Assembly (NCBI GenBank): GCA_963700655.1
Contig: CAVOYJ010000002.1
Location: forward strand, 11,212 to 75,211
Source of the DNA: an uncultured Actinomycetes bacterium
GTDB taxonomy: Bacteria; Actinomycetota; Thermoleophilia; Solirubrobacterales; Solirubrobacteraceae
Direction: 5' to 3'
Length of the DNA stretch: 64,000 nucleotides
Each line of letters begins with the position of its first letter. Position 1 is the stretch's first letter. Positions 1 through 64,000 of this stretch are shown here, piece by piece. The translations under genes and the position numbers were made by a program. The notes below the pieces were generated by a model. The model was not told the DNA's origin and ran no database searches. It was given only the letters and a program-made list of their open reading frames with translations.

Positions 1-624
1 GACGGCGATGGCGTTGGGCAAGGACGTCGGCGGCGTCGGGGTTGGCGGCCCGCACCGCCGCCTCGTAGGTGGCGAAGTCGGTGAAGAGGGTGGGGGTGAC
101 TTCAGCTGGACGTCGCGGCGCCAGGCCCACCACGGTCAGGGTCACCGGCTCGGCACCGGGCCCGGCGGCCGGGACGGTGACCTCGGTCACCGATCGAGAA
201 GTCGACGTCGCTGCCGACCGCCTCGCCGGCCGCGGCCGGCCGCTCCCCCGACGACAGGGTGGTCGGGGCGCCCAGGCCCGGGTGACGTCGGTGCCGACGA
301 TCGCCGCGTCGGAACGGCCGTCGCCCACGCCCTCCACGGTGAAGGTGCTCTGGCCGAGGCGGGCCGCCTCGCCGACCCCCTCGGTGCTGCGCACCGCCTC
401 CTCCAGCGGCGGCGGGATGACGCTGCCCTGGAGGGCCTTCTGGCCGTCGACGCTGTAGACGAGCACCGGCGCCGTCTGGTTGCGATCCCCCCGACGAACG
501 AGGTGAGGAGCCCGTCCTGGAGGGCCTGCTGGGTGAGGATCAGAAAGACCAGCAGGCCGACGGCGAAGACCAGCAGCCCGAACCGCACCACGGCGCGGCG
601 CATCTCCTGGAGGGCCAGGAACAT
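1..624 (-). pseudogene. FtsX-family ABC transporter permease (paralog of 32286..33416); 3' end off-window, frame broken near 470-480
   Basis: ATG at 622-624 (minus) opens MFLALQEMRRAVVRFGLLVFAVGLLVFLILTQQALQDGLLTSFVGGI. This is near-identical to the N-terminus of the permease starting at 33416. Past ~475 the homologous text (QTAPVLVYSVDGQKALQGSVIPPPLEE...TFTVEGVGDG) continues in another frame to the window edge. Confidence 0.7.
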
Positions 625-1013
625 CAGTTCAGCTCCAGTGGTGGAACCCGGCGAGGGCCCATCAGGGTGTGCGCCGCCACCGGCTGACCGTAGCGATCCA
701 CGCGAAGCTCTCAGCGCACCTCGCGCTCGCGATCCTCCACGTGTCCCGGTGCTCGGCGCGGCGGCGACCTTGGCGCCCCGGTGCATTGACGCACGGGTGT
801 TCTCGGTGGTTCGTGCCGCAGCATCCGGACGCTCGCTCTTCGTCCATTGGGGGTGTCAGGGCTGGTGCACGTTCTGAGTGAATCGGGGTGGGCGGTTCAC
901 GGCACCCGCCGGGCGTGCGAGGATGCGCGCGTGATCGGTGCAGTCCTGATGGGCCTCGTCGTCGGCGGCTGACGGCCTGCGAGCGAGAGGTCCGTACATG
1001 GGCACTCCGACTC

Positions 1014-1986
1014 ATGAACTGCGCGGCGATCGTCGTCTTCTGGGCGCTGGTGCTCGTCCTCCCGGAGCTCCGCACGTTCGCGCTCGTCAACCTCGGCGTC
1101 CAGCTGGCGATCTTCGTCCCGATCGCGAGCATGCCGGGCTGGCGGCGCCGCCAGATCAGCTTCGTGGACATCGCCTGGCCGACCGGCCTGGTGGCGATCG
1201 GCATCCAGCTGGCGATCTTCGCGGATCGCATCACGCCGCTCACCGTGCTGACGGCGGCCTTCTACGTCATGGTCGGCGCCCGCATGGCGACCTGGGCGAC
1301 GCGGATCTACCGTGCCGGGGGCCTCGTCGAGGAGCTGCCGCGCTACCGCTACCAGCGGATCCGCTGGGCGCACGAGGGATTTCGCAGCGAGCGCTTCTCG
1401 ATCCAGTTCGAGATCACGGTGCAGATGCTGGCCAACGCCAGCGTGCTCGCGATGCCCGCCTACCTCATCGCGACGAACAGCTCGTCGTCGCTCAGCCCGT
1501 GGGAGATCGCCTGCGTCGTCGTCGCCCTGGCCGCGTACGCTTTCGAGTCGTTGGCCGACCTGCAGAAGAGCCGCTTCACCGGTGGCTACGAGAACACCGG
1601 CACGGGCATCTGCGACGTCGGGCTATGGCGCTACAGCCGTCACCCCAACTACTTCGGCCAGTGGGTTCAGTGGGTCGCCCTCGTCGGCCTCGCGCTGCCA
1701 TCGCTGGCCGGCCTGCACGACGCCACCGACGCGGTCCCAATGGGTCGGACTGCTCGTGTTCCTGTTGATGGCCGCGGGGGCGATGTACTACACGCTCGTC
1801 CACTACACGGGCGCCGTCCCGGCCGAGCACTACAGCGCGCTCAAGCGCCCCGCCTACGCCGACTACCAGGCGACCGTGAACCGGTTCTTCCCCGGGCCCC
1901 GGCGACGGCACGAGACCGACGACGACCTCGACGCGGCGACCGCGCAGGCACGCCACGCCCGGAGCTCGTCATCGCCGACGACCTGA
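1014..1986 (+). pseudogene. DUF1295 / steroid 5-alpha-reductase-like integral membrane protein, frame broken near 1728-1740
   Basis: Multi-TM text with LADLQKSRF...GLWRYSRHPNYFGQWVQW, a typical DUF1295 core. The expected C-terminus (WVGLLVFLLMAAGAMYYTLVHYTGAVPAEHYSALKRPAYADYQATVNRFFPGP) lies in the frame of ORF 1312..1986. Confidence 0.65.
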
Positions 1987-2024
1987 CGCAAAGCAGAAGC
2001 GGCGCAAGTGGACGCCACTGGTGC

Positions 2025-2146
2025 GGGGGTTCGCACAACGCCCAAACACGCCGTCCACGGCTGGCGCTCGATTTCCCCTTCGCAGAGCCGCAAATAGCCC
2101 ATTCCGGGGCGAGCAGCGGAGAGACCGGGACGACGTGCGAACCCCC
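2025..2146. repeat. 12-bp perfect inverted repeat (GGGGGTTCGCAC / GTGCGAACCCCC) separated by 98 bp in a convergent intergenic region
   Basis: Arms read directly at 2025-2036 and 2135-2146. No convincing ORF lies between them. Confidence 0.6.
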
Positions 2147-2468
2147 AGTCACTCGATGAGCTGCTCGAGTTGCTCTGCCCGGCGGCGGCCGCCGCCTGAC
2201 CCACCCGGCCCTTCAGCGCCTGCCCGACGGCTGACCAAAGGCGGGCACCGGGCACAGTCGCCCAGCCCGAAGAGCGACACCGCCCAGAATCGTGCCCCCG
2301 AGCCCTTCGTGCCCACCAGTTCCCCGGTCTCGGGCGCCCGGCTGCCACCGCGTTACCACCGCCGCAGCAGTGGCCCGAAATCCCCCGCTTCGTAGCATGT
2401 AGCGAACGCTGGACCCCTTCTGGACACGTCCGGCGAGCTGAACTCGAAGCCGGCCGAGCCGGTGTCGA

Positions 2469-5400
2469 CTAGGCCTGCGGCACGACCGCGATCGTCCAGG
2501 TCCGCCTCGCCGGCGATGAATCCAGGTTGCCGGCCGCGTCCCTGGCCCGCACGTCAAGGGTGTGCTCGCCGTCCGCGAGGCCGGTGACATTGTGCGGTGA
2601 GCTGCAGGTGGTGAAGGCGCCGCCGTCCAGGCTGCAATCAAACGAGGCGACGTCGGCGTCCGCAGACGAGAACTCGAACGTGGCGTCCGGGCTCGACGAC
2701 GTCGGCGCAGGACCGCTCGTGATCGTCGTGTCCGGCGCAGTCGTGTCGACCGTCCAGGTGCGCGAAGCCGGGCTCGCGTCGATGTTGCCGGCCGCATCGA
2801 CCGCGCGCACCTCGAACGTGTGCGACCCCTCCGTGAGACCGGTCAGCTGGCCCGGTGAGGTGCAGGCAGCGAAGGCGCCGCCGTCGAGACGGCACTGGAA
2901 CGTCGCGGTCGAATCCGGCGACGAGAACGTGAACGTCGCGCTCGTGCTCGAGACCGCACCCGTCGGACCGCCCGTGATCGAAGTGTCCGCGGCCGTCGTA
3001 TCGACCGTCCAGGTGCGCGAAGCCGGGCTCGCGTCAATGTTGCCCGCCGCGTCGGAGGCGCGCACCTCGAACGTGTGCGACCCCTCCGTCAGGCCCGCCA
3101 GCTGCCGGGGCGACGTGCAGGGGGCGAAGGCGGCGCCGTCGAGCCGGCATTGGAACGTCGCACCTGGATCGGTGCTCGAGAACGTGAACGTGGCGCTTGT
3201 GCTGTTGACCGTGACGGCGGGTCCGGACGTGAGCGAGGTGTCCGGCGGAGTCGCGTCAACCGTCCAGGTCCTGGTCGCAGGAGAGGCGTCGGCATTGCCT
3301 GCCGCATCGACCGCACGCACGTCGAACGTGTGCGAGCCGTCCGCTTGTCCCGTCAGTTGACGGGGCGAGGTGCAGGCCGCCCAGGCGCCGCCGTCGAGGC
3401 GGCACTCGAACGTGACGCCGCCTTCGGGGCTCGTGAAGCTGAAGTTCGCAGTCGCGCTGACGACGGTGCCGCTCGGGCCCGCGGTGATCGAGGTGTCCGG
3501 CGCGACCGTGTCGACCGTCCAGGTGCGGGACGCGGGGCTCGCGTCGATGTTGCCTGCGGGGTCGAGAGCACGGACGCTGAACGTGTGCGACCCCTGGCTC
3601 AGCCCGGTGAGCTGTTGTGGCGACACGCACGCCCCCCAGCTGCCGGCGTCGAGACGGCACTGGAACGTCGCGGTCGGGTCGGGCGAGGAGAACGCGAACG
3701 TCGTGCTCGTGGTCGAGACCGCGCCCGTGGGGCCGCTGGTGATCGTGGTGTCCGGCGGCGTCGTGTCAACCATCCAGGTCCTCGTCGCGGGCGAGTTCTC
3801 GATGTTGCCGGCCGCGTCGATCGCGCGCACGTCGAACGTGCGGGAGCCGTCGGCCAGGCCGGCGAGCTGCCGCGGCGAGGTGCACGTGACCCACGCGCCT
3901 CCGTCGATGCGGCACTCGAACGTCACGACATCGGTGGCGGTCGAGGAGAAGGCGAACGTCGCGCTGGAACTGGCGGCCGTGCCCTGCGGGCCGCTCGTGA
4001 TGGTCGTGTCGGGTTGCGTCGTGTCGACGGTCCAGGTCCGGGACGCCGGCGACACATCAACGTTGCCCAACGCGTCAAGCGCGCGTACCTCGAAGGTGTG
4101 CGTGCCGTCGGCCAGCCCCGCGAGCTGGCGCGGCGACGTGCAGGCATTCCAGGCGCCCGCGTCCACACGGCACTCGAACGTCGCACCCTGCTCCGGGCTC
4201 GTGAACGTGAACGTCGCGCTCGCGCTGTTGACGGTGCCGTTCGGGCCTGTCGAGAGCGACGTGTCGGGCGGGGTCGTATCGACCGTCCAGGTTCGGGACG
4301 CCGGGGTCGCGTCGGTGTTGCCGACCGGGTCGATCGCGCGTAGATCGAACGTATGCGACCCGTCCGCGAGGCCCGTGATCTGACGCGGTGAGGTGCAGGC
4401 GCTCCAGGTCCCGCCATCGACGCGGCACTCGAAGGTCGCGGTGGCGTCGCCGGACGAGAACTCGAAGGTCACGCTCGCGCTGGAGATGACGCCGGTCGGG
4501 CCGCTCGTGATCGACGTGTCCGGGGCCGTGGTGTCGACCGTCCAGCTGCGGGAGGCCGGTGTGGCGTCGAGGTTGCCGAGCGCGTCGAGCGCGCGCACCT
4601 CGAACGTGTGCGAGCCGTCGGCGAGACCGGTGAGCAGACGCGGCGATGTGCAGGAACTCCATGAGCCACCGTCGAGGCGGCACTCGAAAGTCGCGCCCGG
4701 CTCGGGGCTCGTGAAGGTGAACGTCGCACTTGTCGCCGCGAGGGTTCCACTCGGTCCGGTGAGGATCGACGTGTCGGGCGCGGTCGCGTCGACCGTCCAG
4801 CTGCGCGACCCGGGGGTCGGGTCGCGGTTGCCCGCGGTGTCGACCGTGCGGGTTTCGAAGGTGTGCTGGCCGTCTGCGAGACCGGTGACCTGGTGCGGCG
4901 ACGTGCACGCCGCCCACGCACCGCCGTCGAGCCTGCATTCGAAGCCGGCCTTGTCGGAGGCCGTGGACGAGAGCGTGAAGGTCGCGTTCGGTGTCGCGAC
5001 CGAGCCGGACGGACCGCCGGTGAGCGTCGTGTCCGGCGCCGTCAGGTCGACGGTCCAGGTCCGCGAGGCGGGCGTCGCGTCGATGTTCCCCGAACTGTCG
5101 TACGCGCGCACGTAGAACGTGTTGCTTCCCTCACCGGGGAACGTGACCTGGTGGGGAGAGGTACAGGGAGTCCAGACGCCCTGGTTGCCCATGCGGCACT
5201 GGAAGAACGCAGGGTCCTCAGAGGAACCGAACGTCGCGAGCCCCGACGTCGTATTGATCGGGCCCGGCGGCAGGCCCGAGATCGTCGTCTGCGGCGCCGT
5301 GCCGTCGACGCTCCAGGTGCGCAGGTCCGGAGTGGGGTCGACGTTGCCGGCGGGATCGACTGCGCGAACTTCGAACGTGTGGCGGCCGTCGGTCAGACCA

Positions 5401-6266
5401 CTCAGGTTCACGATCGGCGGGCAAGCCGACCACTGAGCATCATCGAGACGGCAGCTGAATGTCGAGCCGGATTCTGTGGACTCGAACCAGATCGATGCCG
5501 TCCGGTCGTTGGTGAGGATGTCCACCGGACCCCGGGTGATACGAGTGTCAGGCGGCGTCGTGTCGGCGGGAGGGGTGGTTCCGCCGGGCGGCGTCGTGGC
5601 GCCGCCAATCGGCGGCGTGGTGGACTGCGGAACCGCCCCCGGGAGCGAGGGCGTGGGCACCGGGGCCGGCGAGACCACCGTGACCGGGCTCACGTTCGCG
5701 GCCGGCAAGATGACGGTCCCTGCCGAGCGGCAGTTGTTCTTCCCGGTCGACTCACGCACGCGCGCGCGGATGTCGAGGCAGATCGAAACGGCGTAGCGGC
5801 CGGCCGAGGCGCCGGCGGGAACGTCGACGGTGACGGTGAGCTTGCGCCTGCCCCCGTTCGAGATGGCGAGCAGCGGGAAGCGCTTGAGCAGGACGACCTT
5901 GCCCTTGCCGGCGACCGGCTTCCAGGACACGGCACCGGTGGAGGCACCGGCCGACCGGCGCCCGAGGTTGCGTGCGGTGATTGCGACGCTCAGCCGCCCG
6001 TCGGCGACCCGCGCCGCCGCAGAGCCGACCGCGAGATCAGGACGCTTGGCCTTGGCGGCACCGGCAGACGGTGGGTGCCAGGCGCCGGCGAGCAGCACGA
6101 GGGCGAGCAGCCCGACGCGCGCGACGAGACAAGCCGCGCTCCGGCGACCGGAACGGACGCCCGAAAGCCTTCCGTACAGCCCTGCGAGCACTGCCCGGCA
6201 CCTCCTGTGCCATGAGTCCGAACCCCCCGTCGCATCGGATTCTACGGCGATCGGGCGCGCGAGCAC
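2469..6266 (-). CDS. Secreted surface protein: CARDB-like N-domain, Pro/Thr linker, 12 tandem Ig-like repeats
   Basis: Uninterrupted 1,265-aa ORF with a GTG start at 6266. Hydrophobic signal/anchor LVARVGLLALVLLAG, then a PT-rich linker. The unit 'DTTAPDTxITxGPxG...ATFxFSS...FECRLDGGAWxxCTSPxxLTGLADGSHTFEVRAxDxAGNxDxxPAxRTWTVD' is repeated 12 times. Confidence 0.85.
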   Translation of the reverse strand: MLARPIAVESDATGGSDSWHRRCRAVLAGLYGRLSGVRSGRRSAACLVARVGLLALVLLAGAWHPPSAGAAKAKRPDLAVGSAAARVADGRLSVAITARNLGRRSAGASTGAVSWKPVAGKGKVVLLKRFPLLAISNGGRRKLTVTVDVPAGASAGRYAVSICLDIRARVRESTGKNNCRSAGTVILPAANVSPVTVVSPAPVPTPSLPGAVPQSTTPPIGGATTPPGGTTPPADTTPPDTRITRGPVDILTNDRTASIWFESTESGSTFSCRLDDAQWSACPPIVNLSGLTDGRHTFEVRAVDPAGNVDPTPDLRTWSVDGTAPQTTISGLPPGPINTTSGLATFGSSEDPAFFQCRMGNQGVWTPCTSPHQVTFPGEGSNTFYVRAYDSSGNIDATPASRTWTVDLTAPDTTLTGGPSGSVATPNATFTLSSTASDKAGFECRLDGGAWAACTSPHQVTGLADGQHTFETRTVDTAGNRDPTPGSRSWTVDATAPDTSILTGPSGTLAATSATFTFTSPEPGATFECRLDGGSWSSCTSPRLLTGLADGSHTFEVRALDALGNLDATPASRSWTVDTTAPDTSITSGPTGVISSASVTFEFSSGDATATFECRVDGGTWSACTSPRQITGLADGSHTFDLRAIDPVGNTDATPASRTWTVDTTPPDTSLSTGPNGTVNSASATFTFTSPEQGATFECRVDAGAWNACTSPRQLAGLADGTHTFEVRALDALGNVDVSPASRTWTVDTTQPDTTITSGPQGTAASSSATFAFSSTATDVVTFECRIDGGAWVTCTSPRQLAGLADGSRTFDVRAIDAAGNIENSPATRTWMVDTTPPDTTITSGPTGAVSTTSTTFAFSSPDPTATFQCRLDAGSWGACVSPQQLTGLSQGSHTFSVRALDPAGNIDASPASRTWTVDTVAPDTSITAGPSGTVVSATANFSFTSPEGGVTFECRLDGGAWAACTSPRQLTGQADGSHTFDVRAVDAAGNADASPATRTWTVDATPPDTSLTSGPAVTVNSTSATFTFSSTDPGATFQCRLDGAAFAPCTSPRQLAGLTEGSHTFEVRASDAAGNIDASPASRTWTVDTTAADTSITGGPTGAVSSTSATFTFSSPDSTATFQCRLDGGAFAACTSPGQLTGLTEGSHTFEVRAVDAAGNIDASPASRTWTVDTTAPDTTITSGPAPTSSSPDATFEFSSADADVASFDCSLDGGAFTTCSSPHNVTGLADGEHTLDVRARDAAGNLDSSPARRTWTIAVVPQA
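2472..5564 (-). repeat. Coding tandem repeat array, 12 units of ~255-258 bp (85-86 aa)
   Basis: The string cgtccaggtgcgcgaagccgggctcgcgtc recurs at 2751 and 3006 (255 bp apart). The protein-level anchor F[EQ]CR[LVI]D recurs 12 times. Confidence 0.85.
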
Positions 6267-6288
6267 CCCGGTTCGGACACGAGGGCGC

Positions 6289-6666
6289 TCACGCCCCGGC
6301 GAGCAGGCGATACGCGGCGCGCGCGATGCGCAGCCGCGTCGGGTCGATCGTCGCGTCGAGGTCGCGGTCCTCGAGGTTCAGCGCGGGCCGGACATCGCGC
6401 AGCCATCGCCGCTCGCTGTCCTGAAGCGTCTCGGCTGCCGATCTGGGATCGGTCATGAGGCCGAGCAGGAGGATGAGGTCCTGGCGTTGGTCCTCTGGGC
6501 GGCTGTGAACGGCGAGGCTGCGGGCCTTCAGCAGGATGGCCCCCAGCAGCGTCGGCCGCCGAAGCCCGACGCGGTCGTCGTCGACGACGATCGCCACGCG
6601 CTCGCTGCGCCTCAGCGCCTGGCTGCCGCCGGGGATCTGGATGGTCTGCGTGCCGCGTGCGGTCAT
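6289..6666 (-). CDS. Hypothetical protein (possibly the 3' remnant of a longer gene)
   Basis: 125-aa ORF from ATG 6666. The same frame stays open upstream to ~6812 (..EPLRDELGATPYETSGLEGEKGFRFEVAGQVVDVLAPDGIGRPA-M) with no ATG/GTG/TTG. No family recognised with confidence. Confidence 0.35.
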   Translation of the reverse strand: MTARGTQTIQIPGGSQALRRSERVAIVVDDDRVGLRRPTLLGAILLKARSLAVHSRPEDQRQDLILLLGLMTDPRSAAETLQDSERRWLRDVRPALNLEDRDLDATIDPTRLRIARAAYRLLAGA

Positions 6667-6864
6667 CGCGGGGCGGCCGATCCCGTCGGGTGCCAGGACG
6701 TCGACGACCTGCCCCGCGACCTCGAATCGAAAGCCCTTCTCCCCTTCAAGGCCGGAGGTTTCGTATGGCGTCGCACCGAGCTCGTCGCGCAGCGGCTCGC
6801 CCCGACCTCAGCCCACCCCAGCTTGGCAAGAGGGATCGGCTGACAGGGTCCGTGGGCGACCCCT

Positions 6865-7881
6865 TCAGGACCGCCCCGACTGATCCGCGGCACTCCCCCG
6901 GCGGTACCGGTTGCGCCGGTAGTCGTCGACCGCCTGCTTGCTCGAGTACCAGTGGCCACCGCGCTGCGTGGCGCGGAGACGACCTCGCTGGGCGGCCAGC
7001 ACCAGGGCGTTGCGCGACAGACTCTTGTCGGCGAGTGACGCGAGCGGGACAAGCTGCAGGGGGCCGGCGAGACCGGGGAGGATGAAGCGCTCCACGCTGT
7101 CGGTGACGGCCCGCGCGAGGAGCTCAGCGAGCAGCCCGACGTCGCCCGTGTCCGCTCGGCTCAGGCCGCGCAGGTAGGTGCCGCGGTCACGCTTGTGGAT
7201 GACAGCCGGCGGGTATCCCGACCGGACGAGCATGAGGTTGAGGAGCAGGCGACCGACACGGCCGTTGCCGTCACGGAACGGATGGATCCGTTCGAACTCC
7301 GCGTGGAGCTGCGCGAACACCTCCATGGCCGGAACCTGACCCTTGAGCAGCTTGCGATCGTTGACCTGCTCGAGCCAGTCGCCGAGCTGGGGCTGGACAT
7401 CGACAAATGGTGGCGGGCGCATCCCGTTGGGGAACGGCTCGATGTCGTGACGGCGGAACGATCCGGGGCCTTCGCGCGCGTCGAGCTGGTCCGGAGGGAA
7501 GTGCGCCCATACGGTGGCGACGGAGCGGCGGTGGATCTCTCGGACCTCAGTCACCGCGACGCGGCGCCGGTGTCCGGTTTGGCCGGGATCGCGCACCGCC
7601 TGCGCGTAGACCCAGTCCGCGGCCTCCGCGTAGTCCTGCACCTCGAGGTACTCGCGGAGCTCCTTGCTCCCGACTGCCTTTCCTTCGAACAGCAGCAGCT
7701 GCACCTGCTTGAGGATCAGCGTGTTGCCTTCGAGCGCGGTTGAGTGATGGGCTTCTTCAAACCAGATGTCTCGCCAGATCGCTGAGGCTTCTTGGGGCAG
7801 CGGGAGCCCCCCGGCCCCGTCGAGGTCGGCGACGGCCCGGTCCAGACGGGCGTAGACGGCTTGTCGGGTCGGGCGAGCCAT
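6865..7881 (-). CDS. Fic/DOC family protein (class II, intramolecular inhibitory helix) with C-terminal HTH-like tail
   Basis: Canonical Fic motif HPFRDGNGRVGRLLLNLML. An N-terminal inhibitory-helix motif [ST]xxxE[GN] is present as STALEG. I prefer the ATG at 7879-7881 over the TTG at 7929 used by the ORF track. Confidence 0.85.
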   Translation of the reverse strand: MARPTRQAVYARLDRAVADLDGAGGLPLPQEASAIWRDIWFEEAHHSTALEGNTLILKQVQLLLFEGKAVGSKELREYLEVQDYAEAADWVYAQAVRDPGQTGHRRRVAVTEVREIHRRSVATVWAHFPPDQLDAREGPGSFRRHDIEPFPNGMRPPPFVDVQPQLGDWLEQVNDRKLLKGQVPAMEVFAQLHAEFERIHPFRDGNGRVGRLLLNLMLVRSGYPPAVIHKRDRGTYLRGLSRADTGDVGLLAELLARAVTDSVERFILPGLAGPLQLVPLASLADKSLSRNALVLAAQRGRLRATQRGGHWYSSKQAVDDYRRNRYRRGSAADQSGRS

Positions 7882-7882
7882 A

Positions 7883-7967
7883 TTTGACCATGCTAACGCC
7901 GACAGCGACTTGCTGGTCAAAACAGGCAAGTTGACCAGCCTTGCGCGATCTAACTCGTCAGGTCAAA
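7883..7967. promoter_or_regulatory. Four TTGACC/GGTCAA half-sites in the Fic / vapB divergent intergenic region
   Basis: TTTGACC 7883-7889, GGTCAAA 7915-7921, TTGACC 7931-7936, GGTCAAA 7961-7967. The central pair forms a perfect CTGGTCAA-N10-TTGACCAG (7913-7938). Local GC is visibly lower than in the flanks. Confidence 0.5.
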
Positions 7968-8054
7968 TCGCTGCCGAGTTCCTCGACTGGCTGGATCGAC
8001 ACAGCTGAGGTCCGCGGGCTCAACTGACGGCGTTCCGCTCAACTCGACTAACCG

Positions 8055-8072
8055 GACTAGGTGATGCTAGTC
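8055..8072. promoter_or_regulatory. Inverted repeat GACTAG-N6-CTAGTC immediately upstream of the antitoxin gene (candidate TA operator)
   Basis: Arms at 8055-8060 and 8067-8072, 8 nt before the ATG at 8080. Confidence 0.4.
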
Positions 8073-8079
8073 TGCGGCC

Positions 8080-8307
8080 ATGAAGCCGGTCAAGATCCAC
8101 GAGGCAAAGACGAACTTCTCCAAGCTCATCGGCCGCGTCGAGGCCGGCGAGGAGGTCGTCGTCCAGCGCGGTGACATCCCCGTCGCGAAGATCGTCCCGT
8201 ACGAGACCAGCCGGCACGCCCGCAAGGCCGGCGCGCTGAAGGGACGGATCGAGATCGCTGCGGACTTCGACGCGATTCCCGCCGAATTTCAGGAGTACGT
8301 GCGTTGA
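8080..8307 (+). CDS. Type II antitoxin, Phd/YefM-like (partner of the PIN toxin)
   Basis: 75 aa. MKPVKIHEAKTNFSKLIGRVEAGEEVVVQRGDIPVAKIVP is the typical Phd/YefM N-terminal fold text. Its stop overlaps the next start by 4 nt. Confidence 0.85.
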   Translation: MKPVKIHEAKTNFSKLIGRVEAGEEVVVQRGDIPVAKIVPYETSRHARKAGALKGRIEIAADFDAIPAEFQEYVR

Positions 8308-8684
8308 CGGCATGGCTCGTCGACACCCATGCGCTGCTCTGGTTCCTGAGCGACGACGCCCAGCTCTCGACGAACGCCAAAGAGGCGATGGAGTCCGGCG
8401 AGAACGTGCTCCTTGCGAGTTCGGCCTGCGTCTGGGAGATGGCGATCAAGGCGAGCCTCGGAAAGCTCAAAGTCCCGACCGATCTGCCGAGCATTCTCGT
8501 CGAGCAGGGCTTCGCCCCGTTCGACGTGACCGCTGAGCACGCATGGGCTGTCGCCGGACTTCCGCTCACCGAACACCGGGACCCCTTCGACCGTCTCCTG
8601 GTCGCCCAGGCCCGCGTCGAAGGGCTCGGCATCATCAGCAACGACGCGCAACTCGATCAGTACGCGATCAAGCGTCACTGGTAG
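8304..8684 (+). CDS. vapC: PIN-domain ribonuclease toxin (VapC-like)
   Basis: 126 aa. WLVDTHALLWFL (first acidic residue), FDVTAEHAWAVAGLP..HRDPFDRLLVAQA and IISNDAQL are the typical PIN signature. TTG start overlaps the antitoxin stop. Confidence 0.85.
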   Translation: MTAWLVDTHALLWFLSDDAQLSTNAKEAMESGENVLLASSACVWEMAIKASLGKLKVPTDLPSILVEQGFAPFDVTAEHAWAVAGLPLTEHRDPFDRLLVAQARVEGLGIISNDAQLDQYAIKRHW

Positions 8685-8785
8685 CCCGCCCGCCACACCA
8701 GCGGGCCGCCCTCGACCGGCCTTCCGCGGCACGACCGTGGACTGGTCGGTCAGCCTCAAAGGACGACCCGGGACGCGGTTCCCGC

Positions 8786-9001
8786 CTACGCGGGCTCGAG
8801 ATCCGCGAGTGCGCGGCGGGCCATCACACCCTGAACCTGCTCCACGTGCTCCGTGACGTTGCTGAAGCCGTGCGCGAGTTCGTCCTCGGTCAGCGACCGG
8901 CGCCAGCCGTAGGAATCGCGGACAACGACGCGCGAGTCCTCGCGGTCCACGACGCGAACGGCGCGACCACCGCTGGCCCATACCTGTCCGGTCTCAATCA
9001 T
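8786..9001 (-). CDS. Small hypothetical protein (71 aa)
   Basis: ORF from ATG 8999-9001: MIETGQVWASGGRAVRVVDREDSRVVVRDSYGWRRSLTEDELAHGF.... Composition looks coding, but no family recognised. Confidence 0.4.
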   Translation of the reverse strand: MIETGQVWASGGRAVRVVDREDSRVVVRDSYGWRRSLTEDELAHGFSNVTEHVEQVQGVMARRALADLEPA

Positions 9002-9134
9002 GATTCCGCTCCTTGCCTTCCGCACGAGACGGCACCATGTCATCATTGGTTCAGCGGAGCATAAGTGCGCCACATGGGCCGCAGGCCGCAGGCCTGTTGA
9101 GGCAACAGAGCCACTCAGGCTTCAGAGCCCTGAA

Positions 9135-9169
9135 CCCCGCCGTCATGGGACACCAGCTCAACGGCGGGG
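9135..9169 (-). terminator. Candidate stem-loop terminator downstream of the DUF1269 gene
   Basis: CCCCGCCGT (9135-9143) pairs with ACGGCGGGG (9161-9169): 9-bp GC-rich stem, 17-nt loop, ~80 nt after the stop at 9247. No U-tract. Confidence 0.3.
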
Positions 9170-9246
9170 CGCGCATCGCGGGCGCTTCCATCCTGGCCCT
9201 GGGTCGGCGCCCCCATCGCTTCTTGCGGATGGTCCGTAACGGCAGT

Positions 9247-9756
9247 TCAGTCTGGACCGACCGCAGCCTCGCGGAGCTTGTTGCGGTCGATGTCCACGCT
9301 TCGGCGGACGATCCGCGTGGCGTTCGCGACGGCCTGCTCGACCTCGCCGGCGAACGCCTCCGACCCGATGGCGACGATCGCCGCCTCGCCCTCTTCGACT
9401 GCGGCGCCGAGCGCTGTCAGCTCCGGTCGCGACAGCCCGTGCCAGAGGTTTGCGGCAGCTGCTCCTATGAGGCCCGCTGCCGTGGCGCCGACCAGCATCC
9501 CGATGAGCGCCGGCGGGAACATCAGCCCGACGAGCGCTCCGATGATGATTCCGCCCTCCGCGCCACGCGAGAGCGCGCGCGCGTCGTGTCGCACCACGTC
9601 GATCTGACCGTTGCCCTTGTGCTGGACCAGCGCAGCGTCGTCGAGATGCAGCTCGTGTGCCGTCGCGAGATCCTCGACAGCCGCGAAGTCCTCGCGCGCA
9701 GCATCCAGGTCACGGTAAGCCGCGACAATTGCGAAGGTCGTTCCCGGCGTGGTCAT
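9247..9756 (-). CDS. DUF1269-family membrane protein
   Basis: 169 aa. An N-terminal soluble part (FAIVAAYRDLDAAREDFAAVEDL) is followed by a Gly-rich TM segment GGIIIGALVGLMFPPALIGMLVGATAAGLIGAAAA, the typical DUF1269 layout. Confidence 0.65.
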   Translation of the reverse strand: MTTPGTTFAIVAAYRDLDAAREDFAAVEDLATAHELHLDDAALVQHKGNGQIDVVRHDARALSRGAEGGIIIGALVGLMFPPALIGMLVGATAAGLIGAAAANLWHGLSRPELTALGAAVEEGEAAIVAIGSEAFAGEVEQAVANATRIVRRSVDIDRNKLREAAVGPD

Positions 9757-9814
9757 CGCTCGAACCCTACGCAGTCGGCTTCTGCTCTGTTGCTCAGTTG
9801 CCGGGCGGGCGGGA

Positions 9815-10942
9815 TCAGAGCCCGAACCAGCGCGCGCGGCGGCTGGAGCCGAACCGCTGCTTCTCGGCCACGAGGTCGACGGAGGGCGGGGTCAGCGACC
9901 CCGTCGGCGTCGGGCCCGACAGGAAGTCGACGTTGACGATGCCCACGCGCCCGTCGCCGAACTCGAGGTAGCACTGGCCGATGCCGTCGTAGGGCTCGGG
10001 GTCCGTCTCGCCGCGGATGCCTGCAACGATCTCGCGCGCCACGACGCGGCCCGCGCCCTCGGCGAAGACACCCGCTTTGGGAACGCCGACCGTGGCGACG
10101 TCGCCGATCGCGTACACGCCACCGATCCCCGTCCGCAGGGTGGCCGACTCGACCGGGACGTACCCGTCCTCGGCCAGGCCGCTCTCGAGCACGACCTGGG
10201 GCGCGCGGTGCCTCGGGACCCCGAGGAAGACGTCGTACGGCAGCACGCTCCCGTCGTCATAGGTCACGCGAGCGCCGTCGAGCCCGGTGGGTCGCACCCC
10301 CGGGACGAACCGGATGTCGCGCTCGGCGAACGCCTCGAGCAGCGCGGCAGAGGCGTCCGGCGACGGAGGCACCGGGCTCGGCAACGGGATCGTGAACGTG
10401 ATCGTGCTCCGCTCGCGGACCCCGCGATCGACGAGCAGTTCGTGCAGCATGAGCGCGCATTCGCTCGGCGCCGGCGGGCACTTGAACGGCGCGTCGCACA
10501 CACCGACGATGTAGTTCCCGGACTGCGCGTCGGCGAGCACGGAGGCCAGCCGCGCCGCACCGTCGACCGAGTAGAATTCCCCGCCGTGCTCGGCCAGCCC
10601 GGGCGTCGCGTCGAGGACATAGTCCGCGCCGAGCGCGATCACCAGCACGTCTCCCTCGTGCGTGCCCGCATCGGTGACGACACGACGCCGCTCGGGATCG
10701 ATCGAGGTGATCGTCTCACGCAGCAATCGCACACTCGGATGCGCGAACGAGGCATACGGGAGCCGCACCGCATCGAGCGTGGTGCGCCCGAACAGCACGT
10801 CGAGCTTCGCGTAGCCGAAGACGAACGCGTCGCCGCGATCGATCACCGTCACCTCGACCTCGTCCGGGACCTCCTCGGAGAGAACGGTGGCAAGCTCCAT
10901 GCCGCCGAACCCCGCGCCGAGCACCAGCACGCGCTTCACCAT
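9815..10942 (-). CDS. FAD-dependent pyridine nucleotide-disulfide oxidoreductase, sulfide:quinone-reductase/NDH-2-like
   Basis: 375 aa. N-terminal Rossmann VLVLGAGFGGME, a second dinucleotide region, the cysteine motif FKCPPAPSECA and GGVYAIGDVA near the C-terminus. Confidence 0.75.
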   Translation of the reverse strand: MVKRVLVLGAGFGGMELATVLSEEVPDEVEVTVIDRGDAFVFGYAKLDVLFGRTTLDAVRLPYASFAHPSVRLLRETITSIDPERRRVVTDAGTHEGDVLVIALGADYVLDATPGLAEHGGEFYSVDGAARLASVLADAQSGNYIVGVCDAPFKCPPAPSECALMLHELLVDRGVRERSTITFTIPLPSPVPPSPDASAALLEAFAERDIRFVPGVRPTGLDGARVTYDDGSVLPYDVFLGVPRHRAPQVVLESGLAEDGYVPVESATLRTGIGGVYAIGDVATVGVPKAGVFAEGAGRVVAREIVAGIRGETDPEPYDGIGQCYLEFGDGRVGIVNVDFLSGPTPTGSLTPPSVDLVAEKQRFGSSRRARWFGL

Positions 10943-11065
10943 GGCGTGACGCTACCCGAGCGCGCCGTCGCCCACCAGACCCCGACGACCCGCTCGCTCC
11001 GCCCCACCCGCAACGGACGAGGCGGCAGCGCGGCATCTGCGGGCTTCGACAAGACCGCCGACGTC

Positions 11066-11248
11066 CTACCGCTGCTGGGGACCGTCTGGTGCCGGCCGTG
11101 CGTCACCAGCTGCGTGACGAGCGTCAATGTCCGATGGCGGCCAGGGGCGTGGATCGCAGCACTTCACGGGCAGGTCCCTGTCTCGCGTGACGTGGCTGAG
11201 GACGAGGACCACGACGATCAGCAGGCCGAGGATGAGGAGCGTGAGCAT
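11066..11248 (-). CDS. Possible small membrane protein (60 aa)
   Basis: The ORF begins 9 nt after the csoR stop. N-terminal TM MLTLLILGLLIVVVLVLS. No clear SD and no family recognised. Confidence 0.3.
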   Translation of the reverse strand: MLTLLILGLLIVVVLVLSHVTRDRDLPVKCCDPRPWPPSDIDARHAAGDARPAPDGPQQR

Positions 11249-11257
11249 CAGGTCTGC

Positions 11258-11557
11258 TCAGCCGCGGCGCATGAGCCGGCCGACGGCAGCCATGACCTCA
11301 TCGGTCATCTCCACCGGAGTGCCTTCCCCGTGCCCGTCGATCACGCAGTGGCGCACGTGCCCGTCGAGCAGACCCAGGGCGACCTTGTCGAGTGCCGCCT
11401 GGATCGCGGAGATCTGCGTGAGGATGTCGACGCAGTAGCGGTCCTCTTCGACCATCTTCTCGATGCCTCGGACCTGGCCTTCGATGCGCCGCAGGCGCGT
11501 GCCGATCTGGTCCTTGCTGGCGGTGTAGCCCCGCGGGGCGCTGGTCTGAGTGGCCAT
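11258..11557 (-). CDS. csoR: CsoR-family copper-sensing transcriptional repressor
   Basis: 99 aa. RLRRIEGQVRGIEKMVEEDRYCVDILTQISAIQAALDKVALGLLDGHVRHCV carries the C...H-x3-C ligand set of Cu(I)-sensing CsoR. It is divergent from copZ-copA. Confidence 0.9.
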   Translation of the reverse strand: MATQTSAPRGYTASKDQIGTRLRRIEGQVRGIEKMVEEDRYCVDILTQISAIQAALDKVALGLLDGHVRHCVIDGHGEGTPVEMTDEVMAAVGRLMRRG

Positions 11558-11566
11558 GCGCGAAGT

Positions 11567-11583
11567 GTACCCCCTCCCGGTAT
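11567..11583. promoter_or_regulatory. CsoR-type operator-like site GTACCCCCTCCCGGTAT
   Basis: Imperfect TACC-N7-GGTA palindrome with a C/G tract, 10 nt upstream of the csoR start. Confidence 0.5.
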
Positions 11584-11636
11584 CGGAACATCCGTGGTCT
11601 CCTCCGCGGGTCTGCGGGGAAACTCAGATTGCTCTA

Positions 11637-11653
11637 ATACCCCCTAAGGGTAT
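11637..11653. promoter_or_regulatory. CsoR operator ATACCCCCTAAGGGTAT
   Basis: Perfect ATACCC-N5-GGGTAT palindrome 29 nt upstream of the copZ ATG. It matches the actinobacterial CsoR box form TACCC-N-GGGTA known from the literature. Confidence 0.7.
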
Positions 11654-11681
11654 GCTACGTTTGATCGCGAAAGGAACACCG

Positions 11682-11900
11682 ATGCCGAACCAACCGACCA
11701 CCTCCCAGCTCACGTTTTCCGTTCCCGGCGTCAGCTGTGGCCATTGCCGCACCGCCATCGCCGCCGAAGTCGAGAAGCTCGCCGGCGTCACGGCCGTTGA
11801 GGTCGATCTGGACGCCAAGCGCGTCACCGTCTCCGGCGACGGCCTTGACGGCGCGGCGATCGTGGATGCGATCGATGAAGCCGGATACGACGTCGCCTAG
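11682..11900 (+). CDS. copZ: Copper chaperone, heavy-metal-associated domain
   Basis: 72 aa from the ATG at 11682, preceded by AAAGGAA. Metal site VSCGHCRTAI (CxxC), HMA fold text ...VTAVEVDLDAKRVTV. Confidence 0.85.
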   Translation: MPNQPTTSQLTFSVPGVSCGHCRTAIAAEVEKLAGVTAVEVDLDAKRVTVSGDGLDGAAIVDAIDEAGYDVA

Positions 11901-11939
11901 ACCCGATTCTCCGCCCCATCTGACCGCCCCGGATCCATC

Positions 11940-14264
11940 ATGACCACCACCGGCCACACCGAGCACGTCGACCTCCCGATCACCGGGATGACGTGCGCCT
12001 CATGCGCGAACCGGATCGAGCGCAGGCTGAACAAGCTGGAGGGCGTCACGGCGACGGTGAACTTCGCAACGGAGAAGGCCGCGGTCGATTTCGACCGGCA
12101 GACCGCGGCGCCCGAGGACCTGCTCGGCGCCGTGCAGGCCGCCGGGTACCAGGCCAGGATGCCGCCGGCGCCGGGTGAGGACCATGGCGCTCACGAGCAT
12201 CACGACCTCTCAGCCGACGAGACCGCGGCGCTGCGCCGGCGGCTGATCATCTCCGCCGTGCTGTCGCTGCCGGTGCTGCTGATGGCGATGGTCCCGGCGC
12301 TCCAGTTCGACAACTGGCAGTGGCTGAGCCTCACGCTCGCCAGCCCGGTCGTGGTGTGGGGCGCGTGGCCGTTCCACAAGGCCGCCTTCGAGAACGCCCG
12401 GCACGGCGCGGCGACGATGGACACCCTGATCTCCGTCGGCGTGCTCGCCGCCTGGCTGTGGTCGCTCTACGCGCTGTTCCTCGGCGAGGCCGGCATGCCC
12501 GGCATGCGGATGCCGTTCGAGCTGATCCCCGAGCGCGGCGCGGGGATGGACGCCATCTACTTCGAGGTCGCGTCCGTCGTCACGACGCTGATCCTGCTCG
12601 GGCGCTACTTCGAGGCTCGTGCCAAGCGCAACGCCGGAGCCGCACTGAAGGCGCTCCTGGAGCTCGGCGCCAAAGACGTCAGCGTCGTCGACGACGACGG
12701 CCGCGAGCACCGTATCCCCGTCGAGCAGCTCGCCGTCGGGCAGCTCTTCGTCGTGCGCCCGGGCGAGAAGGTCGCCACGGACGGCGTCGTCGAGGAGGGC
12801 GCCTCCGCCATCGACATGAGCATGCTCACCGGCGAGTCGGTCCCCGTCGAGGTCTCCCCCGGATCGGAGGTCGCCGGAGCGACGGTGAACGCCGGCGGGC
12901 GCCTGATCGTGCGCGCGACCCGGGTCGGCGCGGACACCGCGCTCGCCCAGATCGCCAAGCTCGTCGAGGACGCTCAGACCGGAAAGGCACCCGTTCAGCG
13001 ACTCGCCGATCGCGTGTCGGGCATCTTCGTCCCGATCGTTCTCGGCCTCGCAGTCGCGACGCTCGCCTACTGGCTGGCCGCGGGCGAGGGCACCGCCTTC
13101 GCGTTCACCGCTGCGGTCTCGGTGCTCATCATCGCCTGCCCCTGCGCCCTGGGCCTCGCCACGCCGACCGCGCTGATGGTCGGCACCGGCCGCGGCGCGC
13201 AGCTCGGCCTGCTGATCAAGGGGCCCGAGGTCCTGGAATCGACACGCAAGGTCGACACGATCGTCCTCGACAAGACCGGCACCGTCACCACCGGCAAGAT
13301 GAGCCTCCTCGACGTCGCGCTCACCCCGGGCACCAGCCGCGAGGACGCCCTCAGGCTCGTCGGGGCGGTCGAGCACGCCTCCGAGCACCCGATCGCGCAG
13401 GCGATCGCTCGCGCCGGCGAGAGCGAGACCGGACCGCTGCCCGCGGTGGACGGCTTCGCCAACCGCGAGGGCCTCGGCGTTGAAGGCGTCGTCGACGGAC
13501 ATGCGCTGGTCGTCGGCCGCCCGTCGCTGCTCGCTGACTGGGCGATGGCCCTCACGCCGCAGCTCGACGCCGCGCGGCTGGCCGCGCAGGCCAAGGGTCA
13601 GACAGCGATCGCGGCGGCGTGGGACGGTGAGGCCCGCGCGATCTTCATCGTCGCTGACACCGTCAAGCCGACCTCCGCTGCGGCGATCGCCGAACTCAAG
13701 GAACTCGGACTGCGTCCGGTGCTGCTCACCGGCGACAACGAGATGACCGCCCGCGCCGTCGCAGCCGACGTCGGCATCGACGAGGTCATCGCCGACGTGC
13801 TGCCCGCCGACAAGGTCGATGTCGTCAAACGCCTTCAGGCCCAGGGCCGCGTCGTCGCCATGGTCGGCGACGGCGTCAACGACGCGCCCGCCCTGGCGCA
13901 GGCCGACCTCGGCCTGGCGATCGGAACCGGCACCGACGTCGCGATCGAAGCGAGCGACCTGACGCTCGTCAGCGGCGACCTGCGCGCCGCCGGCGACGCG
14001 ATCCGTCTCTCCAGGGCGACGCTGCGCACGATCAAGCAGAACCTCGGCTGGGCCTTCGGCTACAACATCGCCGCGCTGCCATTGGCGGCGATGGGACTGC
14101 TCAACCCGATCATCGCCGGAGCGGCGATGGCGTTCTCCAGCGTGTCGGTCGTCTTCAACGCACTGCGGCTGCGGCGCTTTCGCTCAACACGCAGCGGCAG
14201 CGGTCCCGCCGCCACCGCTGTGCCAGTTGGCGAGATGCCCGAGCCGGCGTCCTCCCTGCGGTGA
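11940..14264 (+). CDS. copA: Copper-translocating P1B-type ATPase
   Basis: 774 aa. N-terminal HMA GMTCASCANRIE, TM CPC motif IIACPCALGLATP, phosphorylation site DKTGTVT, hinge GDGVNDAPAL. Confidence 0.95.
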   Translation: MTTTGHTEHVDLPITGMTCASCANRIERRLNKLEGVTATVNFATEKAAVDFDRQTAAPEDLLGAVQAAGYQARMPPAPGEDHGAHEHHDLSADETAALRRRLIISAVLSLPVLLMAMVPALQFDNWQWLSLTLASPVVVWGAWPFHKAAFENARHGAATMDTLISVGVLAAWLWSLYALFLGEAGMPGMRMPFELIPERGAGMDAIYFEVASVVTTLILLGRYFEARAKRNAGAALKALLELGAKDVSVVDDDGREHRIPVEQLAVGQLFVVRPGEKVATDGVVEEGASAIDMSMLTGESVPVEVSPGSEVAGATVNAGGRLIVRATRVGADTALAQIAKLVEDAQTGKAPVQRLADRVSGIFVPIVLGLAVATLAYWLAAGEGTAFAFTAAVSVLIIACPCALGLATPTALMVGTGRGAQLGLLIKGPEVLESTRKVDTIVLDKTGTVTTGKMSLLDVALTPGTSREDALRLVGAVEHASEHPIAQAIARAGESETGPLPAVDGFANREGLGVEGVVDGHALVVGRPSLLADWAMALTPQLDAARLAAQAKGQTAIAAAWDGEARAIFIVADTVKPTSAAAIAELKELGLRPVLLTGDNEMTARAVAADVGIDEVIADVLPADKVDVVKRLQAQGRVVAMVGDGVNDAPALAQADLGLAIGTGTDVAIEASDLTLVSGDLRAAGDAIRLSRATLRTIKQNLGWAFGYNIAALPLAAMGLLNPIIAGAAMAFSSVSVVFNALRLRRFRSTRSGSGPAATAVPVGEMPEPASSLR

Positions 14265-14290
14265 CGCGCAGCCGCCCGCCCTCCCGACGC

Positions 14291-14914
14291 TCACATGCCG
14301 TGATCGGTGCCGTGGCTTTCCATCTGCGGGTCCATGTCCTCATCGGCTGCCGGCACGCCGCCAGATGGGGACTCAGCCCCGTACCAGCTCACGCGCCAGG
14401 AGTTCATCTGCTCGATCTCCTTGGATTGCGCCGCGATGACAGCCTGCGCCAGCTTGCGCAGCTGCGGGTCGCGCCCGTCGGCGAGCTCCGCGCGCGCCAT
14501 GCGGATCGCGCCCTGATGATGCGGGACCATCATGTCAATGAGCATGCGCTCCAATGGCGTGGCCGTCATGAGCATCGTGTTGTCCATGTCCATGCCCATC
14601 ATCGCGTCCGACAGCCCCAAGTCGCCGGCCTGGACATCCTTCGCGGCAAGCTTCTGATCAGCCGCGTTCAGCTGAGCGATCTCCTGCTTCTGGGCAGTGA
14701 TGATGTTGTCGGCGAGCGCCTTGATCTGCGGGCGGGTCGCGCGGTCCCGCGCGACCGTAGCCATGTCAATCGCCATTTTGTGGTGATCGACCATCTCCGT
14801 CGCGAACGCTCGGTCGGTGCCGTTCGGCTCACCGGTTGAGCTCGACGACGAATCGCTGCCGCCGCAGGCGCTGAGAACCAGGCTCGCGAGGGCAACCACG
14901 CCCCTACACGCCAC
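14291..14914 (-). CDS. DUF305-family lipoprotein (copper-resistance associated)
   Basis: 207 aa. Lipobox LVLSAC, two DUF305 half-domains (FATEMVDHHKMAIDM and MLIDMMVPHHQGAIRMA), and a Met/His/Asp-rich C-terminus. Confidence 0.8.
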   Translation of the reverse strand: MACRGVVALASLVLSACGGSDSSSSSTGEPNGTDRAFATEMVDHHKMAIDMATVARDRATRPQIKALADNIITAQKQEIAQLNAADQKLAAKDVQAGDLGLSDAMMGMDMDNTMLMTATPLERMLIDMMVPHHQGAIRMARAELADGRDPQLRKLAQAVIAAQSKEIEQMNSWRVSWYGAESPSGGVPAADEDMDPQMESHGTDHGM

Positions 14915-15101
14915 CGCCGCACGGCGTGACAGATCGCCAGGAACACGGCCTCCACCTGCAACCCGTAGGTCAGCCCAGCTGCGCTCAGCCGGGTCGGGAG
15001 CACTCGCTGGTCGCGAGCACGGAGCGGTCTCGTGGCGCGGGGTCGGCTGGTGGAGTACGTTGCGCGGAGGGTCATGGCGTCGCTATCGAGGAGGACTCGT
15101 G

Positions 15102-16373
15102 ATGAGCACAACCGGTCGCGATAGAGCGGCGCTCGATGAGGTGCGGGTCGCAGATCGCGAGCACTTCCAGGACGGGCCGCCGCATGAGTTGTTCCGGCAG
15201 TTGCGCTCGGAGTGCCCGGTGCACTGGTCTGACGGCATCTCCGAATTCCCTGGTGAGGATGGCTTCTGGTCGGTGACGACGGCCGACGATGTGCTGGAGG
15301 TCAGCCGTGACTGGCAGACCTACTCCTCGGAGGTCGGCGGGTTCACGGCGCTGAAGAACGCGATCCTGCCGCTCGAGCTGCAGCAGGCGATGTTCATCGG
15401 GATGGACCCGCCGAAGCACGACCGCATCAAGGCGCTCTTCCAGCGCGGGTTCACGCCGAAGCGGATCGCCGAGCACGAGAGCGAGATCCGCGCGATCACG
15501 ACCGACGTGCTCGACCGGCTCGAGGGACGAGCGACGTGTGACCTCGTCACCGACGTTGCCCAACCGGTCGTGGCGCGGGTGATCGGCAGCTTCATGGGGC
15601 TCACGCCCGAGGACGACGAGGTCTGGGCGAACCTCATGAACACGATCCTCGGGGCCGGTGACCCGGACGCGACGCCCGAGGGCACGCAGGTCGTCATGGA
15701 ACGCGACGTGCCCGAGGTCTTCCGGCGCTGCGGTGAGCTGATCGCCGAACGCCGCGTCAACCCGACGGATGACCTCACCAGCGTGCTCGTGCACGCCGAG
15801 ATCGACGGTGAGCGGCTCGAGGAGCACGAGATCGTCATGGGGTTCTTCCTGCTCATGGCCGCCGGGAACGACAGCACCAAGGCGACGTACTGCAGCGGAA
15901 TGCGAGCGCTGATGGAACACCCCGACCAGCGCCGCCTCGTCCTGGATGACCCGTCGCTCGTCCCGGCGGCCGTCGAGGAGTCGCTGCGCATGTTCCCCGC
16001 CTTCGGCCACTTCGCCCGCACCGCGACCCACGACACCGAGCTGCACGGACAACCGATCCGCGAGGGCGACAAGGTCGTCATGTGGTACCCCTCATCCAAC
16101 CGCGACGAGACGCGCTACGAGAATCCCGACCGCTTCGACGTCACCCGCAACCCGGAGCACCAAGCCTTCGGTGCGGGCGGCCGGCACTTCTGCCTGGGCA
16201 CCGCGCTCGCGCGCCTGGAACTGACGATCCTCATCGAGGAGACGCTCGCCAGATTCCCCGACATCGAGATCACCGAGCCCCCGCAGTACGTCGAGTCCCC
16301 GTTCGCCAACCAGCTCAAGACGCTCCCCGTCCGCCTGCGGCGCGGCGGACCCTCGGGCGACTACGTCGCGTAG
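15102..16373 (+). CDS. Cytochrome P450 monooxygenase
   Basis: ATG at 15102 after GAGGAG. I-helix LMAAGNDSTK, ExxR EESLR, heme loop FGAGGRHFCLG. Confidence 0.9.
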   Translation: MSTTGRDRAALDEVRVADREHFQDGPPHELFRQLRSECPVHWSDGISEFPGEDGFWSVTTADDVLEVSRDWQTYSSEVGGFTALKNAILPLELQQAMFIGMDPPKHDRIKALFQRGFTPKRIAEHESEIRAITTDVLDRLEGRATCDLVTDVAQPVVARVIGSFMGLTPEDDEVWANLMNTILGAGDPDATPEGTQVVMERDVPEVFRRCGELIAERRVNPTDDLTSVLVHAEIDGERLEEHEIVMGFFLLMAAGNDSTKATYCSGMRALMEHPDQRRLVLDDPSLVPAAVEESLRMFPAFGHFARTATHDTELHGQPIREGDKVVMWYPSSNRDETRYENPDRFDVTRNPEHQAFGAGGRHFCLGTALARLELTILIEETLARFPDIEITEPPQYVESPFANQLKTLPVRLRRGGPSGDYVA

Positions 16374-17164
16374 CGCTTCACGAAGGCGCGCACCGCGACC
16401 GACGGGGCGCCCGCCGGAACCGTGGTGGTGCCGCTCCCGACACAGTCGATGTACTTCGCGCGGATCGTGATCGACCGCGCGGTGGTCGAGGCGGTCGGTC
16501 GGAACTGGTACAGCTCGATCGGCAGCACGACCCAGTCGGTCCTCGCCGCCCCGCTCGTGAGGTACGGCGGCGTGAGCCGAAGCCCGGGATTGGCGTCCAG
16601 CGCTGCGTTTCCGTTGCGCGCGGTCGTGGGAGCGTCGGCCGAGATGACCACGTCGTCCTCGCGGACGATCTTGAGGTCGATGGCGCTGCTCTGGTCGTAC
16701 GTGCAGCCGCCGGGCCAGGTGATGCTCATGACGCCCGAGAGCTCGTCGAGGACACCGGGCGGCTGCGTCCAGGCGACGGTCATGATCGTGCCGGTCCCGC
16801 CGGTGCCCAGCGTGGTGGCGCCGATCGACTGGTTCACGACGAGCGCCGCTCCCGCAGCCCCGGCGGCGCCGGGCGCACCCGGAGCGCCCGGAGCGCCCAC
16901 CGGACCGGGCGGTCCCGCCGGTCCCTGGAGCCCCGCCAGCCCCGACTGACCCTGCGCGCCCGCTCCACCGGTGATGTCCGGCGCCAGGTCCGCCCGGCGG
17001 ACCGATCCGTCGCGGATCGCCGTCGACGTGACGCCGCCGACCGCGTGATGCCTGGCCTGGATCTGCCCGGACGCGACGTTCGACGCGCGGACCTGGTTCT
17101 TGCGCAACTGGACGGCCGCGACCGACGTACCGCCGAGGGCGATGAAGACGGCGATCGTCGACAT
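16361..17164 (-). CDS. Membrane-anchored collagen-like (GXY-repeat) protein
   Basis: ATG at 17162-17164. TM MSTIAVFIALGGTSVAAV, then 13 uninterrupted Gly-X-Y triplets (GGAGAQGQSGLAGLQGPAGPPGPVGAPGAPGAPGAAGAAG), then a ~150-aa C-terminal globular domain. Overlaps the P450 stop by 13 nt (convergent). Confidence 0.75.
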   Translation of the reverse strand: MSTIAVFIALGGTSVAAVQLRKNQVRASNVASGQIQARHHAVGGVTSTAIRDGSVRRADLAPDITGGAGAQGQSGLAGLQGPAGPPGPVGAPGAPGAPGAAGAAGAALVVNQSIGATTLGTGGTGTIMTVAWTQPPGVLDELSGVMSITWPGGCTYDQSSAIDLKIVREDDVVISADAPTTARNGNAALDANPGLRLTPPYLTSGAARTDWVVLPIELYQFRPTASTTARSITIRAKYIDCVGSGTTTVPAGAPSVAVRAFVKRYAT

Positions 17165-17446
17165 CACCCCCGAGTACGTCAGACGTGGCCTGGAACCCCT
17201 CGGAGACCGTCCTCGCATGAGCGGATCCTACGTGCCCGTCGCCCCGGCAGCTCGACACCGCAGCGGAGGAGGCGATCCGCACCGCGGAACCGATTCCCCA
17301 GCCGACGAGCCGACCGCGCGGACGACCGGCGCGTCCTGGTACTCGGTCCTGCGGGTCTCGAACCAGGGCGACGCCACCCGATGCTGCCTGCGAGAACAGC
17401 CGCGGGGTACCGGCGCGCATTCCCCCGGCAGGTACGCTCACGCACG

Positions 17447-18305
17447 ATGTCCTTCGCCCGCGAGCGCAACGCAGCCGGCTCGTTTCCGGACCTGCTCGCT
17501 CGCGAGCGGCAGGACTACGCCCTGCCCCCACGGCTGCACCAGCTCGCCGAGTCCCTGGTGCATCGCGTGCTCGAGCTGCTGTTCCCGCATTTCGCGGCTG
17601 AGGTGGGGCGAAGCACGGGCGACGTCTCCGAGGAGCTCGCCGCGCTGCGCGGGCTGCTCGTCGACACCCTGCGTCTCCCCGCCGCGCACTGCGCGGACCC
17701 CGACACGGTCGTCGACCACCTGCTCGCCGAGTTGCCGGCGATCCGCGCGTCGCTGCTGCTCGACGCCAGAGCGATCTTCGACGGCGATCCCGCCGCACAG
17801 TCCGTCGATGAGGTGATCCTCGCCTACCCCGGGTTCTTCGCGACCGCGGTGTACCGGATCGCATATGAGCTCCACGGGTCAGGCGTGCCGCTCGTCCCGC
17901 GCGTCCTGACGGAGATCGCCCACCGCGACACGGGTATCGACATCCACCCCGGCGCGCACATCGGCGGAGTCCTTCGCGATCGACCACGGCACGGGCATCG
18001 TCATCGGCGAGACGGCCGTCCTCGGCGCGCGCGTGAAGCTCTACCAGGGCGTCACCCTCGGCGCCCTCAGCGTCGAGAAGCGCATGGCGCGCACCAAACG
18101 CCACCCGACCATCGGTGACGACGTCGTGATCTACGCGAACGCGACGATCCTCGGCGGCGACACGATGATCGGGGACGGGAGCCGGATCGGCGGCAACGTG
18201 TGGCTGACGGAGAGCGTCGCGGCCCACTCGGTCGTCACCCCCACCGCGCGCGTCGAGCGCCAGGACGGCGCACCCGGCGACGAGGTCCTCGACTTCAACA
18301 TCTAG
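17447..18305 (+). pseudogene. cysE: Serine O-acetyltransferase, frame broken near 17963-17969
   Basis: The N-terminal helical domain through [13 protein letters not shown] is in one frame. The hexapeptide-repeat remainder ([32 protein letters not shown]...[16 protein letters not shown]) is in the frame of ORF 18033..18305. One extra base in ggcGgag explains the break. Confidence 0.8.
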
Positions 18306-18325
18306 GCAGCGAGATCGGAGACGCC

Positions 18326-19290
18326 GTGAAGGCAACGAGCATTCTGGACACCATCGGGGACACCCCCCACATTCGGATCAACCGTCTCTACGCCGACCGC
18401 GACGTCGACGTGTGGATGAAGGCCGAGCGCGCCAACCCGGGCGGCTCGATCAAGGACCGGATCGGCCTCGCGATGGTCGAGGACGCCGAGCGTCGCGGCG
18501 TGCTCGGGCCCGAGCAGCACGATCGTCGAGCCGACCTCCGGCAACACCGGCGTCGGCCTGGCGATCGCGGCCGCCGTGCGCGGCTACAAGCTGATCCTCG
18601 TCATGCCCGAGTCGATGTCGCTCGAGCGCCGGCGCCTGATGGCGGCCTACGGCGCGCAGGTCGAGCTGACGCCCCGCGAGGGCGGGATGACGGCGGCGAT
18701 CGCACGCGCGAACGAGCTGGTCGAGCAGATCCCCGGCGCGTGGATCCCGCAGCAGTTCGAGAACCCGGCGAACATCGCGGTCCACCGCGAGAGCACCGCG
18801 CAGGAGATCCTGGCCGACTTCCCGGGCGGCATCGACTACCTCATCACCGGCGTCGGCACCGGCGGGCACATCACCGGGGTGAGCGAGGTCCTCAAGGAGC
18901 ACTTCCCGGCGCTCAAGACGTTCGCGGTGGAGCCCGCGAAGTCGCCGGTCATCAGCGGCGGCGATCCCAGCCCGCACCGCCTGCAGGGCATCGGCGCCGG
19001 CTTCGTTCCCGCGAACCTGCACGTCGCGACGCTCGACGGCGTGATCCAGGTCTCCGAGGAGGATGCCTACGCGTACACCGTTCGCACGGCGCGCGAGGAG
19101 GGCATCTTCGTCGGTCCCTCGTCCGGCGCCTCGCTGGCCGCCGTCGCGCAGAAGCTGCCCGAGATCCCGGACGGGAGCACGCGTGCTCACGTTCTGTTAC
19201 GACACGGGCGAGCGGTACTTCTCGGTCGAGGGCCTGTTCAGCGCCGACGGCACGTCAGTGCAGGTGGGGGCCCGGCCGGCCGGGCAGTGA
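18326..19290 (+). pseudogene. cysK: Cysteine synthase A (O-acetylserine sulfhydrylase), frame broken near 18512-18520 and 19176-19184
   Basis: GTG at 18326 after GGAG. PLP-lysine motif [11 protein letters not shown] in frame 1. [10 protein letters not shown]...[10 protein letters not shown]...SSGASLAA in the frame of ORF 18576..19295. The tail [20 protein letters not shown] is in the frame of ORF 19063..19290. Confidence 0.85.
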
Positions 19291-19433
19291 GCTGACCGTC
19301 AGGTCGGACACCGGGATGCCGTACCAGGTGCGCCCGTCGGCCCCGGCACCGCCATGACCGGGCCGCGCGCCGACGTTCGGCGGGCGGCCCGGGCGAAGGA
19401 CTTCTTCGCTGCGGACATGGCTGCGCCAGACGG

Positions 19434-19649
19434 TCAGTCGCCGCCGTCGTACTTGAACGAGATGTTCAGGCGCACGCGGAAGCTGCTGATCTTCCCGTCC
19501 TCGATCGTCACATCCTCACGCACGACCTCCGCCACTCGCAGGTCGCGAACCGACTTCGCCGCGGTCTCCACCGCGCTCCTCGCGGCGGACTCCCACGACT
19601 CGCTGCTCACCCCGATCACTTCAGTGACCCTGTACACGCTGTCGGCCAT
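19434..19649 (-). CDS. Dodecin-family protein
   Basis: 71 aa from the ATG at 19647-19649 after GGAGG. MADSVYRVTEVIGVSSESWESAARSAVETAAKSVRDLRVAEVV...FRVRLNISFKY is the characteristic dodecin text. Confidence 0.75.
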   Translation of the reverse strand: MADSVYRVTEVIGVSSESWESAARSAVETAAKSVRDLRVAEVVREDVTIEDGKISSFRVRLNISFKYDGGD

Positions 19650-19765
19650 GAACCTGCCTCCTTCGAATTGAGTGTCTGCCGAACGCAGACCATCCCAGAA
19701 CGCCGGCGCTCCGTCTGGCGACATGCCCGCGGCGATCGAGCGTGTCCTCGTGACGCCACGAACCC

Positions 19766-20699
19766 TCAGTACAGCGATTCGTCGTCATCGTCGTCGTCAT
19801 CCAGTTCCGCCGGCGACCACACCGGCCGCTCCATCCCCGCCCCCAGGAACCCGACCGAGAACCGCCGGCCCAGCTCGGTCCGCGCGCGCTTCCAGATCGC
19901 CTGCGCCCGCTCGTTGAGCACGCCGCGCTCGATCGACACGTCGATCCGGTCGAAGCCGCGCGCCTCGCTCGCACCGTCGGCCAGCTCCTCGTACGACGCG
20001 CGCAGACCCTGCAGGTCACGCCGCAGCTCAGCGGACATCGGCAGCGCATCCGCCGCGATGGGCCCGGTGGACGCCGACGGATCCCACCAGCGCACGTCGC
20101 CCTTCCCATCCGCCACGAGCACGAGGCGCGGGCGCTTCGCGCGCGACGGCCGCGTGAACTCGCAGCGCCGCCTCGGTGTCGACCTCGACGAATGCGGGGT
20201 GGAAGACGAGCAGGTCCAGGCTGCTGCGCCGGTCGCCGTCCGCTTCACGGTCCTCGGTCAGGACGATGGCGGTCTGCTCGAGCCCGAACTCGATCGCGAC
20301 CTCGGTGATCGCGGCCGGCCGGTCGAGCAGGCTGCCGGCGCGGCGCAGCTCGTCGCGATCCCAGACGCCGATCTCGGGCTCTCCGTCGTCACCGGCGTCG
20401 GGCACGAGCCGGACGACGGAGCCGGGGTCGAACGCGTCCTCCTGGAGCTGCTCGTCGTCGTGCGTGTGGACGGCCATGGTTGTGATCCGAGCGCCGTAGG
20501 CGCTGAGCAGCGGGTCGGTGCGGTCGATCAGCGGGCCGCCCGGAAGCCGGAGCTGGAACCCGTACTCGAACCAGCTGTTGTGGCCGGTGGTCCGGGTCGG
20601 CAGGAGCGGGTGAAGGGCGAGACGCAGCGGGGTGGAAGGGCTCACGCAGACGGGTCGTCGGGCGACGTGCCGATCTGACAGCGTGGTCCGTCCGGTCAC
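19766..20699 (-). pseudogene. Hypothetical protein with poly-Asp C-terminus, frame broken near 20160-20185
   Basis: The ATG at 20699 overlaps the upstream stop (ATGA). The N-half (..AVHTHDDEQLQEDAFDPGSVVRLVPDAGDDGEPEIGVWDRDELRRAGSLLDR..) is in the frame of ORF 20028..20699. The C-half (RPRLVLVADGKGDVRWWDP...SPAELDDDDDDDESLY) is in the frame of ORF 19766..20248. Confidence 0.5.
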
Positions 20700-21036
20700 C
20701 CGTAGCGCCCGCCTTCCTGGAGTCCGAGCAGCGTGACCCAGACGTCGGAATACACGTGGGCGCGGCCGGTCCCCTGCCGCTCCGCCACCGCGTTCTTGAA
20801 GTTCGGGTAGTCGATCTCCTTCGCGAGGGCGGCGGCCACGCCCTCGCCCACACCTCCCGCGGGACCGACGCCCGGAAGCGGTAGTCGCGCTCCGGCGTCT
20901 CCTCCAGCTCGAGCCCGGGGATCAGGTCCGCGAGCGACTCGAGGTCTTCGCGTACGCGCGCGCGCACGAGCACGTTTCCGTCCTCGTGGTGATCGGCGAC
21001 CACCGAGTAGAAGCCGCGGGTCGTCATGAGCCACAT
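20696..21036 (-). pseudogene. Conserved hypothetical protein, frame broken near 20855-20865
   Basis: MWLMTTRGFYSVVADHHEDGNVLVRARVREDLESLADLIPGLELEETPERDYRFRASVPREVW is followed in another frame by GEGVAAALAKEIDYPNFKNAVAERQGTGRAHVYSDVWVTLLGLQ. The start overlaps the upstream stop (TGATG). Confidence 0.5.
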
Positions 21037-21767
21037 CAGGCGGCCTCCTCGAGTCGGATCATCAGGGCGTGCAGCAGGTCGGCGGCGTCGGTCGGGTCGT
21101 CGTCGGGCTCGAGCTCGATCGCGCGCCGGTAGGCCGTCTGCGCCTCGCCGTCCTCGCCGATCGCCTCGGCGGCCTTCCCGTACCAGCACCAGTTCCACGC
21201 GCCGGCGGGCGCGAGCTCGGCGTAGTAGCGCAGGTGGCGGTAGGCCTCGTGGAAGCGGCCCAGCTCGTAGAGCGTGTAGCCGAGCGCGAAGTGCGCCATG
21301 CAGTCGCCGGCCTCCAGGCAGTCGAGCCAGTCGGCGAGCGCGGCCTCGCCCTGCGTGTTCACGCCGGCGCTGAAATAGACGCGGTTGATGGTCGGCTCGC
21401 TGCCGAACAGCGCGCGGGCCGCGAGCACGGTCTCACCCACCGTCGCCTCGGTCAGGCCGAGCTGCGGGACGTGGAAGCGCGGGCCGTCCCAGACCTCGTC
21501 CAGGTCGCGGGCGTCCTCGTCGAAGGTCGAGAGGCTCACGATCTTGAAGCCGACCTCGCGGCCGCCCGGGGCGTCGAGCAGGAACCCGATGTGGTGGTGC
21601 ACGCCGCGCCACAGCTCGCTCGGCTGGCCGTCGTCGATGCGCCCGAACTCGAGCGCGACCAGCCAGTCGTAGTCGGGCAGGTGGTTGAGATAGAGACGGA
21701 TGTCGCTCACACCCACGGGTCGTCTCGCGCGGCGCGGATCTGACGCCGCGACCGCGCCGGCGGGCAT
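21036..21767 (-). CDS. TPR-like repeat protein
   Basis: The C-terminal half (AHFALGYTLYELGRFHEAYRHLRYYAELAPAGAWNWCWYGKAAEAIGEDGEAQTAYRRAIELEP) is typical TPR text. The start is uncertain: ATG 21767 or GTG 21710. Confidence 0.6.
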   Translation of the reverse strand: MPAGAVAASDPRRARRPVGVSDIRLYLNHLPDYDWLVALEFGRIDDGQPSELWRGVHHHIGFLLDAPGGREVGFKIVSLSTFDEDARDLDEVWDGPRFHVPQLGLTEATVGETVLAARALFGSEPTINRVYFSAGVNTQGEAALADWLDCLEAGDCMAHFALGYTLYELGRFHEAYRHLRYYAELAPAGAWNWCWYGKAAEAIGEDGEAQTAYRRAIELEPDDDPTDAADLLHALMIRLEEAA

Positions 21768-21777
21768 CCTTCACCTC

Positions 21778-22257
21778 GTGTCCGACGCCGGCCTCGTGCT
21801 CATCGGCCTGGCGATCCTCGCCGGGATCGTCGGCATCATCGTGCCCGTTCTCCCCGGCGCGCTGCTCGTGGTCGGGGCGATCCTGGTGTGGGCGCTGATC
21901 GTGTCCTCGGCGACGGGCTGGGCGGTGCTGGCGGCCGCCATCGTGCTGATCGGCGCCGCGCAGATCGTGAAGTACCTCGTCCCCGGGCGGCGGATGCGCG
22001 ACGCCGGCGTGCCCAACAGCACGATCGTCGCGGGCGTCGTCGTGGGCATCGTCGGCTTCTTCGTCATCCCCGTCGTCGGGCTCTTCCTCGGCTTCCCCGC
22101 CGGGGTCTACCTGGCCGAGCGCCGCCGCCTGGGACCCCACCACCACGCGTGGGAGTCGACGAAACACGCGCTGAAGGCCCTCGGGCTCTCGATCCTCATC
22201 GAGCTGACCGCCGTGCTGCTCGTCGCCGGGGTGTGGCTGACGGTCGTGCTCAGCTGA
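21778..22257 (+). CDS. DUF456-family membrane protein
   Basis: 159 aa from the GTG at 21778. Four TM segments with PVLPGALLVVGAILVW and FLGFPAGVYLAE, the typical DUF456 layout. Confidence 0.65.
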   Translation: MSDAGLVLIGLAILAGIVGIIVPVLPGALLVVGAILVWALIVSSATGWAVLAAAIVLIGAAQIVKYLVPGRRMRDAGVPNSTIVAGVVVGIVGFFVIPVVGLFLGFPAGVYLAERRRLGPHHHAWESTKHALKALGLSILIELTAVLLVAGVWLTVVLS

Positions 22258-22813
22258 GGTCGCCGCGCTCGCGGAGCAGCCGCTCGACCCGCTCGTCGTC
22301 GAGGACGAGTGCCGTCGTCAGGACCGCCTCGAGCCGGCCCTGCGCGTCGGCGAGCGACAGTCGCAGCGCGAGGTCGCGTCGCGGGTTCGGTCCGCGGGCC
22401 GGGGTGAGGATGTCCCGCACGCTCGCGCGGACCGCCGCGACGAGCTTGGTCATCGCCTCGGCGTCGGTGAAGCCGTGCTCGGCGACGGCGAGGCCATCCA
22501 GCGCGTAGGTCCACGTGTCGGGACGGTGGTGTCGGGTCGCGCGGACGACGAGCGGCGGCGCCTCGTCCGTCCGCCAGGGATGTCCCTCCGGCCCCGCCGG
22601 TGGGCTGATCACGACGATGCGCGTTTCGCGACCGTCCTCGACCGGCGCCTCACCCCCGCCCCAGGAGGCCGCGAGCTCCATGAGCGAGCCGCCGCAGATC
22701 GGACAGCACGCGAGCCCGTGGTCGGGCGCGGCGGACTGCGCCTCGAGCAGCGCGCCGCACCCCCCACACGACAGCGTCGCCGTGTAGACCACGGGCTCAG
22801 GCCCGTCGCTCAC
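22250..22813 (-). CDS. Zinc-ribbon protein of unknown function (second gene of the DUF6569-like operon)
   Basis: 187 aa. Four-Cys ribbon CGGC-x16-CCPIC near the N-terminus. The start overlaps the upstream stop by 4 nt. The C-terminal domain is not recognised. Confidence 0.6.
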   Translation of the reverse strand: MSDGPEPVVYTATLSCGGCGALLEAQSAAPDHGLACCPICGGSLMELAASWGGGEAPVEDGRETRIVVISPPAGPEGHPWRTDEAPPLVVRATRHHRPDTWTYALDGLAVAEHGFTDAEAMTKLVAAVRASVRDILTPARGPNPRRDLALRLSLADAQGRLEAVLTTALVLDDERVERLLRERGDLS

Positions 22814-23781
22814 CGCAGGCGCCTGCGCGACGGCCTGGCGACCCCACCGACGATGTCCTCCCGTGAGGTCGAGCTCGGGAACGCGCAGAGCGCGACCACC
22901 TCGTCCTCGAAGGACAGGCTGCCGCCGACGAGCCGATCACCGACCAGCGTGTGCGCCTCACCGATGCCCGGAGTCGGGACGGGCCGGCGCGACGCGTCGA
23001 GGACCCGCGCGAGGAACGCACCGGCCCGCGTCGGGTCGGCCGGGTCACGCCCCTGCACCGGCCGGGCCGACAGCCCATCCAGCGCATAGCCGCGCACGAG
23101 GCGGTCATGCAGCGCCGCGAACACCTCGGCGCGCCCGACGACGTCCAGCGCGATCGGCGCGCCGCCGACGCATGCGAGCGCCCCGACCTGATCGGTCACG
23201 GGCTCGATGTCGTCGGCGAGCGCGCCGATCTCCCCCCGACGCTGCTCGAAGAGGTCTCCGAACTTGGAGCTCTCCGAGTCGACGCCGAAGCGCTGGAGCC
23301 GCGAGCCGACCTCCTGCCAGACCTCGCCCTGGGCGGGTCGCCCGGCGAGCCCCTGCTCTTCACTGCGCAGGGCCGACTCACGCTTGATGCGCCGCAGCGA
23401 CGGGTCGTCGGCGTGCGGTGCGGGTGCGAAGTGCTCGTCGCGGCGGCGGCCGTCCCAGCGGCCCTGCTCGACGCAGCTGACGGGCACCTCGATCTGGGCG
23501 CCGGCGCCGACGAGGACGCTGGTGTCCATCGCGCGGTCCTGCTGGGCGCCGATGACCTGCTCGCCCTCGTACAGGAGCAGCGCCTGGTCGGTCGGGTTGC
23601 CGACGAGCAGGCGGTTGACGGACGCGCCCTGGTCGAGCTCCTTGACGAACGCGCCGTGCTGGATGGCGGTGGAGTAGGCGCGGTACGGCAGGACCGGCGG
23701 TGGTCCGAAGACCGGGAAGACGGCGAGCGGGCCGACGACCTGCGGCTCGCCGAGGGTGAGCTGGGTGGTGAGGGTGTCCAT
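22810..23781 (-). CDS. DUF6569 / 'ARPP-1'-like family protein
   Basis: 323 aa. The N-terminal core LAVFPVF...YSTAIQHGAFVKELDQGASVNRLLVGNPTDQALLLYEGEQVIGAQQDRAMDTSVLVGAGAQIEVPVSCVEQGRW matches, from memory, the conserved L(L/Y)xGExLxGAKQNR...IPVxCVExGRW core of that family. Confidence 0.6.
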   Translation of the reverse strand: MDTLTTQLTLGEPQVVGPLAVFPVFGPPPVLPYRAYSTAIQHGAFVKELDQGASVNRLLVGNPTDQALLLYEGEQVIGAQQDRAMDTSVLVGAGAQIEVPVSCVEQGRWDGRRRDEHFAPAPHADDPSLRRIKRESALRSEEQGLAGRPAQGEVWQEVGSRLQRFGVDSESSKFGDLFEQRRGEIGALADDIEPVTDQVGALACVGGAPIALDVVGRAEVFAALHDRLVRGYALDGLSARPVQGRDPADPTRAGAFLARVLDASRRPVPTPGIGEAHTLVGDRLVGGSLSFEDEVVALCAFPSSTSREDIVGGVARPSRRRLR

Positions 23782-23838
23782 GCCCGGTGGGTCGCCCCCG
23801 CTGCAGAAGGTCTGACAGCGGCTGTCACACCCAGCCCG

Positions 23839-24252
23839 TCACTCCGCCTGGACAGTCACCACCTCGAGCCCCTCGATGCCCGCGAAGTCCGCGGGGTTGC
23901 ACGTGTAGATCGGAACGTCGCGCGCGATCGCCGTCGCGGCGATCATCGCGTCGTAGGCGCGAGCGGCGGGCTTGCGGCCGGCTCGCCGCAGCGAGGCGGC
24001 GACCTGACCGAACGCGCGGGCTGCGGCGGCGTCGAACGGCAGCGGGTCGAAGTCCGCCTCCGCCTGTTGCAGATGTGCCTGGCGGGCCGAGCGCTCGCGC
24101 TCATCGGCGGCGACAAGTGGACCGACCGAGAGCTCGGCGAGCGTGACCGTCGTGATCAGCGGCTCGGCCGGCAGCACTGAAGGTTCGGTCAGGCGGCTGA
24201 GCAGGATCACGGTCGATGTGTCGAGCACGCCGCGTGAAGGTGCGACGCTCAC
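23839..24252 (-). CDS. vapC: PIN-domain toxin (VapC-like)
   Basis: 137 aa. GVLDTSTVILL (first Asp), TLAELSVGP, and AAARAYDAMIAATAIARDVPIYTCNPADF, the typical PIN text. The start overlaps the antitoxin stop by 4 nt. Confidence 0.85.
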   Translation of the reverse strand: MSVAPSRGVLDTSTVILLSRLTEPSVLPAEPLITTVTLAELSVGPLVAADERERSARQAHLQQAEADFDPLPFDAAAARAFGQVAASLRRAGRKPAARAYDAMIAATAIARDVPIYTCNPADFAGIEGLEVVTVQAE

Positions 24253-24485
24253 AGCCGCGGGTCGAGCGTTGCGTCGATGTCAGCGCGCAGGGCGCCGGCG
24301 TCGACGTGCGGGAGGCGAGCCCACCGCTCGAGCAGCAGCTCCGCGGGCAGCGGGCGGTCAGGAAGCGCGCTGAGCTGCGCGACCGGCGTCCCCGCGCGCG
24401 TGATCGTCACCACTTCGCCGCGTGCGGCCCGCTCGACGATGTCCCCTCCGTGGTTGCGCAGGTCGCGGATGCTCGCCTCAGCCAT
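24249..24485 (-). CDS. Type II antitoxin (Phd/YefM-like)
   Basis: 78 aa. MAEASIRDLRNHGGDIVERAARGEVVTITRAGTPVAQL, immediately upstream of and coupled to the PIN gene. Confidence 0.8.
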   Translation of the reverse strand: MAEASIRDLRNHGGDIVERAARGEVVTITRAGTPVAQLSALPDRPLPAELLLERWARLPHVDAGALRADIDATLDPRL

Positions 24486-24493
24486 GCGGAGAC

Positions 24494-24511
24494 TGTATCA
24501 CGCGTGATACA
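24494..24511. promoter_or_regulatory. Perfect 18-bp palindrome TGTATCACGCGTGATACA (candidate TA operator)
   Basis: Read directly. It lies 8 nt upstream of the antitoxin ATG (24485, minus strand). Confidence 0.6.
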
Positions 24512-24597
24512 CCGTCGATGCCGGCCCGGAGTCACGCGGGCGCCTTGACGTCCCTGCCTCCCGGATCTACGGTCGGTCCCCGACCGGGGAGGATCTG

Positions 24598-26781
24598 ATG
24601 GACCGTGCCGCTGCCGGGGCGCCTGACCGCGCCGCCGTGCTGATCACCGTGCTGCTCGCGGTGGTGGCCGTGCTCGCGCCCGCGCCGGCGAACGCGGAGA
24701 TCTCGGGATCGGCGGTCCGCGCGCAGCAGGCCGGCCTCATCGACGTCGGCCTGTCGCATGCGTGCGCGATCCTCACGGCCGGCGAGGTGCGCTGCTGGGG
24801 CCTCAACACCGCCGGCCAGCTCGGGCAGGGAGACACCGCGCCGATCGGGGACAACGAGCACCCAGACGCGGCGGCGGCGGTTCGGCTCGGCGCGGGCCGC
24901 CGCGCGGTGCAGATCGCGCTCGGCTCCAGCCACACGTGTGCACTCCTGGACGATGGGACCGTGCGCTGCTGGGGCCTCAACACCGTCGGCCAACTCGGGC
25001 AGGCGAACACCGCGCCCGTCGGCGACGACGAGACGCCCGACGCGGTCCCGCCGGTCAGCCTCGGCGGCCGCGCCGTCGCGATCAGCGCAGGTGGCGACAA
25101 CACGTGCGCCGTGCTCGATGGCGGCACGGCACGCTGCTGGGGGCCGGACACCTACGGCCAGCTCGGCACCGCGGGCGACGCCCTGACGACGATCGGCGAC
25201 GACGAGACGCCGGCCCAGGGCCTGAAGCTCGGCGTCGACCTGCCGGTGCAGACGATCGCGATGAGCACGACCCACGCCTGCGCGCTGCTGCAGGGCGGGC
25301 GCGTCGGCTGCTGGGGCCAGGGCTCGTTCAACGCGCTCGGGTACGGCAACGCGGACACGATCGGCGACGACGAAGACCCGCAGGACGCCGGCTACGTGAA
25401 CCTCGGCACCGGCCGCACGGCGACCGCGATCAGCACGGGGGGCTACGACTCCTGCGCGATCCTCGACGACGCGAGCGCGACCTGCTGGGGCTACGGCCAG
25501 TACGGGCGCCAGGGCCGCGGCGACGAGAACTCGGTCCCGAACCCCGCTCTCGTGCCGCCGCTGGACCTCGGCGTCGGCGCGCGCGTGCAGGCAATCGCCG
25601 CCGGTGGCGTCATGACCGGCTACGCCCATGCCTGCGTGATCCTCGGCGACGGGTCGCTGCGCTGCTGGGGCCGCAACCCGAGCGGCCAGCTCGGCTACGG
25701 GAACCTCACCGACATCGGGGACACCGCCGGCGAGACCGCAGCCTCCGGCGGGCCGGTCGACATCGGCGCCGGCCGCACCGCGGTCGCGACCGCCGCCGGC
25801 GGCACGTCGAGCTGCGCGCTGCTCGACGACGGGACGCTTCGCTGCTGGGGACTGAACAGCTCCGGCCAGCTCGGCATCGCGTCGATCGCGTCGGTCGGCG
25901 ACGACGAGCTTCCGGGCAGCGTCCCGCCGGTGCGCCTTGGCGGCGCGCTGACGGGCGGACTGGGCGACGCGTCGCTGACGCTCGCCATCGACGCGGCGCA
26001 GCGCACCGTCGGCCAGGATGTCCGCCTGACCGCGACGCTGCGATCCAGCGGGCTCGACGCGGTCGGCGCGCCCGCGGTGCAGCTGTCGCTGCCGGCGGGG
26101 CTGGCGCTCGTCACCGCCGCCCCGTCCGCCGGGACCTTCGCGGGCGGGACGTGGACCCTGCCGAGCGTCCCCACGGGGACGGACGCGACGCTGACCGTCA
26201 TCGCACGGGTCGGTGCGCCCGGCCCGCAGACCGCCGCTGCCGAGCTGACGGCGACCGCCGCGAGCTTCACCGACGCGGACTCGACACCCGGCAACGGGGT
26301 GGCGACCGAGGACGACCAGGCGAGCGCGACCGTGACCGGCGTCGCCGAACCCGTGGCGACCGGGACGAGCGCGCCGCAGCTGACTGCGCTCTCGCTGTCG
26401 CGGCGGACGTTCGCGGTCGGGCGCGGCCCGACGGCGGTGAGCGCGACCGCCCGCGGGACGACCGCGCGCTTCGTGCTGTCGGGCCCGGCGAGCGTGCGGT
26501 TCACGGTGACGCGCCGGCTGCCTGGGCGCCGATCGGGGAACCGCTGCGTGGCGGTCGGGCGCACTCGGCCCAGCGCGCGGCGGCGTTGCACGCGGACGGT
26601 GACGGTCGGGACGCTCAGGCGCTCCGGGCTCGCCGCCGGCGCGCGGACGCTTGCGTTCAGCGGGCGGATCGGGCGGCGCGCGCTGCGGCCTGGGAGGTAC
26701 TCGCTCGTGCTGCTGCCGACCGGGCCGACGGGTCTGCCCGGGGCCGCGCGCGCGATCGGGTTCCGGGTGGTCGCGCGCTGA
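24598..26781 (+). CDS. Secreted RCC1-repeat beta-propeller protein with DUF11-like domain and Arg-rich C-terminal module
   Basis: 727 aa with a signal peptide (VLLAVVAVLAPAPANA). About 7 repeats of HxCA(L/I)LxxGxxxCWGxNxxGQLG. A DUF11-like segment (VRLTATLRSSG...TLTVIARV). C-terminal module FVLSGPASVRFTVTRRLPGRRSGNRCV...RCTRTVTVG...FSGRIGRRALRPGRYSL. Confidence 0.8.
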   Translation: MDRAAAGAPDRAAVLITVLLAVVAVLAPAPANAEISGSAVRAQQAGLIDVGLSHACAILTAGEVRCWGLNTAGQLGQGDTAPIGDNEHPDAAAAVRLGAGRRAVQIALGSSHTCALLDDGTVRCWGLNTVGQLGQANTAPVGDDETPDAVPPVSLGGRAVAISAGGDNTCAVLDGGTARCWGPDTYGQLGTAGDALTTIGDDETPAQGLKLGVDLPVQTIAMSTTHACALLQGGRVGCWGQGSFNALGYGNADTIGDDEDPQDAGYVNLGTGRTATAISTGGYDSCAILDDASATCWGYGQYGRQGRGDENSVPNPALVPPLDLGVGARVQAIAAGGVMTGYAHACVILGDGSLRCWGRNPSGQLGYGNLTDIGDTAGETAASGGPVDIGAGRTAVATAAGGTSSCALLDDGTLRCWGLNSSGQLGIASIASVGDDELPGSVPPVRLGGALTGGLGDASLTLAIDAAQRTVGQDVRLTATLRSSGLDAVGAPAVQLSLPAGLALVTAAPSAGTFAGGTWTLPSVPTGTDATLTVIARVGAPGPQTAAAELTATAASFTDADSTPGNGVATEDDQASATVTGVAEPVATGTSAPQLTALSLSRRTFAVGRGPTAVSATARGTTARFVLSGPASVRFTVTRRLPGRRSGNRCVAVGRTRPSARRRCTRTVTVGTLRRSGLAAGARTLAFSGRIGRRALRPGRYSLVLLPTGPTGLPGAARAIGFRVVAR

Positions 26782-26852
26782 GCGCGCCGCCACCTGTCAG
26801 ATCCCCGCCACACCCCGCGACTCCAGCGCATCCCCAGCGCAAGGAGCCCGGC

Positions 26853-28121
26853 ATGCACGTGAACGCCCATCTCGACCTCGACGTCGTCGCCATCGAACAG
26901 GCCGACGAGGTCACCCTCATGCTCGAGCTCGACGCCCCGCCCGCGCCGACTCCGAGCCCGCGCCCGCCGGCGGCCGTGCAGATCGTGCTCGACCGCAGCG
27001 GCTCGATGGGTCATGGACGCCTGGAGGCCGCCAAGGATGCGATCACCGCGCTCGTCGACCGGCTGGACCCCGCCGACAGCCTCGGCGTCGTCGCGTTCGA
27101 CGACGAGGTGCAGATGGTGCTCCCCACGCGCACGCTGGACGGCCCGAACCGCGCGGCGGCGAAGAGCGCCGTCGCCCACCTGCACTCGGGCGGCAGCACG
27201 AACCTCTCCGCCGGGCTGCTGCGCGGCCTGCAGGAGGCGCGCCGCGCGGCCGGCGACGGCGGGGGCGGCGCGACGCTGCTCCTGCTCTCCGACGGCCGCG
27301 CCAACCAGGGCGAGACCGACCCCGCGATGCTCGCGCGCGTGGCCGCCGGCGGCCGCGAGCACGGCATCACCACGACGACGGTCGGCATCGGCCTCGGGTA
27401 CGACGAGCTGCTGCTCTCCGAGGTGGCCGGTGGCGGCCAGGGCAACCACGTCTTCGCCGAGGAGGGCGACGCCGCGGCGGCCGCGGTCGCCGGCGAGGTC
27501 GAGGGCCTGCTCTCGAAGACCGTGCAGGCAGCGAGCCTGCTGATCCGTCCCGCGGGCTCCGTCGCGTCCGTGACCGTGTGGAACGACCTGCCCGGCAACC
27601 CGGTCTCCGGCGGCATCATGGTCGAGCTCGGGGATCTGTGGGCCTCCGAGCAGCGCAAGCTCGTCCTGACGTTCAAGGTGCCGGCGATGACGGCGCTCGG
27701 CCTCGCCGAGATCGCCCAGCTCGAGCTGCGGTACGTCACCGTCCCCGCCTTCGTCGAGCAGACGATCACCATCCCCGTGCACGTGAACGTCGTGCCGGGC
27801 GACCAGGCGGCCGGGCGGATCCCGGACACGAAGGTCCGCACCGAGCTCGTCTACCAGCAGGCGCAGAGCGACAAGCGGCGCGCCGCCGAGGCGCTGCGCG
27901 AGGGCGACATCGACAAGGCGGTCATCAGCTACGAGGAGGCCCGGACCCGCCTCGCCGCGCAGATGGAGCAGAGCCCGGACCCGGAGCTCCAGGAGGAGAT
28001 CGGCGTGCTTGGTCAGCTGCAGCACCGCGCGCGCAAGGAGGCCATGTGGTCGGCGAAGTCCGCCCGCATGGACGCCCACTACAAGAGCCGCAAGCGTGGG
28101 CGCCGGCGCCCGGAGATGTGA
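26853..28121 (+). CDS. Cytoplasmic von Willebrand factor type A (vWA) domain protein
   Basis: ATG at 26853 after AAGGAG, no signal peptide. MIDAS DRSGSM...GSTN...LLSDGRAN. A beta-rich middle domain, then a helical basic C-terminus (...HYKSRKRGRRRPEM). Confidence 0.8.
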   Translation: MHVNAHLDLDVVAIEQADEVTLMLELDAPPAPTPSPRPPAAVQIVLDRSGSMGHGRLEAAKDAITALVDRLDPADSLGVVAFDDEVQMVLPTRTLDGPNRAAAKSAVAHLHSGGSTNLSAGLLRGLQEARRAAGDGGGGATLLLLSDGRANQGETDPAMLARVAAGGREHGITTTTVGIGLGYDELLLSEVAGGGQGNHVFAEEGDAAAAAVAGEVEGLLSKTVQAASLLIRPAGSVASVTVWNDLPGNPVSGGIMVELGDLWASEQRKLVLTFKVPAMTALGLAEIAQLELRYVTVPAFVEQTITIPVHVNVVPGDQAAGRIPDTKVRTELVYQQAQSDKRRAAEALREGDIDKAVISYEEARTRLAAQMEQSPDPELQEEIGVLGQLQHRARKEAMWSAKSARMDAHYKSRKRGRRRPEM

Positions 28122-28133
28122 GACTGTCAGATC

Positions 28134-28811
28134 GTGGAAGCGGCGCACGACCCCACTGATGTGAGAGATGGAGATGAGCGCATCCTGCGGCTGCTGGTCG
28201 CTGCCCGAAAGGCCGGCGACGGGCCGGCCGTCACCCGTCTGTGGGCGGAAATGCTGACGATCAACTTCCCGCGCGTCGAGCAGCTGGTGTACCTGGAGAG
28301 CCGCCACGACCTGAGCCCGCAGGAGCAGCAGGACGCGCTCCAGCTCGCCGCGTGGCGGATCGCGATGATCCCGCAGCGCAAGCGCGGGTTCGAGGGCACC
28401 TCCAAGGGCGAGTGGATCAACCTCGTCAAGGCGATCGTCCGCGCCGCGTGCATCGACACGCAGCGCAAGGAGGCCCGCCACTCCTCCAGGAAGGCCCCGC
28501 TCCACACCGCCGACGACGACGGCGGCGCGCAGCTGACGCAGGACGCCTACCAGGCGCTCCTGCGTCAGGAGGAGGAGCGCGAGGACGAAGAGCAGACACG
28601 CGAGGAGTTGCAGGCGCTCAGCGAGAAGTTCCTCGCATGGGCGCTCCCCAGGCTCCGCGAGAGTTACCGGATGATGATCGAGTGTGACCTGCAGGGCCTG
28701 CCGATCGAGGAGATCATGGACAGGCTGAACCGCAAGCGCGACGCCGTGTACAAGCTGCGCGAGCGGGCGATGAAGGCACTCATGAAGCTTCGCGAGGAGT
28801 ACGAGGCATGA
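28134..28811 (+). CDS. Sigma-70 family (ECF-like) RNA polymerase sigma factor
   Basis: 225 aa, 12 nt after the vWA stop. Region-2-like FEGTSKGEWINLVKAIVRAACIDTQRKE. Region-4-like YRMMIECDLQGLPIEEIMDRLNRKRDAVYKLRERAMKALMKL. An acidic linker sits between them. Confidence 0.7.
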   Translation: MEAAHDPTDVRDGDERILRLLVAARKAGDGPAVTRLWAEMLTINFPRVEQLVYLESRHDLSPQEQQDALQLAAWRIAMIPQRKRGFEGTSKGEWINLVKAIVRAACIDTQRKEARHSSRKAPLHTADDDGGAQLTQDAYQALLRQEEEREDEEQTREELQALSEKFLAWALPRLRESYRMMIECDLQGLPIEEIMDRLNRKRDAVYKLRERAMKALMKLREEYEA

Positions 28812-29437
28812 GGACCACCCACCAGTTGCTCGGGCAGTTCATCGAGGCATGGAATGCCGGCGAACGCCCGGACGTGCGCGACTACCTTGCCCGCGCGAGC
28901 GCGGACGAGCGAGACGACCTGTCGACGCTGCTGTCGGCCTGGCTCGAGCTCGCGCCGACGCCCGCGTGGGATGAGGCGACGCTCGACGAGATCTCAGCGA
29001 CCCCCGCACTGCGCGCCGCGCTGGAGGCCGCGGCCACCGGGCCGCTGTCGGTCGGCGAGCAGGTGCTGGCGTTGCGCGAGCGCGCCGGGCTGGGCGTGAG
29101 CGAGGTCGCGCGCCGGCTCGCACGGCTGTTCGGGCTGCGCGACGAGCCGCGCGCGACCGCCTACCTGGAGGAACTCGAGCGCGGCGAACTGGACCCGGGC
29201 GGGCTGTCACGGAGACTGCTCGCCGGGCTCGCGGCGATCCTCGGCGCCGACCGCGACGAGCTGACATTCCAGCCGGCCATGAGCTCCGGGCAGACGTTCT
29301 TCAGATCCGAAGGCGAAGCGGACGAGTGGTTCGCGCAGGGCGTCGACGCGCTCAGCCGCGCGGCGCTTGCGCCCGCGCCGGAGAGCGGGCCGCTCGACGA
29401 GCTCGACCTGCTGTTCGTCGGCGGGCCGGAGGCGTAG
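28808..29437 (+). CDS. Hypothetical protein with HTH-like segment (possible sigma-factor partner)
   Basis: 209 aa. The start overlaps the sigma stop by 4 nt. N-terminal LLGQFIEAWNAGERPDVRDYL helix. XRE-like VGEQVLALRERAGLGVSEVARRLARLFG. Confidence 0.55.
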   Translation: MRTTHQLLGQFIEAWNAGERPDVRDYLARASADERDDLSTLLSAWLELAPTPAWDEATLDEISATPALRAALEAAATGPLSVGEQVLALRERAGLGVSEVARRLARLFGLRDEPRATAYLEELERGELDPGGLSRRLLAGLAAILGADRDELTFQPAMSSGQTFFRSEGEADEWFAQGVDALSRAALAPAPESGPLDELDLLFVGGPEA

Positions 29438-29444
29438 GCGGCGC

Positions 29445-29594
29445 TCAGCGGCGCGTGGCGTGGGCCGCCCCGAGGTCCACCGCGATCGAGAGGATCAGCG
29501 TCGCGGTCCACGCGTTCACCGGATCGAAGAGGAGCGGCTCGTCACCGCCGATCAGGTTCGCGATGAGCCAGATGAGGAACCAGAGCATCGTCAT
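29445..29594 (-). CDS. Possible 49-aa membrane peptide
   Basis: Own translation, below the ORF-track cutoff: MTMLWFLIWLIANLIGGDEPLLFDPVNAWTATLILSIAVDLGAAHATRR. Two hydrophobic segments. It starts 37 nt after the ImmA-like stop on the same strand. Confidence 0.35.
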   Translation of the reverse strand: MTMLWFLIWLIANLIGGDEPLLFDPVNAWTATLILSIAVDLGAAHATRR

Positions 29595-29631
29595 GGTGCG
29601 CAGTCTCTCGCTTGGTGGTGGTGTGGTCGGG

Positions 29632-30414
29632 TCAGAGCCCGATCGCCTCGGCGCCTTGGGCGAGGGCGGACGGGTCGCAGGCGGCGGCGCGCGCGATCGC
29701 CGGCAGCGACGCTCTGCGCAGGATCGCCGCGTCGAGGCCGCCCCCCGCGAGCTGGGGTGAGATCCGCGGCAGGTCGTCCTCGCAGATCGTCGCCAGGCCG
29801 TCCTCGAGCGGCGGCGGATCGAGGTGGGCCCAGACCTCGTCGGCCAGGCCCTCGTCGATCTCGCGCTTGAGGCGCGTGAAGCGCTTCTCGCTGACGAGCT
29901 TCAGCGTGTTCAGGCGGTAGAGCGCGGCGATCGTGGAGACGCCGAAGCGGGCGGCGATCGTGACGACGTCCTCGAGCGTCGGCTTCCGCGTGACCTGATC
30001 GCAGATCGCGTCGGCGGGCATGAGGAACTGCGCCGCGAACGCGTTCGCCTGCACCTCGCGCGAATCGGTGTCCTGCCCGCCGAGGGTCTTGAACGTCTCG
30101 ATGGGAAGGTCGTGATCGTGACCGCAGCGGACGTGCCCGAGCTCGTGCGCGAGGGTGAAGCGCCGGCGGACGGCGGGCCGCGTGCCGTTCACCCACAGGA
30201 CGGTCGCGTCGCCGCCGCGCCAGCAGACGCCGTCGATGTGCTCGGGCATGTCGGCGATGACGACGGGGATGCCTGCCGACGTCTCGACCGTGGCGAGCAC
30301 GCAGTCGAGCGGGGCGGTGGGGTCGATGCCGAGCGCTTCACGGCATTCACGCGCGCGCTTGGCGCCGATGTTGGTGTCCTTGCCGGCCACGGGTGGATGG
30401 TGACGCACCCTCAC
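29632..30414 (-). CDS. ImmA/IrrE-family metallo-endopeptidase (DUF955)
   Basis: 260 aa. HExxH as FTLAHELGHVRCGH, downstream EVQANAFAAQFLMP, the typical ImmA/IrrE core. Confidence 0.8.
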   Translation of the reverse strand: MRVRHHPPVAGKDTNIGAKRARECREALGIDPTAPLDCVLATVETSAGIPVVIADMPEHIDGVCWRGGDATVLWVNGTRPAVRRRFTLAHELGHVRCGHDHDLPIETFKTLGGQDTDSREVQANAFAAQFLMPADAICDQVTRKPTLEDVVTIAARFGVSTIAALYRLNTLKLVSEKRFTRLKREIDEGLADEVWAHLDPPPLEDGLATICEDDLPRISPQLAGGGLDAAILRRASLPAIARAAACDPSALAQGAEAIGL

Positions 30415-30454
30415 GTGCGCTGCGTGTCAGATGAAGGGCGGCGCGACGCGGCGA

Positions 30455-31186
30455 TCAAGCCGGCGCGGCGATCCTGCCGTCGACGATGTGGACGGTCCGG
30501 TCGGCGTAGTGGGTGATGCGGTCGTCGTGGGTGACGATGATCGCGGCCGTGCCGCGGCTCTTCATCTCGTCGCGGATGAGCCGGACGACCTGGTCGCCGA
30601 GCTTGGTGTCCAGGGCGGAGGTCGGTTCGTCGAAGAGCACGAGCGCGGGGTCGTTCATCAGTGCGCGGCCGATCGCGACGCGCTGTTTCTGACCGCCGGA
30701 CAGCTGCGCGGGCAGGTTGCCGGCGCGGTCGGTCAGTCCGAGTTCCTCGAGCAGCTGGTCGGCGCGCTCGCGTGCCGGGCGCCCGGTTCGGGGGCCGATC
30801 TCGTCGACGATGAGCAGGTTCTCGCGGGCGGTGAGGAAGGGGATCAGGTTCACGGTCTGGAAGACGAACCCGACCATCTCGCGGCGAAAGTCGGTGAGCT
30901 GTCTGGGTGAGTAGCCGGTGATGTCCCGGCCGCCGACCACGACCTTTCCGTCGGTGGGGGCGAGGATGCCGCCGGCGATCGAGCAGAGCGTGGTCTTGCC
31001 GGACCCGGAGGGCCCGACGAGTGCCACGATCTCGTCGGCTGCGACGGTGAGGTCGGCGTCGTCGAGCGCGATGACCTCGTCGTCACCGGCCGGGTAGGTC
31101 TTGCGAACGCTCTCCATCTGCAGCCCCGGCGTGCTCGTCGGGTCGGTCATCGGGTGCTCCGTGGTGTCGGGGTCGGGAGGGGTCAC
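30455..31186 (-). CDS. ABC transporter ATP-binding protein (MacB/LolD-like)
   Basis: Walker A GPSGSGKTT, signature LSGGQKQRVAIGRAL, Walker B LVLFDEPTSALD. The start overlaps the upstream permease stop by 4 nt. Confidence 0.9.
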   Translation of the reverse strand: MTPPDPDTTEHPMTDPTSTPGLQMESVRKTYPAGDDEVIALDDADLTVAADEIVALVGPSGSGKTTLCSIAGGILAPTDGKVVVGGRDITGYSPRQLTDFRREMVGFVFQTVNLIPFLTARENLLIVDEIGPRTGRPARERADQLLEELGLTDRAGNLPAQLSGGQKQRVAIGRALMNDPALVLFDEPTSALDTKLGDQVVRLIRDEMKSRGTAAIIVTHDDRITHYADRTVHIVDGRIAAPA

Positions 31187-32289
31187 TGGGCGCCGCCGAT
31201 CGCGGTCGCCGGGTCGATCCGCAGGACGCGCCGCAGTGAGAATGCGCAGCCGATGAAGGCGGCCAGCAGCAGGAACGCGACGCTGCTGAGGATGCCGGCG
31301 AGCGTGGCGACGAACGGAATGCCGCCGGCGGGGATCACGGCGTCGAGCGCGAGTGCGGCGAGCGCGCCGATCAGGCTGGCGACGAGCGTGACGGCGAACG
31401 CCTGCACCAGCACTCCCGCGAACAGGGTGCCCGAGCTGGCGCCGATCGCCTTGAGCACGCCGTACAGGGCGGTCCGTTCGATCGTGATGAGCGCGAAGAA
31501 CAGGGCGACGACGATGATCGCGATGACGATCGTGACGGCGATGATCTGGTTGAAGACGCGCTGTTGCTGTGAGACGCCGGGCAGCGCGTCGATCGCTTCG
31601 GGGATCGTCAGGCTCGTGGTCGCACCTCCGGTGCTCCGGTCGATGGCGGCTGCGAGACCGTCGCCGCCGCCGCTGACGACGAGCGCCTGCGTGACGCCGG
31701 GGTCCACCCGGCCGGCGGGACGGTTGGCATTGAGCACCGCGCGCCAGGAGTCCAGCGACCCCCAGAGCGTGCCCTGGCCGGAGTACTGCGTGTCCTTGAC
31801 GAACCCGACGACCCTGATCGGCGTGCGCTCGGGACCCAGCCGCACGACCGTCCCCTGGCGGATGCCCTCCGCGCGCAGCGCGTCGTCCGCGTAGGCCTCG
31901 CCGGGTCCGGGCGGCGCGGCGGGCAGCCCCTTGGGCGCCAGCTCGTAGCCGAGCAGCACGACCGGCACGAGATCGCGCGGGCCGCGGCCCGCGATGCGGC
32001 CCCCGAGCTGCACGCTGCCCAGCCCGCCGACCCGCCGCACGCCGGGAGCCGACTCGACCTGCCGGCGCACGGACGGGTCGATGCGGCTGCGGACCAGCGA
32101 GTCCTGCGCGGACGCCGAGAACACGATCAGGTCGGCGCGCTGCGCACGCAGGGCGCCCGTGCTGCCCGCGGTCAGCCCGTCGAGCAGCCCGCCGAGGAAC
32201 ATGAGCAGCGCCGCGATCAACGTGAGGATCGCCGTCGCCACCGCGAAGCGTCCCGGCCTGCGCACCAGCTCACGCAGCGCGAGCCTCAC
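31183..32289 (-). CDS. FtsX-family ABC transporter permease
   Basis: 368 aa. N-terminal TM, a large periplasmic loop, and three C-terminal TMs (FtsX/MacB topology). 4-nt overlaps with both neighbours. Confidence 0.8.
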   Translation of the reverse strand: MRLALRELVRRPGRFAVATAILTLIAALLMFLGGLLDGLTAGSTGALRAQRADLIVFSASAQDSLVRSRIDPSVRRQVESAPGVRRVGGLGSVQLGGRIAGRGPRDLVPVVLLGYELAPKGLPAAPPGPGEAYADDALRAEGIRQGTVVRLGPERTPIRVVGFVKDTQYSGQGTLWGSLDSWRAVLNANRPAGRVDPGVTQALVVSGGGDGLAAAIDRSTGGATTSLTIPEAIDALPGVSQQQRVFNQIIAVTIVIAIIVVALFFALITIERTALYGVLKAIGASSGTLFAGVLVQAFAVTLVASLIGALAALALDAVIPAGGIPFVATLAGILSSVAFLLLAAFIGCAFSLRRVLRIDPATAIGGAQ

Positions 32290-33416
32290 CGTCCCCCACC
32301 CCCGGTCGTCGCCTCGATCGGATCGATCGCGAGCACCCGGCGCGCGGCCACGACCGCGCTGAGCAACCCGAGCACGAGCAGCAGGACCGCCCAGAACACG
32401 ACCGCCGCGGCGTCGAAGCGCAGCACGATGTCGCCGAGCCTGACCAGTGTCAGCGGTGCGTACAGCGCGACGCCCAGCACCAGGCCGCCACCGATCACCA
32501 GGACGACCTGCACGAGCAGCGAGCGCACCAGCACCCCGGAGCGGGCACCGATCGCTCGCAGCAGCGTCAGCGATCCGGCCTTCTGGAACGTGATGATCAG
32601 GAAGAACAGACCCGTCACGAGCGGCACGACGAGCGCGTACAGCAGGAAGATCACCTGAAAGGACTGGCGCACCTGCGCCACGCCCGGGGACTCCTGCGCC
32701 GCGCGCTCGCGCGTCAGCGCGTCGGCGTCGTCGCTCGCGTCGTTGATCCGGGCCGCGAGCGCCGCCGGCGAGAGGCCGTCGACCGGGCGCACGCCCAGCG
32801 CACTCGGCAGCACCGTCCGCGCGTCGGGGTTGGCGGCCCTGACCGCCGCCACGTAGTCGTCCCAGCCGACGAACAGCGTCGGCGTCACCTGCAGCTGGGC
32901 GTCCTGCGCCAGGCCGACGACCGTCAGCTGCGGCCCCGTACCGCCGCCCGGTCCCCCGGGCAGCACCCGCACCCGGTCGCCGACCGCGAAATCCGCGGCG
33001 CTCCCGACCGCCTCGCCGGCCGCCCGCGGGAGCCGGCCGGCACTCAGACTGTCCGGGGCGCCGAGGTCGGCCCGCTCGTAGCCGATGACCGCCGCGTCGG
33101 AATCCTTCGTGCTGCCGTCGACCCGGACCGTGAAGGTGCCCTGACCGATGCGCCCGGCGCCCGCGACACCGTCGACCGCGCGGATCCGCTGCTCCAGCGG
33201 CGGCGGGATGACGCTCCCCTGCAGCGTGCGCTGCCCATCGACGCTGTACACCAGGACCGGCGCCGACTGCCGCTCGATCGCCCCGACAAACGACGTCAGC
33301 AGGCCGTTCTGGATCGCCTGCTGCGCGAGGATCAGGAACACCAACAAGCCGACCGCGACGACCAACAGACCAAACCGCACCTTCGCGCGGCGCATCTCGT
33401 GCAGCGCCAGGAACAT
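32286..33416 (-). CDS. FtsX-family ABC transporter permease
   Basis: ATG at 33414-33416 (MFLALHEMRRAKVRFGLLVVAVGLLVF...). Same topology as above; paralog of the fragment at 1..624. Confidence 0.8.
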   Translation of the reverse strand: MFLALHEMRRAKVRFGLLVVAVGLLVFLILAQQAIQNGLLTSFVGAIERQSAPVLVYSVDGQRTLQGSVIPPPLEQRIRAVDGVAGAGRIGQGTFTVRVDGSTKDSDAAVIGYERADLGAPDSLSAGRLPRAAGEAVGSAADFAVGDRVRVLPGGPGGGTGPQLTVVGLAQDAQLQVTPTLFVGWDDYVAAVRAANPDARTVLPSALGVRPVDGLSPAALAARINDASDDADALTRERAAQESPGVAQVRQSFQVIFLLYALVVPLVTGLFFLIITFQKAGSLTLLRAIGARSGVLVRSLLVQVVLVIGGGLVLGVALYAPLTLVRLGDIVLRFDAAAVVFWAVLLLVLGLLSAVVAARRVLAIDPIEATTGGGGR

Positions 33417-33914
33417 CAGCCCGGCGCCGGCCGGAGAACGCGGTGGGGGCCCATCAGGCGGTGCGCGGCCACCCGCCGACCGTAGCTGCCCGAGCGACAC
33501 CGTCGCGCTGAAGCACGACGTGAGGGTCTCGGTGGCCTGCCACTCGAAGGTTGGGGGGACTTCAGCGCGTCAGACGCCGCCGGGACCCTCGTCCTTCCAG
33601 GCCGGCAGACCGCCGAACCCAGCCCGCGCCGGCGATCCGTCACGCGTCCCGGCGCTCGGCGCGGTGGCGTTGGCACCCATGTGCATGGACGCGCCGGGCG
33701 TTCTCATCACCTGTACGAAAGCCGTCATGCGGGACACGAACACCCGAGGCCGCCTTGAGCCGCGCCGGTTCCCACACCGTTGCCGCGGGGCGAGCAGCCG
33801 CCGAGAGGGCGCGGTGCTGATGGGCCGTTCCGAACGGCAGACCCCTTCAGGACATCGTGCCACTGCGGATGCGATCCACCTGAGTGCCCGGATCCCCGGG
33901 GAGCGCCTGCCGCG

Positions 33915-35034
33915 TCAGCGCGTCGCGCCGCCGGCGAGGTCCGTCGCGTCGAGGCCGGCGCGCCACGCGGTGACGGTCTGGTGCAGCGTCTGGCGGGTGT
34001 CGTGCTGCGGACTCCAGCGCAGCTCCTCGCGGGCGCGCGTGGTGTCCATGAGCACCGGGTGACGCAGCGCCTGGATCCACGTCGCCTCGTCCGGGAGGAA
34101 CGGCAGGCGGGCGACGATCTCGGCGGTCGCGTCGACGGTCAGGTCGGGCACCGGGATGCTGTACCAGCCGAGCTCGTGCGCAAGGTCGGCGAACGTGAAC
34201 GTTCCCTCCGCGGCGAGGTTGTAGACGCCGGGCGCTCCGGTGCCGTGAACGCCTGCGCAGAGAGCGGCGGCGACGTCGTCGTGATGGACGAGCTGGAACG
34301 GCGTGCCCGGGTCCGGGAGCACCGGCTTCAGCACGCTCACCTGGTCGAACAGCTCGCGCACCGCACCCGGCAGGCGCTCCCCGAGATGGACGAACGGGAT
34401 CGCATTGACGAGCACCGGGGCGTCCGGCCCGGCGACGATGCACGGACGAAAGACGTAGGCCGCGGTGGACGACCCGGCCAGCGCGTCGCGCAGCTCGCGC
34501 TCGACCTCCGCCTTCTGCGCGGAGTAGGGGTGACGCTCGAACCCGAGCGCCGGGGTGTCCTCGGTGAGCAGCTCGGGCAGCTCGTCGGAGAACCCGTACG
34601 CGGCGACGGACGAGGTGTAGACCAGCCGCCGCGCGTTCGCGGCCGCGGCGGCCTCGAACACGTTGCGCGACCCCTCGAGGTTGATGTCACGGCTGGACTC
34701 GCCGGCCCCCAGGACGATGAACGCCAGGTGCACGACGACGTCCGCGCCCGCGACGAGGTGCTCCACCGCCGCGCGGTCGAGGATGTCGCCCTGGTGGTAG
34801 TCCACCTTCGTCCAGCCGTGCGCCGGCGGTGTCGAACGGGGACCGCGCCATGCCCCGGATCGAGGCGACCTGCGGGCTGCGATCCAGCAGCGAGACGAAC
34901 GACCGCCCGATCTCGCCCGTCGGCCCCGTCACCGCCACGACCAGGCCGCGCGCCGACGTTCGGCGGGCCGCCCGCTTCGACGCACCCTTCCTCGGTGACG
35001 CGGCGCGGGCGGAGGACTTCTTCGCTGGGGGCAT
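33915..35034 (-). pseudogene. NAD-dependent epimerase/dehydratase (SDR) family protein, frame broken near 34820-34830
   Basis: The Rossmann start VAVTGPTGEIGRSF is in the frame of ORF 34687..35034. The remainder (GWTKVDYHQGDILD...VVHLAF...YTSSVAAYG...PYSAQKAE) is in the frame of ORF 33915..34805. Confidence 0.75.
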
Positions 35035-35127
35035 GCGCGAACGCTACGCCAGACCGCCGCGGGGCGCGGCTCCTCGTCCGTAGAAGGCGCGGTGGCCCTC
35101 GCCGCTCGCGCGGCATACGGTGATGAC

Positions 35128-36549
35128 GTGAGCGACCACGTGACACCGCTCGACGCGATCTTCCTCGAGCTCGAGGAGGCCGACGAGGGCTCGCACATGC
35201 ACATCGGTGCGGCGCTGATCTTCGACCCGCTCCCGGGCCGCGGGACGCCGACGCTCGAGGATCTCCGGGGGCTGGTCGACGAGCGCCGGCCCGCGCACAT
35301 GGCGCGCTTCCGGCAGGTCCTGTCCGCACCCCACACGGGCGGCCTGTCCTGGCCGACGTGGGAGGAGGGTCCCGGCGATGAGGCGCTGCGCGAGCATGTG
35401 CGCCACGCGACGCTGCCCGCTCCCGGCGGTGAGACGGAGCTGCTCGAGTGGCTCGGCGACTTCTGGTCGCACCGGCTCGACCGCCGCCGGCCGCTGTGGG
35501 AGATGGTGCTGCTCGACGGCCTGCAGGACGGGTGCTGGGCGCTCGTGAACAAGACCCACCACGCGCTCGTGGACGGTGTGGGGTCGGTGGACGTCGGGCA
35601 CGTCCTGCTCGACACCGACCCCGAGCCGCCGCCCGCGCCGCCGACACCCGAGCCGGAGCCCGCGCCTGCGCCCGACGCGGCCGAGCACGGCGACCCCGCG
35701 CTCGTGCGGATGCTGAAGGTCCCGCCGTCGCTGCTGCTGCGCGGCGCGCGCGGCGGCGCCGACCTGGCGGTGCACCCGCGGCGCGTGCTGGACGTCGCCG
35801 AGCGCTCGCGGGCGGCCGTCGAGGTGCTGGTGCGCGACGAGCTGCTGCCGGCACCCTCGACATCGCTGAACGCCCCGCTCGCGGCGACCCGCCGGTTCGC
35901 GGTCGTGCGCGCGTCGCTCGCGGACGTCAAGGGCGTGAAGGACGCGCTCGGCGGGACCGTGAACGACGTGGTGCTCGCGGCGTGCACCGGCGCGCTGCGC
36001 ACGCTGCTGCTCGCGCGCGGCGAGCAGCCGCCCGAGGGGTTCCGCGCGATGGTGCCGGTGAACGTGCGCAGCGCCGGCGAACAGCTCGCGCTGGGCAACC
36101 GGATCACCTCGCTGTTCCTGCAGCTGCCGGTCGGTGTCGCGGACCCCGCCGAGCGCTACGCGGCGGTCGTCGCCTCCAGCGCCGCGCTGAAGTCCGGCAG
36201 CGCCGGGAAGGGCGGCAGCACGATCATGGACGTCGTCTCGCTCGCGCCGCCCGTCCTGCACGCGGTCGCCGCGCGCGCGCTGTTCTCCCCGCGGCTCTTC
36301 AACGTCACGATCACGAACGTCCCGGGCCCGCAGCTGCCGCTCTACGCACTCGGCTCGCACCTGCGCGAGATCCTCCCGCTCGTCCCGCTGTTCGCCGACC
36401 ACGCCGTCGGCATCGCGATCGTCAGCTACGAGGGACGACTGGCCTTCGGCATCAACGCGGATGCGACCGCCATGGGCGACCTCGACGTGCTCGTCGGCGG
36501 CCTCGAGGACGCGCTCGCCGAGCTGCGCGCACTCGCGACCGCCGCCTGA
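35128..36549 (+). CDS. Wax ester synthase / diacylglycerol acyltransferase (WS/DGAT)
   Basis: Catalytic motif HHALVDGVGS, N-terminal LDAIFLELEEADEGSHMHIGAALIF, C-terminal NVPGPQLPLY. The GTG at 35128 is preferred over the ATG at 35092. Confidence 0.85.
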   Translation: MSDHVTPLDAIFLELEEADEGSHMHIGAALIFDPLPGRGTPTLEDLRGLVDERRPAHMARFRQVLSAPHTGGLSWPTWEEGPGDEALREHVRHATLPAPGGETELLEWLGDFWSHRLDRRRPLWEMVLLDGLQDGCWALVNKTHHALVDGVGSVDVGHVLLDTDPEPPPAPPTPEPEPAPAPDAAEHGDPALVRMLKVPPSLLLRGARGGADLAVHPRRVLDVAERSRAAVEVLVRDELLPAPSTSLNAPLAATRRFAVVRASLADVKGVKDALGGTVNDVVLAACTGALRTLLLARGEQPPEGFRAMVPVNVRSAGEQLALGNRITSLFLQLPVGVADPAERYAAVVASSAALKSGSAGKGGSTIMDVVSLAPPVLHAVAARALFSPRLFNVTITNVPGPQLPLYALGSHLREILPLVPLFADHAVGIAIVSYEGRLAFGINADATAMGDLDVLVGGLEDALAELRALATAA

Positions 36550-37972
36550 GCCTCACGCTGAGACGGCGCGCGCCGGTGGGCGCGCGCGGCGTCGCGCCGG
36601 CGGTCGCCGCGAGCTCCCGCAGCGCCGCTTCGATCCCGTCGCCGAGGGCGAGCACGTCGAGCGGGCCGTCTGCGTCACCGGTGACGCCGAACCCCAGCGC
36701 GCCGTCGTAGGAGTAGATCGCGACGCCCATGCGCACGTGCCCGGCGAGCGGCACGTACGGGTAGGCCTCGAGCATCCGGCGACCGGCGAGGTACAGCGGG
36801 TGCTGCGGGCCCGGGACGTTCGTGGTGACGGTGTTCACGCTGCGCTGCGGCAGCCGCGTGGCGATCCGCAGGCCCAGCCCGAGCGCCAGCTCGGGCGCGA
36901 ACACGCCCATCGACGTCAGGACCTGGCCGGCGTCCGCCTCGTGCGAGGCCTTCAGCATCCGCATGTGCGCACTCACCGCCCGCAGGCGGGCGACGGGATC
37001 CTCGATGCCCAGCGGCAGGTCGGCGAACATCGCCGAGACGCGGTTGTCCGGGACGCCCGCTGCGTCGCGGGTGCGCACGGAGACCGGCACGAGCGTGCGC
37101 ACGGTGCGGTCCACCGGCTCCCCGGCCTCGGCGAGCAGCGTGCGCAGACCGCCGGTGATCGCGGCGAGGACGACGTCGTTGACGCTGAGCGCGTCGCCGT
37201 GCGCGCGGCGGATGCGGCGAACGTCGTTCAGGTCGCCGCGGGCCCAGCCCCAGCTGCGGTGCGGGCCGAGCGGGCCGTTGAGCGCCGACGGCGCCGGGGC
37301 CCGCGCGAGCCCGCTGAACGCGGCCAGCCCGCGCGCGGTGGCCGCGGCCCGCGCGGCCAGCAGACCGGGAGCGCCGAACGCCGTCGCGACGCTGCGCAGA
37401 TCGCCCCAGGGCCGGCGGGCGCGGTCGGCGAGCGCGGCGCTCACGAGGCTCACGGCGCCGGGTTCGGGCTCAGGCGCCCACGTGACCGGCTCGGGCGCCG
37501 GCGGATCGCGCTCCTCGTCGAGCAGGACGCCCAGCAGCGACGAGCCGGAGATCCCGTCCACCATCGCGTGATGGAGCTTCGCGATCAGCGCCCAGCGGCG
37601 GCCGGACAGCCCCTCGACGACCCACAGCTCCCACAGCGGCCGCGCGCGGTCGAGCTGCTGCGACATGACGCGGCCGATGAGCGCGCGCAGCTCGGCGTGC
37701 CCGCCCGGCGCGGGCAGCGCGGTGCGGCGCACGTGGTAGCCGAGCGCGAAGTGCGGGTCGTCGTGCCAGACCGGGCGCCCGGCCTCCAGCGGCACGAAGC
37801 GCACGCGCTGGTGGTAGCGCGGCGCGCTGTGCAGCTTGGGCGCGAGCGCGGCGAGCAGCTCGTCGTGCGGCGGCGGCGGACCCTCGAACACCCCGATCAG
37901 GCCCAGATGCATGTGACTGACGTCGTCCTCGACGTGCAGGAACGAGGTGTCCAGCGGGCTCAGGCGCTCCAT
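36452..37972 (-). CDS. Wax ester synthase / diacylglycerol acyltransferase (WS/DGAT), second copy
   Basis: ATG at 37970-37972 after GGAGGAG. LDTSFLHVEDDVSHMHLGLIGVF, HHAMVDGISG, NVPGPQHPLY. Its 3' end overlaps the convergent paralog by 98 nt as given. Confidence 0.85.
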   Translation of the reverse strand: MERLSPLDTSFLHVEDDVSHMHLGLIGVFEGPPPPHDELLAALAPKLHSAPRYHQRVRFVPLEAGRPVWHDDPHFALGYHVRRTALPAPGGHAELRALIGRVMSQQLDRARPLWELWVVEGLSGRRWALIAKLHHAMVDGISGSSLLGVLLDEERDPPAPEPVTWAPEPEPGAVSLVSAALADRARRPWGDLRSVATAFGAPGLLAARAAATARGLAAFSGLARAPAPSALNGPLGPHRSWGWARGDLNDVRRIRRAHGDALSVNDVVLAAITGGLRTLLAEAGEPVDRTVRTLVPVSVRTRDAAGVPDNRVSAMFADLPLGIEDPVARLRAVSAHMRMLKASHEADAGQVLTSMGVFAPELALGLGLRIATRLPQRSVNTVTTNVPGPQHPLYLAGRRMLEAYPYVPLAGHVRMGVAIYSYDGALGFGVTGDADGPLDVLALGDGIEAALRELAATAGATPRAPTGARRLSVRLRRRSRVRAARRARPRGRRRARRGRPWRSHPR

Positions 37973-38051
37973 GGTCGTCTCCTCCGGCTCGTCTCCGAGC
38001 CTCGTCGCTCGCAGCCGTCGCGCGCATCCGTGGTTGGCCGCAGGATGGAGG

Positions 38052-38816
38052 TCAGCCGCTCTCGGGCGCACGTCCGGCGACGAACTGCGCAAGACCGCTG
38101 ACGCGCCGGCGCACCGCGGTCGCGCCGCGCTCGCTCAGTGCTGCCGTCAGCTCGTCGCGGCCGAAGATGCGCACCCCGCTCAGCGCTCGCACGACGGTCG
38201 CCGACGGCCGCACCGGCAGCGGCCCGCGGTGCACGGACGTGAGCAGCGCCAGACGCCCACCGGGAACGAGGACGCGGACGATCTCGTCGATCGCAGCGAG
38301 CGGATCCTCAATCAGGTAGAGCGCCGCGAAGCAGCAGACGGCATCGAACGAGCCCGCGCCGAACGGCAGCGCGCACGCGTCGCCGCGGACGTAGGCGACG
38401 TTGGCGGCGGGCTGCGCGGCGACCGCGCGCTCGAGCATCGTCGCGGATGCATCGAGGCCGACCGCGAGGCCGTCCGGGCCGATGGCCTCGCCGAACCCGC
38501 GGGTGAACGCCCCCGTCCCGCAGGCGACGTCGAGCACGCGCTCGCCGCCGAGCAGGCCCAGCATGTCCACCGCGATCGCGTGCTCACCGCGCATGCCGGG
38601 ACCTCCCACGCCCATCAGCGCGCGGCCGAGCACCGGACGCCAGAGCCGTTCGTAGACCAGCGGCAGCGCGCGACCGACCATCAGCCGCTGACCGGGATGG
38701 ACACCGGTCGGATCCCGGTCGCCGAGCACATCGACGTACCCGGCGGCGACGGCGGCGCGGGTGCGGGCTTCGCGGGTGCAGAGCGCGAGCGTGCGGTTGA
38801 TCGCCTCGCCGCTCAC
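38052..38816 (-). CDS. Class I SAM-dependent methyltransferase
   Basis: Motif I VLDVACGTGAF, post-I GLDAS, motif II FDAVCCFAALYLIED, motif III LVPGGRLAL. GTG at 38816 chosen as start. Confidence 0.8.
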   Translation of the reverse strand: MSGEAINRTLALCTREARTRAAVAAGYVDVLGDRDPTGVHPGQRLMVGRALPLVYERLWRPVLGRALMGVGGPGMRGEHAIAVDMLGLLGGERVLDVACGTGAFTRGFGEAIGPDGLAVGLDASATMLERAVAAQPAANVAYVRGDACALPFGAGSFDAVCCFAALYLIEDPLAAIDEIVRVLVPGGRLALLTSVHRGPLPVRPSATVVRALSGVRIFGRDELTAALSERGATAVRRRVSGLAQFVAGRAPESG

Positions 38817-39271
38817 GGCGCGCTCTCCCACGGGACGTGGCCCTCGGAGCCCGCCGCCGGAGCCGTCCGCCCACACCGCTCGCACTCCATGGTCACGGCG
38901 ATGAACGCTACGCCACCCGCGGTCACGTCCGTGACCCGGCCGGATTTCAGCCGCCTCGCCCTGCGAGTTCGCCACCCGGACCGACGATGATGAGGTTGCG
39001 CACGCCGCGCAACGCCGGCCGGGCCAAAGCGCCCAAAAAGTGCTCATCCCTGCGCGATCCTGCACGGGAAACCGCAGTTCGGGCGCGCAAAGCTGCGCAA
39101 ACCCGCATCGGTCATCCGGCCACGACGACCCGGCACCGATGGGCGGAGCGTTCCCCGGAAGGCGTCCCCCGGGGCTCGGGACCACTCCCGCGCCCCGGAC
39201 GGACACGGTGCGTGACACGACCGAGGCCGGCCACGGGAGCGATCACCACCCCATCGGAGTTCCGCTCGCGG

Positions 39272-39292
39272 GACTCCTCTCCCCAAGGAGTC
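39272..39292 (+). promoter_or_regulatory. Hairpin sequestering the Shine-Dalgarno of the first small exported-protein gene
   Basis: GACTCCT (39272-39278) pairs with AGGAGTC (39286-39292). The 3' arm contains the AAGGAG SD, 7 nt before the ATG at 39298. Confidence 0.35.
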
Positions 39293-39297
39293 TCGCA

Positions 39298-39766
39298 ATG
39301 AGCATCATCCGCAGCAAGCGCAGCGCACCGTCATCGTCGGCGTCATCGGCGCCCTCGTGCGCTCGCCGGCGCCGCGATCGCATTCTGGACCACGTCCGGC
39401 ACCGGCCGGGCACCGCCTCGGTCGGCACCGACGCGGCGTCACGTTCAGCGCCGTCACGTTCGCGGCCACCCTGTACCCGGGCGGCTCGACCGCAGTCAGC
39501 TTCACGATCACGAACGCTCCGCGAGCGCGCGCGGTCCGGTCGACAAGGTCGTCGCCGGACACGTCGACCGACGGCGGCACCGGCATCACGGGTCTGCCGG
39601 TCGGCTGCCTCGCAGCCGACTTCACGTTCCCGGACCTAACGGTCAACCAGGCGATCCCCGCGAGCGGCAGCACGACCCAGTCCGGCACGCTCCGTTCGCC
39701 AACACGGCCGTCAACCAGGACGCCTGCAAGAACGCGTCCCCGGTCCTGCACCTGAAGGCCGCCTAG
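39298..39766 (+). pseudogene. Small exported protein A (TM + 'AFWTTSGTG' N-terminus, 'NQDACKNA' C-terminus), at least 6 frame changes
   Basis: Spliced by eye across the three frames: MSIIRSKRS | RTVIVGVIGALV | ALAGAAIAFWTTSGTG | GTASVGTDA | GVTFSAVTFAATLYPGGSTAVSFTITNA ... GITGLPVGCLAADFTFPDLTVNQAIPASGSTTQSGTL | FANTAVNQDACKNASPVLHLKAA*. Confidence 0.55.
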
Positions 39767-39855
39767 CCGAGCACGCACCCGGATCCGGGACCGTGGAGGG
39801 GGCGCCCGGCGATTCGGCCGCCCCCTCCACACCCGTTCCGGGAGCACCTCCGCGA

Positions 39856-40804
39856 ATGCGCTCGCGAACCCTCATCACTGACTCGCCGGCCGCTCCGCCG
39901 CGGTCCTCGCCGTCCTGCTGCTCTGCGCTGGGCTCGCGGACGCCACGGGCGTGCGCTGGCGCCGCTGCCCGGCAGCGCTGCGGCCGCCAGCCCAGGCGCC
40001 GCGACACCGGCGCCGAGGACGGTCGGCGGCACGCCCGTCGCCGACCCGCGGGTCGCGAGCCGATCATCCGCCGCCGCTCGGCCGATCTCGGCCTCGCCCG
40101 CAACGCGGACGATCCGCCCGGGCGCGACGACGACCTTCACGATCCGCGTGCAGCCGACCCGCACCGTGCGCAGCTACCGGCTGCAAGCTCTGGCGCGCGC
40201 CGAAGGACGTGACGCTGCGCCTCAATCGCAAGCGGACGCGGCGCACGGCCACGCTGACCGTGCGCACCGCGGCCGGGCATCCGCACTCGGGCGCTACACG
40301 CTGCGCTCAGCGCCTGGCCGCGACGGCGCCGCGGCACCACGACGCCAGCCCGAAGGTGCTGCGCGCGCAGCATGACGCTCGTCGTCGCGCTCCCCGCGCC
40401 GGCGGTGCCGCAGGCCCCGACCGCGTCCTCCCGGCAAGGTCTACGCCGCCGGCGACGTCACGAGCCGCTCGCGCCCGGTGTCGCGCGACCGGTGAACCTC
40501 GTGCTCACGAACGCGCCTCAGCTCGCCGGTCGAGGTGACGGCGCTGACCGCGACCGTCACCGGCGTGACGCCGGCGCCGGGCGGTGCGTGCACGGCGGCC
40601 GACTTCACGACGATGCCCGGCGAGCCTGACCGTCCCGCTGCGCGTGGCGGCCGAGACGAGCGTGTACGCTCGCCGACGCTCGGCCTCCCGCGCAGCGCCT
40701 GGCCGGCGGTGCTGATGATCGACCGACCCGGTGAGCCAGGACGGCTGCAAGGGCGCGATCGGTGTCGCTGCGCTTCGACGTCCAGGCCGGCGGCATCCGG
40801 GTGA
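39856..40804 (+). pseudogene. Exported protein B (paralogous C-terminal domain), multiple frame changes
   Basis: Pieces in different frames: MRSRTLI, LAGRSAAVLAVLLLCAGLADA, ISASPATRTIRPGATTTFTIRVQPTRTV, WRAPKDVTLRLNRKRTRRTATLTVRTAAG, GRYTLR, RPVNLVLTN, VTALTATVTGVTPAPGGACTAADFTT, SQDGCKGA, VSLRFDVQAGG. The TGA at 40802-40804 overlaps the next GTG. Confidence 0.45.
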
Positions 40805-41304
40805 CCCGCCGCAGGCTGCCCACACGCGTCGCCGTTGCGGCCGTCGTCCTCGGCCTCGCCCTTCCGGGCGGGGTCGCTTTCGCGTTCTGGACTGCTCCGG
40901 CGCCGGCGCCGGCGGCGCGGCCACCGGCCAACGCCCTACCGCTCACCATCAGCGCGGGGACGCCGTCGGCGCGGCTGCACCCCGGCGGCCAGGGCGACGT
41001 CGCGCTCACGCTCTCAGAACCCCAACACGTTCGCCGCCCGCGTGCCCTCGCTCACTCTCGATACGACCCAGGGCAGCGGCGGATTCGCCGTCGACGCGGC
41101 GCACAGCGGCTGCGGGCTCGGCGCGCTGAGCTTCACGACGCAGACCAACGGCGGCAGCGGCTGGACCGTTCCGGCCCGGGTCGGGGCGACTAACGGCACG
41201 GCTCAGCCTGAACCTGACGTCGTGCGCCGTCGCGATGAGCCTCGTCCGCCGCGGACGCCTGTCAGGGCGCCGCGTTCACGGTCTTCGTGCAGGTCGGTCC
41301 CTGA
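40801..41304 (+). pseudogene. Small exported protein C (paralog of A), multiple frame changes
   Basis: VTRRRLPTRVAVAAVVLGLALPGGVAFAFWT | NALPLTISAGTPSARLHPGGQGDVALTLS | NPNTFAARVPSLTLDTTQGSGGFAVDAAHSGCGLGALSFTTQTNGGSGWTVPARVGATNGT | ...AADACQGAAFTVFVQVGP*. The stop overlaps the next ATG (TGATG, 41302-41306). Confidence 0.5.
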
Positions 41305-44300
41305 TGGACCGCGCTGGGGCGCGCCACTCGTCGCGGTCCTCGCGGGGCTTTTCGTGCTCGCTCTGCGCTCGCCGTGGTCGCGCACGCCGATCTGGACGCC
41401 GGGGCCGACCAGCGGCCCGGGCGGCGGCCTCGGCGGCGACCGTCGGCGCCGGCTCGACCCCGACGGCGACTCGTCTCGCCCGGCCGCGCGGTCACGGTCG
41501 CGTGGAGCGCGGCACGCTGTCGGACGGCCAGCCCGTCGACGGCTATCTGGTGCGCCGCTACGACGCGGCGACCGGCACGTCCTCGCGAGCCGTCGGCCTA
41601 GGCTGCACGGGGACGATCGCGGCCACGTCGTGCGTCGAGGCGGCGGTCCCGCCCGGCACGTGGCGGTACACCGTGACGCCGCTGATCGGGGTCAACTGGC
41701 GGGGCGACCGAGAGCCCGCGCAGCGGCATCGTGACGATCGGCGCCGCGACGCTGACCCTCGCCACGACGCAGTTCGGCGGACCCGCGGCGTTCCCGCGGA
41801 TCACCACCGGCACGCTCACCGGCTTCGCGGCGAACGAGGGCGTCACCTACCGCCTCGACGCTGCGACCCCGCTGACCGGCTCGCCCACGTCGCGTCGGCC
41901 CGGCCGGCAGCGCGACGATCACGTCGCTCTCGATTCCCGCCGTCGCCGACGGGCCGCACACCGTCTGGGCGATCGGCAACGCACGCCGTGCCCTCGCAGG
42001 CCTCGGCCGCCATCTTCGTCGACCGCACCGCCCCGACCGTCAGCGCATTCGCGTCGCCCCGCACCCAACGGCGGCGGGCTGGAACACGTCCGGCGCCGGT
42101 GACTGTGACGCTGAGCGCCAACGACGGTGCCGGCGTCGGTGGCGGGCAGATCCGCTACACGACCGACGGCAGCGACCCGACGACCTCCGGCACCGCGCTG
42201 ACGTACACCGCGCCGCTGTCGCTGAACGTGACGACGACCGTGCGCTTCGCCGCCTCCGACGCGCTCGGCAACACGAGCGCGGTCGGCTCGCAGACCGTCC
42301 GCATCGACACGATCGCCCCGCTGAGCGCGCTCTCGCTCTCCGACGTCACCGGCGGTGTCTTCCGCGCCGGCGCGACGATCTGGTACCGCGGCGCAGCCGC
42401 CGGGTCGTTCACGCTCAGAAACGCGGTCACCGACGCCGGGTCAGGGCCCGCGGTCGAGCGCGACCGCCGCGCTCACCGGCGCCGCGACCGGCTGGTCGCA
42501 CGCGCCCGGCAGCGTCTCGACGCCCGCGGGCGGGCCGTTCACCTCCGCGCCGTTCAGCTGGACCGCCGGGACGGCGAGCGCGCCGACCGCGACGGTCACC
42601 GCCACCGACCTCGCCGGCAACGCCGCGCCGACGACCCTCACGTTCGCCAACGATCCCGCCGGCCCCGCGGGCGGCTCGGTCGATGCGATCGGCCTGGGCG
42701 GCACGGGCGCGCGCCACTCCACGTCGACGACGCTCAGCATCGGGCTCGCCAAGGGCGCCGACGCGCAGTCCGGCCTGGCGCCCACCGGCGCGCGGCTGCT
42801 GCGCGCGACGCGCGACGCTCACCTCGGCCGGGACCGTGAACGGCACCTGCGGCGCGTTCGGCGCGTTCGCCCAGGTCGGCGCGAGCGACCCGGTCATCGC
42901 CGGCGGCCGACACCGTCCCCGACCGCGCCTGCTACCGCTACCAGTACGTCGCCCCCGACAACGTCGGCAACACGACGACGTACACGAGCCCCGACATCAA
43001 GGTGGACACGACGGCGCCGAGCACGCCCGCGCTGACGCTCGGCGCCCCGACCGGCGACACCGCGATCCTGGGCTCGGTCGTGTACATCAACCCGCAGGCC
43101 GGCCGCAGCGGCGGCTTCCAGCTGCAGGCGACGGCCACCGACCTGGACTCCGGCGTGCAGCGCGTGAGCTTCCCCGCACTCGCCGGCTTCACCGGCGGGG
43201 GCGGCGACGACCTCACCTCGCCCTACCTGACGAGCTACAGCTGGGGGCCGGCCGCGACCGCGTCCGGCCCGCAGACCGTCACGGCGACCAGCAACGCCGG
43301 CGTCGACGAGCGCGCCGGCGGCCTTCACCGTCGTGCCGGACACGACCGCCCCCGCGGGCGGCGCGCTCACGGTCGGCGGCGCGCCTGCGACCGAACCGCG
43401 GTGCCGTCACGACCGTCAGCTCCACGAGCTTCCCGATCAACGCCCGCACCGACTTCACCGAAGCGCCCGGGGCGACGGCCTCCGGCCTCCTCTCGAGCCT
43501 GCTGATCCGCGACCAGTCGCCGCTCGTGAACGGCGCCTGCGGCACGACCTGGACCAGCCCCGCGACGCTCGTCGGCACGCCGGCGCAGACCGCCGCCGGC
43601 GGGATCGCGAGCGGCTGGTGCTACCGCTACACGCTCAGCGGCACCGACCGCGTCGGGAACGTGCGGTCGGTCAGCACGATCGTCCAGGTGGACACGAGCG
43701 CGCCGACGCTCGGCGCGCCCGCCGTGACGCTCGCGGCGAGCGGGCCGTTCGCGTTCGCCAGCGGCACGACCGCGTACTACAACGGCGCCGGCGGTGCCGG
43801 ATCGAGCATCACCGTGAGCACCCCGAACGCCGCCGACCCGCAGTCGGGGATCGCACGCGTCACCTTCCCGGCCCTGGCCGGCTTCAGCGGCGGGGGTGCC
43901 GACCTGACGAGCCCGTTCACCGCCACCTACACGTGGAGCGCGGCGAGCGCCGCGGGCGCGCAGAGCGTCGTCGCGACCAACGGCACGGGTCTGACCGCAG
44001 CCGCCGCCTTCACGCTCGTGCGCGACGTGACCGCCCCGGCCGGCGGCGCGCTGACCGTCAACGGGACCGGCGCGAGCGGCCCCGGATCGACGTCGACCAA
44101 CACGACCGGCGCCTTCGCGATCACCGCGCGCAGCGACTACACCGAGGCGCTCGGACCGGCCGCCGCCGGCCTTGCCGCGAGCCTGCTCGTGCGCGAGCAG
44201 GCGCCGCTCGCCGGCAACGCGTGCGGCAGCTTCGGCTCCCCGGTCACGCTCGCAGGCACCCCGGCGCAGTCCGGCCTGACGACCGGCTGCTGGCGCTACA

Positions 44301-45541
44301 CGCTGACCGGCACCGACAACGTCGGCAACAGCGCGAGCATCAGCACGACCGTGAAGGTGGACACGACCGCGCCGGTCTTCGGCGCGCCGGCGCTCGTCCT
44401 CGGCGCGAGCGGGCCGTTCGCGTTCACCAGCGGCACGACCGCCTACTACAACGGCGCCGCCGGCGCCGGGTCGAGCATCACCGTGAGCGCGCCGACCGTC
44501 GGCGACCCCGACTCCGGGCTCACCCAGGTCACCTTCCCCACGCCCGCCGGCTTCACCGGCGGCGGCGCGGACGCGAGCGCTCCCTACTCGGCGACCTACA
44601 CCTGGGCGTCAGCCACCGGCGCCGGCGCGCAGACCGTGACGGCGGCGAACACGGCCGGGCTCACCGCGAGCGCGCCGTTCACGCTCGTGCGCGACGTGAC
44701 CGCCCCGACGGGCGGCGCGCTGACCGTCAACGGCCTGGCGGCCAGCGCCGCCGGCACGAGATCGTCGACGGTGCCCCCGTCATTCACGATCGGTCTGCGC
44801 ACCGACCCTGCCGAGGCGCAGACCGCGGCGGCCTCGGGCCTGGCCGCCAGCACGCTCGTCCGTGACCAGGCGCCGCTGAGCGGCGCGACCTGCGGCGCCG
44901 TCTGGACGAACGCGACGACGATCGTCGGCACGCCGGTCCAGAACGCCGCGAGCGGGATCCTCGCCGGCACCTGTTACCGCTACACGCTCACCGGCACCGA
45001 CAACGTCGGCAACGCCGTGAGCCTGCGCACGACCGTCCTCGTCTCGCGGCTCGTGGCCACGAACGTCGTGCTCGCGAACGCGACGCGGCCCGGGCGCACC
45101 GGCACGGACGACACGGTCACGATCACCTACAGCGACGTCGTCGACGCCACCACGCTCTGCTCGACCTGGACGAACGGCTCGACGCAGCGCCTGACCGCGG
45201 ACAACCAGGTCGTCATCACGATCGCCGAGGCGGGCGCCAGCGACACGATCAGCGTCGCGACGGCGTTCGGCTGCACGATCCGCCTCGGGACGATCGACGC
45301 GAACGCCGACTACGTCTCGTCGACCGCGACCTACTTCGGTGCGGGCAGGCGGGCCTCGGAGTTCATCTGGGACCCCGCCGCCCGGACCGTGACGCTCGTG
45401 CTCGGCTCCCGGCGCAGCGGCGGGCGCAGGAACGGCGTCGCGCCCGCCGTCCCCGAGTACCTGCCCGACCCCGCGATCGCCGACCTGTTCGGGAGCACGA
45501 TCGCGCCGGGCCCGTTCACCGGCACGCTGTCGGGCTTCTAG
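41304..45541 (+). pseudogene. Giant (~1,400 aa) repeat surface protein; ~13 frame changes in 41304-43400, intact from ~43400 to 45541
   Basis: N-terminal TM PLVAVLAGLFVLAL and IWT motif. An Fn3-like segment (TLSDGQPVDGYLVRRYD...TWRYTVTPL). A chitobiase/Fn3-associated-like segment (QIRYTTDGSDPTTSGTALTYTAPLSLNVTTTVRFAASDALGN). Then three ~223-aa modules (VDTxAPxxGAPxxxLxASGPFAFxSGTTAYYNG...FTLVRDVTAPxGGALTVNG...CYRYTLTGTDNVGN). The last 2.1 kb is the tail of ORF 42683..45541. Confidence 0.6.
43002..45030 (+). repeat. Three tandem coding modules of ~670-690 bp (~223 aa)
   Basis: The anchor gtggacacg(a/g)(c/g)cgcgccg recurs at 43002, 43688 and 44357. The 669-bp spacing of the last two is in frame. 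The 686-bp spacing of the first two reflects the indels. Confidence 0.7.
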
Positions 45542-45653
45542 GCTGCCGTCGGCCGACGTTCACCCGCGACGATGATCGTGTGCGCGACGGGCGTGCTCGC
45601 CATCCGTAGGAGGTACGGCGGCCCGGCCGCCACCGCGGGGGTATCGTCGGCGT

Positions 45654-47001
45654 GTGGACCCCGCCACGCTCGAGCCCCGGGTGCAGGCCGTCGGCCGCGA
45701 CCTCGCGGCGGCCCTGCCGCGCGGGAGCCGGAGCCCGCTGCGGGCGCTCGACGACCGGGCGATGGACTTCGCCGCGCAGGACGACGAGCTGCGCGCCGCG
45801 CTCTTTCGCTTCGTCGACGTCGTCCCCGCCTGCCGCAGCCTCGACGACCTCGCCCGGCACCTGACGGCGTTCCTGGACGACGTGCACGAGCCGCCGCCCT
45901 CGATCGACGCGGCGCTGCTCATGGGCGGCTCGGCGGCGGGCCGCAAGGCGCTCGGCGGCGCCGCCGCCGTCGGGGTCCGGCGGATGGCGCACCGCTTCAT
46001 CGTCGGCGAGACGCCCGCCGACGCGCGGCGCGTGCTGCGCGAGTTGTGGGACGGGGGCGCCGCAGCGTCCGTCGACCTGCTCGGCGAAGCGACCGTCACC
46101 GCCGCCGAGGCCGACCGGTACGGCGCCCGCTGCGCAGCGGCGCTCGACGAGCTCGCCGGCGTCTACCGCGGGCTCGATCCCCGGCCGCTCCTGGAGCACG
46201 ACGGCGCCGGAGCGACGCCGCGCGTGAACCTCTCGGTGAAGACATCGGCGCTCACGCCGCTGCTGCGGCCGGACGCGCCGCAGCTGGGCGTCGAGGACGC
46301 GGCGGCGCGACTGCGCCCGCTGCTGCGCAGCGCCCGTGATCACGGCGCCCACCTGCACATCGACATGGAGTCCTTCGACTCGCGCGAGGCGGTCACCGAC
46401 CTCGTCCTGGGGCTGCTCGCCGAGGACGAGTTCGCCGACGGGCCGTCCGCGGGCGTCGTGCTGCAGGCCTACCTGCGCGAGTCGCCCGAGCAGCTCGAGC
46501 GCCTGCTGGCCTGGACCGGCGAGCGCCGGCGGTCCGGCCCGCTGACGGTGCGGCTCGTCAAGGGCGCCTACTGGGACCACGAGGTCGTTGAGGCCGTGCA
46601 GCACGGCTGGTCGCCCCCGGTCTTCGAGGTCAAGGCCGACAGCGACCGCAACTTCGAGGCGCTCACGCGACGGCTGCTGGAGGCGCGCGCCGCGGGAGCG
46701 CCGGTGCGCGTGGCGATCGCCTCGCACAACCTGCGGTCGGTCGCGCACGCCGTCGCCGCGAACGAGCTGGCGGGGCGGGCCGGCCGATCTGGAGGTCCAG
46801 GTGCTGCGCGGCCTGGGCGACGACCTGCAGGCCGCCCTCGCGGCGACCGGCCGTCGCGTGCGGACCTACTGCCCCGTCGGCGACCTCGTCGCCGGGATGG
46901 CCTACCTCGTGCGCCGCCTGCTGGAGAACACGAGCAACGAGAGCTTCCTGCACGATCAGGCGGCGGGCGTGCCGCTCGACGACCTGCTGGCGGCGCCGTG
47001 A
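45654..47001 (+). pseudogene. Proline dehydrogenase, frame broken near 46775-46786
   Basis: The PRODH text (…LFRFVDVVPA…VDLLGEAT…NLSVKTSAL…HLHIDMES…VRLVKGAYWD…IASHNLRS) is in frame 0. The tail (ADLEVQVLRGLGDDLQ…YCPVGDLVAGMAYLVRRLLENTSNESFL…) is in the frame of ORF 46588..47001. Confidence 0.8.
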
Positions 47002-48578
47002 CCCTCGGCGCGTTCGCCAACGAGCCGCTCGCCGAGCTGCGCCGCGCACCCGAGCGCGAACGGCTGCTCGCGGCGCTGCGTGCGCTCGACGCCGAGCCGC
47101 CGCTGCGCGCCGCGGTCTGGATCGGCGAGGAGCAGCGCCTGGACGACGCGCTCGTCTCGACCGACCCCGGCGACCCCGGGCGAGTCGTCGCCACGGCGCC
47201 GTGCGCGAGCGCTGCGGAGGTCGAGGCCGCCGTCGCGACCGCGCGCGCGGCGTTCGCGGACTGGGCGGCCACCCCGGCCACCGACCGCGCCGGCGCGCTC
47301 CTCCGCGCCGCGGCGCTGCTGCGCGAGCGCCGCCCGCGCCTCACCGCGCTCGCCGTGCGCGAGTGCGCCAAGCCGTGGGACCAGGCGGACGGCGACGTCT
47401 GCGAGGCGATCGACTTCCTCGAGTACTACGCGCGCGCTGCCGTCACCCTCGCGGAGCGCGACGCCGGCGGCGAGCTGCTGCAGCCACCGGGAGAGCGCAA
47501 CGCGATGACCCACCGGCCGCGCGGCGTCTGCGGCGTCATCGCGCCGTGGAACTTCCCGCTCGCGATCCCGCTCGGCATGACCGCGGCGGCGCTTGCGACC
47601 GGCAACTGCGCGCTGCTCAAGCCCGCCGAGCAGGCGCCCGGCTGCGCGCTGGAGCTCGTCCGCGCGCTGCGCGAGGGCGGCGTCCCCGCGGGCGCGGTCG
47701 CGCTGCTTCCCGGCGCGGGCGAGACCGGGGCGGCGCTGGCCCGGCACCCGGACGTGCAGACGCTGGCGTTCACCGGCTCGGTGCCGGTCGGCCTGGACAT
47801 CATCGCGACCGCGGCGAGCGCGCCCGCGCGGGGCGCCAGGCACCTGCCGCGCGTCGTCGCCGAGCTCGGCGGGAAGAACTGCGTGATCGTCGACGCCGAC
47901 GCGGACCTCGACGACGCGGTGCCGGGGATCGTCGGGTCCGCGTTCGCCTACGCGGGCCAGAAATGCTCGGCCGCCTCGCGGGTGCTCGTGCACGAGGCGA
48001 TCGCGGACGCGCTGCTCGAACGCCTGGCGGGCGCCGCCGAGGCGCTCGTCGTCGGACAGGCCGACGCATTCGGCACGACCGTTTCCCCGGTCATCGAGCG
48101 CAGCGCGCAGGAGCGCGTCGCCCGGTACGCACAGCTCGCCGCCGCGACCGGACGCGTCGTCACCGGCGGCGAGGTCGCCGTTCCCGCCGGCGGCTGGTTC
48201 TGCGCACCGGTCGTCGCGACCGACCTGCCGGCCGACTCGCCGCTGCTGCACGAGGAGATCTTCGGCCCCGTGCTGGCGGTCGAGCGCGTCGCCGGCGTCG
48301 ACGAGGCGTGCGACCGGGTCGACGCACTGGCGTTCGCGCTGACAGGCGGGCTCTACTGCCGCAACCCGCACACCGTCGAGCACGTCGTGGCGCGCTCCCC
48401 GGTGGGGAACCTCTACGTCAACCGCCCGATCACCGGCGCGATGGTCGGCCGCCAGCCGTTCGGCGGCAACCGCCTGAGCGGGACCGGCTCCAAGGCGGGC
48501 GGGCCCGACTACCTCCTGCACTTCACCGAGCCGCAGGTCGTCACCGAGAACACGGTGCGCCACGGGCTCGTCGTCTGA
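46998..48578 (+). CDS. pruA: L-glutamate gamma-semialdehyde (1-pyrroline-5-carboxylate) dehydrogenase
   Basis: The GTG at 46998 overlaps the PRODH stop (GTGA). FANEPLAELRR N-terminus, aldehyde dehydrogenase motifs ELGGKN and catalytic Cys in AGQKCSAASR. Confidence 0.85.
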   Translation: MTLGAFANEPLAELRRAPERERLLAALRALDAEPPLRAAVWIGEEQRLDDALVSTDPGDPGRVVATAPCASAAEVEAAVATARAAFADWAATPATDRAGALLRAAALLRERRPRLTALAVRECAKPWDQADGDVCEAIDFLEYYARAAVTLAERDAGGELLQPPGERNAMTHRPRGVCGVIAPWNFPLAIPLGMTAAALATGNCALLKPAEQAPGCALELVRALREGGVPAGAVALLPGAGETGAALARHPDVQTLAFTGSVPVGLDIIATAASAPARGARHLPRVVAELGGKNCVIVDADADLDDAVPGIVGSAFAYAGQKCSAASRVLVHEAIADALLERLAGAAEALVVGQADAFGTTVSPVIERSAQERVARYAQLAAATGRVVTGGEVAVPAGGWFCAPVVATDLPADSPLLHEEIFGPVLAVERVAGVDEACDRVDALAFALTGGLYCRNPHTVEHVVARSPVGNLYVNRPITGAMVGRQPFGGNRLSGTGSKAGGPDYLLHFTEPQVVTENTVRHGLVV

Positions 48579-48626
48579 ACGGGCCTCCGCGGACCACCGC
48601 AGGTCGGAGAGCTCCCAGCGCCCGCC

Positions 48627-48812
48627 TCACCGCCTTCCACGGGACGATCTGGCCCCGAGCGACCAGACGAACGGCATGAACGCGATCAACAGCAGGACGA
48701 TGAGCGCCGTCGACTCGAACAGGCCACCGACGAACAGCGCGAGGGTGGCGAGGACCAGCAGCACCGAGACCCACGCTGCGTGATGCGGTCGCATGCGGCG
48801 CTTCGCGGTCAC
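48627..48812 (-). CDS. Possible small two-TM membrane protein
   Basis: 61-aa ORF: ..AAWVSVLLVLATLALFVGGLFESTALIVLLLIAFMPFVW... It begins 9 nt after the upstream stop. Confidence 0.35.
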   Translation of the reverse strand: MTAKRRMRPHHAAWVSVLLVLATLALFVGGLFESTALIVLLLIAFMPFVWSLGARSSRGRR

Positions 48813-48821
48813 GGCGCCCCG

Positions 48822-49295
48822 TCAGATCGGGATGACCACGAGGTGCCGCTCGGGTCCCTCCCCCTCGGAGCGTGTCACCAGGTCGACACGCCAGCGCAGG
48901 TGCGCGCGCACGATGTTGCGCTCGGCGTCGGTCATCGCGGGGAGCGCGACCGGCACGCCCGACCGCACGGCCTCGTCCGAGGCACTGTCGGCCGCGACCT
49001 TCGCGCGCCTGGCCAGGTGGCTCGCGCTCACGGGTGCGTCGGACGACGGCTGCGCGGAGCGCTTGACGACGACCAGCGGCTCGTTGCACGGGTCGCTCAG
49101 GATGACCAGGCCGGCGTGGTCCAGTTCGGCCGCGATCCGGGTGCGCGCGCTCGGCGTCAGCGGAGCGTCGCCGTAGGCCTGCTCGAGCCGGCTCGACGAG
49201 AGCTCGTGCCGGCCCGGAGCCAGCGCGGCTGCGAACGACCGACTGGCGTCGAGGGTGTCGGGGTGGGGACGGTGCTGCTGCATGCTGATGGGCAT
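48822..49295 (-). CDS. Hypothetical protein
   Basis: 157 aa from the ATG at 49293-49295 (alternative ATG at 49331). It is the C-terminal tail of the long ORF 48822..50705. No family recognised. Confidence 0.45.
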   Translation of the reverse strand: MPISMQQHRPHPDTLDASRSFAAALAPGRHELSSSRLEQAYGDAPLTPSARTRIAAELDHAGLVILSDPCNEPLVVVKRSAQPSSDAPVSASHLARRAKVAADSASDEAVRSGVPVALPAMTDAERNIVRAHLRWRVDLVTRSEGEGPERHLVVIPI

Positions 49296-49366
49296 ACCCG
49301 CAACGATCTCGCGCCGAGCCGCCCACGGCATCCGTAGTGCACCGCCGCCCGGACGGATCTGCTCCC

Positions 49367-52300
49367 CTACCCGCGCAGCGCCGCGACCGTCGCCGGCCCG
49401 CGTCGCGTCGCGCCGCGCACGCCGACGACCCGCACCCGCACCCGCGTCCCGGCGCGCACCCCGCGCACGGTCACGACCCGCCCGCCGCGGCGCGGGGTGA
49501 ACAGCAGTGAGCGCCCGTCGCTCAGCCGCACCGTCGCCTCGTAGCGCGACGCACCGGCCGCCCGGCCCCACTGCACCCGCACCGCGCCGCGCCCTGCGCG
49601 GACGACCCGCACGCGCGCGACCCGGCCCGGCCGCGCCTGTGCCGCGCTGAACCGCGCCACCACGAGGTTCGCCCGCGGGAGCCCGTCCTGCTCGACGACG
49701 GCCACGATCGACCGCCTGGTCCCGCGCGCGTCCGACGGGCGGAACCGCAGCACGCCGCTCGTCCCGCGCGCGACCGCGAGCGTGCGCTCCCCGCCGGGCG
49801 CCCGCTCCACGAACGTCACGCGCTGCCCGGCGATCGGCCGGATCGCGTATCGGTAGGCCAACCCGCCGCCCGCACCCGGCGCCACCCGCCTCACCGTCAC
49901 CGACGGATCCGCCAGCCCCGCCGCGCGCCGCAGCGACGTCACGGCGCTCGACCCCGCCCGCGGCACCACCCGCCATGTCCCCGCCGACGGCTTTGCGACC
50001 GCGAAGTACGCCGTCCCGTCGACCGGAGAGCGGAACCCCGTCACCCCGCGCGCGAGCAGCCGCCCGGTCGCCGGCAGGACGAACGACTCGCCCTTGGGCC
50101 CGCGCAGCTCCACGTCCGGCGCCACGCCGCCCGTGCCCGCGACCGCGAGCGAGAACGCCGGCAGCCCCGCGGGCACCGCGAACGCCCGCTCGCCGGCCTG
50201 CGCCGCCGAGCCGCCCGCGGCACCGGCCGCCGCCACCGTCCGCCACTTCCCGAACCCGCACCCGGTGAACACGCTCGCGCGCGTGGCGATCGCGATCGCC
50301 GCCGCGAGCGGGTTCACGAGCGACGCGGGCGGCGGCCAGTCGAACCCGGCGCCCACCTCGACGGTGTCCACCAGCAGGTCGACGGACAGGCAGAATGCCG
50401 CGCCGCGATCGGACACGATCCCGCGGCCGCCCGCGCAGAAGTACCCGGCGATGCACCCGCGCTGCGCGCCCTCGGCCTGGAAGTGCGGGTAGCGGAACTG
50501 CGCATCGAGACTGCCGCTGAGGCTGAAGACCTTCGCGTCGAAGTCGAACCTCCCGCCGAACGCGACGTACCCGGTGTCCTCCACGCGCAGGTACTCCTCG
50601 GCGATCGGCAGGCAGAACAGGCTGCCGGTGCCCTTGAAGTCGAACGTCACCGGGGAGGGGTAGAAGTGCAGCAGCGCCTGTCCGTCGACCTTGTAGGGCG
50701 CGCACTCCACCGGCGCGCCGACGGTCACGGTCGCGCCCGCTCCCAGCTCGGTCACCGGCGGGAACAGCGCGAAGGACCCGTTGATCCCGAACAGGTCGAC
50801 CCCCGGCGCGAGCGGGATGAACGGCGGCCCGGTGTACGCGCCCGCGAAGCTCTGGAACTGCAGCGTGCGCTTGCCCGGCGGCGCCGCCAGCACGAGCGCG
50901 GCCTCGAGCGTCGGCCCGGCCCCGTCGGGGGCGACCTGCACCTTCGCGCTGCCGGCCAGCCGCAGCGGGTTGTCGCTGTAGACGAGATCCGCGCGATCGA
51001 CGCCGACGCCCGCGAGCTTGAACTGCCCGACGTTCACGTTCAGCGCGTCGAGCTTCGCGCCGGCCGGGTTCGACAGGCGGATCGTCGCCTCACCGGTCAC
51101 GCCGCCGAAGATCCCCGGCAGCTCGAGGTGCGTGGCGAGCAGCGACCCGCGCCGCACGATGTCGAGCGACGTGCGGCCCTGCGCCATGTCGAGCCCGGCG
51201 GTGAACGGCACGTCGCGCGTGAGCACGAAGTCGGTGACGCGCACCTGCTTCTGGGACAGGTCCACCTGCAGCTTCAGCGGCCCGCGCCGCAGCGTCACGC
51301 CGTTGACCGAGACGATCGCGTCGGAGCTGAGGACGTAGCTCGCGGGGTTGGCGATCACGCCGCCGACGACGACGACGATCGACGCGCCCCTGGCCGGCTG
51401 GTAGTCGACCCCGTTGATCCGCACCGGCTGCGTCGAGGCGTACGTCGTGCCGAAGAGGCTCGGGAAGACGGACTGGCTGACCTGCAGCGCCTTCGAGACG
51501 GCGCTCGTCCGTGCCGCCGCGCCGCGGCCGATCGTCACGTTGCGGTTCAGGGCGACCGAGGCCGCCTTGAGGAAGTACGGGTTGAGCACGTCGCGCTCGG
51601 CCTTCGGCAGGTCGGCCTGCGCGGTCTCCTTCAGGCAGCCGATCACGCTGACCAGGCCGGCGATCAGTTCGCTGACGCAGCCCGCGGGCGGGCCGCCCCC
51701 GGGCGTCGCGTCGCCGGGCTGCTGCCCGGGCGGGGGCCGGCACAGGCCCACCGGCACGTTCGCCGTCTGCGCCGCGCTGATGAGCTTGCCGCCGCCGACC
51801 CGCCGGGCGAGCGCGGAGAGCCCGGCCGGCGCGGTGCCGCGCGCCACGCCCAGGCTCGTCGCGCCGGTCGCGGACACGCCGCTCGTGTCGACCGCGGTCA
51901 CCGACACGGCTCCGGTGTACGCCTTGGTGAAGCGCTGTTCGAGCACGGGCGCCGCGCCGTTGCACTCCGCGTCGGTCGAGCCGTTGCCGTCGAGGTCCCA
52001 GAGGTACCGGTCGATCGCCGCGCCGCCGGCGGCGCTCGCGGTGAGCGCGACCGGGACCCCGGCCTTCAGCGCACCCGCCGGCGCGCTGACCGACACCTTC
52101 AGCGGCGTCGTTCCCGCGCCGCCGCCGCCACCCGGGGGCGCCGGCACCGCGTCCACCTCGGGCGGGCTCGTCGCCGCGGGGTCGTGCAGGCGCCCGATCT
52201 CCGCCGCGCTCAGCGCGCGGCCGTACACGCGCACCTCGTCCAGCGATCCGCTGAACCGATACGGGCAGACGAAGTCGTCGGCGTACCCGCCGACGACGAA

Positions 52301-52942
52301 CTTGCGCGAGCCGGGCAGGGCGTAGCTGATCGGCCCGCCCGGCCCGGGGGCGGCGCCGGGCACCTCGACCCCGTCGACGTACAGCCGCGCGGTCGTCCCG
52401 TCGAAGGTCCCGGCGACCGCGTGCCAGTTGCCGTCGTAGAGCGCGGTGCCGGCGTTCGGTGAGGCCGAGACCCCGTTCGTGCTGTTCCAGACGTAGAACT
52501 GCAGCCCGAGGTTCCCGGGCGCGTAGCCCGTGTAGATCGCGTACGAACCCGCCGTCGAGCAGTCGTTGGCGCCCTTCGTGACGAGGTACTGCAGCGGGCC
52601 CGGGTAGCCGGCGCGCTTGACCCACAGCGCGACCGTCAGCGTCTGCGGCTCGAGCGCGGCGAAGTTCGTCGTCGCGGGCGGCGGACCGGTGACGCGCCGG
52701 GAGCCGGTCACGTCCAGTCCGCTGCCGAACCGCCCCGGGACCTGGGTGAACGGGGTCTCCGAGGTACCGCTCAGGCCGTTGCCCGAGAGGTCCGGCGTCG
52801 TCGGCGGATCACCCGGGATCACCTGGTCCAGCGGCCAGCGCAGGGCCAATCCCGTCTCGGCCGCCGCGGGCGCGGCCAGCGTGAGCGCCAGAAGCACGGA
52901 CGTGATCCCGGTGCGCAGCAGGCTCGGCGGGCGCCGGGGCAC
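49367..52942 (-). CDS. Secreted giant protein: LamG (laminin-G/concanavalin-like) + PKD + ~750-aa unassigned region + C-terminal Fn3-like domain
   Basis: GTG at 52942 after GGAGGA, signal LLALTLAAPAAAE. LamG text (LTVALWVKR...YDGNWHAVAGTFDGTTARLYVDGVEV...GSLDEVRVYGRALSAAEI). PKD text (YLWDLDGNGSTD). C-terminal RVQWGRAAGASRYEATV. Uninterrupted frame. Confidence 0.8.
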   Translation of the reverse strand: MPRRPPSLLRTGITSVLLALTLAAPAAAETGLALRWPLDQVIPGDPPTTPDLSGNGLSGTSETPFTQVPGRFGSGLDVTGSRRVTGPPPATTNFAALEPQTLTVALWVKRAGYPGPLQYLVTKGANDCSTAGSYAIYTGYAPGNLGLQFYVWNSTNGVSASPNAGTALYDGNWHAVAGTFDGTTARLYVDGVEVPGAAPGPGGPISYALPGSRKFVVGGYADDFVCPYRFSGSLDEVRVYGRALSAAEIGRLHDPAATSPPEVDAVPAPPGGGGGAGTTPLKVSVSAPAGALKAGVPVALTASAAGGAAIDRYLWDLDGNGSTDAECNGAAPVLEQRFTKAYTGAVSVTAVDTSGVSATGATSLGVARGTAPAGLSALARRVGGGKLISAAQTANVPVGLCRPPPGQQPGDATPGGGPPAGCVSELIAGLVSVIGCLKETAQADLPKAERDVLNPYFLKAASVALNRNVTIGRGAAARTSAVSKALQVSQSVFPSLFGTTYASTQPVRINGVDYQPARGASIVVVVGGVIANPASYVLSSDAIVSVNGVTLRRGPLKLQVDLSQKQVRVTDFVLTRDVPFTAGLDMAQGRTSLDIVRRGSLLATHLELPGIFGGVTGEATIRLSNPAGAKLDALNVNVGQFKLAGVGVDRADLVYSDNPLRLAGSAKVQVAPDGAGPTLEAALVLAAPPGKRTLQFQSFAGAYTGPPFIPLAPGVDLFGINGSFALFPPVTELGAGATVTVGAPVECAPYKVDGQALLHFYPSPVTFDFKGTGSLFCLPIAEEYLRVEDTGYVAFGGRFDFDAKVFSLSGSLDAQFRYPHFQAEGAQRGCIAGYFCAGGRGIVSDRGAAFCLSVDLLVDTVEVGAGFDWPPPASLVNPLAAAIAIATRASVFTGCGFGKWRTVAAAGAAGGSAAQAGERAFAVPAGLPAFSLAVAGTGGVAPDVELRGPKGESFVLPATGRLLARGVTGFRSPVDGTAYFAVAKPSAGTWRVVPRAGSSAVTSLRRAAGLADPSVTVRRVAPGAGGGLAYRYAIRPIAGQRVTFVERAPGGERTLAVARGTSGVLRFRPSDARGTRRSIVAVVEQDGLPRANLVVARFSAAQARPGRVARVRVVRAGRGAVRVQWGRAAGASRYEATVRLSDGRSLLFTPRRGGRVVTVRGVRAGTRVRVRVVGVRGATRRGPATVAALRG

Positions 52943-53060
52943 GCGGCGATCGTCCTCCAGATGGTCGCCCGGCGCAACTGACCCGCGATTCACCGACGGC
53001 CCGCCGACGACGCTGCCCCCGCCTTCGCGGAGATCCTCGACGTCAGTTATCGTCGCCGCC

Positions 53061-53627
53061 ATGCGGACCGCGACCCCTGCTCGCCTCGTCCTGCTCGCCG
53101 CGCTCATCGCAGCCCTGCTGCCCGCCGCGGCGATGACGGCGCAGGCCGACGCGTCCGCCGGGGCGTCCGCCAAGGCCACGTGCACGGCCCAGAAGAAGGC
53201 CCTGCAGCGCGCTCCCTCGAGCCGCAAGCCGCAGGCGCGCAAGCGCTACCGGGCGTGCCGGGAGCGGGTGCTGGCGAGTGCGATCCGAGGCCAGCTCGCC
53301 GACCGGCGCCTCGTCGGGCGGCGCGGCGACGGTGAGGCGGTGAACTGGCTGTTCTGCGCGAACGGGAAGTACCGGCTGGAGACGAGCGGCAGCAGCGGGC
53401 GCGGCATCAAGAACGGCTCGCGCTGGGTCGTGACCCAGGCCCAGGGCTCCGCGACGCGCTGGACGGCGGTCCTCCGTGAGACCGCGGACCTCCGCGCAGG
53501 CGGCCTGAACATCGGCGTGGCGCGCACCGGCGCCCAATACTTCGTCGGCATCGCGCGTGGCGCCGACGTCACCTCGCAGGGCCCCGTGACGCTGACGGCG
53601 GACGCCGCGGCCTGCGGCGCGCTGTAG
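53061..53627 (+). CDS. Secreted hypothetical protein
   Basis: ATG at 53061 and signal peptide LVLLAALIAALLPAAAMTAQA. 188 aa, four Cys. No family recognised. Confidence 0.55.
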   Translation: MRTATPARLVLLAALIAALLPAAAMTAQADASAGASAKATCTAQKKALQRAPSSRKPQARKRYRACRERVLASAIRGQLADRRLVGRRGDGEAVNWLFCANGKYRLETSGSSGRGIKNGSRWVVTQAQGSATRWTAVLRETADLRAGGLNIGVARTGAQYFVGIARGADVTSQGPVTLTADAAACGAL

Positions 53628-53647
53628 GCCGCGCTCCCGCGCCCGGA

Positions 53648-54616
53648 CTACGGATCACCGAACGGCTGCACGGGCAGCCCGTGCGTCGTCTCGCGCATCC
53701 CCAGCTCGTACGCGCCGCCGTGCGCCGTGCGCAGCCGCAGCGACTCCTCGCCGTCGAGGTGCAGCACGGCGTCGAGCGCCGCGATCGAGCAGTTGGCGAC
53801 GTGGTGCTCGTGCCCGTCCGGGTCGGCGTAGCGCCAGACGACCGTCTGCTCGCGCGGTGAGCGCGCGGTGAGCTCCAGGCGCGCGCCCTTCGCGCCGACG
53901 GCGAGGTCGAGCGCGAGCGGGCTCTCGTCGACGCGCGGGCGGTGCGCCGGACCGCCCAGCGCGATCCGCCGCCCGTCGATCGAGACGACGCCCGCCGCGA
54001 TCCACGGCGTCGTCACCGGGCCGATCCGCACGCGGCCGATCGACAGGTCCAGCCACGCGTCGGGACGGTCCTCGAAGCAGACGCCGTGGAGCCAGATCCA
54101 GCGCTCGGCGTGCTGGGCGCCCCAGTTGTGACCGACCATCCCGGCCCAGCCGTCCAGCTGCACCGCACGGTCGCCGACGGCCATGCGGCCGTCGAACGTC
54201 CCCGCCGGCAGCGGGCTCTCGAGCTTCGTGCGCGGGAGCGGGGCGCGGTACATCCACGCCTTCGGCAGGTGGCGCAGGCCCGCCTCGTCGCCGTGCCACG
54301 TCAGGTCCCACGAGGCGGGGCCGGCGTCGCCGCGGACGCCGCCCGGCCCGAACGCGCTGTCGCCGACGGCGATCCAGCCGTCGACCTGCGGGCCCGGGAG
54401 CGACAGCTTGTGGACGGCGGGCTGGGATGCATCGGCGTCGAACACGACCGCCCAGATCGAGCCGACCGCCGGCTCCCCCGGCGACTTCAGGACGGTGTGG
54501 CGCAGCCACGCGCCGCGCGGGTGGTGCGGGTCGACGGCGCGCAGGTAGAACGACTCGTAGCCGCCGTCGCCGGTGTCGAACAGCGGGAACTGGGGGGTCG
54601 CCTGGAGGCCGGGCAT
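53648..54616 (-). CDS. Hypothetical protein
   Basis: 322 aa from the ATG at 54614-54616 (MPGLQATPQFPLFDTGDGGYESFYLRAVDP...). Uninterrupted with coding-like composition. No family recognised with confidence. Confidence 0.55.
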   Translation of the reverse strand: MPGLQATPQFPLFDTGDGGYESFYLRAVDPHHPRGAWLRHTVLKSPGEPAVGSIWAVVFDADASQPAVHKLSLPGPQVDGWIAVGDSAFGPGGVRGDAGPASWDLTWHGDEAGLRHLPKAWMYRAPLPRTKLESPLPAGTFDGRMAVGDRAVQLDGWAGMVGHNWGAQHAERWIWLHGVCFEDRPDAWLDLSIGRVRIGPVTTPWIAAGVVSIDGRRIALGGPAHRPRVDESPLALDLAVGAKGARLELTARSPREQTVVWRYADPDGHEHHVANCSIAALDAVLHLDGEESLRLRTAHGGAYELGMRETTHGLPVQPFGDP

Positions 54617-54701
54617 CTGCACGCACCATCGCACCCGTCCGCGCGGTCGTGCAACTACGCCGGAGGTCATCGCCCCACGGCCGGGTCTGCGGCGAACCAC
54701 C

Positions 54702-54734
54702 GTTCACACGGTGTTGACATGACGGGTTGAATGT
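54702..54734 (+). promoter_or_regulatory. Three direct GTT(C/G)A(C/A) hexamers at 11- and 13-nt spacing upstream of / overlapping the pit start (PHO-box-like)
   Basis: GTTCAC 54702, GTTGAC 54713, GTTGAA 54726, read directly. Actinobacterial PhoP boxes are 11-nt direct repeats built on GTTCACC. Confidence 0.3.
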
Positions 54735-55755
54735 CGCAGTGGACGCCGGCCTCATCATCGCGATCGCCCTCGCGCTCGCGTTCTCGCTCACGAACGGCTT
54801 CCATGACGCGGCGAACGCGATCGCGACGCTCGTCGCGACCCGCGGGGCCACCCCGGGACAGGCGATCGCGCTCTCGTCCGCGTTCAACCTGCTCGGCGCG
54901 GTCGCCCTCGGCACGGCCGTCGCCGACACGATCGGGAAGATCGTGCAGGTCAGCCCCGACGCCGCGGTCGAGACGATCGGGGCCGGGCTCGCCGGCGCGA
55001 CCGCGTGGAACCTCCTCACGTGGTGGCGCGGGTTGCCATCCAGTTCAGGGCACGCGCTGGTCGGCGGGCTCGTCGGCGCGGCGCTCGCGGAGGGCGGGTG
55101 GGACGCGGTGAACATCGGCGGCTTCGACGGCCGGCACCCCGTCGGCCTGGTCGGCACGCTCGTCGCCCTGCTCGTCTCTCCCGTCATCGGGTTCGCGTTC
55201 GGGTTCGTCCTGCTGCGCCTCCTGCGTCGGGCCTCGCGCCGGTTCACGCGGCAGTGGTCGGCGTCGCTCGTCAGCGGCGAATGGCTGACGGCGGCCGCGC
55301 TGAGCTACAGCCACGGCTCCAACGACGCGCAGAAGTCGATGGGCGTCATCGCGGCGCTGCTGCTGGCGACCGGTGAGACGTCCACCTTCGAGGTTCCGCT
55401 CTGGGTCAAGCTCTCGACGGGCGTCGCGGTGACGCTCGGCACGGCGCTCGGCGGCTGGCGGATCGTCAAGACGATCGGCCGGCGGATCTTCACCCTCAAG
55501 CCGCTCGACTCGCTCGCGAGCCAATCCTCGTCGACGGCGGTGATCTTCGGCGCCTCGCTGATCGGCGCGCCGGTCAGCACCACGCAGGTGGTCGCCTCGT
55601 CGGTCGTCGGTGTCGGCGGCGGGCGGCGCCGCTGGCGTCACGTGCGCTGGGGCACCGTCCGCGACATCGGCATCGCCTGGCTGACGACGATTCCGGCGGC
55701 CGGGGTGCTCGCGATCGTCATGCTCTACATCTGGAAGGGAGTTGCTGCACTGTGA
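54727..55755 (+). CDS. PiT-family inorganic phosphate transporter
   Basis: Signature GFHDAANAIAT in the N-half and SHGSNDAQKSMGVI in the C-half, multi-TM. The start may be the GTG at 54739 rather than the TTG at 54727. Confidence 0.9.
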   Translation: MNVAVDAGLIIAIALALAFSLTNGFHDAANAIATLVATRGATPGQAIALSSAFNLLGAVALGTAVADTIGKIVQVSPDAAVETIGAGLAGATAWNLLTWWRGLPSSSGHALVGGLVGAALAEGGWDAVNIGGFDGRHPVGLVGTLVALLVSPVIGFAFGFVLLRLLRRASRRFTRQWSASLVSGEWLTAAALSYSHGSNDAQKSMGVIAALLLATGETSTFEVPLWVKLSTGVAVTLGTALGGWRIVKTIGRRIFTLKPLDSLASQSSSTAVIFGASLIGAPVSTTQVVASSVVGVGGGRRRWRHVRWGTVRDIGIAWLTTIPAAGVLAIVMLYIWKGVAAL

Positions 55756-56369
55756 GACGTGGACATGCCCGGTGGTTCCTGCCGGAGAACGGCGACGTGC
55801 TCGGGATGCTCGGCCGGCAGGTCGAGGTGACGATCCGCGGCATGGACGCGTTCGCCCGGTGGGGCGGCGGCGACGCACAGCTCGGTGAGGTCGTGCGCGC
55901 CGCCGAGCACGAGGCCGACGACCGCAAGCGCGACCTGCTCGCGCTCGTGCGCGACTCGTTCACGACCCCGCTGGACCCGGAGGATCTGTTCGAGCTCTCG
56001 CGCGGGCTCGACGAGGTCATCAACGGCGCGAAGAACACCGTCCGCGAAGCCGAGGCGCTCGCGATGGCCCCGAACAGCGCGATCGGCCAGATGTGCGACC
56101 TGCTCGCCGAAGGCGTCCGGCACCTGGGTGCCGCGTTCGCGGTGCTCGGCGACGACCCGGAGACCGCCAACGCGCAGGCGGCCGCCGCCGTCAAGACCCA
56201 GCGCAACCTCGAGCGCAGCTACCGCCGCGCGATGGCGAAGCTCGCCGAGAAGGAGGACATGCGCGAGGTCATCGGCCGCCAGGAGCTCTACCGCCGGCTC
56301 GCGCGCATCTCGGACAGCATCATGCAGGTCGCGGACCGCGTCATGTACGCGATCGTCAAGGAGAGCTGA
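55752..56369 (+). CDS. DUF47 (PhoU-like) protein associated with PiT
   Basis: 205 aa. 4-nt overlap with the pit stop. Helical text FLPENGDVLGML...EHEADDRKRDLLALVRDSFTTPLDPEDLFELSRGLDEV is typical of DUF47. Confidence 0.8.
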   Translation: MRRGHARWFLPENGDVLGMLGRQVEVTIRGMDAFARWGGGDAQLGEVVRAAEHEADDRKRDLLALVRDSFTTPLDPEDLFELSRGLDEVINGAKNTVREAEALAMAPNSAIGQMCDLLAEGVRHLGAAFAVLGDDPETANAQAAAAVKTQRNLERSYRRAMAKLAEKEDMREVIGRQELYRRLARISDSIMQVADRVMYAIVKES

Positions 56370-56406
56370 GCCGGGTAGGTCGCTCGCGCTCGCGCCGGTC
56401 CCGCCC

Positions 56407-57510
56407 TCAGCGGACGCTGATCTCGGCGGACCAGCGGTTCAGCACCTGGTCGCCGTCCTTGGCGCTGTTGAGGTAGCGCCCGCGGACCTTCACCTGGTCA
56501 CCTGAGGCCTTTGACTCGAGGACCTCGCAGACGTCCTGCATCGACGTGACGCTCGCGCCCTCGACGCTCGTCACCAGGTCGCCGAAGATGATGTTCGCCT
56601 TCTGCGCCGTGGATCCGGTGTCGCTCCCGAGGACGAACATCCCGTCGATCCCGGAGCGCTCGAGCGTCGCCTGCGTCCGGGCGCCGAGCCGCACGCGGTC
56701 GTCGGCCGCCCAGTCCGCGTCACCTGCGAACACCTCGGCGACCGGCACGCTCGCGAGCGGCGCGAGGCTCCAGCCGACGTAGGCGGTGTCCTTCCCGGCC
56801 GTCAGCGACGAGATGAACCGCTTGGCGTGGTTGATCGAGATCGCGTAGTACTGGCCCTGCACGGCGCGGTCGTTCTGCTCGGTGTTCGCGAGCGTGTTGA
56901 TGCCGACGAGCTTTCCGTCGTCGTCCACGAGCGCGCCACCCGAGTTGCCGGGGTTCACCGGCGCCTGGTGCTGGATCGTCGACGCATAGCGCGGCAGCGA
57001 CGGGTCGGGCTCGGCCGCCACGTCGGTCGAGGAGACGGTCCCGTCGGTGGCGACGACGCGCTGCTCGGCAGGGTTCTCGAACGACACGGGATAGCCCAGC
57101 GCGGTCACGTGCTGTCCGAGCTCGACCGTCGACGAGTCGCCGAGCGCAAGCTCCTTGAGCCCGGGGGTCCGCTCGCTGAACGCGATGACCGCGAGGTCCT
57201 CGCACGGCGCCTGGGCGACGATGCGCGCCGGGCCCTCGGTCGCGGCGCGATCCCCGGCCTTCGCGCGCAGCGCGGACGCACCGGCGATCACGTGCGCGTT
57301 CGTGAGCACGAGCCCCCGCTCGGCGTCGATCACGACACCCGTCCCCGATGAGCCGCTGTCGCCCACGCGGCCCGTGATCTGCACGATGCTCGGGCGAACG
57401 TCGGCGATGAGCTGCTCCTCGGAGAACTCCTCGCTCCCGCCGCAGCCGCTGAGCAGTGCCGAGAGGAGCACCGCCGCACAGACGAGGATGCGGGACGACG
57501 GGCGCGGCAT
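56407..57510 (-). CDS. Trypsin-like serine protease lipoprotein with C-terminal PDZ-like domain (HtrA-like)
   Basis: ATG at 57508-57510 after GGAGG, lipobox LLSGC. Catalytic His in LVLTNAHVI, Ser in NPGNSGGALVD. Confidence 0.85.
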   Translation of the reverse strand: MPRPSSRILVCAAVLLSALLSGCGGSEEFSEEQLIADVRPSIVQITGRVGDSGSSGTGVVIDAERGLVLTNAHVIAGASALRAKAGDRAATEGPARIVAQAPCEDLAVIAFSERTPGLKELALGDSSTVELGQHVTALGYPVSFENPAEQRVVATDGTVSSTDVAAEPDPSLPRYASTIQHQAPVNPGNSGGALVDDDGKLVGINTLANTEQNDRAVQGQYYAISINHAKRFISSLTAGKDTAYVGWSLAPLASVPVAEVFAGDADWAADDRVRLGARTQATLERSGIDGMFVLGSDTGSTAQKANIIFGDLVTSVEGASVTSMQDVCEVLESKASGDQVKVRGRYLNSAKDGDQVLNRWSAEISVR

Positions 57511-57618
57511 CGGACCTCCTTCACCGGGGAACCCACCAAGGATCCCCCGCGCGGGCGCTCCCCGCAACGCGGGTTTTCCTCACGATGCGTCAGCCGAAAG
57601 CCGCGGTCAGGCGGGCCG

Positions 57619-58131
57619 CTACTGCAGCGCGAGGTCGAACGTCAGCGGCCCCCAGCGGCAGCCGAAGCCCAGCGCGTTGTCGACGCCGCGGGTCGTGGCC
57701 TTCTCGATCGTGCCCTGCACGTCGGTGCGGGTGAACGAGCCCTTGAAGCGCGACTGGACGACCCCGCCGTAGAGGACGGTCTCGTCGAAGCGCCCCCTGC
57801 GGATCGCCCCCGGCGGCGTCGTCGCCGCGAACCGTGCCGTGATGCGCTTGGTCGTCGGCACGAACGCCGCGCCGTTGAAGATGTCGCACGTCGCGCGCAC
57901 GCGCGTCCACGTGATGTACGCGAAGAGATACGTGCGCTCCTGCGACGGGAACCAGATGCGCTTGAGCTCCATCCGGACCTGGCCGCCGTTCGCGGCCCCG
58001 CCGGTGTAGATCGCCCCCGCCTTCGGCTGGACGAGCTTGCGCTTGGCCGGCGCCGCGGCCGGGAGGAGCGCGGCGACCAACGCGAGCAGCATCAGCAGGG
58101 AGCAGAGACGGGCCATGGATCGACGGCGCAT
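57619..58131 (-). CDS. Secreted hypothetical protein
   Basis: 170 aa with signal peptide LCSLLMLLALVAALLPAAAPA. No family recognised. Confidence 0.5.
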   Translation of the reverse strand: MRRRSMARLCSLLMLLALVAALLPAAAPAKRKLVQPKAGAIYTGGAANGGQVRMELKRIWFPSQERTYLFAYITWTRVRATCDIFNGAAFVPTTKRITARFAATTPPGAIRRGRFDETVLYGGVVQSRFKGSFTRTDVQGTIEKATTRGVDNALGFGCRWGPLTFDLALQ

Positions 58132-58137
58132 GTGCCG

Positions 58138-58344
58138 TCAGCGATGCCGCTTGCGGACGATGTGCACGCCGTCGGCGGGAAACACGATCGACTCGTGCTG
58201 TTCGTCCCAGCGCACCTTGTAGTGCTCATGCCCCGGCTCACCGAGGATCTCGACGATCTGACCGCGGCGAGCGGGCTCGCCGTGGATTCCCCGCGCCTCG
58301 AGCCAGTCACCGGCTCGCGCCGGGGGTGTGTCCTTCGCGCTCAT
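58138..58344 (-). CDS. DUF1918-domain protein
   Basis: 68 aa from the ATG at 58342-58344. AGDWLEARGIHGEPARRGQIVEILGEPGHEHYKVRWDEQHESIVFP is the characteristic DUF1918 text. Confidence 0.7.
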   Translation of the reverse strand: MSAKDTPPARAGDWLEARGIHGEPARRGQIVEILGEPGHEHYKVRWDEQHESIVFPADGVHIVRKRHR

Positions 58345-58387
58345 CTCGCGTATTGAACCAGCCCGCCGGGCCGTGCGTCCGGCATCG

Positions 58388-59506
58388 TCACGCGGCCGCC
58401 GCGAGCCGGCGGCGGATGTCGAACGCGCGCTGCACGTCGGTGATCGACAGGACGCCGAGCGGCCGGCCCTCGCCGTCGACGACGGCGGCGCGCTGCAGCC
58501 GGGCGAATGCCGGCTCGTCCAGGAGCGCGGCGACATCGGCGTCCGGAGCGACCAGCAGCGCCGGGTCACGGTCGACGAGCGCGGCGACCAGCACGCTGCT
58601 GCGCTCGGGCGCCGGGACGTGCTCGAGCGCGCTGACGGGGACGAGTCCCGCGACGCGGTCGCCGTCGAGCGCCGGGAACGCAGGATGCGGCTCGTGCAGG
58701 ACGAGATCCACCGCATCGGCGGCGGTCGCCGTCAGCGGCAGGCACACCGCCGGCGTGCTCATGAGGTCCTGCGCGCGCACGCCGGTGAAGACCTCCTCGA
58801 CCTCCGCGTGCAGCGCCTCGGCGCCACCGGCCATCACGACGAACCAGCCGATGACGGCGAGCCAGAGCCCGCCGGGGTAGCCCGCCACCGCCTGAAGGAC
58901 GCCGAGCGCGATGAAGCCGATGCCGAACGCGCGGCCCACGGCCGCCGCCTGCACCGTCGCCGCGACGCGGTCGTCCCTCCACCTCCAGAGCACGGCGTGC
59001 AGCACGCGCCCGCCGTCCAGCGGAAAGGCCGGCAGCAGGTTGAACACCAGCAGCACGACGTTGACGAGCGCCTGGTAGGCCACGAGCGCGTACAGCGCCG
59101 TCCCGGTCGGGAGCAGCAGCAGCACGCCGCCGCTGACCGCGGCGATCACCGCCGTGACCGCGGGCCCGGCGATCGCGTACGCCAGCTCGTCCTGCGGCCG
59201 CCGCGCCGTGCCGCGGATCTTCGCCACGCCCCCGAGCAGCCACAGGTCGATGCCCTCGACCTCGACGTCGTGGCGGCGCGCCACGATCGCGTGCCCGTAC
59301 TCGTGGGCGACGACGCTGGCGAACAGCAGCAGCGCGCTCAGCGCCCCGAGCGCCCAGGCGGCCGCCGGCGCGATGCCGTCGACCTGCTCCGGATACCAGC
59401 CCGTCGCGAGCACGAGCGTGATCACCGCGACGATGACCGGCCAGAGCGGCTGGACACCGAACGGGATGCCGGCGAAGGTGCCGATGTGGATCGTGCGGCC
59501 GGGCAT
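58388..59506 (-). CDS. Site-2 protease family (M50) metalloprotease with C-terminal CBS pair
   Basis: HExxH as VVAHEYGHAI, second-site motif NLLPAFPLDGGRVL, and C-terminal CBS-like repeats. Confidence 0.85.
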   Translation of the reverse strand: MPGRTIHIGTFAGIPFGVQPLWPVIVAVITLVLATGWYPEQVDGIAPAAAWALGALSALLLFASVVAHEYGHAIVARRHDVEVEGIDLWLLGGVAKIRGTARRPQDELAYAIAGPAVTAVIAAVSGGVLLLLPTGTALYALVAYQALVNVVLLVFNLLPAFPLDGGRVLHAVLWRWRDDRVAATVQAAAVGRAFGIGFIALGVLQAVAGYPGGLWLAVIGWFVVMAGGAEALHAEVEEVFTGVRAQDLMSTPAVCLPLTATAADAVDLVLHEPHPAFPALDGDRVAGLVPVSALEHVPAPERSSVLVAALVDRDPALLVAPDADVAALLDEPAFARLQRAAVVDGEGRPLGVLSITDVQRAFDIRRRLAAAA

Positions 59507-59613
59507 GGGGCTCCTCGGGATGTGCCTGAGTCCACGCTAGACCGCGTGCGCGCCCCGCGCATCCGTGAGACACCGAGGGTCGCGGCGCCGGCGGCGCGGT
59601 AGCGTGCGCCGGG

Positions 59614-60545
59614 ATGCCGCGCGTCGCCGTCTTCGGCCCGAACCCGATGCTCTCGGTGACGATCGAGGCGCGCGGCGAGCGACGACGACGTCCACCTGCA
59701 CGCGGGCGGGCAGGGCGTCTGGCTGAGCAGGATGACCGCGGAGCTGGGCGCCGAGCCGGTGCTGTGCAGCCTCGTCGGCGGCGAGACCGGCGCCGTGCTG
59801 ACGGGACTGCTGCACGCGCTGCCGATCACGCTGCGCGCGACGCCCGCCGCGGGCGCCAGCGGCTGCTACGTCGTCGATCGCCGCGACGGCAGCCGCCACC
59901 TGGTCGCGCAGAGCACGGCGCCGGCGCCCTCGCGCCACGAGCTCGACGACCTCGTCGCCGGGACGGTCGCCGCGGCGCTCGAGTCCGACGTCCTGGCGAT
60001 CTGCAACGCGTTCCCCGGCGACTGCTGCCCGGACGCGATCTACGGCGAGCTGGCCGCCGACGTGCGCGCCAACGGACGCCCGGTCATCGCCGACCTCTCC
60101 TCGCCCGCGCCTGGACACCGTCCTCCCGGCCGGGCCGGACCTCGTGAAGCTCAACGACTGGGAGCTCGCCGAGTACGTCCAGGGGCCGGTCGACCCGCCC
60201 GACCTGCTGCTCGCCGCCGCGCGGCGGCTGCGCGAGGCCGGCGCGCGGTCGGTCCTCGTCACGCGCGGCGGCGAGCCCGCCCTCTGGCTCGACGGCGACG
60301 CGCCGCCGCGGCTCGTCGTGCCGCCGCGGCTGGAGCGCGGGATGCGCGAGGGCTGCGGCGACACGATGATGGGCGCGATCGCCGCACAGCTCGCCGCCGG
60401 ACGGCCGCTGGAGGACGCGATCGTGATGGGTGCCGGCGCGGGCGCGGCGAACTTCCTGCACGCCGGGCTCGGGCACGGGCGAGCCGCGCGACGGTCGAGG
60501 ACCTCGCCCGCCACGTGCGCGATCGAGCCCTACTCCGGCACGTAG
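59614..60545 (+). pseudogene. PfkB-family carbohydrate kinase (1-phosphofructokinase-like), about 4 frame changes
   Basis: MPRVAVFGPNPMLSVTIEARGE | DDVHLHAGGQGVWLSRMTAELGAEPVLCSLVGGETG...RANGRPVIADLSSP | LDTVLPAGPDLVKLNDWELAEY...VTRGGEPA...GCGDTMMGAIAAQLAAG...GAGAGAANFLHAGLG | SRATVEDLARHV | IEPYSGT*. Breaks near 59675, 60105, 60478 and 60518. Confidence 0.7.
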
Positions 60546-61284
60546 GGCGGGCGCGGGACCGCGCCGGCGACGATCGCCGCGGGCGCGGTGTGCGCGATCC
60601 AGTCCAGGTGCGGCGCCAGCGAGCTCGACGCCCGCGAGCACGTCGAGCGCGCCGCGCAGCGCCACCCGCCGGCCGCCGTGCGAGGAGTGCGCGTCGGTGG
60701 CGAGCACGTGCACGAGCCCGCGCCGCGCGAGCTCGAGCATCCCGTCCGCCGTCGGCGGCCGCTCGAAGTACGCGGCCGTCGCCTGCACGAGCGCGCCCGC
60801 GGCGATCAGCCGCTCCAGACGGTCGAAGAGGTCCTCGCCGAGGTGGCGCTCGGGGTGGGCGATGAGCGCGTGGAAGCCGCGGGCGGCGAGGTGCGCGACG
60901 GCGTCGTCGAGCGTGTCGGAGAGCGGCCCGGCGCGCGGCTCGAGCAGGATCCAGCGCCCGCCGGCGAGCGCGACGGCGTGGAGCTCGTCGTCCGTCAGCC
61001 CGGCGACCGCCGGCTCGGCGACCTCCCCGCCGGTCAGCACGCGCAGCGGGATCTCGCGGCGCTCCAGCTCCTCGCCGAGCGCCGCCACGCGACCCGCGAT
61101 CTCGCCGATGCGCACGTCGTGGTCGTGGCGGATGTGCGGTGTCGCGCAGATCGCCTCGAACGCCCTCGTTCACGGCGACGCGGGCCATCGCGAGGCTGTC
61201 CGCAAGGTCCAGCGCGCCGTCGTCCACGCCCGGGAGCAGATGACAGTGCAGGTCGATGAAGCCCGTGGCCTGCGCGCCCGGCAC
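60530..61284 (-). pseudogene. CpsB/YwqE-type PHP-domain tyrosine-protein phosphatase, 2 frame changes
   Basis: GFIDLHCHLLPGVDDGALD...NEG | FEAICATPHIRHD...LIAHPERH...LATDAHS... | ...LAPHLDWIAHTAPAAIV...YVPE*. Breaks near 61158-61164 and ~60600-60620. GTG start at 61284. Confidence 0.7.
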
Positions 61285-61292
61285 GGCCCGAA

Positions 61293-62036
61293 TCAGCGCG
61301 GGGCCTTGTTGAACTTCAGCCTGCCCGCCGCCGACCCGGTCTGCCCGGCCTCGGTGTTGATCGAGAGCAGCGGGGCCGAGCGGTTGTCGTCGGCGAGCCT
61401 GCCGACGCCGTCGGGCTTGGCGAAGCCGGTGCTCCAGCCGCCGAGCGGCGTGTTCGCCGCGAAGTTCTGGCAGGTGGTCATCAGGATGGACTCCCAGTCC
61501 TGGTAGAAGCCCTTGCTCGTCAGCGGGATCTCGTCGGGCGGCTGGACGGTGACCTGCCAGCCGGGGTAGCGCTTGGACTTGCCCTTCGTCTGCAGCCAGG
61601 TCGACTCGCGGATGACGACGTCGGCCTTGCCCGTCCACGTGCCGTCCGTCGTGCGGGACTCGCTGTCGCAGCCCGCGTGCCAGGAGCGGTCGCTCGTGCT
61701 GGCCTCGGCGTGGTAGGTGAACGTCGCCTTGCCCTTGGCGAACGCGCTGAACCGCGACGGCCCGGTGAACGGGACCTCGGTGCTCTTGAGCTCGATCTTC
61801 AGCCGCTGCCAGTTCGGGCCGTTGTCGTTGCCGAACCCGCCCTCGAGGTCCTGCCGGATCGTGAACGTGCCGCTCACGGTGGCGGTCAGCGGCTTCGGCT
61901 TCTTCTTCTTCTTCTTGGCCGTGTGGACGCCGGGCGTCGCAGGCGTCGCGAGGGCGGCGCCGGGCGCGACCGCGATGATCGCGGCGGCTGCGGTGATCAC
62001 CGCGAGCGGACGGGTGTGTCGGTATGCGCTCGGCAT
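61293..62036 (-). CDS. Secreted hypothetical protein with poly-Lys tract
   Basis: ATG at 62034-62036, signal LAVITAAAAIIAVAPGAALA, then TAKKKKKKPKP and a ~210-aa domain. No family recognised. Confidence 0.55.
   Translation of the reverse strand: MPSAYRHTRPLAVITAAAAIIAVAPGAALATPATPGVHTAKKKKKKPKPLTATVSGTFTIRQDLEGGFGNDNGPNWQRLKIELKSTEVPFTGPSRFSAFAKGKATFTYHAEASTSDRSWHAGCDSESRTTDGTWTGKADVVIRESTWLQTKGKSKRYPGWQVTVQPPDEIPLTSKGFYQDWESILMTTCQNFAANTPLGGWSTGFAKPDGVGRLADDNRSAPLLSINTEAGQTGSAAGRLKFNKAPR
61899..61916. repeat. (CTT)6 trinucleotide microsatellite, encoding K6 on the minus strand
   Basis: cttcttcttcttcttctt read directly. It is AT-rich and unusual in this GC-rich context. Confidence 0.9.
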
Positions 62037-62098
62037 GATGGTGTGACGTCCCGCCGAGCCTACTCCCCGGTCTGGTCCGCGGCGACCGTTCGTCGAGG

Positions 62099-62903
62099 TC
62101 AGGGCCGCGATCGGGCCGGGCTGCCGCGCGCGGTCAGGTAGCGCGCTGCCGCCGCCCGTGACTCCGGGTCGGCGATCGCGGCCGCGAGGACGTCGGCGTC
62201 GCGCACCGCGCCCGCGGTGGACGCCAGCTCCTCGGCGACCGCGTTGACGTGCGCCTTGGTCGCGGTGAGCGTCAGCGACGAGCGCTCGGCGAGCTGCGCC
62301 GCGAGCGCGTCGACCTCGCGCTCGAGCGCGTCGCCCGGGACGACCCGGTTCAGGAAGCCCAGCCCGCGCGCCTCGTCCGCGGTGAACGGCCTGCAGGTCA
62401 GGACCAGCTCCTTGGTCATCGCCGGGCCGATCTCGCGCACCAGCCGCGGGATCCCGCCCCACGCGAGCGGAATGCCGAGCTCGACCTCGGGGATCGAGAA
62501 CAGCGTGTCCTGCGCGGCCACCCGCAGGTCGCACGCCGCGGCGAGCACCAGGCCGCCGCCGACGCAGTGCCCGTGCACCTGCGCCACGGTGACCGCGCGC
62601 ATCGCCGTGACCGCCTCCGCCATCCGCCGCCCGAGGTCGGCCGTCTCCCGCGCGCGTCCCTCCGTCTCCTGGGCTGCGAACGCGCCGAGGTCGAACCCGG
62701 CGCAGAACGAGGGCCCGGCGCCCGCCAGGATCACGACCTTGACGTCCGGCAGCGCGTCGAGGGCGCGCGCGAGCGCCGATCAGCTCACCGAGCAGTTCGG
62801 GGCTGAGCGCGTTGCGCTTCTCGGGCCGCGTCAGCGTGAGGCGTGCGAGCGGACCGGTGACATGCGTGGCGAGCACGGCGGACGGGACGGGTGCTTCGGG
62901 CAC
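62099..62903 (-). pseudogene. Enoyl-CoA hydratase/isomerase (crotonase) family protein, frame broken near 62768-62776
   Basis: ARLTLTRPEKRNALSPELLGELI is in one frame. ALARALDALPDVKVVILAGAGPSFCAGFDL...HGHCVGGGLVLAAACDLR is in the frame of ORF 62099..62734. Confidence 0.75.
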
Positions 62904-62978
62904 GCCACGAGGATCCCAGGCGACGGCGACGGCACGGCGACGGCGATCACGCGGGCTCCGGCGGGCCCCGCCCGCCGG

Positions 62979-63021
62979 GCGTGGCGGATATGTGTCGACA
63001 GTCGTGACAGATCCGCCACGC
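62979..63021 (-). terminator. Candidate stem-loop terminator after the cupin gene
   Basis: GCGTGGCGGAT (62979-62989) pairs with ATCCGCCACGC (63011-63021): 11-bp stem, 21-nt loop, 36 nt downstream of the stop at 63057. Confidence 0.4.
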
Positions 63022-63056
63022 TCGGGTGCCGCCGCGCCCGCCGGCCCGGCGACCGC

Positions 63057-63599
63057 CTACGCGCCCTCCGGCGTCCACCCGCCGCCGAGCGGCTCGCCGA
63101 GCTGCAGCCCGAAGCGCTCGAGCAGCTCGGGCACGGTCTCGGGCCGCATCTCGAGGCCGTAGCGGGTGCTGAGCGCCGCGACGGCCTCTGGGTCGGCCTT
63201 CAGGACGCCCCCCATCGCGACGACCTCCTGAAAGAAGCGCTCGAACCCGGCGGGGGCGATGATCTCGAGGATCCGGCACGGCTCGTCGCCGGCGTTCCAG
63301 AACGTGTGCCACTGGTTGCGCGGCTTGAAGACGAGATCGCCCGGGCCGGCCTCGACGACGTCGTCGCCCAGCAGCGCGCCCATGCGCCCCTGCAGGACGT
63401 AGCTGTACTCGTCCTCGCGCGTGTGCAGATGCAGTGGCGCTGCGAGCGCGCGCGGCGACATCGGGTGCTCGACGAGCGAGAAGTGCTCGCCGCTCTCACG
63501 CCCGTCGATCATGAAGCGCGCACCGATGCTTCCCAGGAAGCCGTCCCCGCCGTCGCCCGGCGCGACGATCCGCGGGCCGGCCGTCGTCGTCGTCTCCAT
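63057..63599 (-). CDS. Cupin-domain protein
   Basis: ATG at 63597-63599. Cupin motifs LHLHTREDEYSYVLQG and GDLVFKPRNQWHTFWN. Confidence 0.75.
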   Translation of the reverse strand: METTTTAGPRIVAPGDGGDGFLGSIGARFMIDGRESGEHFSLVEHPMSPRALAAPLHLHTREDEYSYVLQGRMGALLGDDVVEAGPGDLVFKPRNQWHTFWNAGDEPCRILEIIAPAGFERFFQEVVAMGGVLKADPEAVAALSTRYGLEMRPETVPELLERFGLQLGEPLGGGWTPEGA

Positions 63600-63660
63600 C
63601 GTGGTCCCCTTTTCGCTAGACAGTGCTGTCGCGCGAAAACTAGCGGACGTCCGCGGCACC

Positions 63661-63674
63661 TGTCAATATTGACC
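63661..63674. promoter_or_regulatory. Near-perfect palindrome TGTCAATATTGACC (candidate TetR operator)
   Basis: It lies in the 83-nt divergent cupin/TetR intergenic region, 9 nt before the TetR ATG. A second inverted repeat, GACAG-TG-CTGTC, lies at 63619-63630. Confidence 0.45.
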
Positions 63675-63682
63675 AGACAGTC

Positions 63683-63999
63683 ATGTCCGATCAAAGGCGA
63701 CCCTACCGGATGCAGAAGCGGGCCGAGCTCGAGGAACGCACGCGGCTGCGCATCACCGAGAGCGCGGTCGCCCTGCACGAAGAGCTCGGCCCGGCGCACA
63801 CATCGATCAGCGCGATCGCCGACCACGCCGGCGTACGACGCTCGACCGTCTACCGCCACTTCCCCGACGAGGAGGCGCTGTTCGACGCCTGCTCCTCGCA
63901 CTGGGCCGCAGCCAACCCTCCCCCCGATCCGAGTCCCTGGCCCGCGATCGGCGACCCCGACGAGCGACTGGCCGCCGCGTTGGGCGAGCTCTACGCGTA
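63683..63999 (+). CDS. TetR/AcrR-family transcriptional regulator (3' end off-window)
   Basis: MSDQRRPYRMQKRAELEERTRLRITESAVALHEELGPAHTSISAIADHAGVRRSTVYRHFPDEEALF is the typical TetR N-terminal HTH. Confidence 0.85.
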   Translation, partial: MSDQRRPYRMQKRAELEERTRLRITESAVALHEELGPAHTSISAIADHAGVRRSTVYRHFPDEEALFDACSSHWAAANPPPDPSPWPAIGDPDERLAAALGELYA

Positions 64000-64000
64000 C

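Follow-up and report, generated by a model that had tools for sequence, protein, structure and literature searches.

Do two overlapping genes, one coding for a protein of the ARPP-1/DUF6569 family and the other for a small zinc-ribbon protein (ZnR), make up a conflict system of their own? The question is raised by the 64-kb stretch of DNA analysed here, hereafter named the window, in which an earlier note had seen such a minimal, self-contained pair. The operon is real: both open reading frames were recovered with the sizes, positions and 4-nt overlap described, and their GC3 values (0.93 for ARPP-1, 0.91 for ZnR) are the signature of real genes. As a self-contained defence pair, it finds only partial support: what had been seen is one piece of a larger island whose units are linked by a promoter motif, and ARPP-1 is the conserved core of the locus. 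Features are listed in Table 1.

The product of the first gene matched the Pfam family PF20208 'ARPP-1' in a profile search (E=4.1e-72, 243.4 bits for a cutoff of 27), and its residues 7-301 cover the profile over its full length (positions 1-297 of 297). The family had thus been named correctly, but not its accession, given as PF20209. Close homologues carry the NCBI name 'DUF6569 family protein', and the 323-aa product contains both LLLYEGEQVIGAQQDR and IEVPVSCVEQGRW. At least 977 homologues were found. In an alignment of 26 homologues sharing 50-100% identity, the invariant residues are C103 and Q81, together with E105, R108, W109 and D110; Q80 is nearly invariant. We predict from this alignment that C103, Q81, E105, R108, W109 and D110 form an active-site cluster. 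The sole description of ARPP-1, which is comparative-genomic, reports an absolutely conserved cysteine and glutamine for the family, and proposes an SRAP-like reaction of the protein with the sugars of ADP-ribose, nucleotides or DNA (PMC9503650). As previously stated, no biochemical function is established: in our literature search, no paper was found that names DUF6569 or PF20208, and no PDB relative was found by sequence. The protein is cytoplasmic and has a conserved basic C-terminal tail (ARPSRRR).

Because the GTG start of ZnR overlaps the ARPP-1 stop (GTGA, 4 nt shared), ZnR is translationally coupled to ARPP-1. Both genes are under purifying selection (dN/dS 0.20-0.44 for ARPP-1 and 0.45-0.51 for ZnR), with dN ~0.24 in ZnR vs ~0.10 in ARPP-1 for the same genome pairs. 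ZnR belongs to an unrecognised family, as had been supposed: it matched no Pfam, NCBIfam or PADLOC model, and in PADLOC-DB v2 neither ARPP-1, ZnR, VapC nor Phd had any match at E<=0.1. The zinc ribbon is supported by a CxxC...CxxC pattern (C16-x2-C19 ... C36-C37-x2-C40) and has four beta-strands in the AF2 model (pLDDT ~90); an FmdB-type zinc-ribbon profile matched weakly, under its cutoff (E=0.006). This ribbon varies within the family, being replaced by a helical domain in one member (L010/P0130) and missing from short members.

All 22 representatives of the family align via the C-terminal domain, which is modelled with a pLDDT of 92-98 over its core (86.6 for the whole protein) and shows the element order beta-beta-beta-alpha, alpha-alpha, beta, alpha. 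Its best Foldseek matches, 3k6q_A (E=0.018) and 3k6q_B (E=0.044), are not significant by E-value, nothing being found at E<1e-3; they have a prob of 1.00 over 89 columns at an rmsd of 3.3. The 3k6q entry is described as 'antitoxin part of a putative TA system', of the HicB type, and 2yzt was also matched (prob 0.85). Searches of Pfam and NCBIfam gave no HicB or HicB_lk_antitox match for this domain, and PDB profile searches were also empty. The model hints at a HicB-antitoxin-like fold.

Table 1. Features of the ARPP-1 island and its flanks (window positions).
Feature	Position	Strand	Details
HIRAN-family gene	19766..20645	-	motif 20654-20680; frame broken ~20155-20165; 7/80 loci
p112N-family gene	20696..21036	-	frame broken ~20836-20848 (GC3 phase change); 17/80 loci
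TPR243 protein (N-terminal domain unrecognised + TPR)	21036..21710	-	TPR_2 E=1.2e-8; 24/80 loci
ZnR accessory gene	22250-22813	-	187 aa, GTG start, directly downstream of ARPP-1
ZnR C-terminal conserved domain	22253..22552	-	aa 88-187, defining core of the family
ZnR N-terminal four-cysteine zinc ribbon	22655..22792	-	aa 8-53 (C16, C19, C37, C40)
ARPP-1 / DUF6569 gene	22810-23781	-	323 aa, ATG start
ECF-type promoter-like motif TGTCAGA-N16-CGAC	23791..23817	-	ends 9 nt before ARPP-1 ATG
Phd-VapC type II toxin-antitoxin pair	23839..24485	-	upstream of ARPP-1, gap 57 nt
vWA-domain protein	26853..28121	+	VWA E=1.4e-18; 14/80 loci
Sigma-70-family (ECF-like) sigma factor	28161..28811	+	motif 28125-28151 ahead
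HTH (Xre-type) protein	28808..29437	+	209 aa, 4-nt overlap with sigma gene
M78 (ImmA/IrrE-type) metallopeptidase	29632..30414	-	Peptidase_M78 E=3e-22

The operon is connected to its surroundings by a motif, TGTCAG(A/G)-N16/17-CGAC, usually placed 9 nt ahead of a start codon. Given this distance from the ARPP-1 ATG, the ARPP-1-ZnR transcript would be leaderless or near-leaderless, and independent of vapBC; we consider it probably leaderless. Six exact matches were found in the window for 1.18 expected, a number reached in none of 100 shuffles. When one mismatch was allowed and a start codon required 7-11 nt downstream, four sites were found in the 64 kb (ahead of the ARPP-1, sigma, HIRAN and TPR genes), all of them inside the island. 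Window genes preceded by the motif are ARPP-1, the sigma-70-family gene, vWA, TPR and the frameshifted HIRAN gene. The vWA copy (26795-26821) lies 31 nt upstream of the ATG, with an AAGGAG ribosome-binding site in between, and the TPR243 copy (21719-21745), with one mismatch, ends 8 nt before the GTG at 21710.

The same motif recurs among the 80 species-level loci of our ARPP-1 census: 158 matches were counted against a mean of 8.4 (maximum 61) in permuted controls, a 19-fold difference. Of these matches, 79 are followed by ATG or GTG at +8 to +10, where the controls give 0.6 (maximum 5). In 57 of these loci, an exact copy is found no more than 140 nt ahead of ARPP-1. Over 94 loci and the window, the distance from CGAC to an ORF start is exactly 9 nt for 65 of the 179 matches and 10 nt for 16; the matches precede ARPP-1 (37), sigma (21), TPR243 (7), vWA (7), stand-alone ZnR-family genes (7), c7 (6) and c8 (5); as the TGTCAG and CGAC columns were preset in the search pattern, they are not independent evidence, and independent support for the motif comes only from start-codon spacing, enrichment and variety of downstream genes. 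Exact copies were also present in ARPP-1-clade loci of the cultured Paraconexibacter antarcticus, Paraconexibacter sp. AEG42_29 and Solirubrobacter taibaiensis, in the last two just upstream of ARPP-1.

This motif would be the promoter recognised by the nearby ECF-like sigma factor, by which several of the island genes are apparently switched on. In the window protein only region 4 was detected (Sigma70_r4_2, E=5.9e-4, under the Pfam cutoff), and its membership of the sigma family, in which Sigma70_r2 was found in 14 members (best 4e-13) and r4_2 reaches 2.9e-16, is transitive, by BLAST clustering. The sigma gene is predicted to be autoregulated and to activate the ARPP-1-ZnR promoter. The HTH protein encoded next to it (HTH_31, E=3.8e-5, under the Pfam cutoff) is a candidate cleavable repressor or anti-sigma partner. 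Among the 80 loci, sigma was found in 45, HTH in 46 and M78 in 43, with all three together in 39; in two loci (L023, L043) they form one operon with ARPP-1, all genes running in the same direction.

The island spans ~11 kb (about 19.7-30.4 kb), is variable, and comprises four or five predicted transcription units: ARPP-1-ZnR, sigma-HTH, vWA, TPR with p112N downstream, and HIRAN. In relatives, the gene found most often immediately downstream of ARPP-1 is TPR243, which abuts the ARPP-1 stop in L005, L007 and L008. The p112N gene has an intact homologue in L003, and relatives have it linked to HD_4, or fused with it. The HIRAN-family gene lies 2.2 kb downstream of ARPP-1 and not adjacent to it, where the ARPP-HIRAN two-gene neighbourhood of Iyer et al. 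2022 has the two side by side; it has single-gene homologues in L001 and L005, and 2 of the 5 members of this family matched HIRAN (PF08797, best E=1e-11). The presence of two frameshifted regulon genes may mean that the island is decaying here, or may result from assembly indel errors. Other accessory genes are found in relatives: HD_4 (20 of the 80 loci, and also L001 and L003), SF1 helicase-nucleases (17 of 80), REase-ARP PF22558 (L005) and Macro (L001, L007).

To state that no partner is visible, as had been done, was therefore too strong, given the vWA, frameshifted HIRAN and M78/HTH/sigma (28161-30414) genes of the island and the HD_4, Macro, REase-ARP and helicase-nuclease genes added in relatives. 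The conflict setting itself holds, the locus looking like a variable conflict island. Of the membrane genes reported on the flanks, only DUF456, convergent and downstream of ZnR, was confirmed; the other flanking genes code for the TPR protein, a secreted RCC1/DUF11 protein and the vWA protein. The PIN/Phd pair (VapC, 23839-24252, PIN E=2.7e-8; Phd, 24249-24485, TIGR01552 35.3 bits for a cutoff of 20.8) is upstream on the same strand as described, at 57 rather than 58 nt. Its adjacency to ARPP-1 is conserved in none of the 80 loci; we rejected VapBC as a partner, and regard it as a lineage-specific insertion that came to lie between ARPP-1 and the vWA-sigma operon.

How tightly, then, is ZnR tied to ARPP-1? 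In a classical toxin-antitoxin pair, ARPP-1 would be a toxin neutralised by direct binding of ZnR, a HicB- or MqsA-like antitoxin. The toxin-first order with a 4-nt overlap, as in hicAB, would fit, as would the HicB-type antitoxin found as best structural match, a segment of longer ZnR-family members that looks Phd/YefM-like by eye, the about twofold faster evolution of ZnR, and the toxin-antitoxin genes among the neighbours. The distribution of ZnR argues otherwise. The family is rare (22 clusters among 1.84 billion representatives), and a member was found within 7 kb of ARPP-1 in 3 of the 80 loci, the other 77 having none. It is lacking beside the nearest ARPP-1 orthologues (80-82% identity; L005, L007, L008), in L006 ARPP-1 is intact and the adjacent ZnR is a pseudogene with an internal deletion, and 5 of the 10 ZnR-family contexts examined, mostly short contigs, are without ARPP-1. 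Moreover, the promoter is of a sigma type common to non-TA genes and not an antitoxin-autoregulated operator, and ZnR has no recognisable DNA-binding domain. Since ARPP-1 usually occurs without ZnR, obligatory neutralisation is unlikely, and we give a toxin-antitoxin pair very little chance of being the right reading. Nor does this census, a check set beforehand, support a self-contained two-gene system: ZnR is largely not conserved next to ARPP-1, except in a few very divergent loci. These exceptions also bear on the opposite proposal, that ZnR is a small orphan gene without any part in ARPP-1 biology, which came to lie between ARPP-1 and the TPR gene by insertion at a recombination hotspot. 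Such an insertion pattern is seen in comparison with L005, L007 and L008; the same interval gained DUF456, and the upstream one VapBC and RCC1; ZnR is sporadically distributed, with a relaxed dN/dS (~0.47); and in L093 and L094 a distant ZnR paralogue adjoins an orthologous DUF456 gene (80% identity), ARPP-1 being absent. However, stand-alone ZnR-family genes share the motif of ARPP-1 (TGTCAG-N17-CGAC, 8-9 nt before the start; L085-87, L090, L092, L093/94), and in L015 ZnR is gene 4 of a sigma-HTH-M78 operon. ZnR lies directly 3' of ARPP-1 in L001, L002, L003, L010, L091 and L090, with translational coupling kept in L002 and L003, and in L091 the adjacency recurs at very deep divergence (52% identity for ARPP-1, 25% for ZnR), as it also does in L090. 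Simple hitchhiking is improbable in our eyes. By its adjacency at deep divergence and the common promoter motif, ZnR appears still linked to ARPP-1, and by its distribution it appears to be a rare, dispensable add-on.

The locus might also be an ARG-centred anti-ADP-ribosylation system (Iyer et al. 2022), in which ARPP-1 processes the ADP-ribose coming from an ADP-ribosylglycohydrolase (ARG) and a phosphatase. Several accessories of such systems are indeed present in the island or in relatives: vWA, HD_4 (an alarmone-type HD phosphatase), REase-ARP, Macro, SF1 helicase-nucleases and HIRAN. Against this, profile searches gave no ARG match among the window island genes, which include neither a rhodanese-phosphatase nor another coupled phosphatase of the calcineurin-like, HD or HAD type (HD_4 is found only in related loci). 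Of the families recurring among the 150 unlabelled genes nearest to the 80 loci, the best 25 of 128 do not include ARG, which may still occur singly. ARG-centred systems are regulated by Nudix or WYL transcription factors (PMC9503650), whereas no Nudix- or WYL-HTH negative regulator was found here, the regulators being of the sigma-70 family, Xre-type HTH and M78 types. Finally, the recurrent partners HIRAN, helicase-nuclease and M78/HTH point to DNA, not to protein-ADPr. We therefore lend little credence to an ARG-centred system here, and read the island as a variant, lacking ARG, of the conflict systems predicted for ARPP.

The motif shared across island genes would make the ARPP-1-ZnR operon one unit of an ECF-sigma/HTH/M78-controlled island, with ARPP-1 as the core and ZnR as a non-essential accessory, and we hold this explanation to be a reasonably probable one. 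In the signalling order that we infer, a stress or infection signal would activate the M78 peptidase, which would abolish repression or anti-sigma activity by the HTH protein; the freed sigma factor would then amplify its own synthesis and activate ARPP-1-ZnR along with the remaining units. ARPP-1 is predicted to be an enzyme bearing the cysteine and glutamine. ZnR, produced in step with it, would be a fast-evolving accessory subunit, whose HicB-like C-terminal domain and swappable zinc ribbon most likely dock on ARPP-1 or on its nucleic-acid substrate. Once docked, it would modulate or target ARPP-1, and not act as an obligatory antitoxin. A more ambitious proposal, which we think unlikely as it stands, is a sigma-wired conflict or DNA-damage-response system of Thermoleophilia not described before, with a dedicated ECF-like sigma factor released by M78/HTH and firing leaderless transcripts, ARPP-1 acting on nucleic-acid sugars, and ZnR gating ARPP-1. 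Under that proposal, ARPP-1 would be a cysteine-dependent effector whose targets could be abasic sites, 3' ends or ADP-ribosylated DNA, and ZnR would represent a new class of specificity or inhibitor subunit, with a HicB fold and a zinc ribbon.

ARPP-1/DUF6569 is widespread, and gene context is the only ground on which a role in virus-host conflicts has been predicted for it. What is new here is the apparent promoter motif shared by ARPP-1 and island genes; together with its cognate sigma/HTH/M78 module, it offers a handle to induce ARPP-1 and to search for the inducing signal. The composition of the regulon (ARPP-1, vWA, TPR243, HIRAN, ZnR, c7, c8 and HD_4-linked genes) points to a nucleic-acid rather than a protein-ADPr chemistry. 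ZnR, a rare co-translated partner with an antitoxin-like predicted fold, would be a natural choice in pull-downs and for co-structures.

Compared with known systems, the gene pair resembles HicAB in having the larger partner first and the small one second, with overlapping stop and start, and the ZnR C-terminal domain model has the beta-beta-beta-alpha core in common with its best PDB match, the HicB-like 3K6Q (SWOL_0700). Unlike HicAB, there is no HicA gene next to ZnR, its neighbours being ARPP-1 upstream and DUF456 downstream, and ZnR lacks a Pfam HicB match and a C-terminal HTH or RHH. The motif is close to the ECF41 promoter, TGTCACA-n16-CGTC (PMC3426412): both are bipartite, with a ~16-nt spacer and a CG(A/T)C -10 element, and, as in ECF regulons, the motif is found upstream of the sigma gene and the regulon is small and local. 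It differs from that of ECF41 by its -35 (TGTCAG(A/G)) and -10 (CGAC) elements and by the start codon 9 nt past the -10, which implies leaderless transcription; moreover, in place of the classical anti-sigma or fused C-terminal domain of ECF regulons, an Xre-type HTH protein and an M78 peptidase are found here. Protease-repressor switches of the M78/HTH kind control immune operons, as CapP/CapH does, and mobile elements (bioRxiv 10.1101/2022.04.27.489752), and in CapH/CapP and ImmR/ImmA (IrrE/DdrO) as in the island, an M78 gene is beside an HTH gene and adjoins a candidate conflict operon. In the island, however, the sigma gene is interposed and co-transcribed with the HTH gene, whose 209-aa product has long flanking regions, and both cleavage and its activating signal are putative. 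As for the ARPP systems (Iyer et al. 2022), they differ by their ARG or rhodanese-phosphatase and their Nudix or WYL repressors, in place of which we found an ECF-like sigma factor, HTH, M78 and the motif, and the partners ZnR, TPR243, p112N and c7 are absent from their description. They share with the present locus the ARPP-1 domain with its conserved Cys and Gln, the co-occurrence of vWA, HD phosphatase, REase-ARP, Macro, helicases and HIRAN, and the organisation as a variable island, in which a conserved core is surrounded by swappable accessories.

ORF analysis of the window recovered both genes of the pair as the earlier note had described them. The product of the first, ARPP-1, had been assigned to DUF6569, and an HMM check bears this out, the PF20208 (ARPP-1) profile being covered entirely with E=4.1e-72; names of homologues include 'DUF6569 family protein [Solirubrobacteraceae / Baekduia]', which puts the organism among Solirubrobacterales actinobacteria. 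The product of the second, ZnR, carries the cysteines C16-x2-C19 and C36-C37-x2-C40, and its profile search returned zinc-ribbon matches, all sub-threshold. GC3 marks both as real genes (0.93 for ARPP-1, 0.91 for ZnR), and their dN/dS values (0.20-0.44 and 0.45-0.51, respectively) indicate purifying selection on both. The Phd/VapC pair is indeed encoded on the same strand, upstream of ARPP-1 at a distance of 57 nt rather than the 58 nt initially given. PADLOC yielded zero matches for ARPP-1, ZnR, VapC and Phd.

That the family has no established biochemical function agrees with our literature search: the sole description of ARPP found was comparative-genomic (Iyer et al., Viruses 2022, PMC9503650), and DUF6569 or PF20208 was not mentioned in the literature searched. 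ARPP is described there as an accessory of ARG-centred systems, which are predicted to undo viral ADP-ribosylation, the other components being rhodanese or HD phosphatases, vWA and TY chaperones, Macro/NADAR, REases and helicases; in two-gene contexts, it is also paired with HIRAN, WYL or a deacetylase (PMC9503650). An invariant Cys and an invariant Gln were reported, and an SRAP-like cross-linking of sugars was proposed (PMC9503650). In our alignment of 26 sequences, C103, Q81, E105, R108, W109 and D110 of ARPP-1 are invariant. PDB sequence and profile searches with ARPP-1 gave nothing significant; no solved structure is related to it by sequence. The possibility that ARPP-1 is a phage or plasmid gene was discarded (0 matches in 50,697 phage records, only four plasmid matches, all distant); the plasmid search found no ZnR.

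The two genes had been put forward as a candidate conflict/defence pair. A neighbourhood census of 80 ARPP-1 loci, each from a different GTDB species, did not show the zinc-ribbon gene to be a conserved partner: the ZnR family was found in only 3 of them. In the census, L010 has the C-domain only, ZnR of L015 comes fourth in a sigma-HTH-M78 operon and lies 3 kb away from ARPP-1, and that of L006 is an internal-deletion remnant adjoining an intact ARPP-1. The family is very small, as a word-indexed search of 5.8 billion proteins gave only 9 relatives and 1.84 billion cluster representatives, searched in full with an HMM, gave 22 matches. Its alignment runs through the C-terminal ~100 residues, while the N-terminus varies: most members carry a zinc ribbon there, P0130 and L010 a helical domain, short members no domain, and longer ones a Phd/YefM-like segment, judged by eye. 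In L001, L002 and L003, ZnR lies immediately 3' of ARPP-1, and the 4-nt overlap is kept in the latter two. Since a TPR gene abuts the ARPP-1 stop, with no ZnR, in the nearest ARPP-1 orthologues (L005, L007 and L008, 80-82% identity), ZnR is on these comparisons dispensable, a lineage-specific gene inserted between ARPP-1 and TPR. The adjacency of ARPP-1 and ZnR recurs in L090 and in L091 (ARPP-1 52% and ZnR 25% identical, 6-nt gap), which counts against random insertion. Among 10 distinct ZnR contexts, five are in an ARPP-1 island and the remainder come mostly from 2-6 kb contigs.

On two 2.9-kb contigs devoid of ARPP-1, a distant ZnR-family member (L093:2195-2809, L094:1704-2318) lies beside a PIN toxin gene and a DUF456 gene 80% identical to that of the window; the flank of DUF456 has the look of a hotspot for gain and loss of ZnR, PIN toxin-antitoxin pairs and ARPP-1. 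Neighbours of stand-alone ZnR genes (L085:1042-1824 (-), L088:1913-2812 (+) and L089:2104-3156 (+)) show D...E-x-K-like motifs by eye, and are possible PD-(D/E)xK nucleases on that impression; integrase and excisionase fragments are also present in L089. In an Acidimicrobiia MAG, a short ZnR-like ORF consisting of the zinc ribbon only follows ARPP-1 (L059:3432-3746 (+), HMM E=2e-4).

An AF2 model of ZnR built from a 9-sequence alignment was unusable (pLDDT 59), and a 25-sequence family alignment was used instead (pLDDT 86.6, pTM 0.70). The model comprises a four-stranded zinc ribbon (aa 8-70) and a C-domain with the order β90-95, β100-105, β110-114, α117-136, α146-157, α161-167, β169-172, α174-184. 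Foldseek against the PDB ranked first 3k6q (E=0.018, prob 1.00, 89 columns, rmsd 3.3), entitled 'antitoxin part of a putative toxin/antitoxin system', which we take to be a HicB-like protein; a small Thermus protein, 2yzt, was also matched (prob 0.85). No match fell below E=1e-3, so that the HicB-like character of the modelled C-domain is suggestive only. PDB sequence and profile searches with ZnR, its C-domain and the HIRAN-like core returned nothing significant, nor did a BFVD fold search.

The content of the islands is summarized in the table below. Counts come from jackhmmer or tblastn on six-frame ORFs, neighbour families being counted by jackhmmer over the 80 loci, because a GC3-based gene caller fused or extended some ORFs and left ARPP-1 uncalled in 12 of 84 loci. 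The window holds most of the recurrent neighbour families, and its island lies between dodecin and cysK at one end and an ABC transporter at the other.

Features of the window and recurrence of gene families in the 80 ARPP-1 loci
Feature	Position	Strand	Loci	Remark
HIRAN-family gene (p310 family)	19766-20645	(-)	7/80	frame broken ~20155-20165; two overlapping ORFs, p223 and p160
p112N	20696-21036	(-)	17/80	ATG 21036 overlaps TPR243 stop; frame broken ~20836-20848
TPR243	21036-21710	(-)	24/80	beyond ARPP-1 and ZnR
DUF456, longest ORF	21700-22257	(+)		would overlap TPR243 start region
ZnR	22250-22813	(-)		187 aa; GTG start overlaps ARPP-1 TGA stop
ARPP-1	22810-23781	(-)		323 aa; contains LLLYEGEQVIGAQQDR and IEVPVSCVEQGRW
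VapC	23839-24252	(-)		upstream of ARPP-1, same strand; PIN confirmed (Pfam)
Phd	24249-24485	(-)		upstream of ARPP-1, same strand; Phd confirmed
RCC1-repeat/DUF11, secreted	24598-26781	(+)
vWA	26853-28121	(+)	14/80
Sigma	28161-28811	(+)	45/80	count for sigma-like
HTH (HTH209)	28808-29437	(+)	46/80	next after sigma
M78 peptidase	29632-30414	(-)	43/80
Sigma, HTH and M78 together			39/80
HD_4			20/80
c7			17/80	~200 aa, C-terminal zinc ribbon
SF1 helicase / RecB-like nuclease			17/80

The p310 family was identified as HIRAN, PF08797 being matched by 2 of 5 members (best E=1e-11). REase-ARP (PF22558, E=9e-13) occurs in L005 and Macro in L001 and L007. ARG was not among the recurrent families listed (the best 25 of 128) for the 150 nearest unlabelled neighbours in the 80 loci; Sigma70_r2 is present in 14 of these neighbours. 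Pfam gave no matches for TPR243-N, p112N, c7, c8 and the proteins neighbouring stand-alone ZnR. Two genes of the window are interrupted within 1.3 kb: the p112N frame departs from its intact L003 homologue ('...REVWTAAAAALADEIDY...'), by either pseudogene formation or a long-read indel error, and L001 and L005 each have a single gene in place of p223 and p160.

RCC1/DUF11, Phd-VapC and DUF456 were not seen at equivalent positions in relatives and are insertions. The RCC1/DUF11 gene, together with Phd-VapC (23839-24485 (-)), separates the vWA-sigma operon from ARPP-1; in L006 and L010, vWA and ARPP-1 are immediate divergent neighbours. VapBC was rejected as an ARPP-1 partner (a close homologue in L053 only, 6 kb off), and so was DUF456, variable in position and orientation (L003, L006, L010, L093/L094). 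The Pfam match of DUF456 starts at residue 47 and its homologues have 159 aa; its true start is probably near 21778, which leaves a short divergent intergenic region containing the TPR243 promoter motif. The c7 protein has a C-terminal CxxC...CxxC zinc ribbon (e.g. L012:4167-4781 (-), L023, L030, L043, L046, L057), its gene sits after M78 or right before ARPP-1, often behind the same promoter motif, and functionally it may be a counterpart of ZnR.

When the 110 nt upstream of ARPP-1 were aligned for 14 loci, they were unconserved apart from one motif: TGTCAG(A/G), 16-17 nt, CGAC(C/T), and the ATG 9 nt further. The window has 6 exact matches for 1.18 expected, a number reached in 0 of 100 shuffles. 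Four of them stand ahead of ARPP-1, vWA and the genes for sigma and HIRAN; for vWA, a leader of 31 nt with an AAGGAG site intervenes. With at most one mismatch and a start codon 7-11 nt downstream, four sites are found in 64 kb, all in the island, and TPR243 is added. Across the 80 loci (1.04 Mb), 158 matches were counted, against 8.4 (sd 9.4, maximum 61) in 300 permuted-motif controls; 79 have an ATG/GTG at +8 to +10 (controls 0.6, maximum 5), and an exact motif lies within 140 nt upstream of ARPP-1 in 57 loci. Over 94 loci and the window, an ORF starts exactly 9 nt past CGAC for 65 of 179 matches; the genes served are ARPP-1 (37), sigma (21), TPR243 (7), vWA (7), stand-alone ZnR-family genes (7), c7 (6) and c8 (5). 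We infer that the adjacent sigma factor would autoregulate and drive a small local regulon, in which ARPP-1-ZnR would form one unit transcribed independently of vapBC, probably as a leaderless transcript. This predicted shared promoter is the strongest evidence for a functional tie of ZnR to ARPP-1. Between 21.9 and 24.7 kb, a scan for intrinsic terminators and sigma-70 promoters, ECF types lying outside its scope, gave zero sites, and a repeat search of 21-25 kb gave high-GC background only.

Exact motifs at 48318-48344 (-) and 24278-24305 (+) have no ORF start at the canonical distance and are probably chance matches; the former could be a distant regulon member. The motif also precedes a gamma-glutamylcyclotransferase/AIG2-like gene (L060:2442-2468, L067:1913-1939) and several singletons, and the content of the predicted regulon differs between species. 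A perfect palindrome, TGACAG-CGG-CTGTCA, at 23813-23827 (+) overlaps the -35 element of the ARPP-1 promoter. Loci L005, L007, L008 and L010-L012 have another TGTCAG, inverted and 20-40 nt upstream, that points toward the divergent sigma operon; the copy in the window may be a relic of this divergent promoter, now directed toward vapC.

Census and promoter together place ARPP-1-ZnR in a larger, apparently sigma-regulated island, and the idea of a minimal, stand-alone two-gene pair is abandoned. A toxin-antitoxin relationship between ARPP-1 and ZnR is disfavoured, as ARPP-1 normally occurs without ZnR and has outlived its deletion in L006. An island built as an ARG-centred system, the setting in which ARPP was described, is likewise disfavoured, because the defining ARG is absent among the families listed and the regulators differ. 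As to the target, a nucleic acid would be likelier than protein-ADPr, judging from the recurrence of HIRAN, helicase-nuclease and M78/HTH as partners.

In the best-supported model, an M78/HTH switch would control a dedicated ECF-like sigma factor, which would turn on ARPP-1-ZnR, vWA, TPR/p112N and HIRAN; ARPP-1 would be the conserved predicted enzyme, and ZnR an optional co-translated modulator or adaptor. The promoter and its regulon offer experiments a concrete starting point. The motif architecture matches that of ECF promoters such as ECF41, TGTCACA-n16-CGTC (PMC3426412), and the putative M78/HTH switch would be analogous to CapP/CapH and ImmA/ImmR. The island is best filed among the predicted ARPP conflict islands, as a new variant that is ARG-less, apparently sigma-regulated, and equipped with a rare accessory gene whose product may have an antitoxin fold.

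Follow-up and report, generated by a model that had tools for sequence, protein, structure and literature searches.

A conserved gene cassette of uncultured soil actinobacteria whose domain layout suggests a TasA-like, self-assembling surface fibre

A run of co-oriented genes in the 64-kb stretch of DNA analysed here (the window), specifying exported beta-rich proteins followed by a giant repeat protein, raises the question of whether it encodes a cell-surface fibre of its own. A sequence-only reading of the window had stitched these frames into a single unit of three paralogous small proteins, each with an A-[FI]-W-T motif, and a large adhesin-like protein, and had considered a fibre or pilus-like locus. 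The unit contains the following features, all on the + strand.

39285..39290, +, Shine-Dalgarno-like AAGGAG, 7 nt 5' of the gene A ATG, read from the sequence: CCCCAAGGAGTCTCGCAATG
39298..39766, +, gene A, candidate major subunit, ~155 aa, with several 1-bp indels (MSIIRSKRS at 39298; HLKAA and the stop end at 39766)
39374..39406, +, predicted AxA signal-peptidase site and start of the mature N-terminus of A, AIA/FWTTSGTG (sequence and family alignment)
39793..39830, +, GC-rich hairpin in the A-B intergenic stretch, with a core stem of 12 bp and without a U-tail (from folding that stretch)
39856..40804, +, gene B, ~312 aa (MRSRTLITDS at 39856; stop inside GTGA, 40801-40804)
40801..41304, +, gene C, ~163-167 aa, A paralog, candidate minor or adaptor subunit (read from the sequence)
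41304..45541, +, gene D, ~1405-1412 aa (read from the sequence; intact orthologs at loci L019 and L022)
42930..45041, +, three tandem ~223-231-aa modules of D and a partial, degenerate fourth (self-comparison of the L019 ortholog)
45059..45538, +, C-terminal ~160-aa domain of D, conserved in the divergent D proteins of loci L014, L018 and L020

Coding status and organisation of the four genes

The window copy of the locus carries ~60 frame-breaking 1-bp indels. Alignment to the intact L019 locus gave 60 indel runs that are not a multiple of three, 57 of them within the first 4.5 kb, with 43 insertions versus 17 deletions, and the GC3 phase changes at intervals of ~100-300 nt from 39.3 to 43.3 kb of the window, bearing out the earlier view that the frames need stitching. 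Within each frame segment GC3 holds at 0.8-1.0. The L019 and L022 loci, to which the window locus is 77% identical at the nucleotide level, code for unbroken A (160 aa), B (312), C (163) and D (1405), and the stitched frames are conserved; A, B and D lie at 6014-6496, 6579-7517 and 8002-12219 in L019, while D lies at 12040-16257 in L022, where A and B are also unbroken. Because these two loci are unbroken, we interpret the frame breaks in the window as assembly errors, and their pattern fits the unpolished consensus of a long-read metagenome bin, a platform deduced from the record names of the closest relatives. The neighbouring putA likewise has a compensated frame slip. That the breaks are instead biological, and the genes decaying or the stretch non-coding, might be argued from the density of indels (~60 within 4.2 kb) and from the L017 copy, which is also broken, but this is very improbable: all four genes are unbroken both in L022 and in L019, whose contig has a short-read-style k141 name, nucleotide identity to L019 is even (0.71-0.81) over broken and unbroken parts alike, and the GC3 values, the excess of insertions and the slip in putA point the same way. 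We take A to D to be four real genes.

The starts of B, C and D overlap the preceding stop by 1-4 nt, including the GTGA at 40801-40804 and TGATG at 41302-41306 recognised previously, and B, C and D are by these overlaps translationally coupled. Together with the shared orientation and the succession of exported beta-rich paralogs and a giant repeat protein, this supports the single unit proposed earlier. The 106 nt separating A from B have a folding energy of -63.3 kcal/mol (z = -4.4), and in 30 of 31 loci a comparable hairpin of differing sequence lies 3' of the stop of A. The hairpin is a candidate partial terminator or mRNA stabiliser.

Synteny, which had been suggested as a check, extends to related genomes: the cassette A / GC-rich hairpin / B / (C) / D recurs in ~25 MAG loci from Solirubrobacterales/Conexibacter-like, Acidimicrobiales and Chloroflexi hosts, and the genes flanking it vary from locus to locus. 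A B-type gene follows A within 155 nt in 24 of the 28 non-redundant A loci, and in at least 17 loci the next gene is of D type and has a 4-nt overlap with B. Distant A members (35-42% identity) also reside in the cassette, as A-B-D at L043 and as A-C-B at L042, the latter apparently lacking D.

An N-terminal strand motif and an A-like domain, unevenly distributed

A conserved AxA signal-peptidase site is common to A, C and D, and behind it comes the conserved mature N-terminus [YF][WF]T-x-x-G-x-G-x-G-x-A-x-V-G, present in the window as AIAFWTTSGTG (39374-39406), AFAFWT (40876-40893) and PIWTPGPT (41387-41410), where the sequence-only reading had placed these motifs. Position -3 is Ala in 32 of 34 A and 20 of 22 D proteins, and position -1 in all 34 and all 22, respectively; aromatic residues occupy +1 and +2, and Thr occupies +3. 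In the A family +3 T, +6 G and +8 G occur in 34/34 members and +10 G, +12 A and +14 V each in at least 31/34, while D proteins have G/A at +6 to +12 (82-95%) and V at +14 in 17/22. From +5 to +16 of A, S/T at odd positions alternates with G/A/V, a period-2 pattern that we read as a beta-strand signature, common to otherwise unrelated proteins. Comparison with hhalign identified the N-termini of A and D as homologous (probability 98.6%, E 7e-16). Across 134 database homologs of A there is no variation at either Cys, the PG, an Asn or the A/T/G/G positions of the N-terminus. The terminal Cys motifs (NQDACKNA, 39713-39736; SQDGCKGA, 40734-40757; AADACQGA, 41248-41271) and their internal partners (39600-39629, 40580-40612 and 41105-41137) were likewise found as described.

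The AlphaFold2 model of an A homolog (P0047; mean pLDDT 80) consists of an N-terminal helix and a seven-strand sandwich. The helix (residues 9-33) extends to include AYWT. Next to the confident sandwich, the motif segment has no modelled structure (pLDDT < 50, residues 34-42), and the sandwich looks complete without a donor strand. As the hydrophobic stretch of A is ~20 residues long, the continuous helix makes an uncleaved membrane anchor possible.

Only C resembles A throughout, carrying both the motif (AFA/FWT) and an A-like domain with the Cys pair (34% identity between L019 C and the A region, E 5e-11); it was found in the window clade (L017, L019, L022) and at L030, L038 and L042. B departs from the design that had been ascribed to all three small proteins, and the N-terminal motif ascribed to all four genes is shared by A, C and D. 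At ~312 aa, B has no YWT motif but an ordinary signal or anchor (...LVSAGLASA/AGV in L019), followed by a Pro/Ser-rich linker, a beta domain and a C-terminal A-like domain ending in SQDGCKGA; its last ~125 aa alone are A-like (hhalign probability 99%, E 2e-18, 106 columns). D shows the complementary arrangement: a signal and the shared motif (IWTPGPT, 41387-41410) precede Fn3-like and CHB_HEX_C-like domains, tandem modules and the C-terminal domain, and hmmsearch with A-domain and B-domain profiles found no A-like domain in it. The chitobiase-C-like domain and three 223-aa modules noted earlier were confirmed in an ortholog, where PF13290/PF13287 match residues 256-326 (PF13290, E 2e-11) and self-comparison of L019 D gave offsets of 220-234 and 451-454 aa at 45-62% identity; the module boundaries in the window (42930, 43616, 44288 and 44972) are approximate, having been transferred from L019 D via tblastn matches. 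Residues 1246-1399 of L019 D are ~40% identical to L014 and L018 (E ~1e-21) and residues 1226-1382 are 31% identical to L020 (E 2e-13). D proteins reach up to 1,700 aa.

Relation to TasA, SipW and other fibre systems

A, B and C are not covered by any model in Pfam or NCBIfam, and neither collection has a name for the unit, in line with the earlier statement that no described system could be named. One of 34 A-family members, P0093, exceeds the cutoff of Pfam Peptidase_M73 (PF12389; 26.5 versus 22.5 bits), its residues 4-76 aligning with positions 2-75 of 196 in the profile, that is, over the signal peptide and first strands only; A of the window clade scores 11.4 bits. On TIGR04088 (cutoff 19) L019 A reaches 15.2 bits over the full 33 positions and L019 C 8.1 bits, with nothing for the other eight N-termini tested from A, C and D. 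The A family aligns with a TasA alignment in register over 77 columns (hhalign probability 12%, E 0.0026). Foldseek returned generic Ig-like sandwiches only (best E 0.02), with no TasA (8AUR, 5OF1), ABP or pilin among the best 50, and a profile search of PDB sequences found nothing. The suggested TasA/camelysin and SipW-signal likeness is genuine, yet lies below threshold. Six-frame regular-expression scans of the window found no S26 Ser-box and no LPXTG, and the sortase TLxTC motif gave a single out-of-context chance match, agreeing with the sequence-only reading; nor is a dedicated peptidase, chaperone or anchor enzyme linked to the cassette. SipW is linked in one of ~35 loci: at L028 a TasA-like / SipW / TasA-like cluster lies 1.2 kb downstream, which its relative L037 lacks. 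Any SipW link in the window is unsupported.

These results bear on whether A is simply a bona fide TasA/camelysin (Peptidase_M73) or BsaA member, matured by a SipW-type peptidase encoded elsewhere in the genome, in an ordinary TasA-like biofilm-matrix operon. The P0093 match, matches from 4 of the 34 family members, the full-length TIGR04088 alignment of L019 A, the hhalign register, the cluster near L028 and the great divergence of the superfamily (2,172 proteins; PMC11580942) speak for such membership, but the matches are limited to the signal and first ~45 mature residues, the low scores of the window clade, of L019 C and of hhalign and the lack of a TIGR04088 match for eight of ten N-termini run against it, as do the missing TasA structures among the best 50 Foldseek matches, the absence of SipW from the window and ~34 of 35 loci and its absence at L037, and the A domain has ~110 aa and a Cys pair versus the ~230-aa TasA jellyroll. 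We judge membership improbable.

The Bacillus subtilis TasA/TapA/SipW system (tapA-sipW-tasA) nonetheless offers several parallels: an exported beta-sandwich subunit whose newly bared N-terminal strand could enter the next, an accessory protein sharing only this strand with the major subunit (TapA there, D here), an aromatic residue just after the cleavage site (A/AF in TasA, A/YW here), an L-x-PG...N-x-S/G first strand and N-x-x-x-G-A last strand, and a lower production of the minor proteins than of the major one (PMC9674648, PMC10151520). It differs in its linked SipW, its larger jellyroll without the invariant Cys pair and its gene order, the major-subunit gene coming first here with the hairpin next; our proteins do not reach its family models or match its fold, acceptor-only B has no counterpart in it, and D is up to 1,700 aa long. 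In the BsaA/BsaB/BsaC operon of Clostridium perfringens (sipW-bsaA-bsaB-bsaC), for which donor-strand exchange was predicted from models and oligomers are membrane-anchored, a major small subunit, a non-self-polymerising paralog and a large accessory protein likewise occur together (PMC11580942). However, TIGR04090 is matched at E ~0.08 by only 2 of 34 members, our donor motif contains no Asn or Lys and the BsaA isopeptide Asn and Lys have no counterpart, and no vWA domain, SipW or type IV pilus genes are nearby.

Chaperone-usher Fim/Pap pili combine a two-domain end subunit without a donor strand (FimH/PapG, a variable N-terminal domain plus a C-terminal pilin domain), adaptor subunits, a strand-bearing terminator (PapH) and a major-subunit gene followed by a stem-loop. 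B, C, D and A with its hairpin recall these four elements, respectively, as an organisational analogy only: the likeness is one of layout, unaccompanied by a sequence or fold relation, and the cassette has no chaperone or usher gene. The host lineage, Actinomycetota, is not known to have an outer membrane. The A-domain profile also matches giant DUF11 (PF01345)/CARDB arrays (25 stretches in P0122, 31 in P0125) with the same PG...N-x-G/S strand pattern, and among the Foldseek matches for A is TRAP-beta, whose fold Pfam likewise detects in DUF11 repeats; in contrast, A is a single domain with a conserved signal, strand and C-terminal N-Q-D-x-C-K motif, and A proteins gave no match to PF01345 at E <= 0.1. 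In the archaeal bundling pili AbpA and AbpX and in the cannulae, small Ig-like subunits that are exported by means of ordinary signal peptides form donor-strand polymers without a chaperone (PMC9245690, preprints), but no sequence or fold match links them to this bacterial system with its dedicated end subunits.

A proposed chaperone-free fibre and an alternative

The deviation of B from the A/C design is more informative than any other feature of the locus. The A domain matches the C-terminus of B and the A N-terminus that of D, D is domain-less and B motif-less, the strand motif and AxA site are near-invariant in A and D, and the cassette is conserved, distant A members included, within differing flanks. 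From this observed basis of genes, conservation, motif and domain distribution, hairpin and overlaps we propose, at somewhat less than even confidence, that the locus specifies a surface fibre that is self-contained, needs no chaperone and is held together by donor-strand complementation, as in TasA/TapA or BsaA; the fibre or pilus-like reading advanced earlier stays the best one. If it holds, we infer cleavage, strand insertion, polymerisation and fibre polarity as follows. On export, A, C and D would be cleaved behind A-x-A by a type I signal peptidase, baring the [YF][WF]T and alternating S/T and G/A/V strand, which would enter the A domain of a neighbouring subunit, an Ig-like domain of ~110 aa that contains a disulfide. 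Because it has strand and domain, is encoded first and is followed by the hairpin, A would be the abundant shaft subunit, and C, also with both, a minor adaptor; the hairpin and the coupling of B, C and D would signal differing subunit stoichiometry. B, which has no strand and whose A-like domain lies behind a signal or anchor, a Pro/Ser-rich linker and variable Ig domains, could only accept, and would sit at one fibre end, probably as a cell-proximal anchor or nucleator. D, with a strand but no A domain, could only donate. Behind its strand come Fn3 and long repeat modules that vary between lineages, and D would take up the opposite end, either as an adhesin-like tip that terminates the fibre or as a nucleator resembling TapA. 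The TapA N-terminus similarly resembles the TasA donor strand and was proposed to supply the first strand (PMC9674648, PMC10151520), and there are known operons in which several BsaA/TasA paralogs occur together with fibronectin-domain genes (PMC11580942). The fibre proposal also draws on the weak in-register TasA/camelysin similarity over signal, strand and first sheet and on the disordered motif beside the modelled sandwich, as reported for BsaA monomers (PMC11580942). The completeness of the sandwich is weak evidence against it, since TasA monomers are also self-complemented (PMC9674648). The generic Foldseek folds, empty PDB profile search, unreached TasA/SipW models, lack of a linked peptidase, chaperone or anchor enzyme and apparent absence of D at L042 also count against a fibre.

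A less likely, though not far-fetched, alternative is that A, C and D keep an uncleaved signal-anchor, that YWT-(S/T-G)n is a sorting, glycosylation or interaction tag and B a secreted or anchored partner, and that the products form a surface adhesin complex and no fibre. S/T-rich stretches can be O-glycosylation sites, and the single continuous helix, the ~20-residue hydrophobic stretch, weak NCBIfam matches to the single-pass anchors FliL, Rv0361 and CU044_5270 and the resemblance of the A domain to DUF11/CARDB repeats of large non-fibre surface proteins agree with this alternative. It sits poorly with the near-invariant Ala at -3 and -1 in A and D, a classic signal-peptidase I signature, and with a strict G/A versus S/T periodicity and invariant Gly exceeding what a glycosylation linker needs, and it gives no obvious reason for the complementary split of motif and domain between B and D or for the hairpin after A. 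Returning to the fibre, the cassette, conserved and without an existing name, is intact in related uncultured soil actinobacteria and, judged by how its domains are laid out, may specify a self-assembling fibre of the cell surface similar to that of TasA in biofilms.

Reading frames of the four-gene locus

The locus comprises four consecutive genes, designated A to D:

39298-39766, plus strand: gene A, with AAGGAG 7 nt upstream; protein ends ...HLKAA
39856-40804, plus strand: gene B, overlapping C through GTGA; protein ends ...AASG
40801-41304, plus strand: gene C, overlapping D through TGATG; protein ends ...VQVGP
41304-45541, plus strand: gene D; protein ends ...GTLSGF

The sequence-only reading had stitched the frames of these genes by eye and proposed a possible TasA/camelysin-like fibre or pilus-like locus; its observations proved largely correct and its interpretation was supported in part. 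Three-frame translation of the window with a check of positions located every motif that it had quoted, distributed among different frames, and both start/stop overlaps were borne out. The G+C content of the window is 70-77%, and the codon phase marked by GC3 switches each 100-300 nt over 39.3-43.3 kb and is constant over 43.3-45.5 kb.

Three related loci in other MAGs are colinear with the window over the full ~6.3 kb by blastn, at nucleotide identities of 80% (L017), 77.5% (L022) and 77.2% (L019). L019, which belongs to a Solirubrobacterales MAG and is apparently short-read sequence given its contig name, k141, encodes uninterrupted A, B, C and D proteins of 160, 312, 163 and 1405 aa, respectively, and all four genes are intact in L022; the stitched reading frames are thus conserved, being unbroken in both orthologs. 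The nearest locus, L017, was unusable as a reference because it is itself frameshifted. Relative to L019, the window carries 60 indel runs of a length not divisible by three, 43 of them insertions and 17 deletions, mostly in the first ~4 kb, the corresponding counts being 38 for L017 and 4 for L022. About 60 one-base indels, mainly insertions, are packed into 39235-43400, and the following 2 kb are clean. The neighbouring putA gene (ORF 45654-48578) contains a compensated frame slip at 46600-47000, where the true frame is seen in ORF 46588-47001. This clustering of indels, together with the slip in putA, points to a locally unpolished assembly, and the frame breaks read as probable errors in the unpolished consensus of a metagenome bin, likely a long-read one judging from the record names of its closest relatives, rather than as pseudogenisation. 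That the genes are decaying pseudogenes is highly improbable, given the intact state of all four in L019 and L022 and a nucleotide identity between the window and L019 that is uniform (0.71-0.81) in broken and intact stretches alike. A second C-like match in the window, at 13029-13295, was rejected as spurious since it lies inside a P-type ATPase gene.

Distribution and module layout of the cassette

The four genes form a conserved cassette that has escaped annotation. The stitched A protein has 134 homologs at E <= 0.01, all labelled 'hypothetical' and, where a source is named, from Conexibacter or Solirubrobacteraceae MAGs, and a look-up of the A clusters found no named or cultured-organism member. 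By exhaustive profile search the A family comprises 96 representative clusters at E <= 1e-30; the 5,358 profile matches were not taken as its size because DUF11 repeat proteins inflate larger counts. A genome scan with the narrower A-family alignment (A2) recovered 34 loci, all in MAGs, mostly from Conexibacter or unclassified Actinomycetes with a few from Acidimicrobiales and Chloroflexi. Across the scan loci and the contigs reached via single proteins, the same cassette order recurs regardless of flanking genes: A (~150-180 aa) is followed by a gap of 11-155 nt, B (200-554 aa) and D (255-1705 aa), with the D start overlapping the B stop by 4 nt in this recurring A-B-D arrangement. C is an additional A paralog that lies between B and D in the window, its three colinear relatives and L030, and a C-like gene is found between A and B in L042. 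This distant cassette (L042 10001-12208) runs A, C-like, B, with no D before unrelated EutA-like genes, so either D is not universal or the L042 contig is damaged too. Orphan A copies without B or D occur at L015 and L023, and L015 shares contig CAWDUW010000003.1 with L022, placing an orphan A beside a full cassette in one genome.

Flanking genes vary. In one Conexibacter-like subgroup (L039, L040), a divergent LuxR-type response regulator and a HisKA_3 kinase/regulator pair lie upstream of A, at about 6650-9830, and are possible regulators of the cassette; the window has no equivalent upstream genes. Just upstream of the window locus are two convergent ORFs with overlapping 3' ends (35092-36549, plus strand; 36452-38092, minus strand) that appear wax-ester synthase/DGAT-like by eye, and a WS_DGAT gene is likewise upstream of the cassette in L002. 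Two further minus-strand genes of the window were noted: 16361-17218 encodes a 285-aa protein with a hydrophobic stretch at its N-terminus and a match to the collagen triple-helix repeat (PF01391, 28.6 bits), and 49367-53242, 4 kb from the cassette, encodes another large surface or secreted protein, a predicted exported protein of 1291 aa with a Laminin_G_3 (concanavalin-like) domain (E 6e-25).

Invariant or near-invariant in the A family are A-x-A before [YF][WF]T, G-x-G-x-G-x-A-x-V-G, L-Y-P-G, an N, G-C-x-A-x-D-F and N-Q-D-A-C-K-x-A. At the predicted AxA cleavage site, Ala occupies position -3 in 32/34 A and 20/22 D proteins and position -1 in all 34 A and all 22 D proteins. Counting from the first mature residue (+1), the motif of both proteins has Thr at +3 and S/T at the odd positions from +5 to +13; in A, G is invariant at +6 and +8 and positions +10/+12/+14 are G/A/V in at least 31 of 34, whereas D carries mainly G/A there (82-95%) and has V at +14 in 17 of 22. 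This pattern is common to two otherwise unrelated proteins, whose N-termini align with an hhalign probability of 98.6% (E 7e-16). The A domain, a ~110-aa Ig-like domain with a Cys pair, recurs in the last 125 aa of B (hhalign probability 99%, E 2e-18), and profiles of the A and B domains found no A-like domain in D. The N-terminus of B has a basic region and a hydrophobic segment without the motif, often followed by a Pro/Ser/Gly-rich linker and then, in many lineages, by Big_13-type Ig domains. In D, the motif is followed by an Fn3-like domain, to which the D proteins of the window and its colinear relatives add a CHB_HEX_C_1/Fn3_assoc domain, three tandem modules of 223-231 aa with a degenerate fourth, and a ~160-aa C-terminal domain common to divergent D proteins; the repeats were seen through fragment queries, as blastp of whole D against itself gave the trivial match alone. 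Strand motif and domain therefore occur together in A and C, the domain alone in B and the motif alone in D. In the AF2 model of one A homolog (mean pLDDT 80), an N-terminal helix at 9-33 precedes a low-confidence motif stretch at 34-42 and a confident 7-strand sandwich.

A strong GC-rich hairpin that the sequence-only reading had not listed lies in the A-B gap at 39793-39830. The intergenic sequence around it, 106 nt long, has a folding energy of -63.3 kcal/mol (z = -4.4). Hairpins of this kind sit 10-35 nt past the A stop and have no U-tail. A comparable hairpin is found in 30 of 31 loci (among L001-L041), with stem runs of 8-21 bp that reach at least 10 bp in 29, and the structure is kept across loci though the sequences differ; it is also present after an orphan A where checked (L015). 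The hairpin may serve as an attenuator within the operon or as a stabiliser of the mRNA and, taken with the coupling of the B, C and D genes, suggests that A may be produced in excess of the other three. A scan for sigma-70 promoters and U-tailed terminators over 38.9-46.0 kb gave nothing informative, as expected at 75% G+C.

Comparison with known fibre and pilus families

Neither Pfam nor NCBIfam has a model covering A, B or C, and the hand-stitched window proteins retrieved nothing useful from either collection. Against Peptidase_M73 (PF12389, cutoff 22.5 bits), the A protein of L019 scored 11.4 bits, that of L022 had no match, and 4/34 A members matched at E <= 0.1. When the broader A-family alignment (A1) was compared with a verified 30-sequence TasA/CalY alignment, hhalign returned a probability of 11.7% (E 0.0026) over 77 columns in register, corresponding to the signal, the cleavage site and the L-x-PG...N strand; one TasA sequence taken by itself gave no significant match (probability 3.5%). 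The 34-position signal model TIGR04088 (cutoff 19 bits) gave the L019 A protein 15.2 bits over profile positions 1-33 and, on ten A, C and D N-termini, 8.1 bits for the L019 C protein and no match for the others. The likeness to TasA/camelysin proteins and SipW-type signals proposed earlier is a genuine but weak lead: one A homolog, P0093, passes the PF12389 cutoff, and none of the N-termini tested reaches that of TIGR04088.

A six-frame motif scan bore out the earlier statement that the window holds no signal peptidase, sortase or LPXTG: an S26 Ser-box was absent from the 64-kb window and from all fetched loci except L028, and no sortase TLxTC motif in coding context occurs anywhere in the window. 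TIGR02228 matched the L028 peptidase with 88 bits, confirming it as a SipW-type enzyme. It lies between two TasA-like genes at 7509-9611 of L028 (Chloroflexi MAG PMKV01000175.1), 1.2 kb downstream of the A-B-D cassette; a relative, L037, is without this trio. Unlike sortase-assembled pili, which use LPXTG and a pilin-specific sortase, the window has no LPXTG with a hydrophobic tail. Type IV and Tad pilins carry a G|F/M site before a hydrophobic helix, a short basic leader and Glu at +5, whereas here AxA|YWT follows the hydrophobic segment; no prepilin-peptidase-like motif occurs in the window, and no Pfam pilin model was matched. BsaA (TIGR04090) matched 2/34 members, at best with E 0.078, too weakly for membership, and BsaA has isopeptide-bond residues, whereas the donor motif here contains no Asn or Lys.

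The A profile matches DUF11 arrays strongly, via summed repeats; individual A proteins fall short of PF01345 (DUF11), and CARDB (PF07705) matched 1/34 at E 0.075. Two very large proteins contain tandem repeats matching the A-domain profile, P0122 (4421 aa) with 25 that were identified as DUF11 and an LPPTG-like anchor at its end, and P0125 (5172 aa) with 31. These matches suggest that the A domain belongs with the DUF11/CARDB folds, and it appears closest to sandwiches of this type.

A candidate donor-strand fibre

In the published model for TasA/TapA and BsaA, removal of the signal frees an N-terminal strand that enters the adjacent subunit (PMC9674648, PMC10151520, PMC11580942). TapA has only this strand in common with TasA and is the proposed source of the first donor strand (PMC9674648, PMC10151520), and paralogs of BsaA and TasA share operons with fibronectin-domain genes (PMC11580942). 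The complementary distribution of strand and domain in our cassette agrees with a polar polymer whose ends are satisfied, and we therefore favour a donor-strand fibre, to which we give slightly less than an even chance. Cleavage at the predicted AxA site would expose the N-terminal strand, which would then complete the sheet of the adjoining subunit and allow polymerisation; the module distribution and the period-2 motif lend strand insertion indirect support. The Cys pair would form an intramolecular disulfide, B would be an acceptor-only end and D a donor-only end, and the anchor-plus-linker layout of B suggests that it may be the cell-proximal one.

The main rival is a non-polymerising, anchored surface complex in which the motif would be a common juxtamembrane tag; we consider it rather unlikely. 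Strict membership of the TasA family is improbable. P0093 passes the PF12389 cutoff with 26.5 bits, but its match, residues 4-76 against profile positions 2-75 of 196, is limited to the signal and first strands, and Foldseek of the AF2 model against the PDB retrieved generic Ig-like folds only (best E 0.02) and no TasA-type jellyroll, with the TasA structures 8AUR and 5OF1 absent from the best 50 matches; a profile search of PDB sequences gave chance matches only. On present evidence, the locus is best grouped with the donor-strand matrix fibres as a predicted variant. A more specific proposal, possible if doubtful, is that it represents a self-sufficient type of donor-strand fibre, not described before, that Actinomycetota (Solirubrobacterales/Conexibacter-like) possess and that has relatives in Acidimicrobiales and Chloroflexi. 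The subunit would be a minimal ~110-aa disulfide-bonded Ig-like domain, the acceptor-only B and a donor-only D bearing lineage-variable adhesin modules would fix polarity and length genetically, and assembly would require neither SipW nor sortase, chaperone-usher or type IV machinery.

Should the fibre model prove wrong, the cassette is still a conserved, widespread and unannotated surface-protein operon. If it is correct, the cassette would be a distinct and very compact addition to the few chaperone-free donor-strand filaments (TasA, BsaA, archaeal ABP and cannulae), would extend such filaments to abundant, almost uncultured soil Actinomycetota, and would supply names for three or more protein families now annotated only as 'hypothetical'. 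Each fibre end would then have a dedicated gene, making nucleation, termination and length control directly testable.
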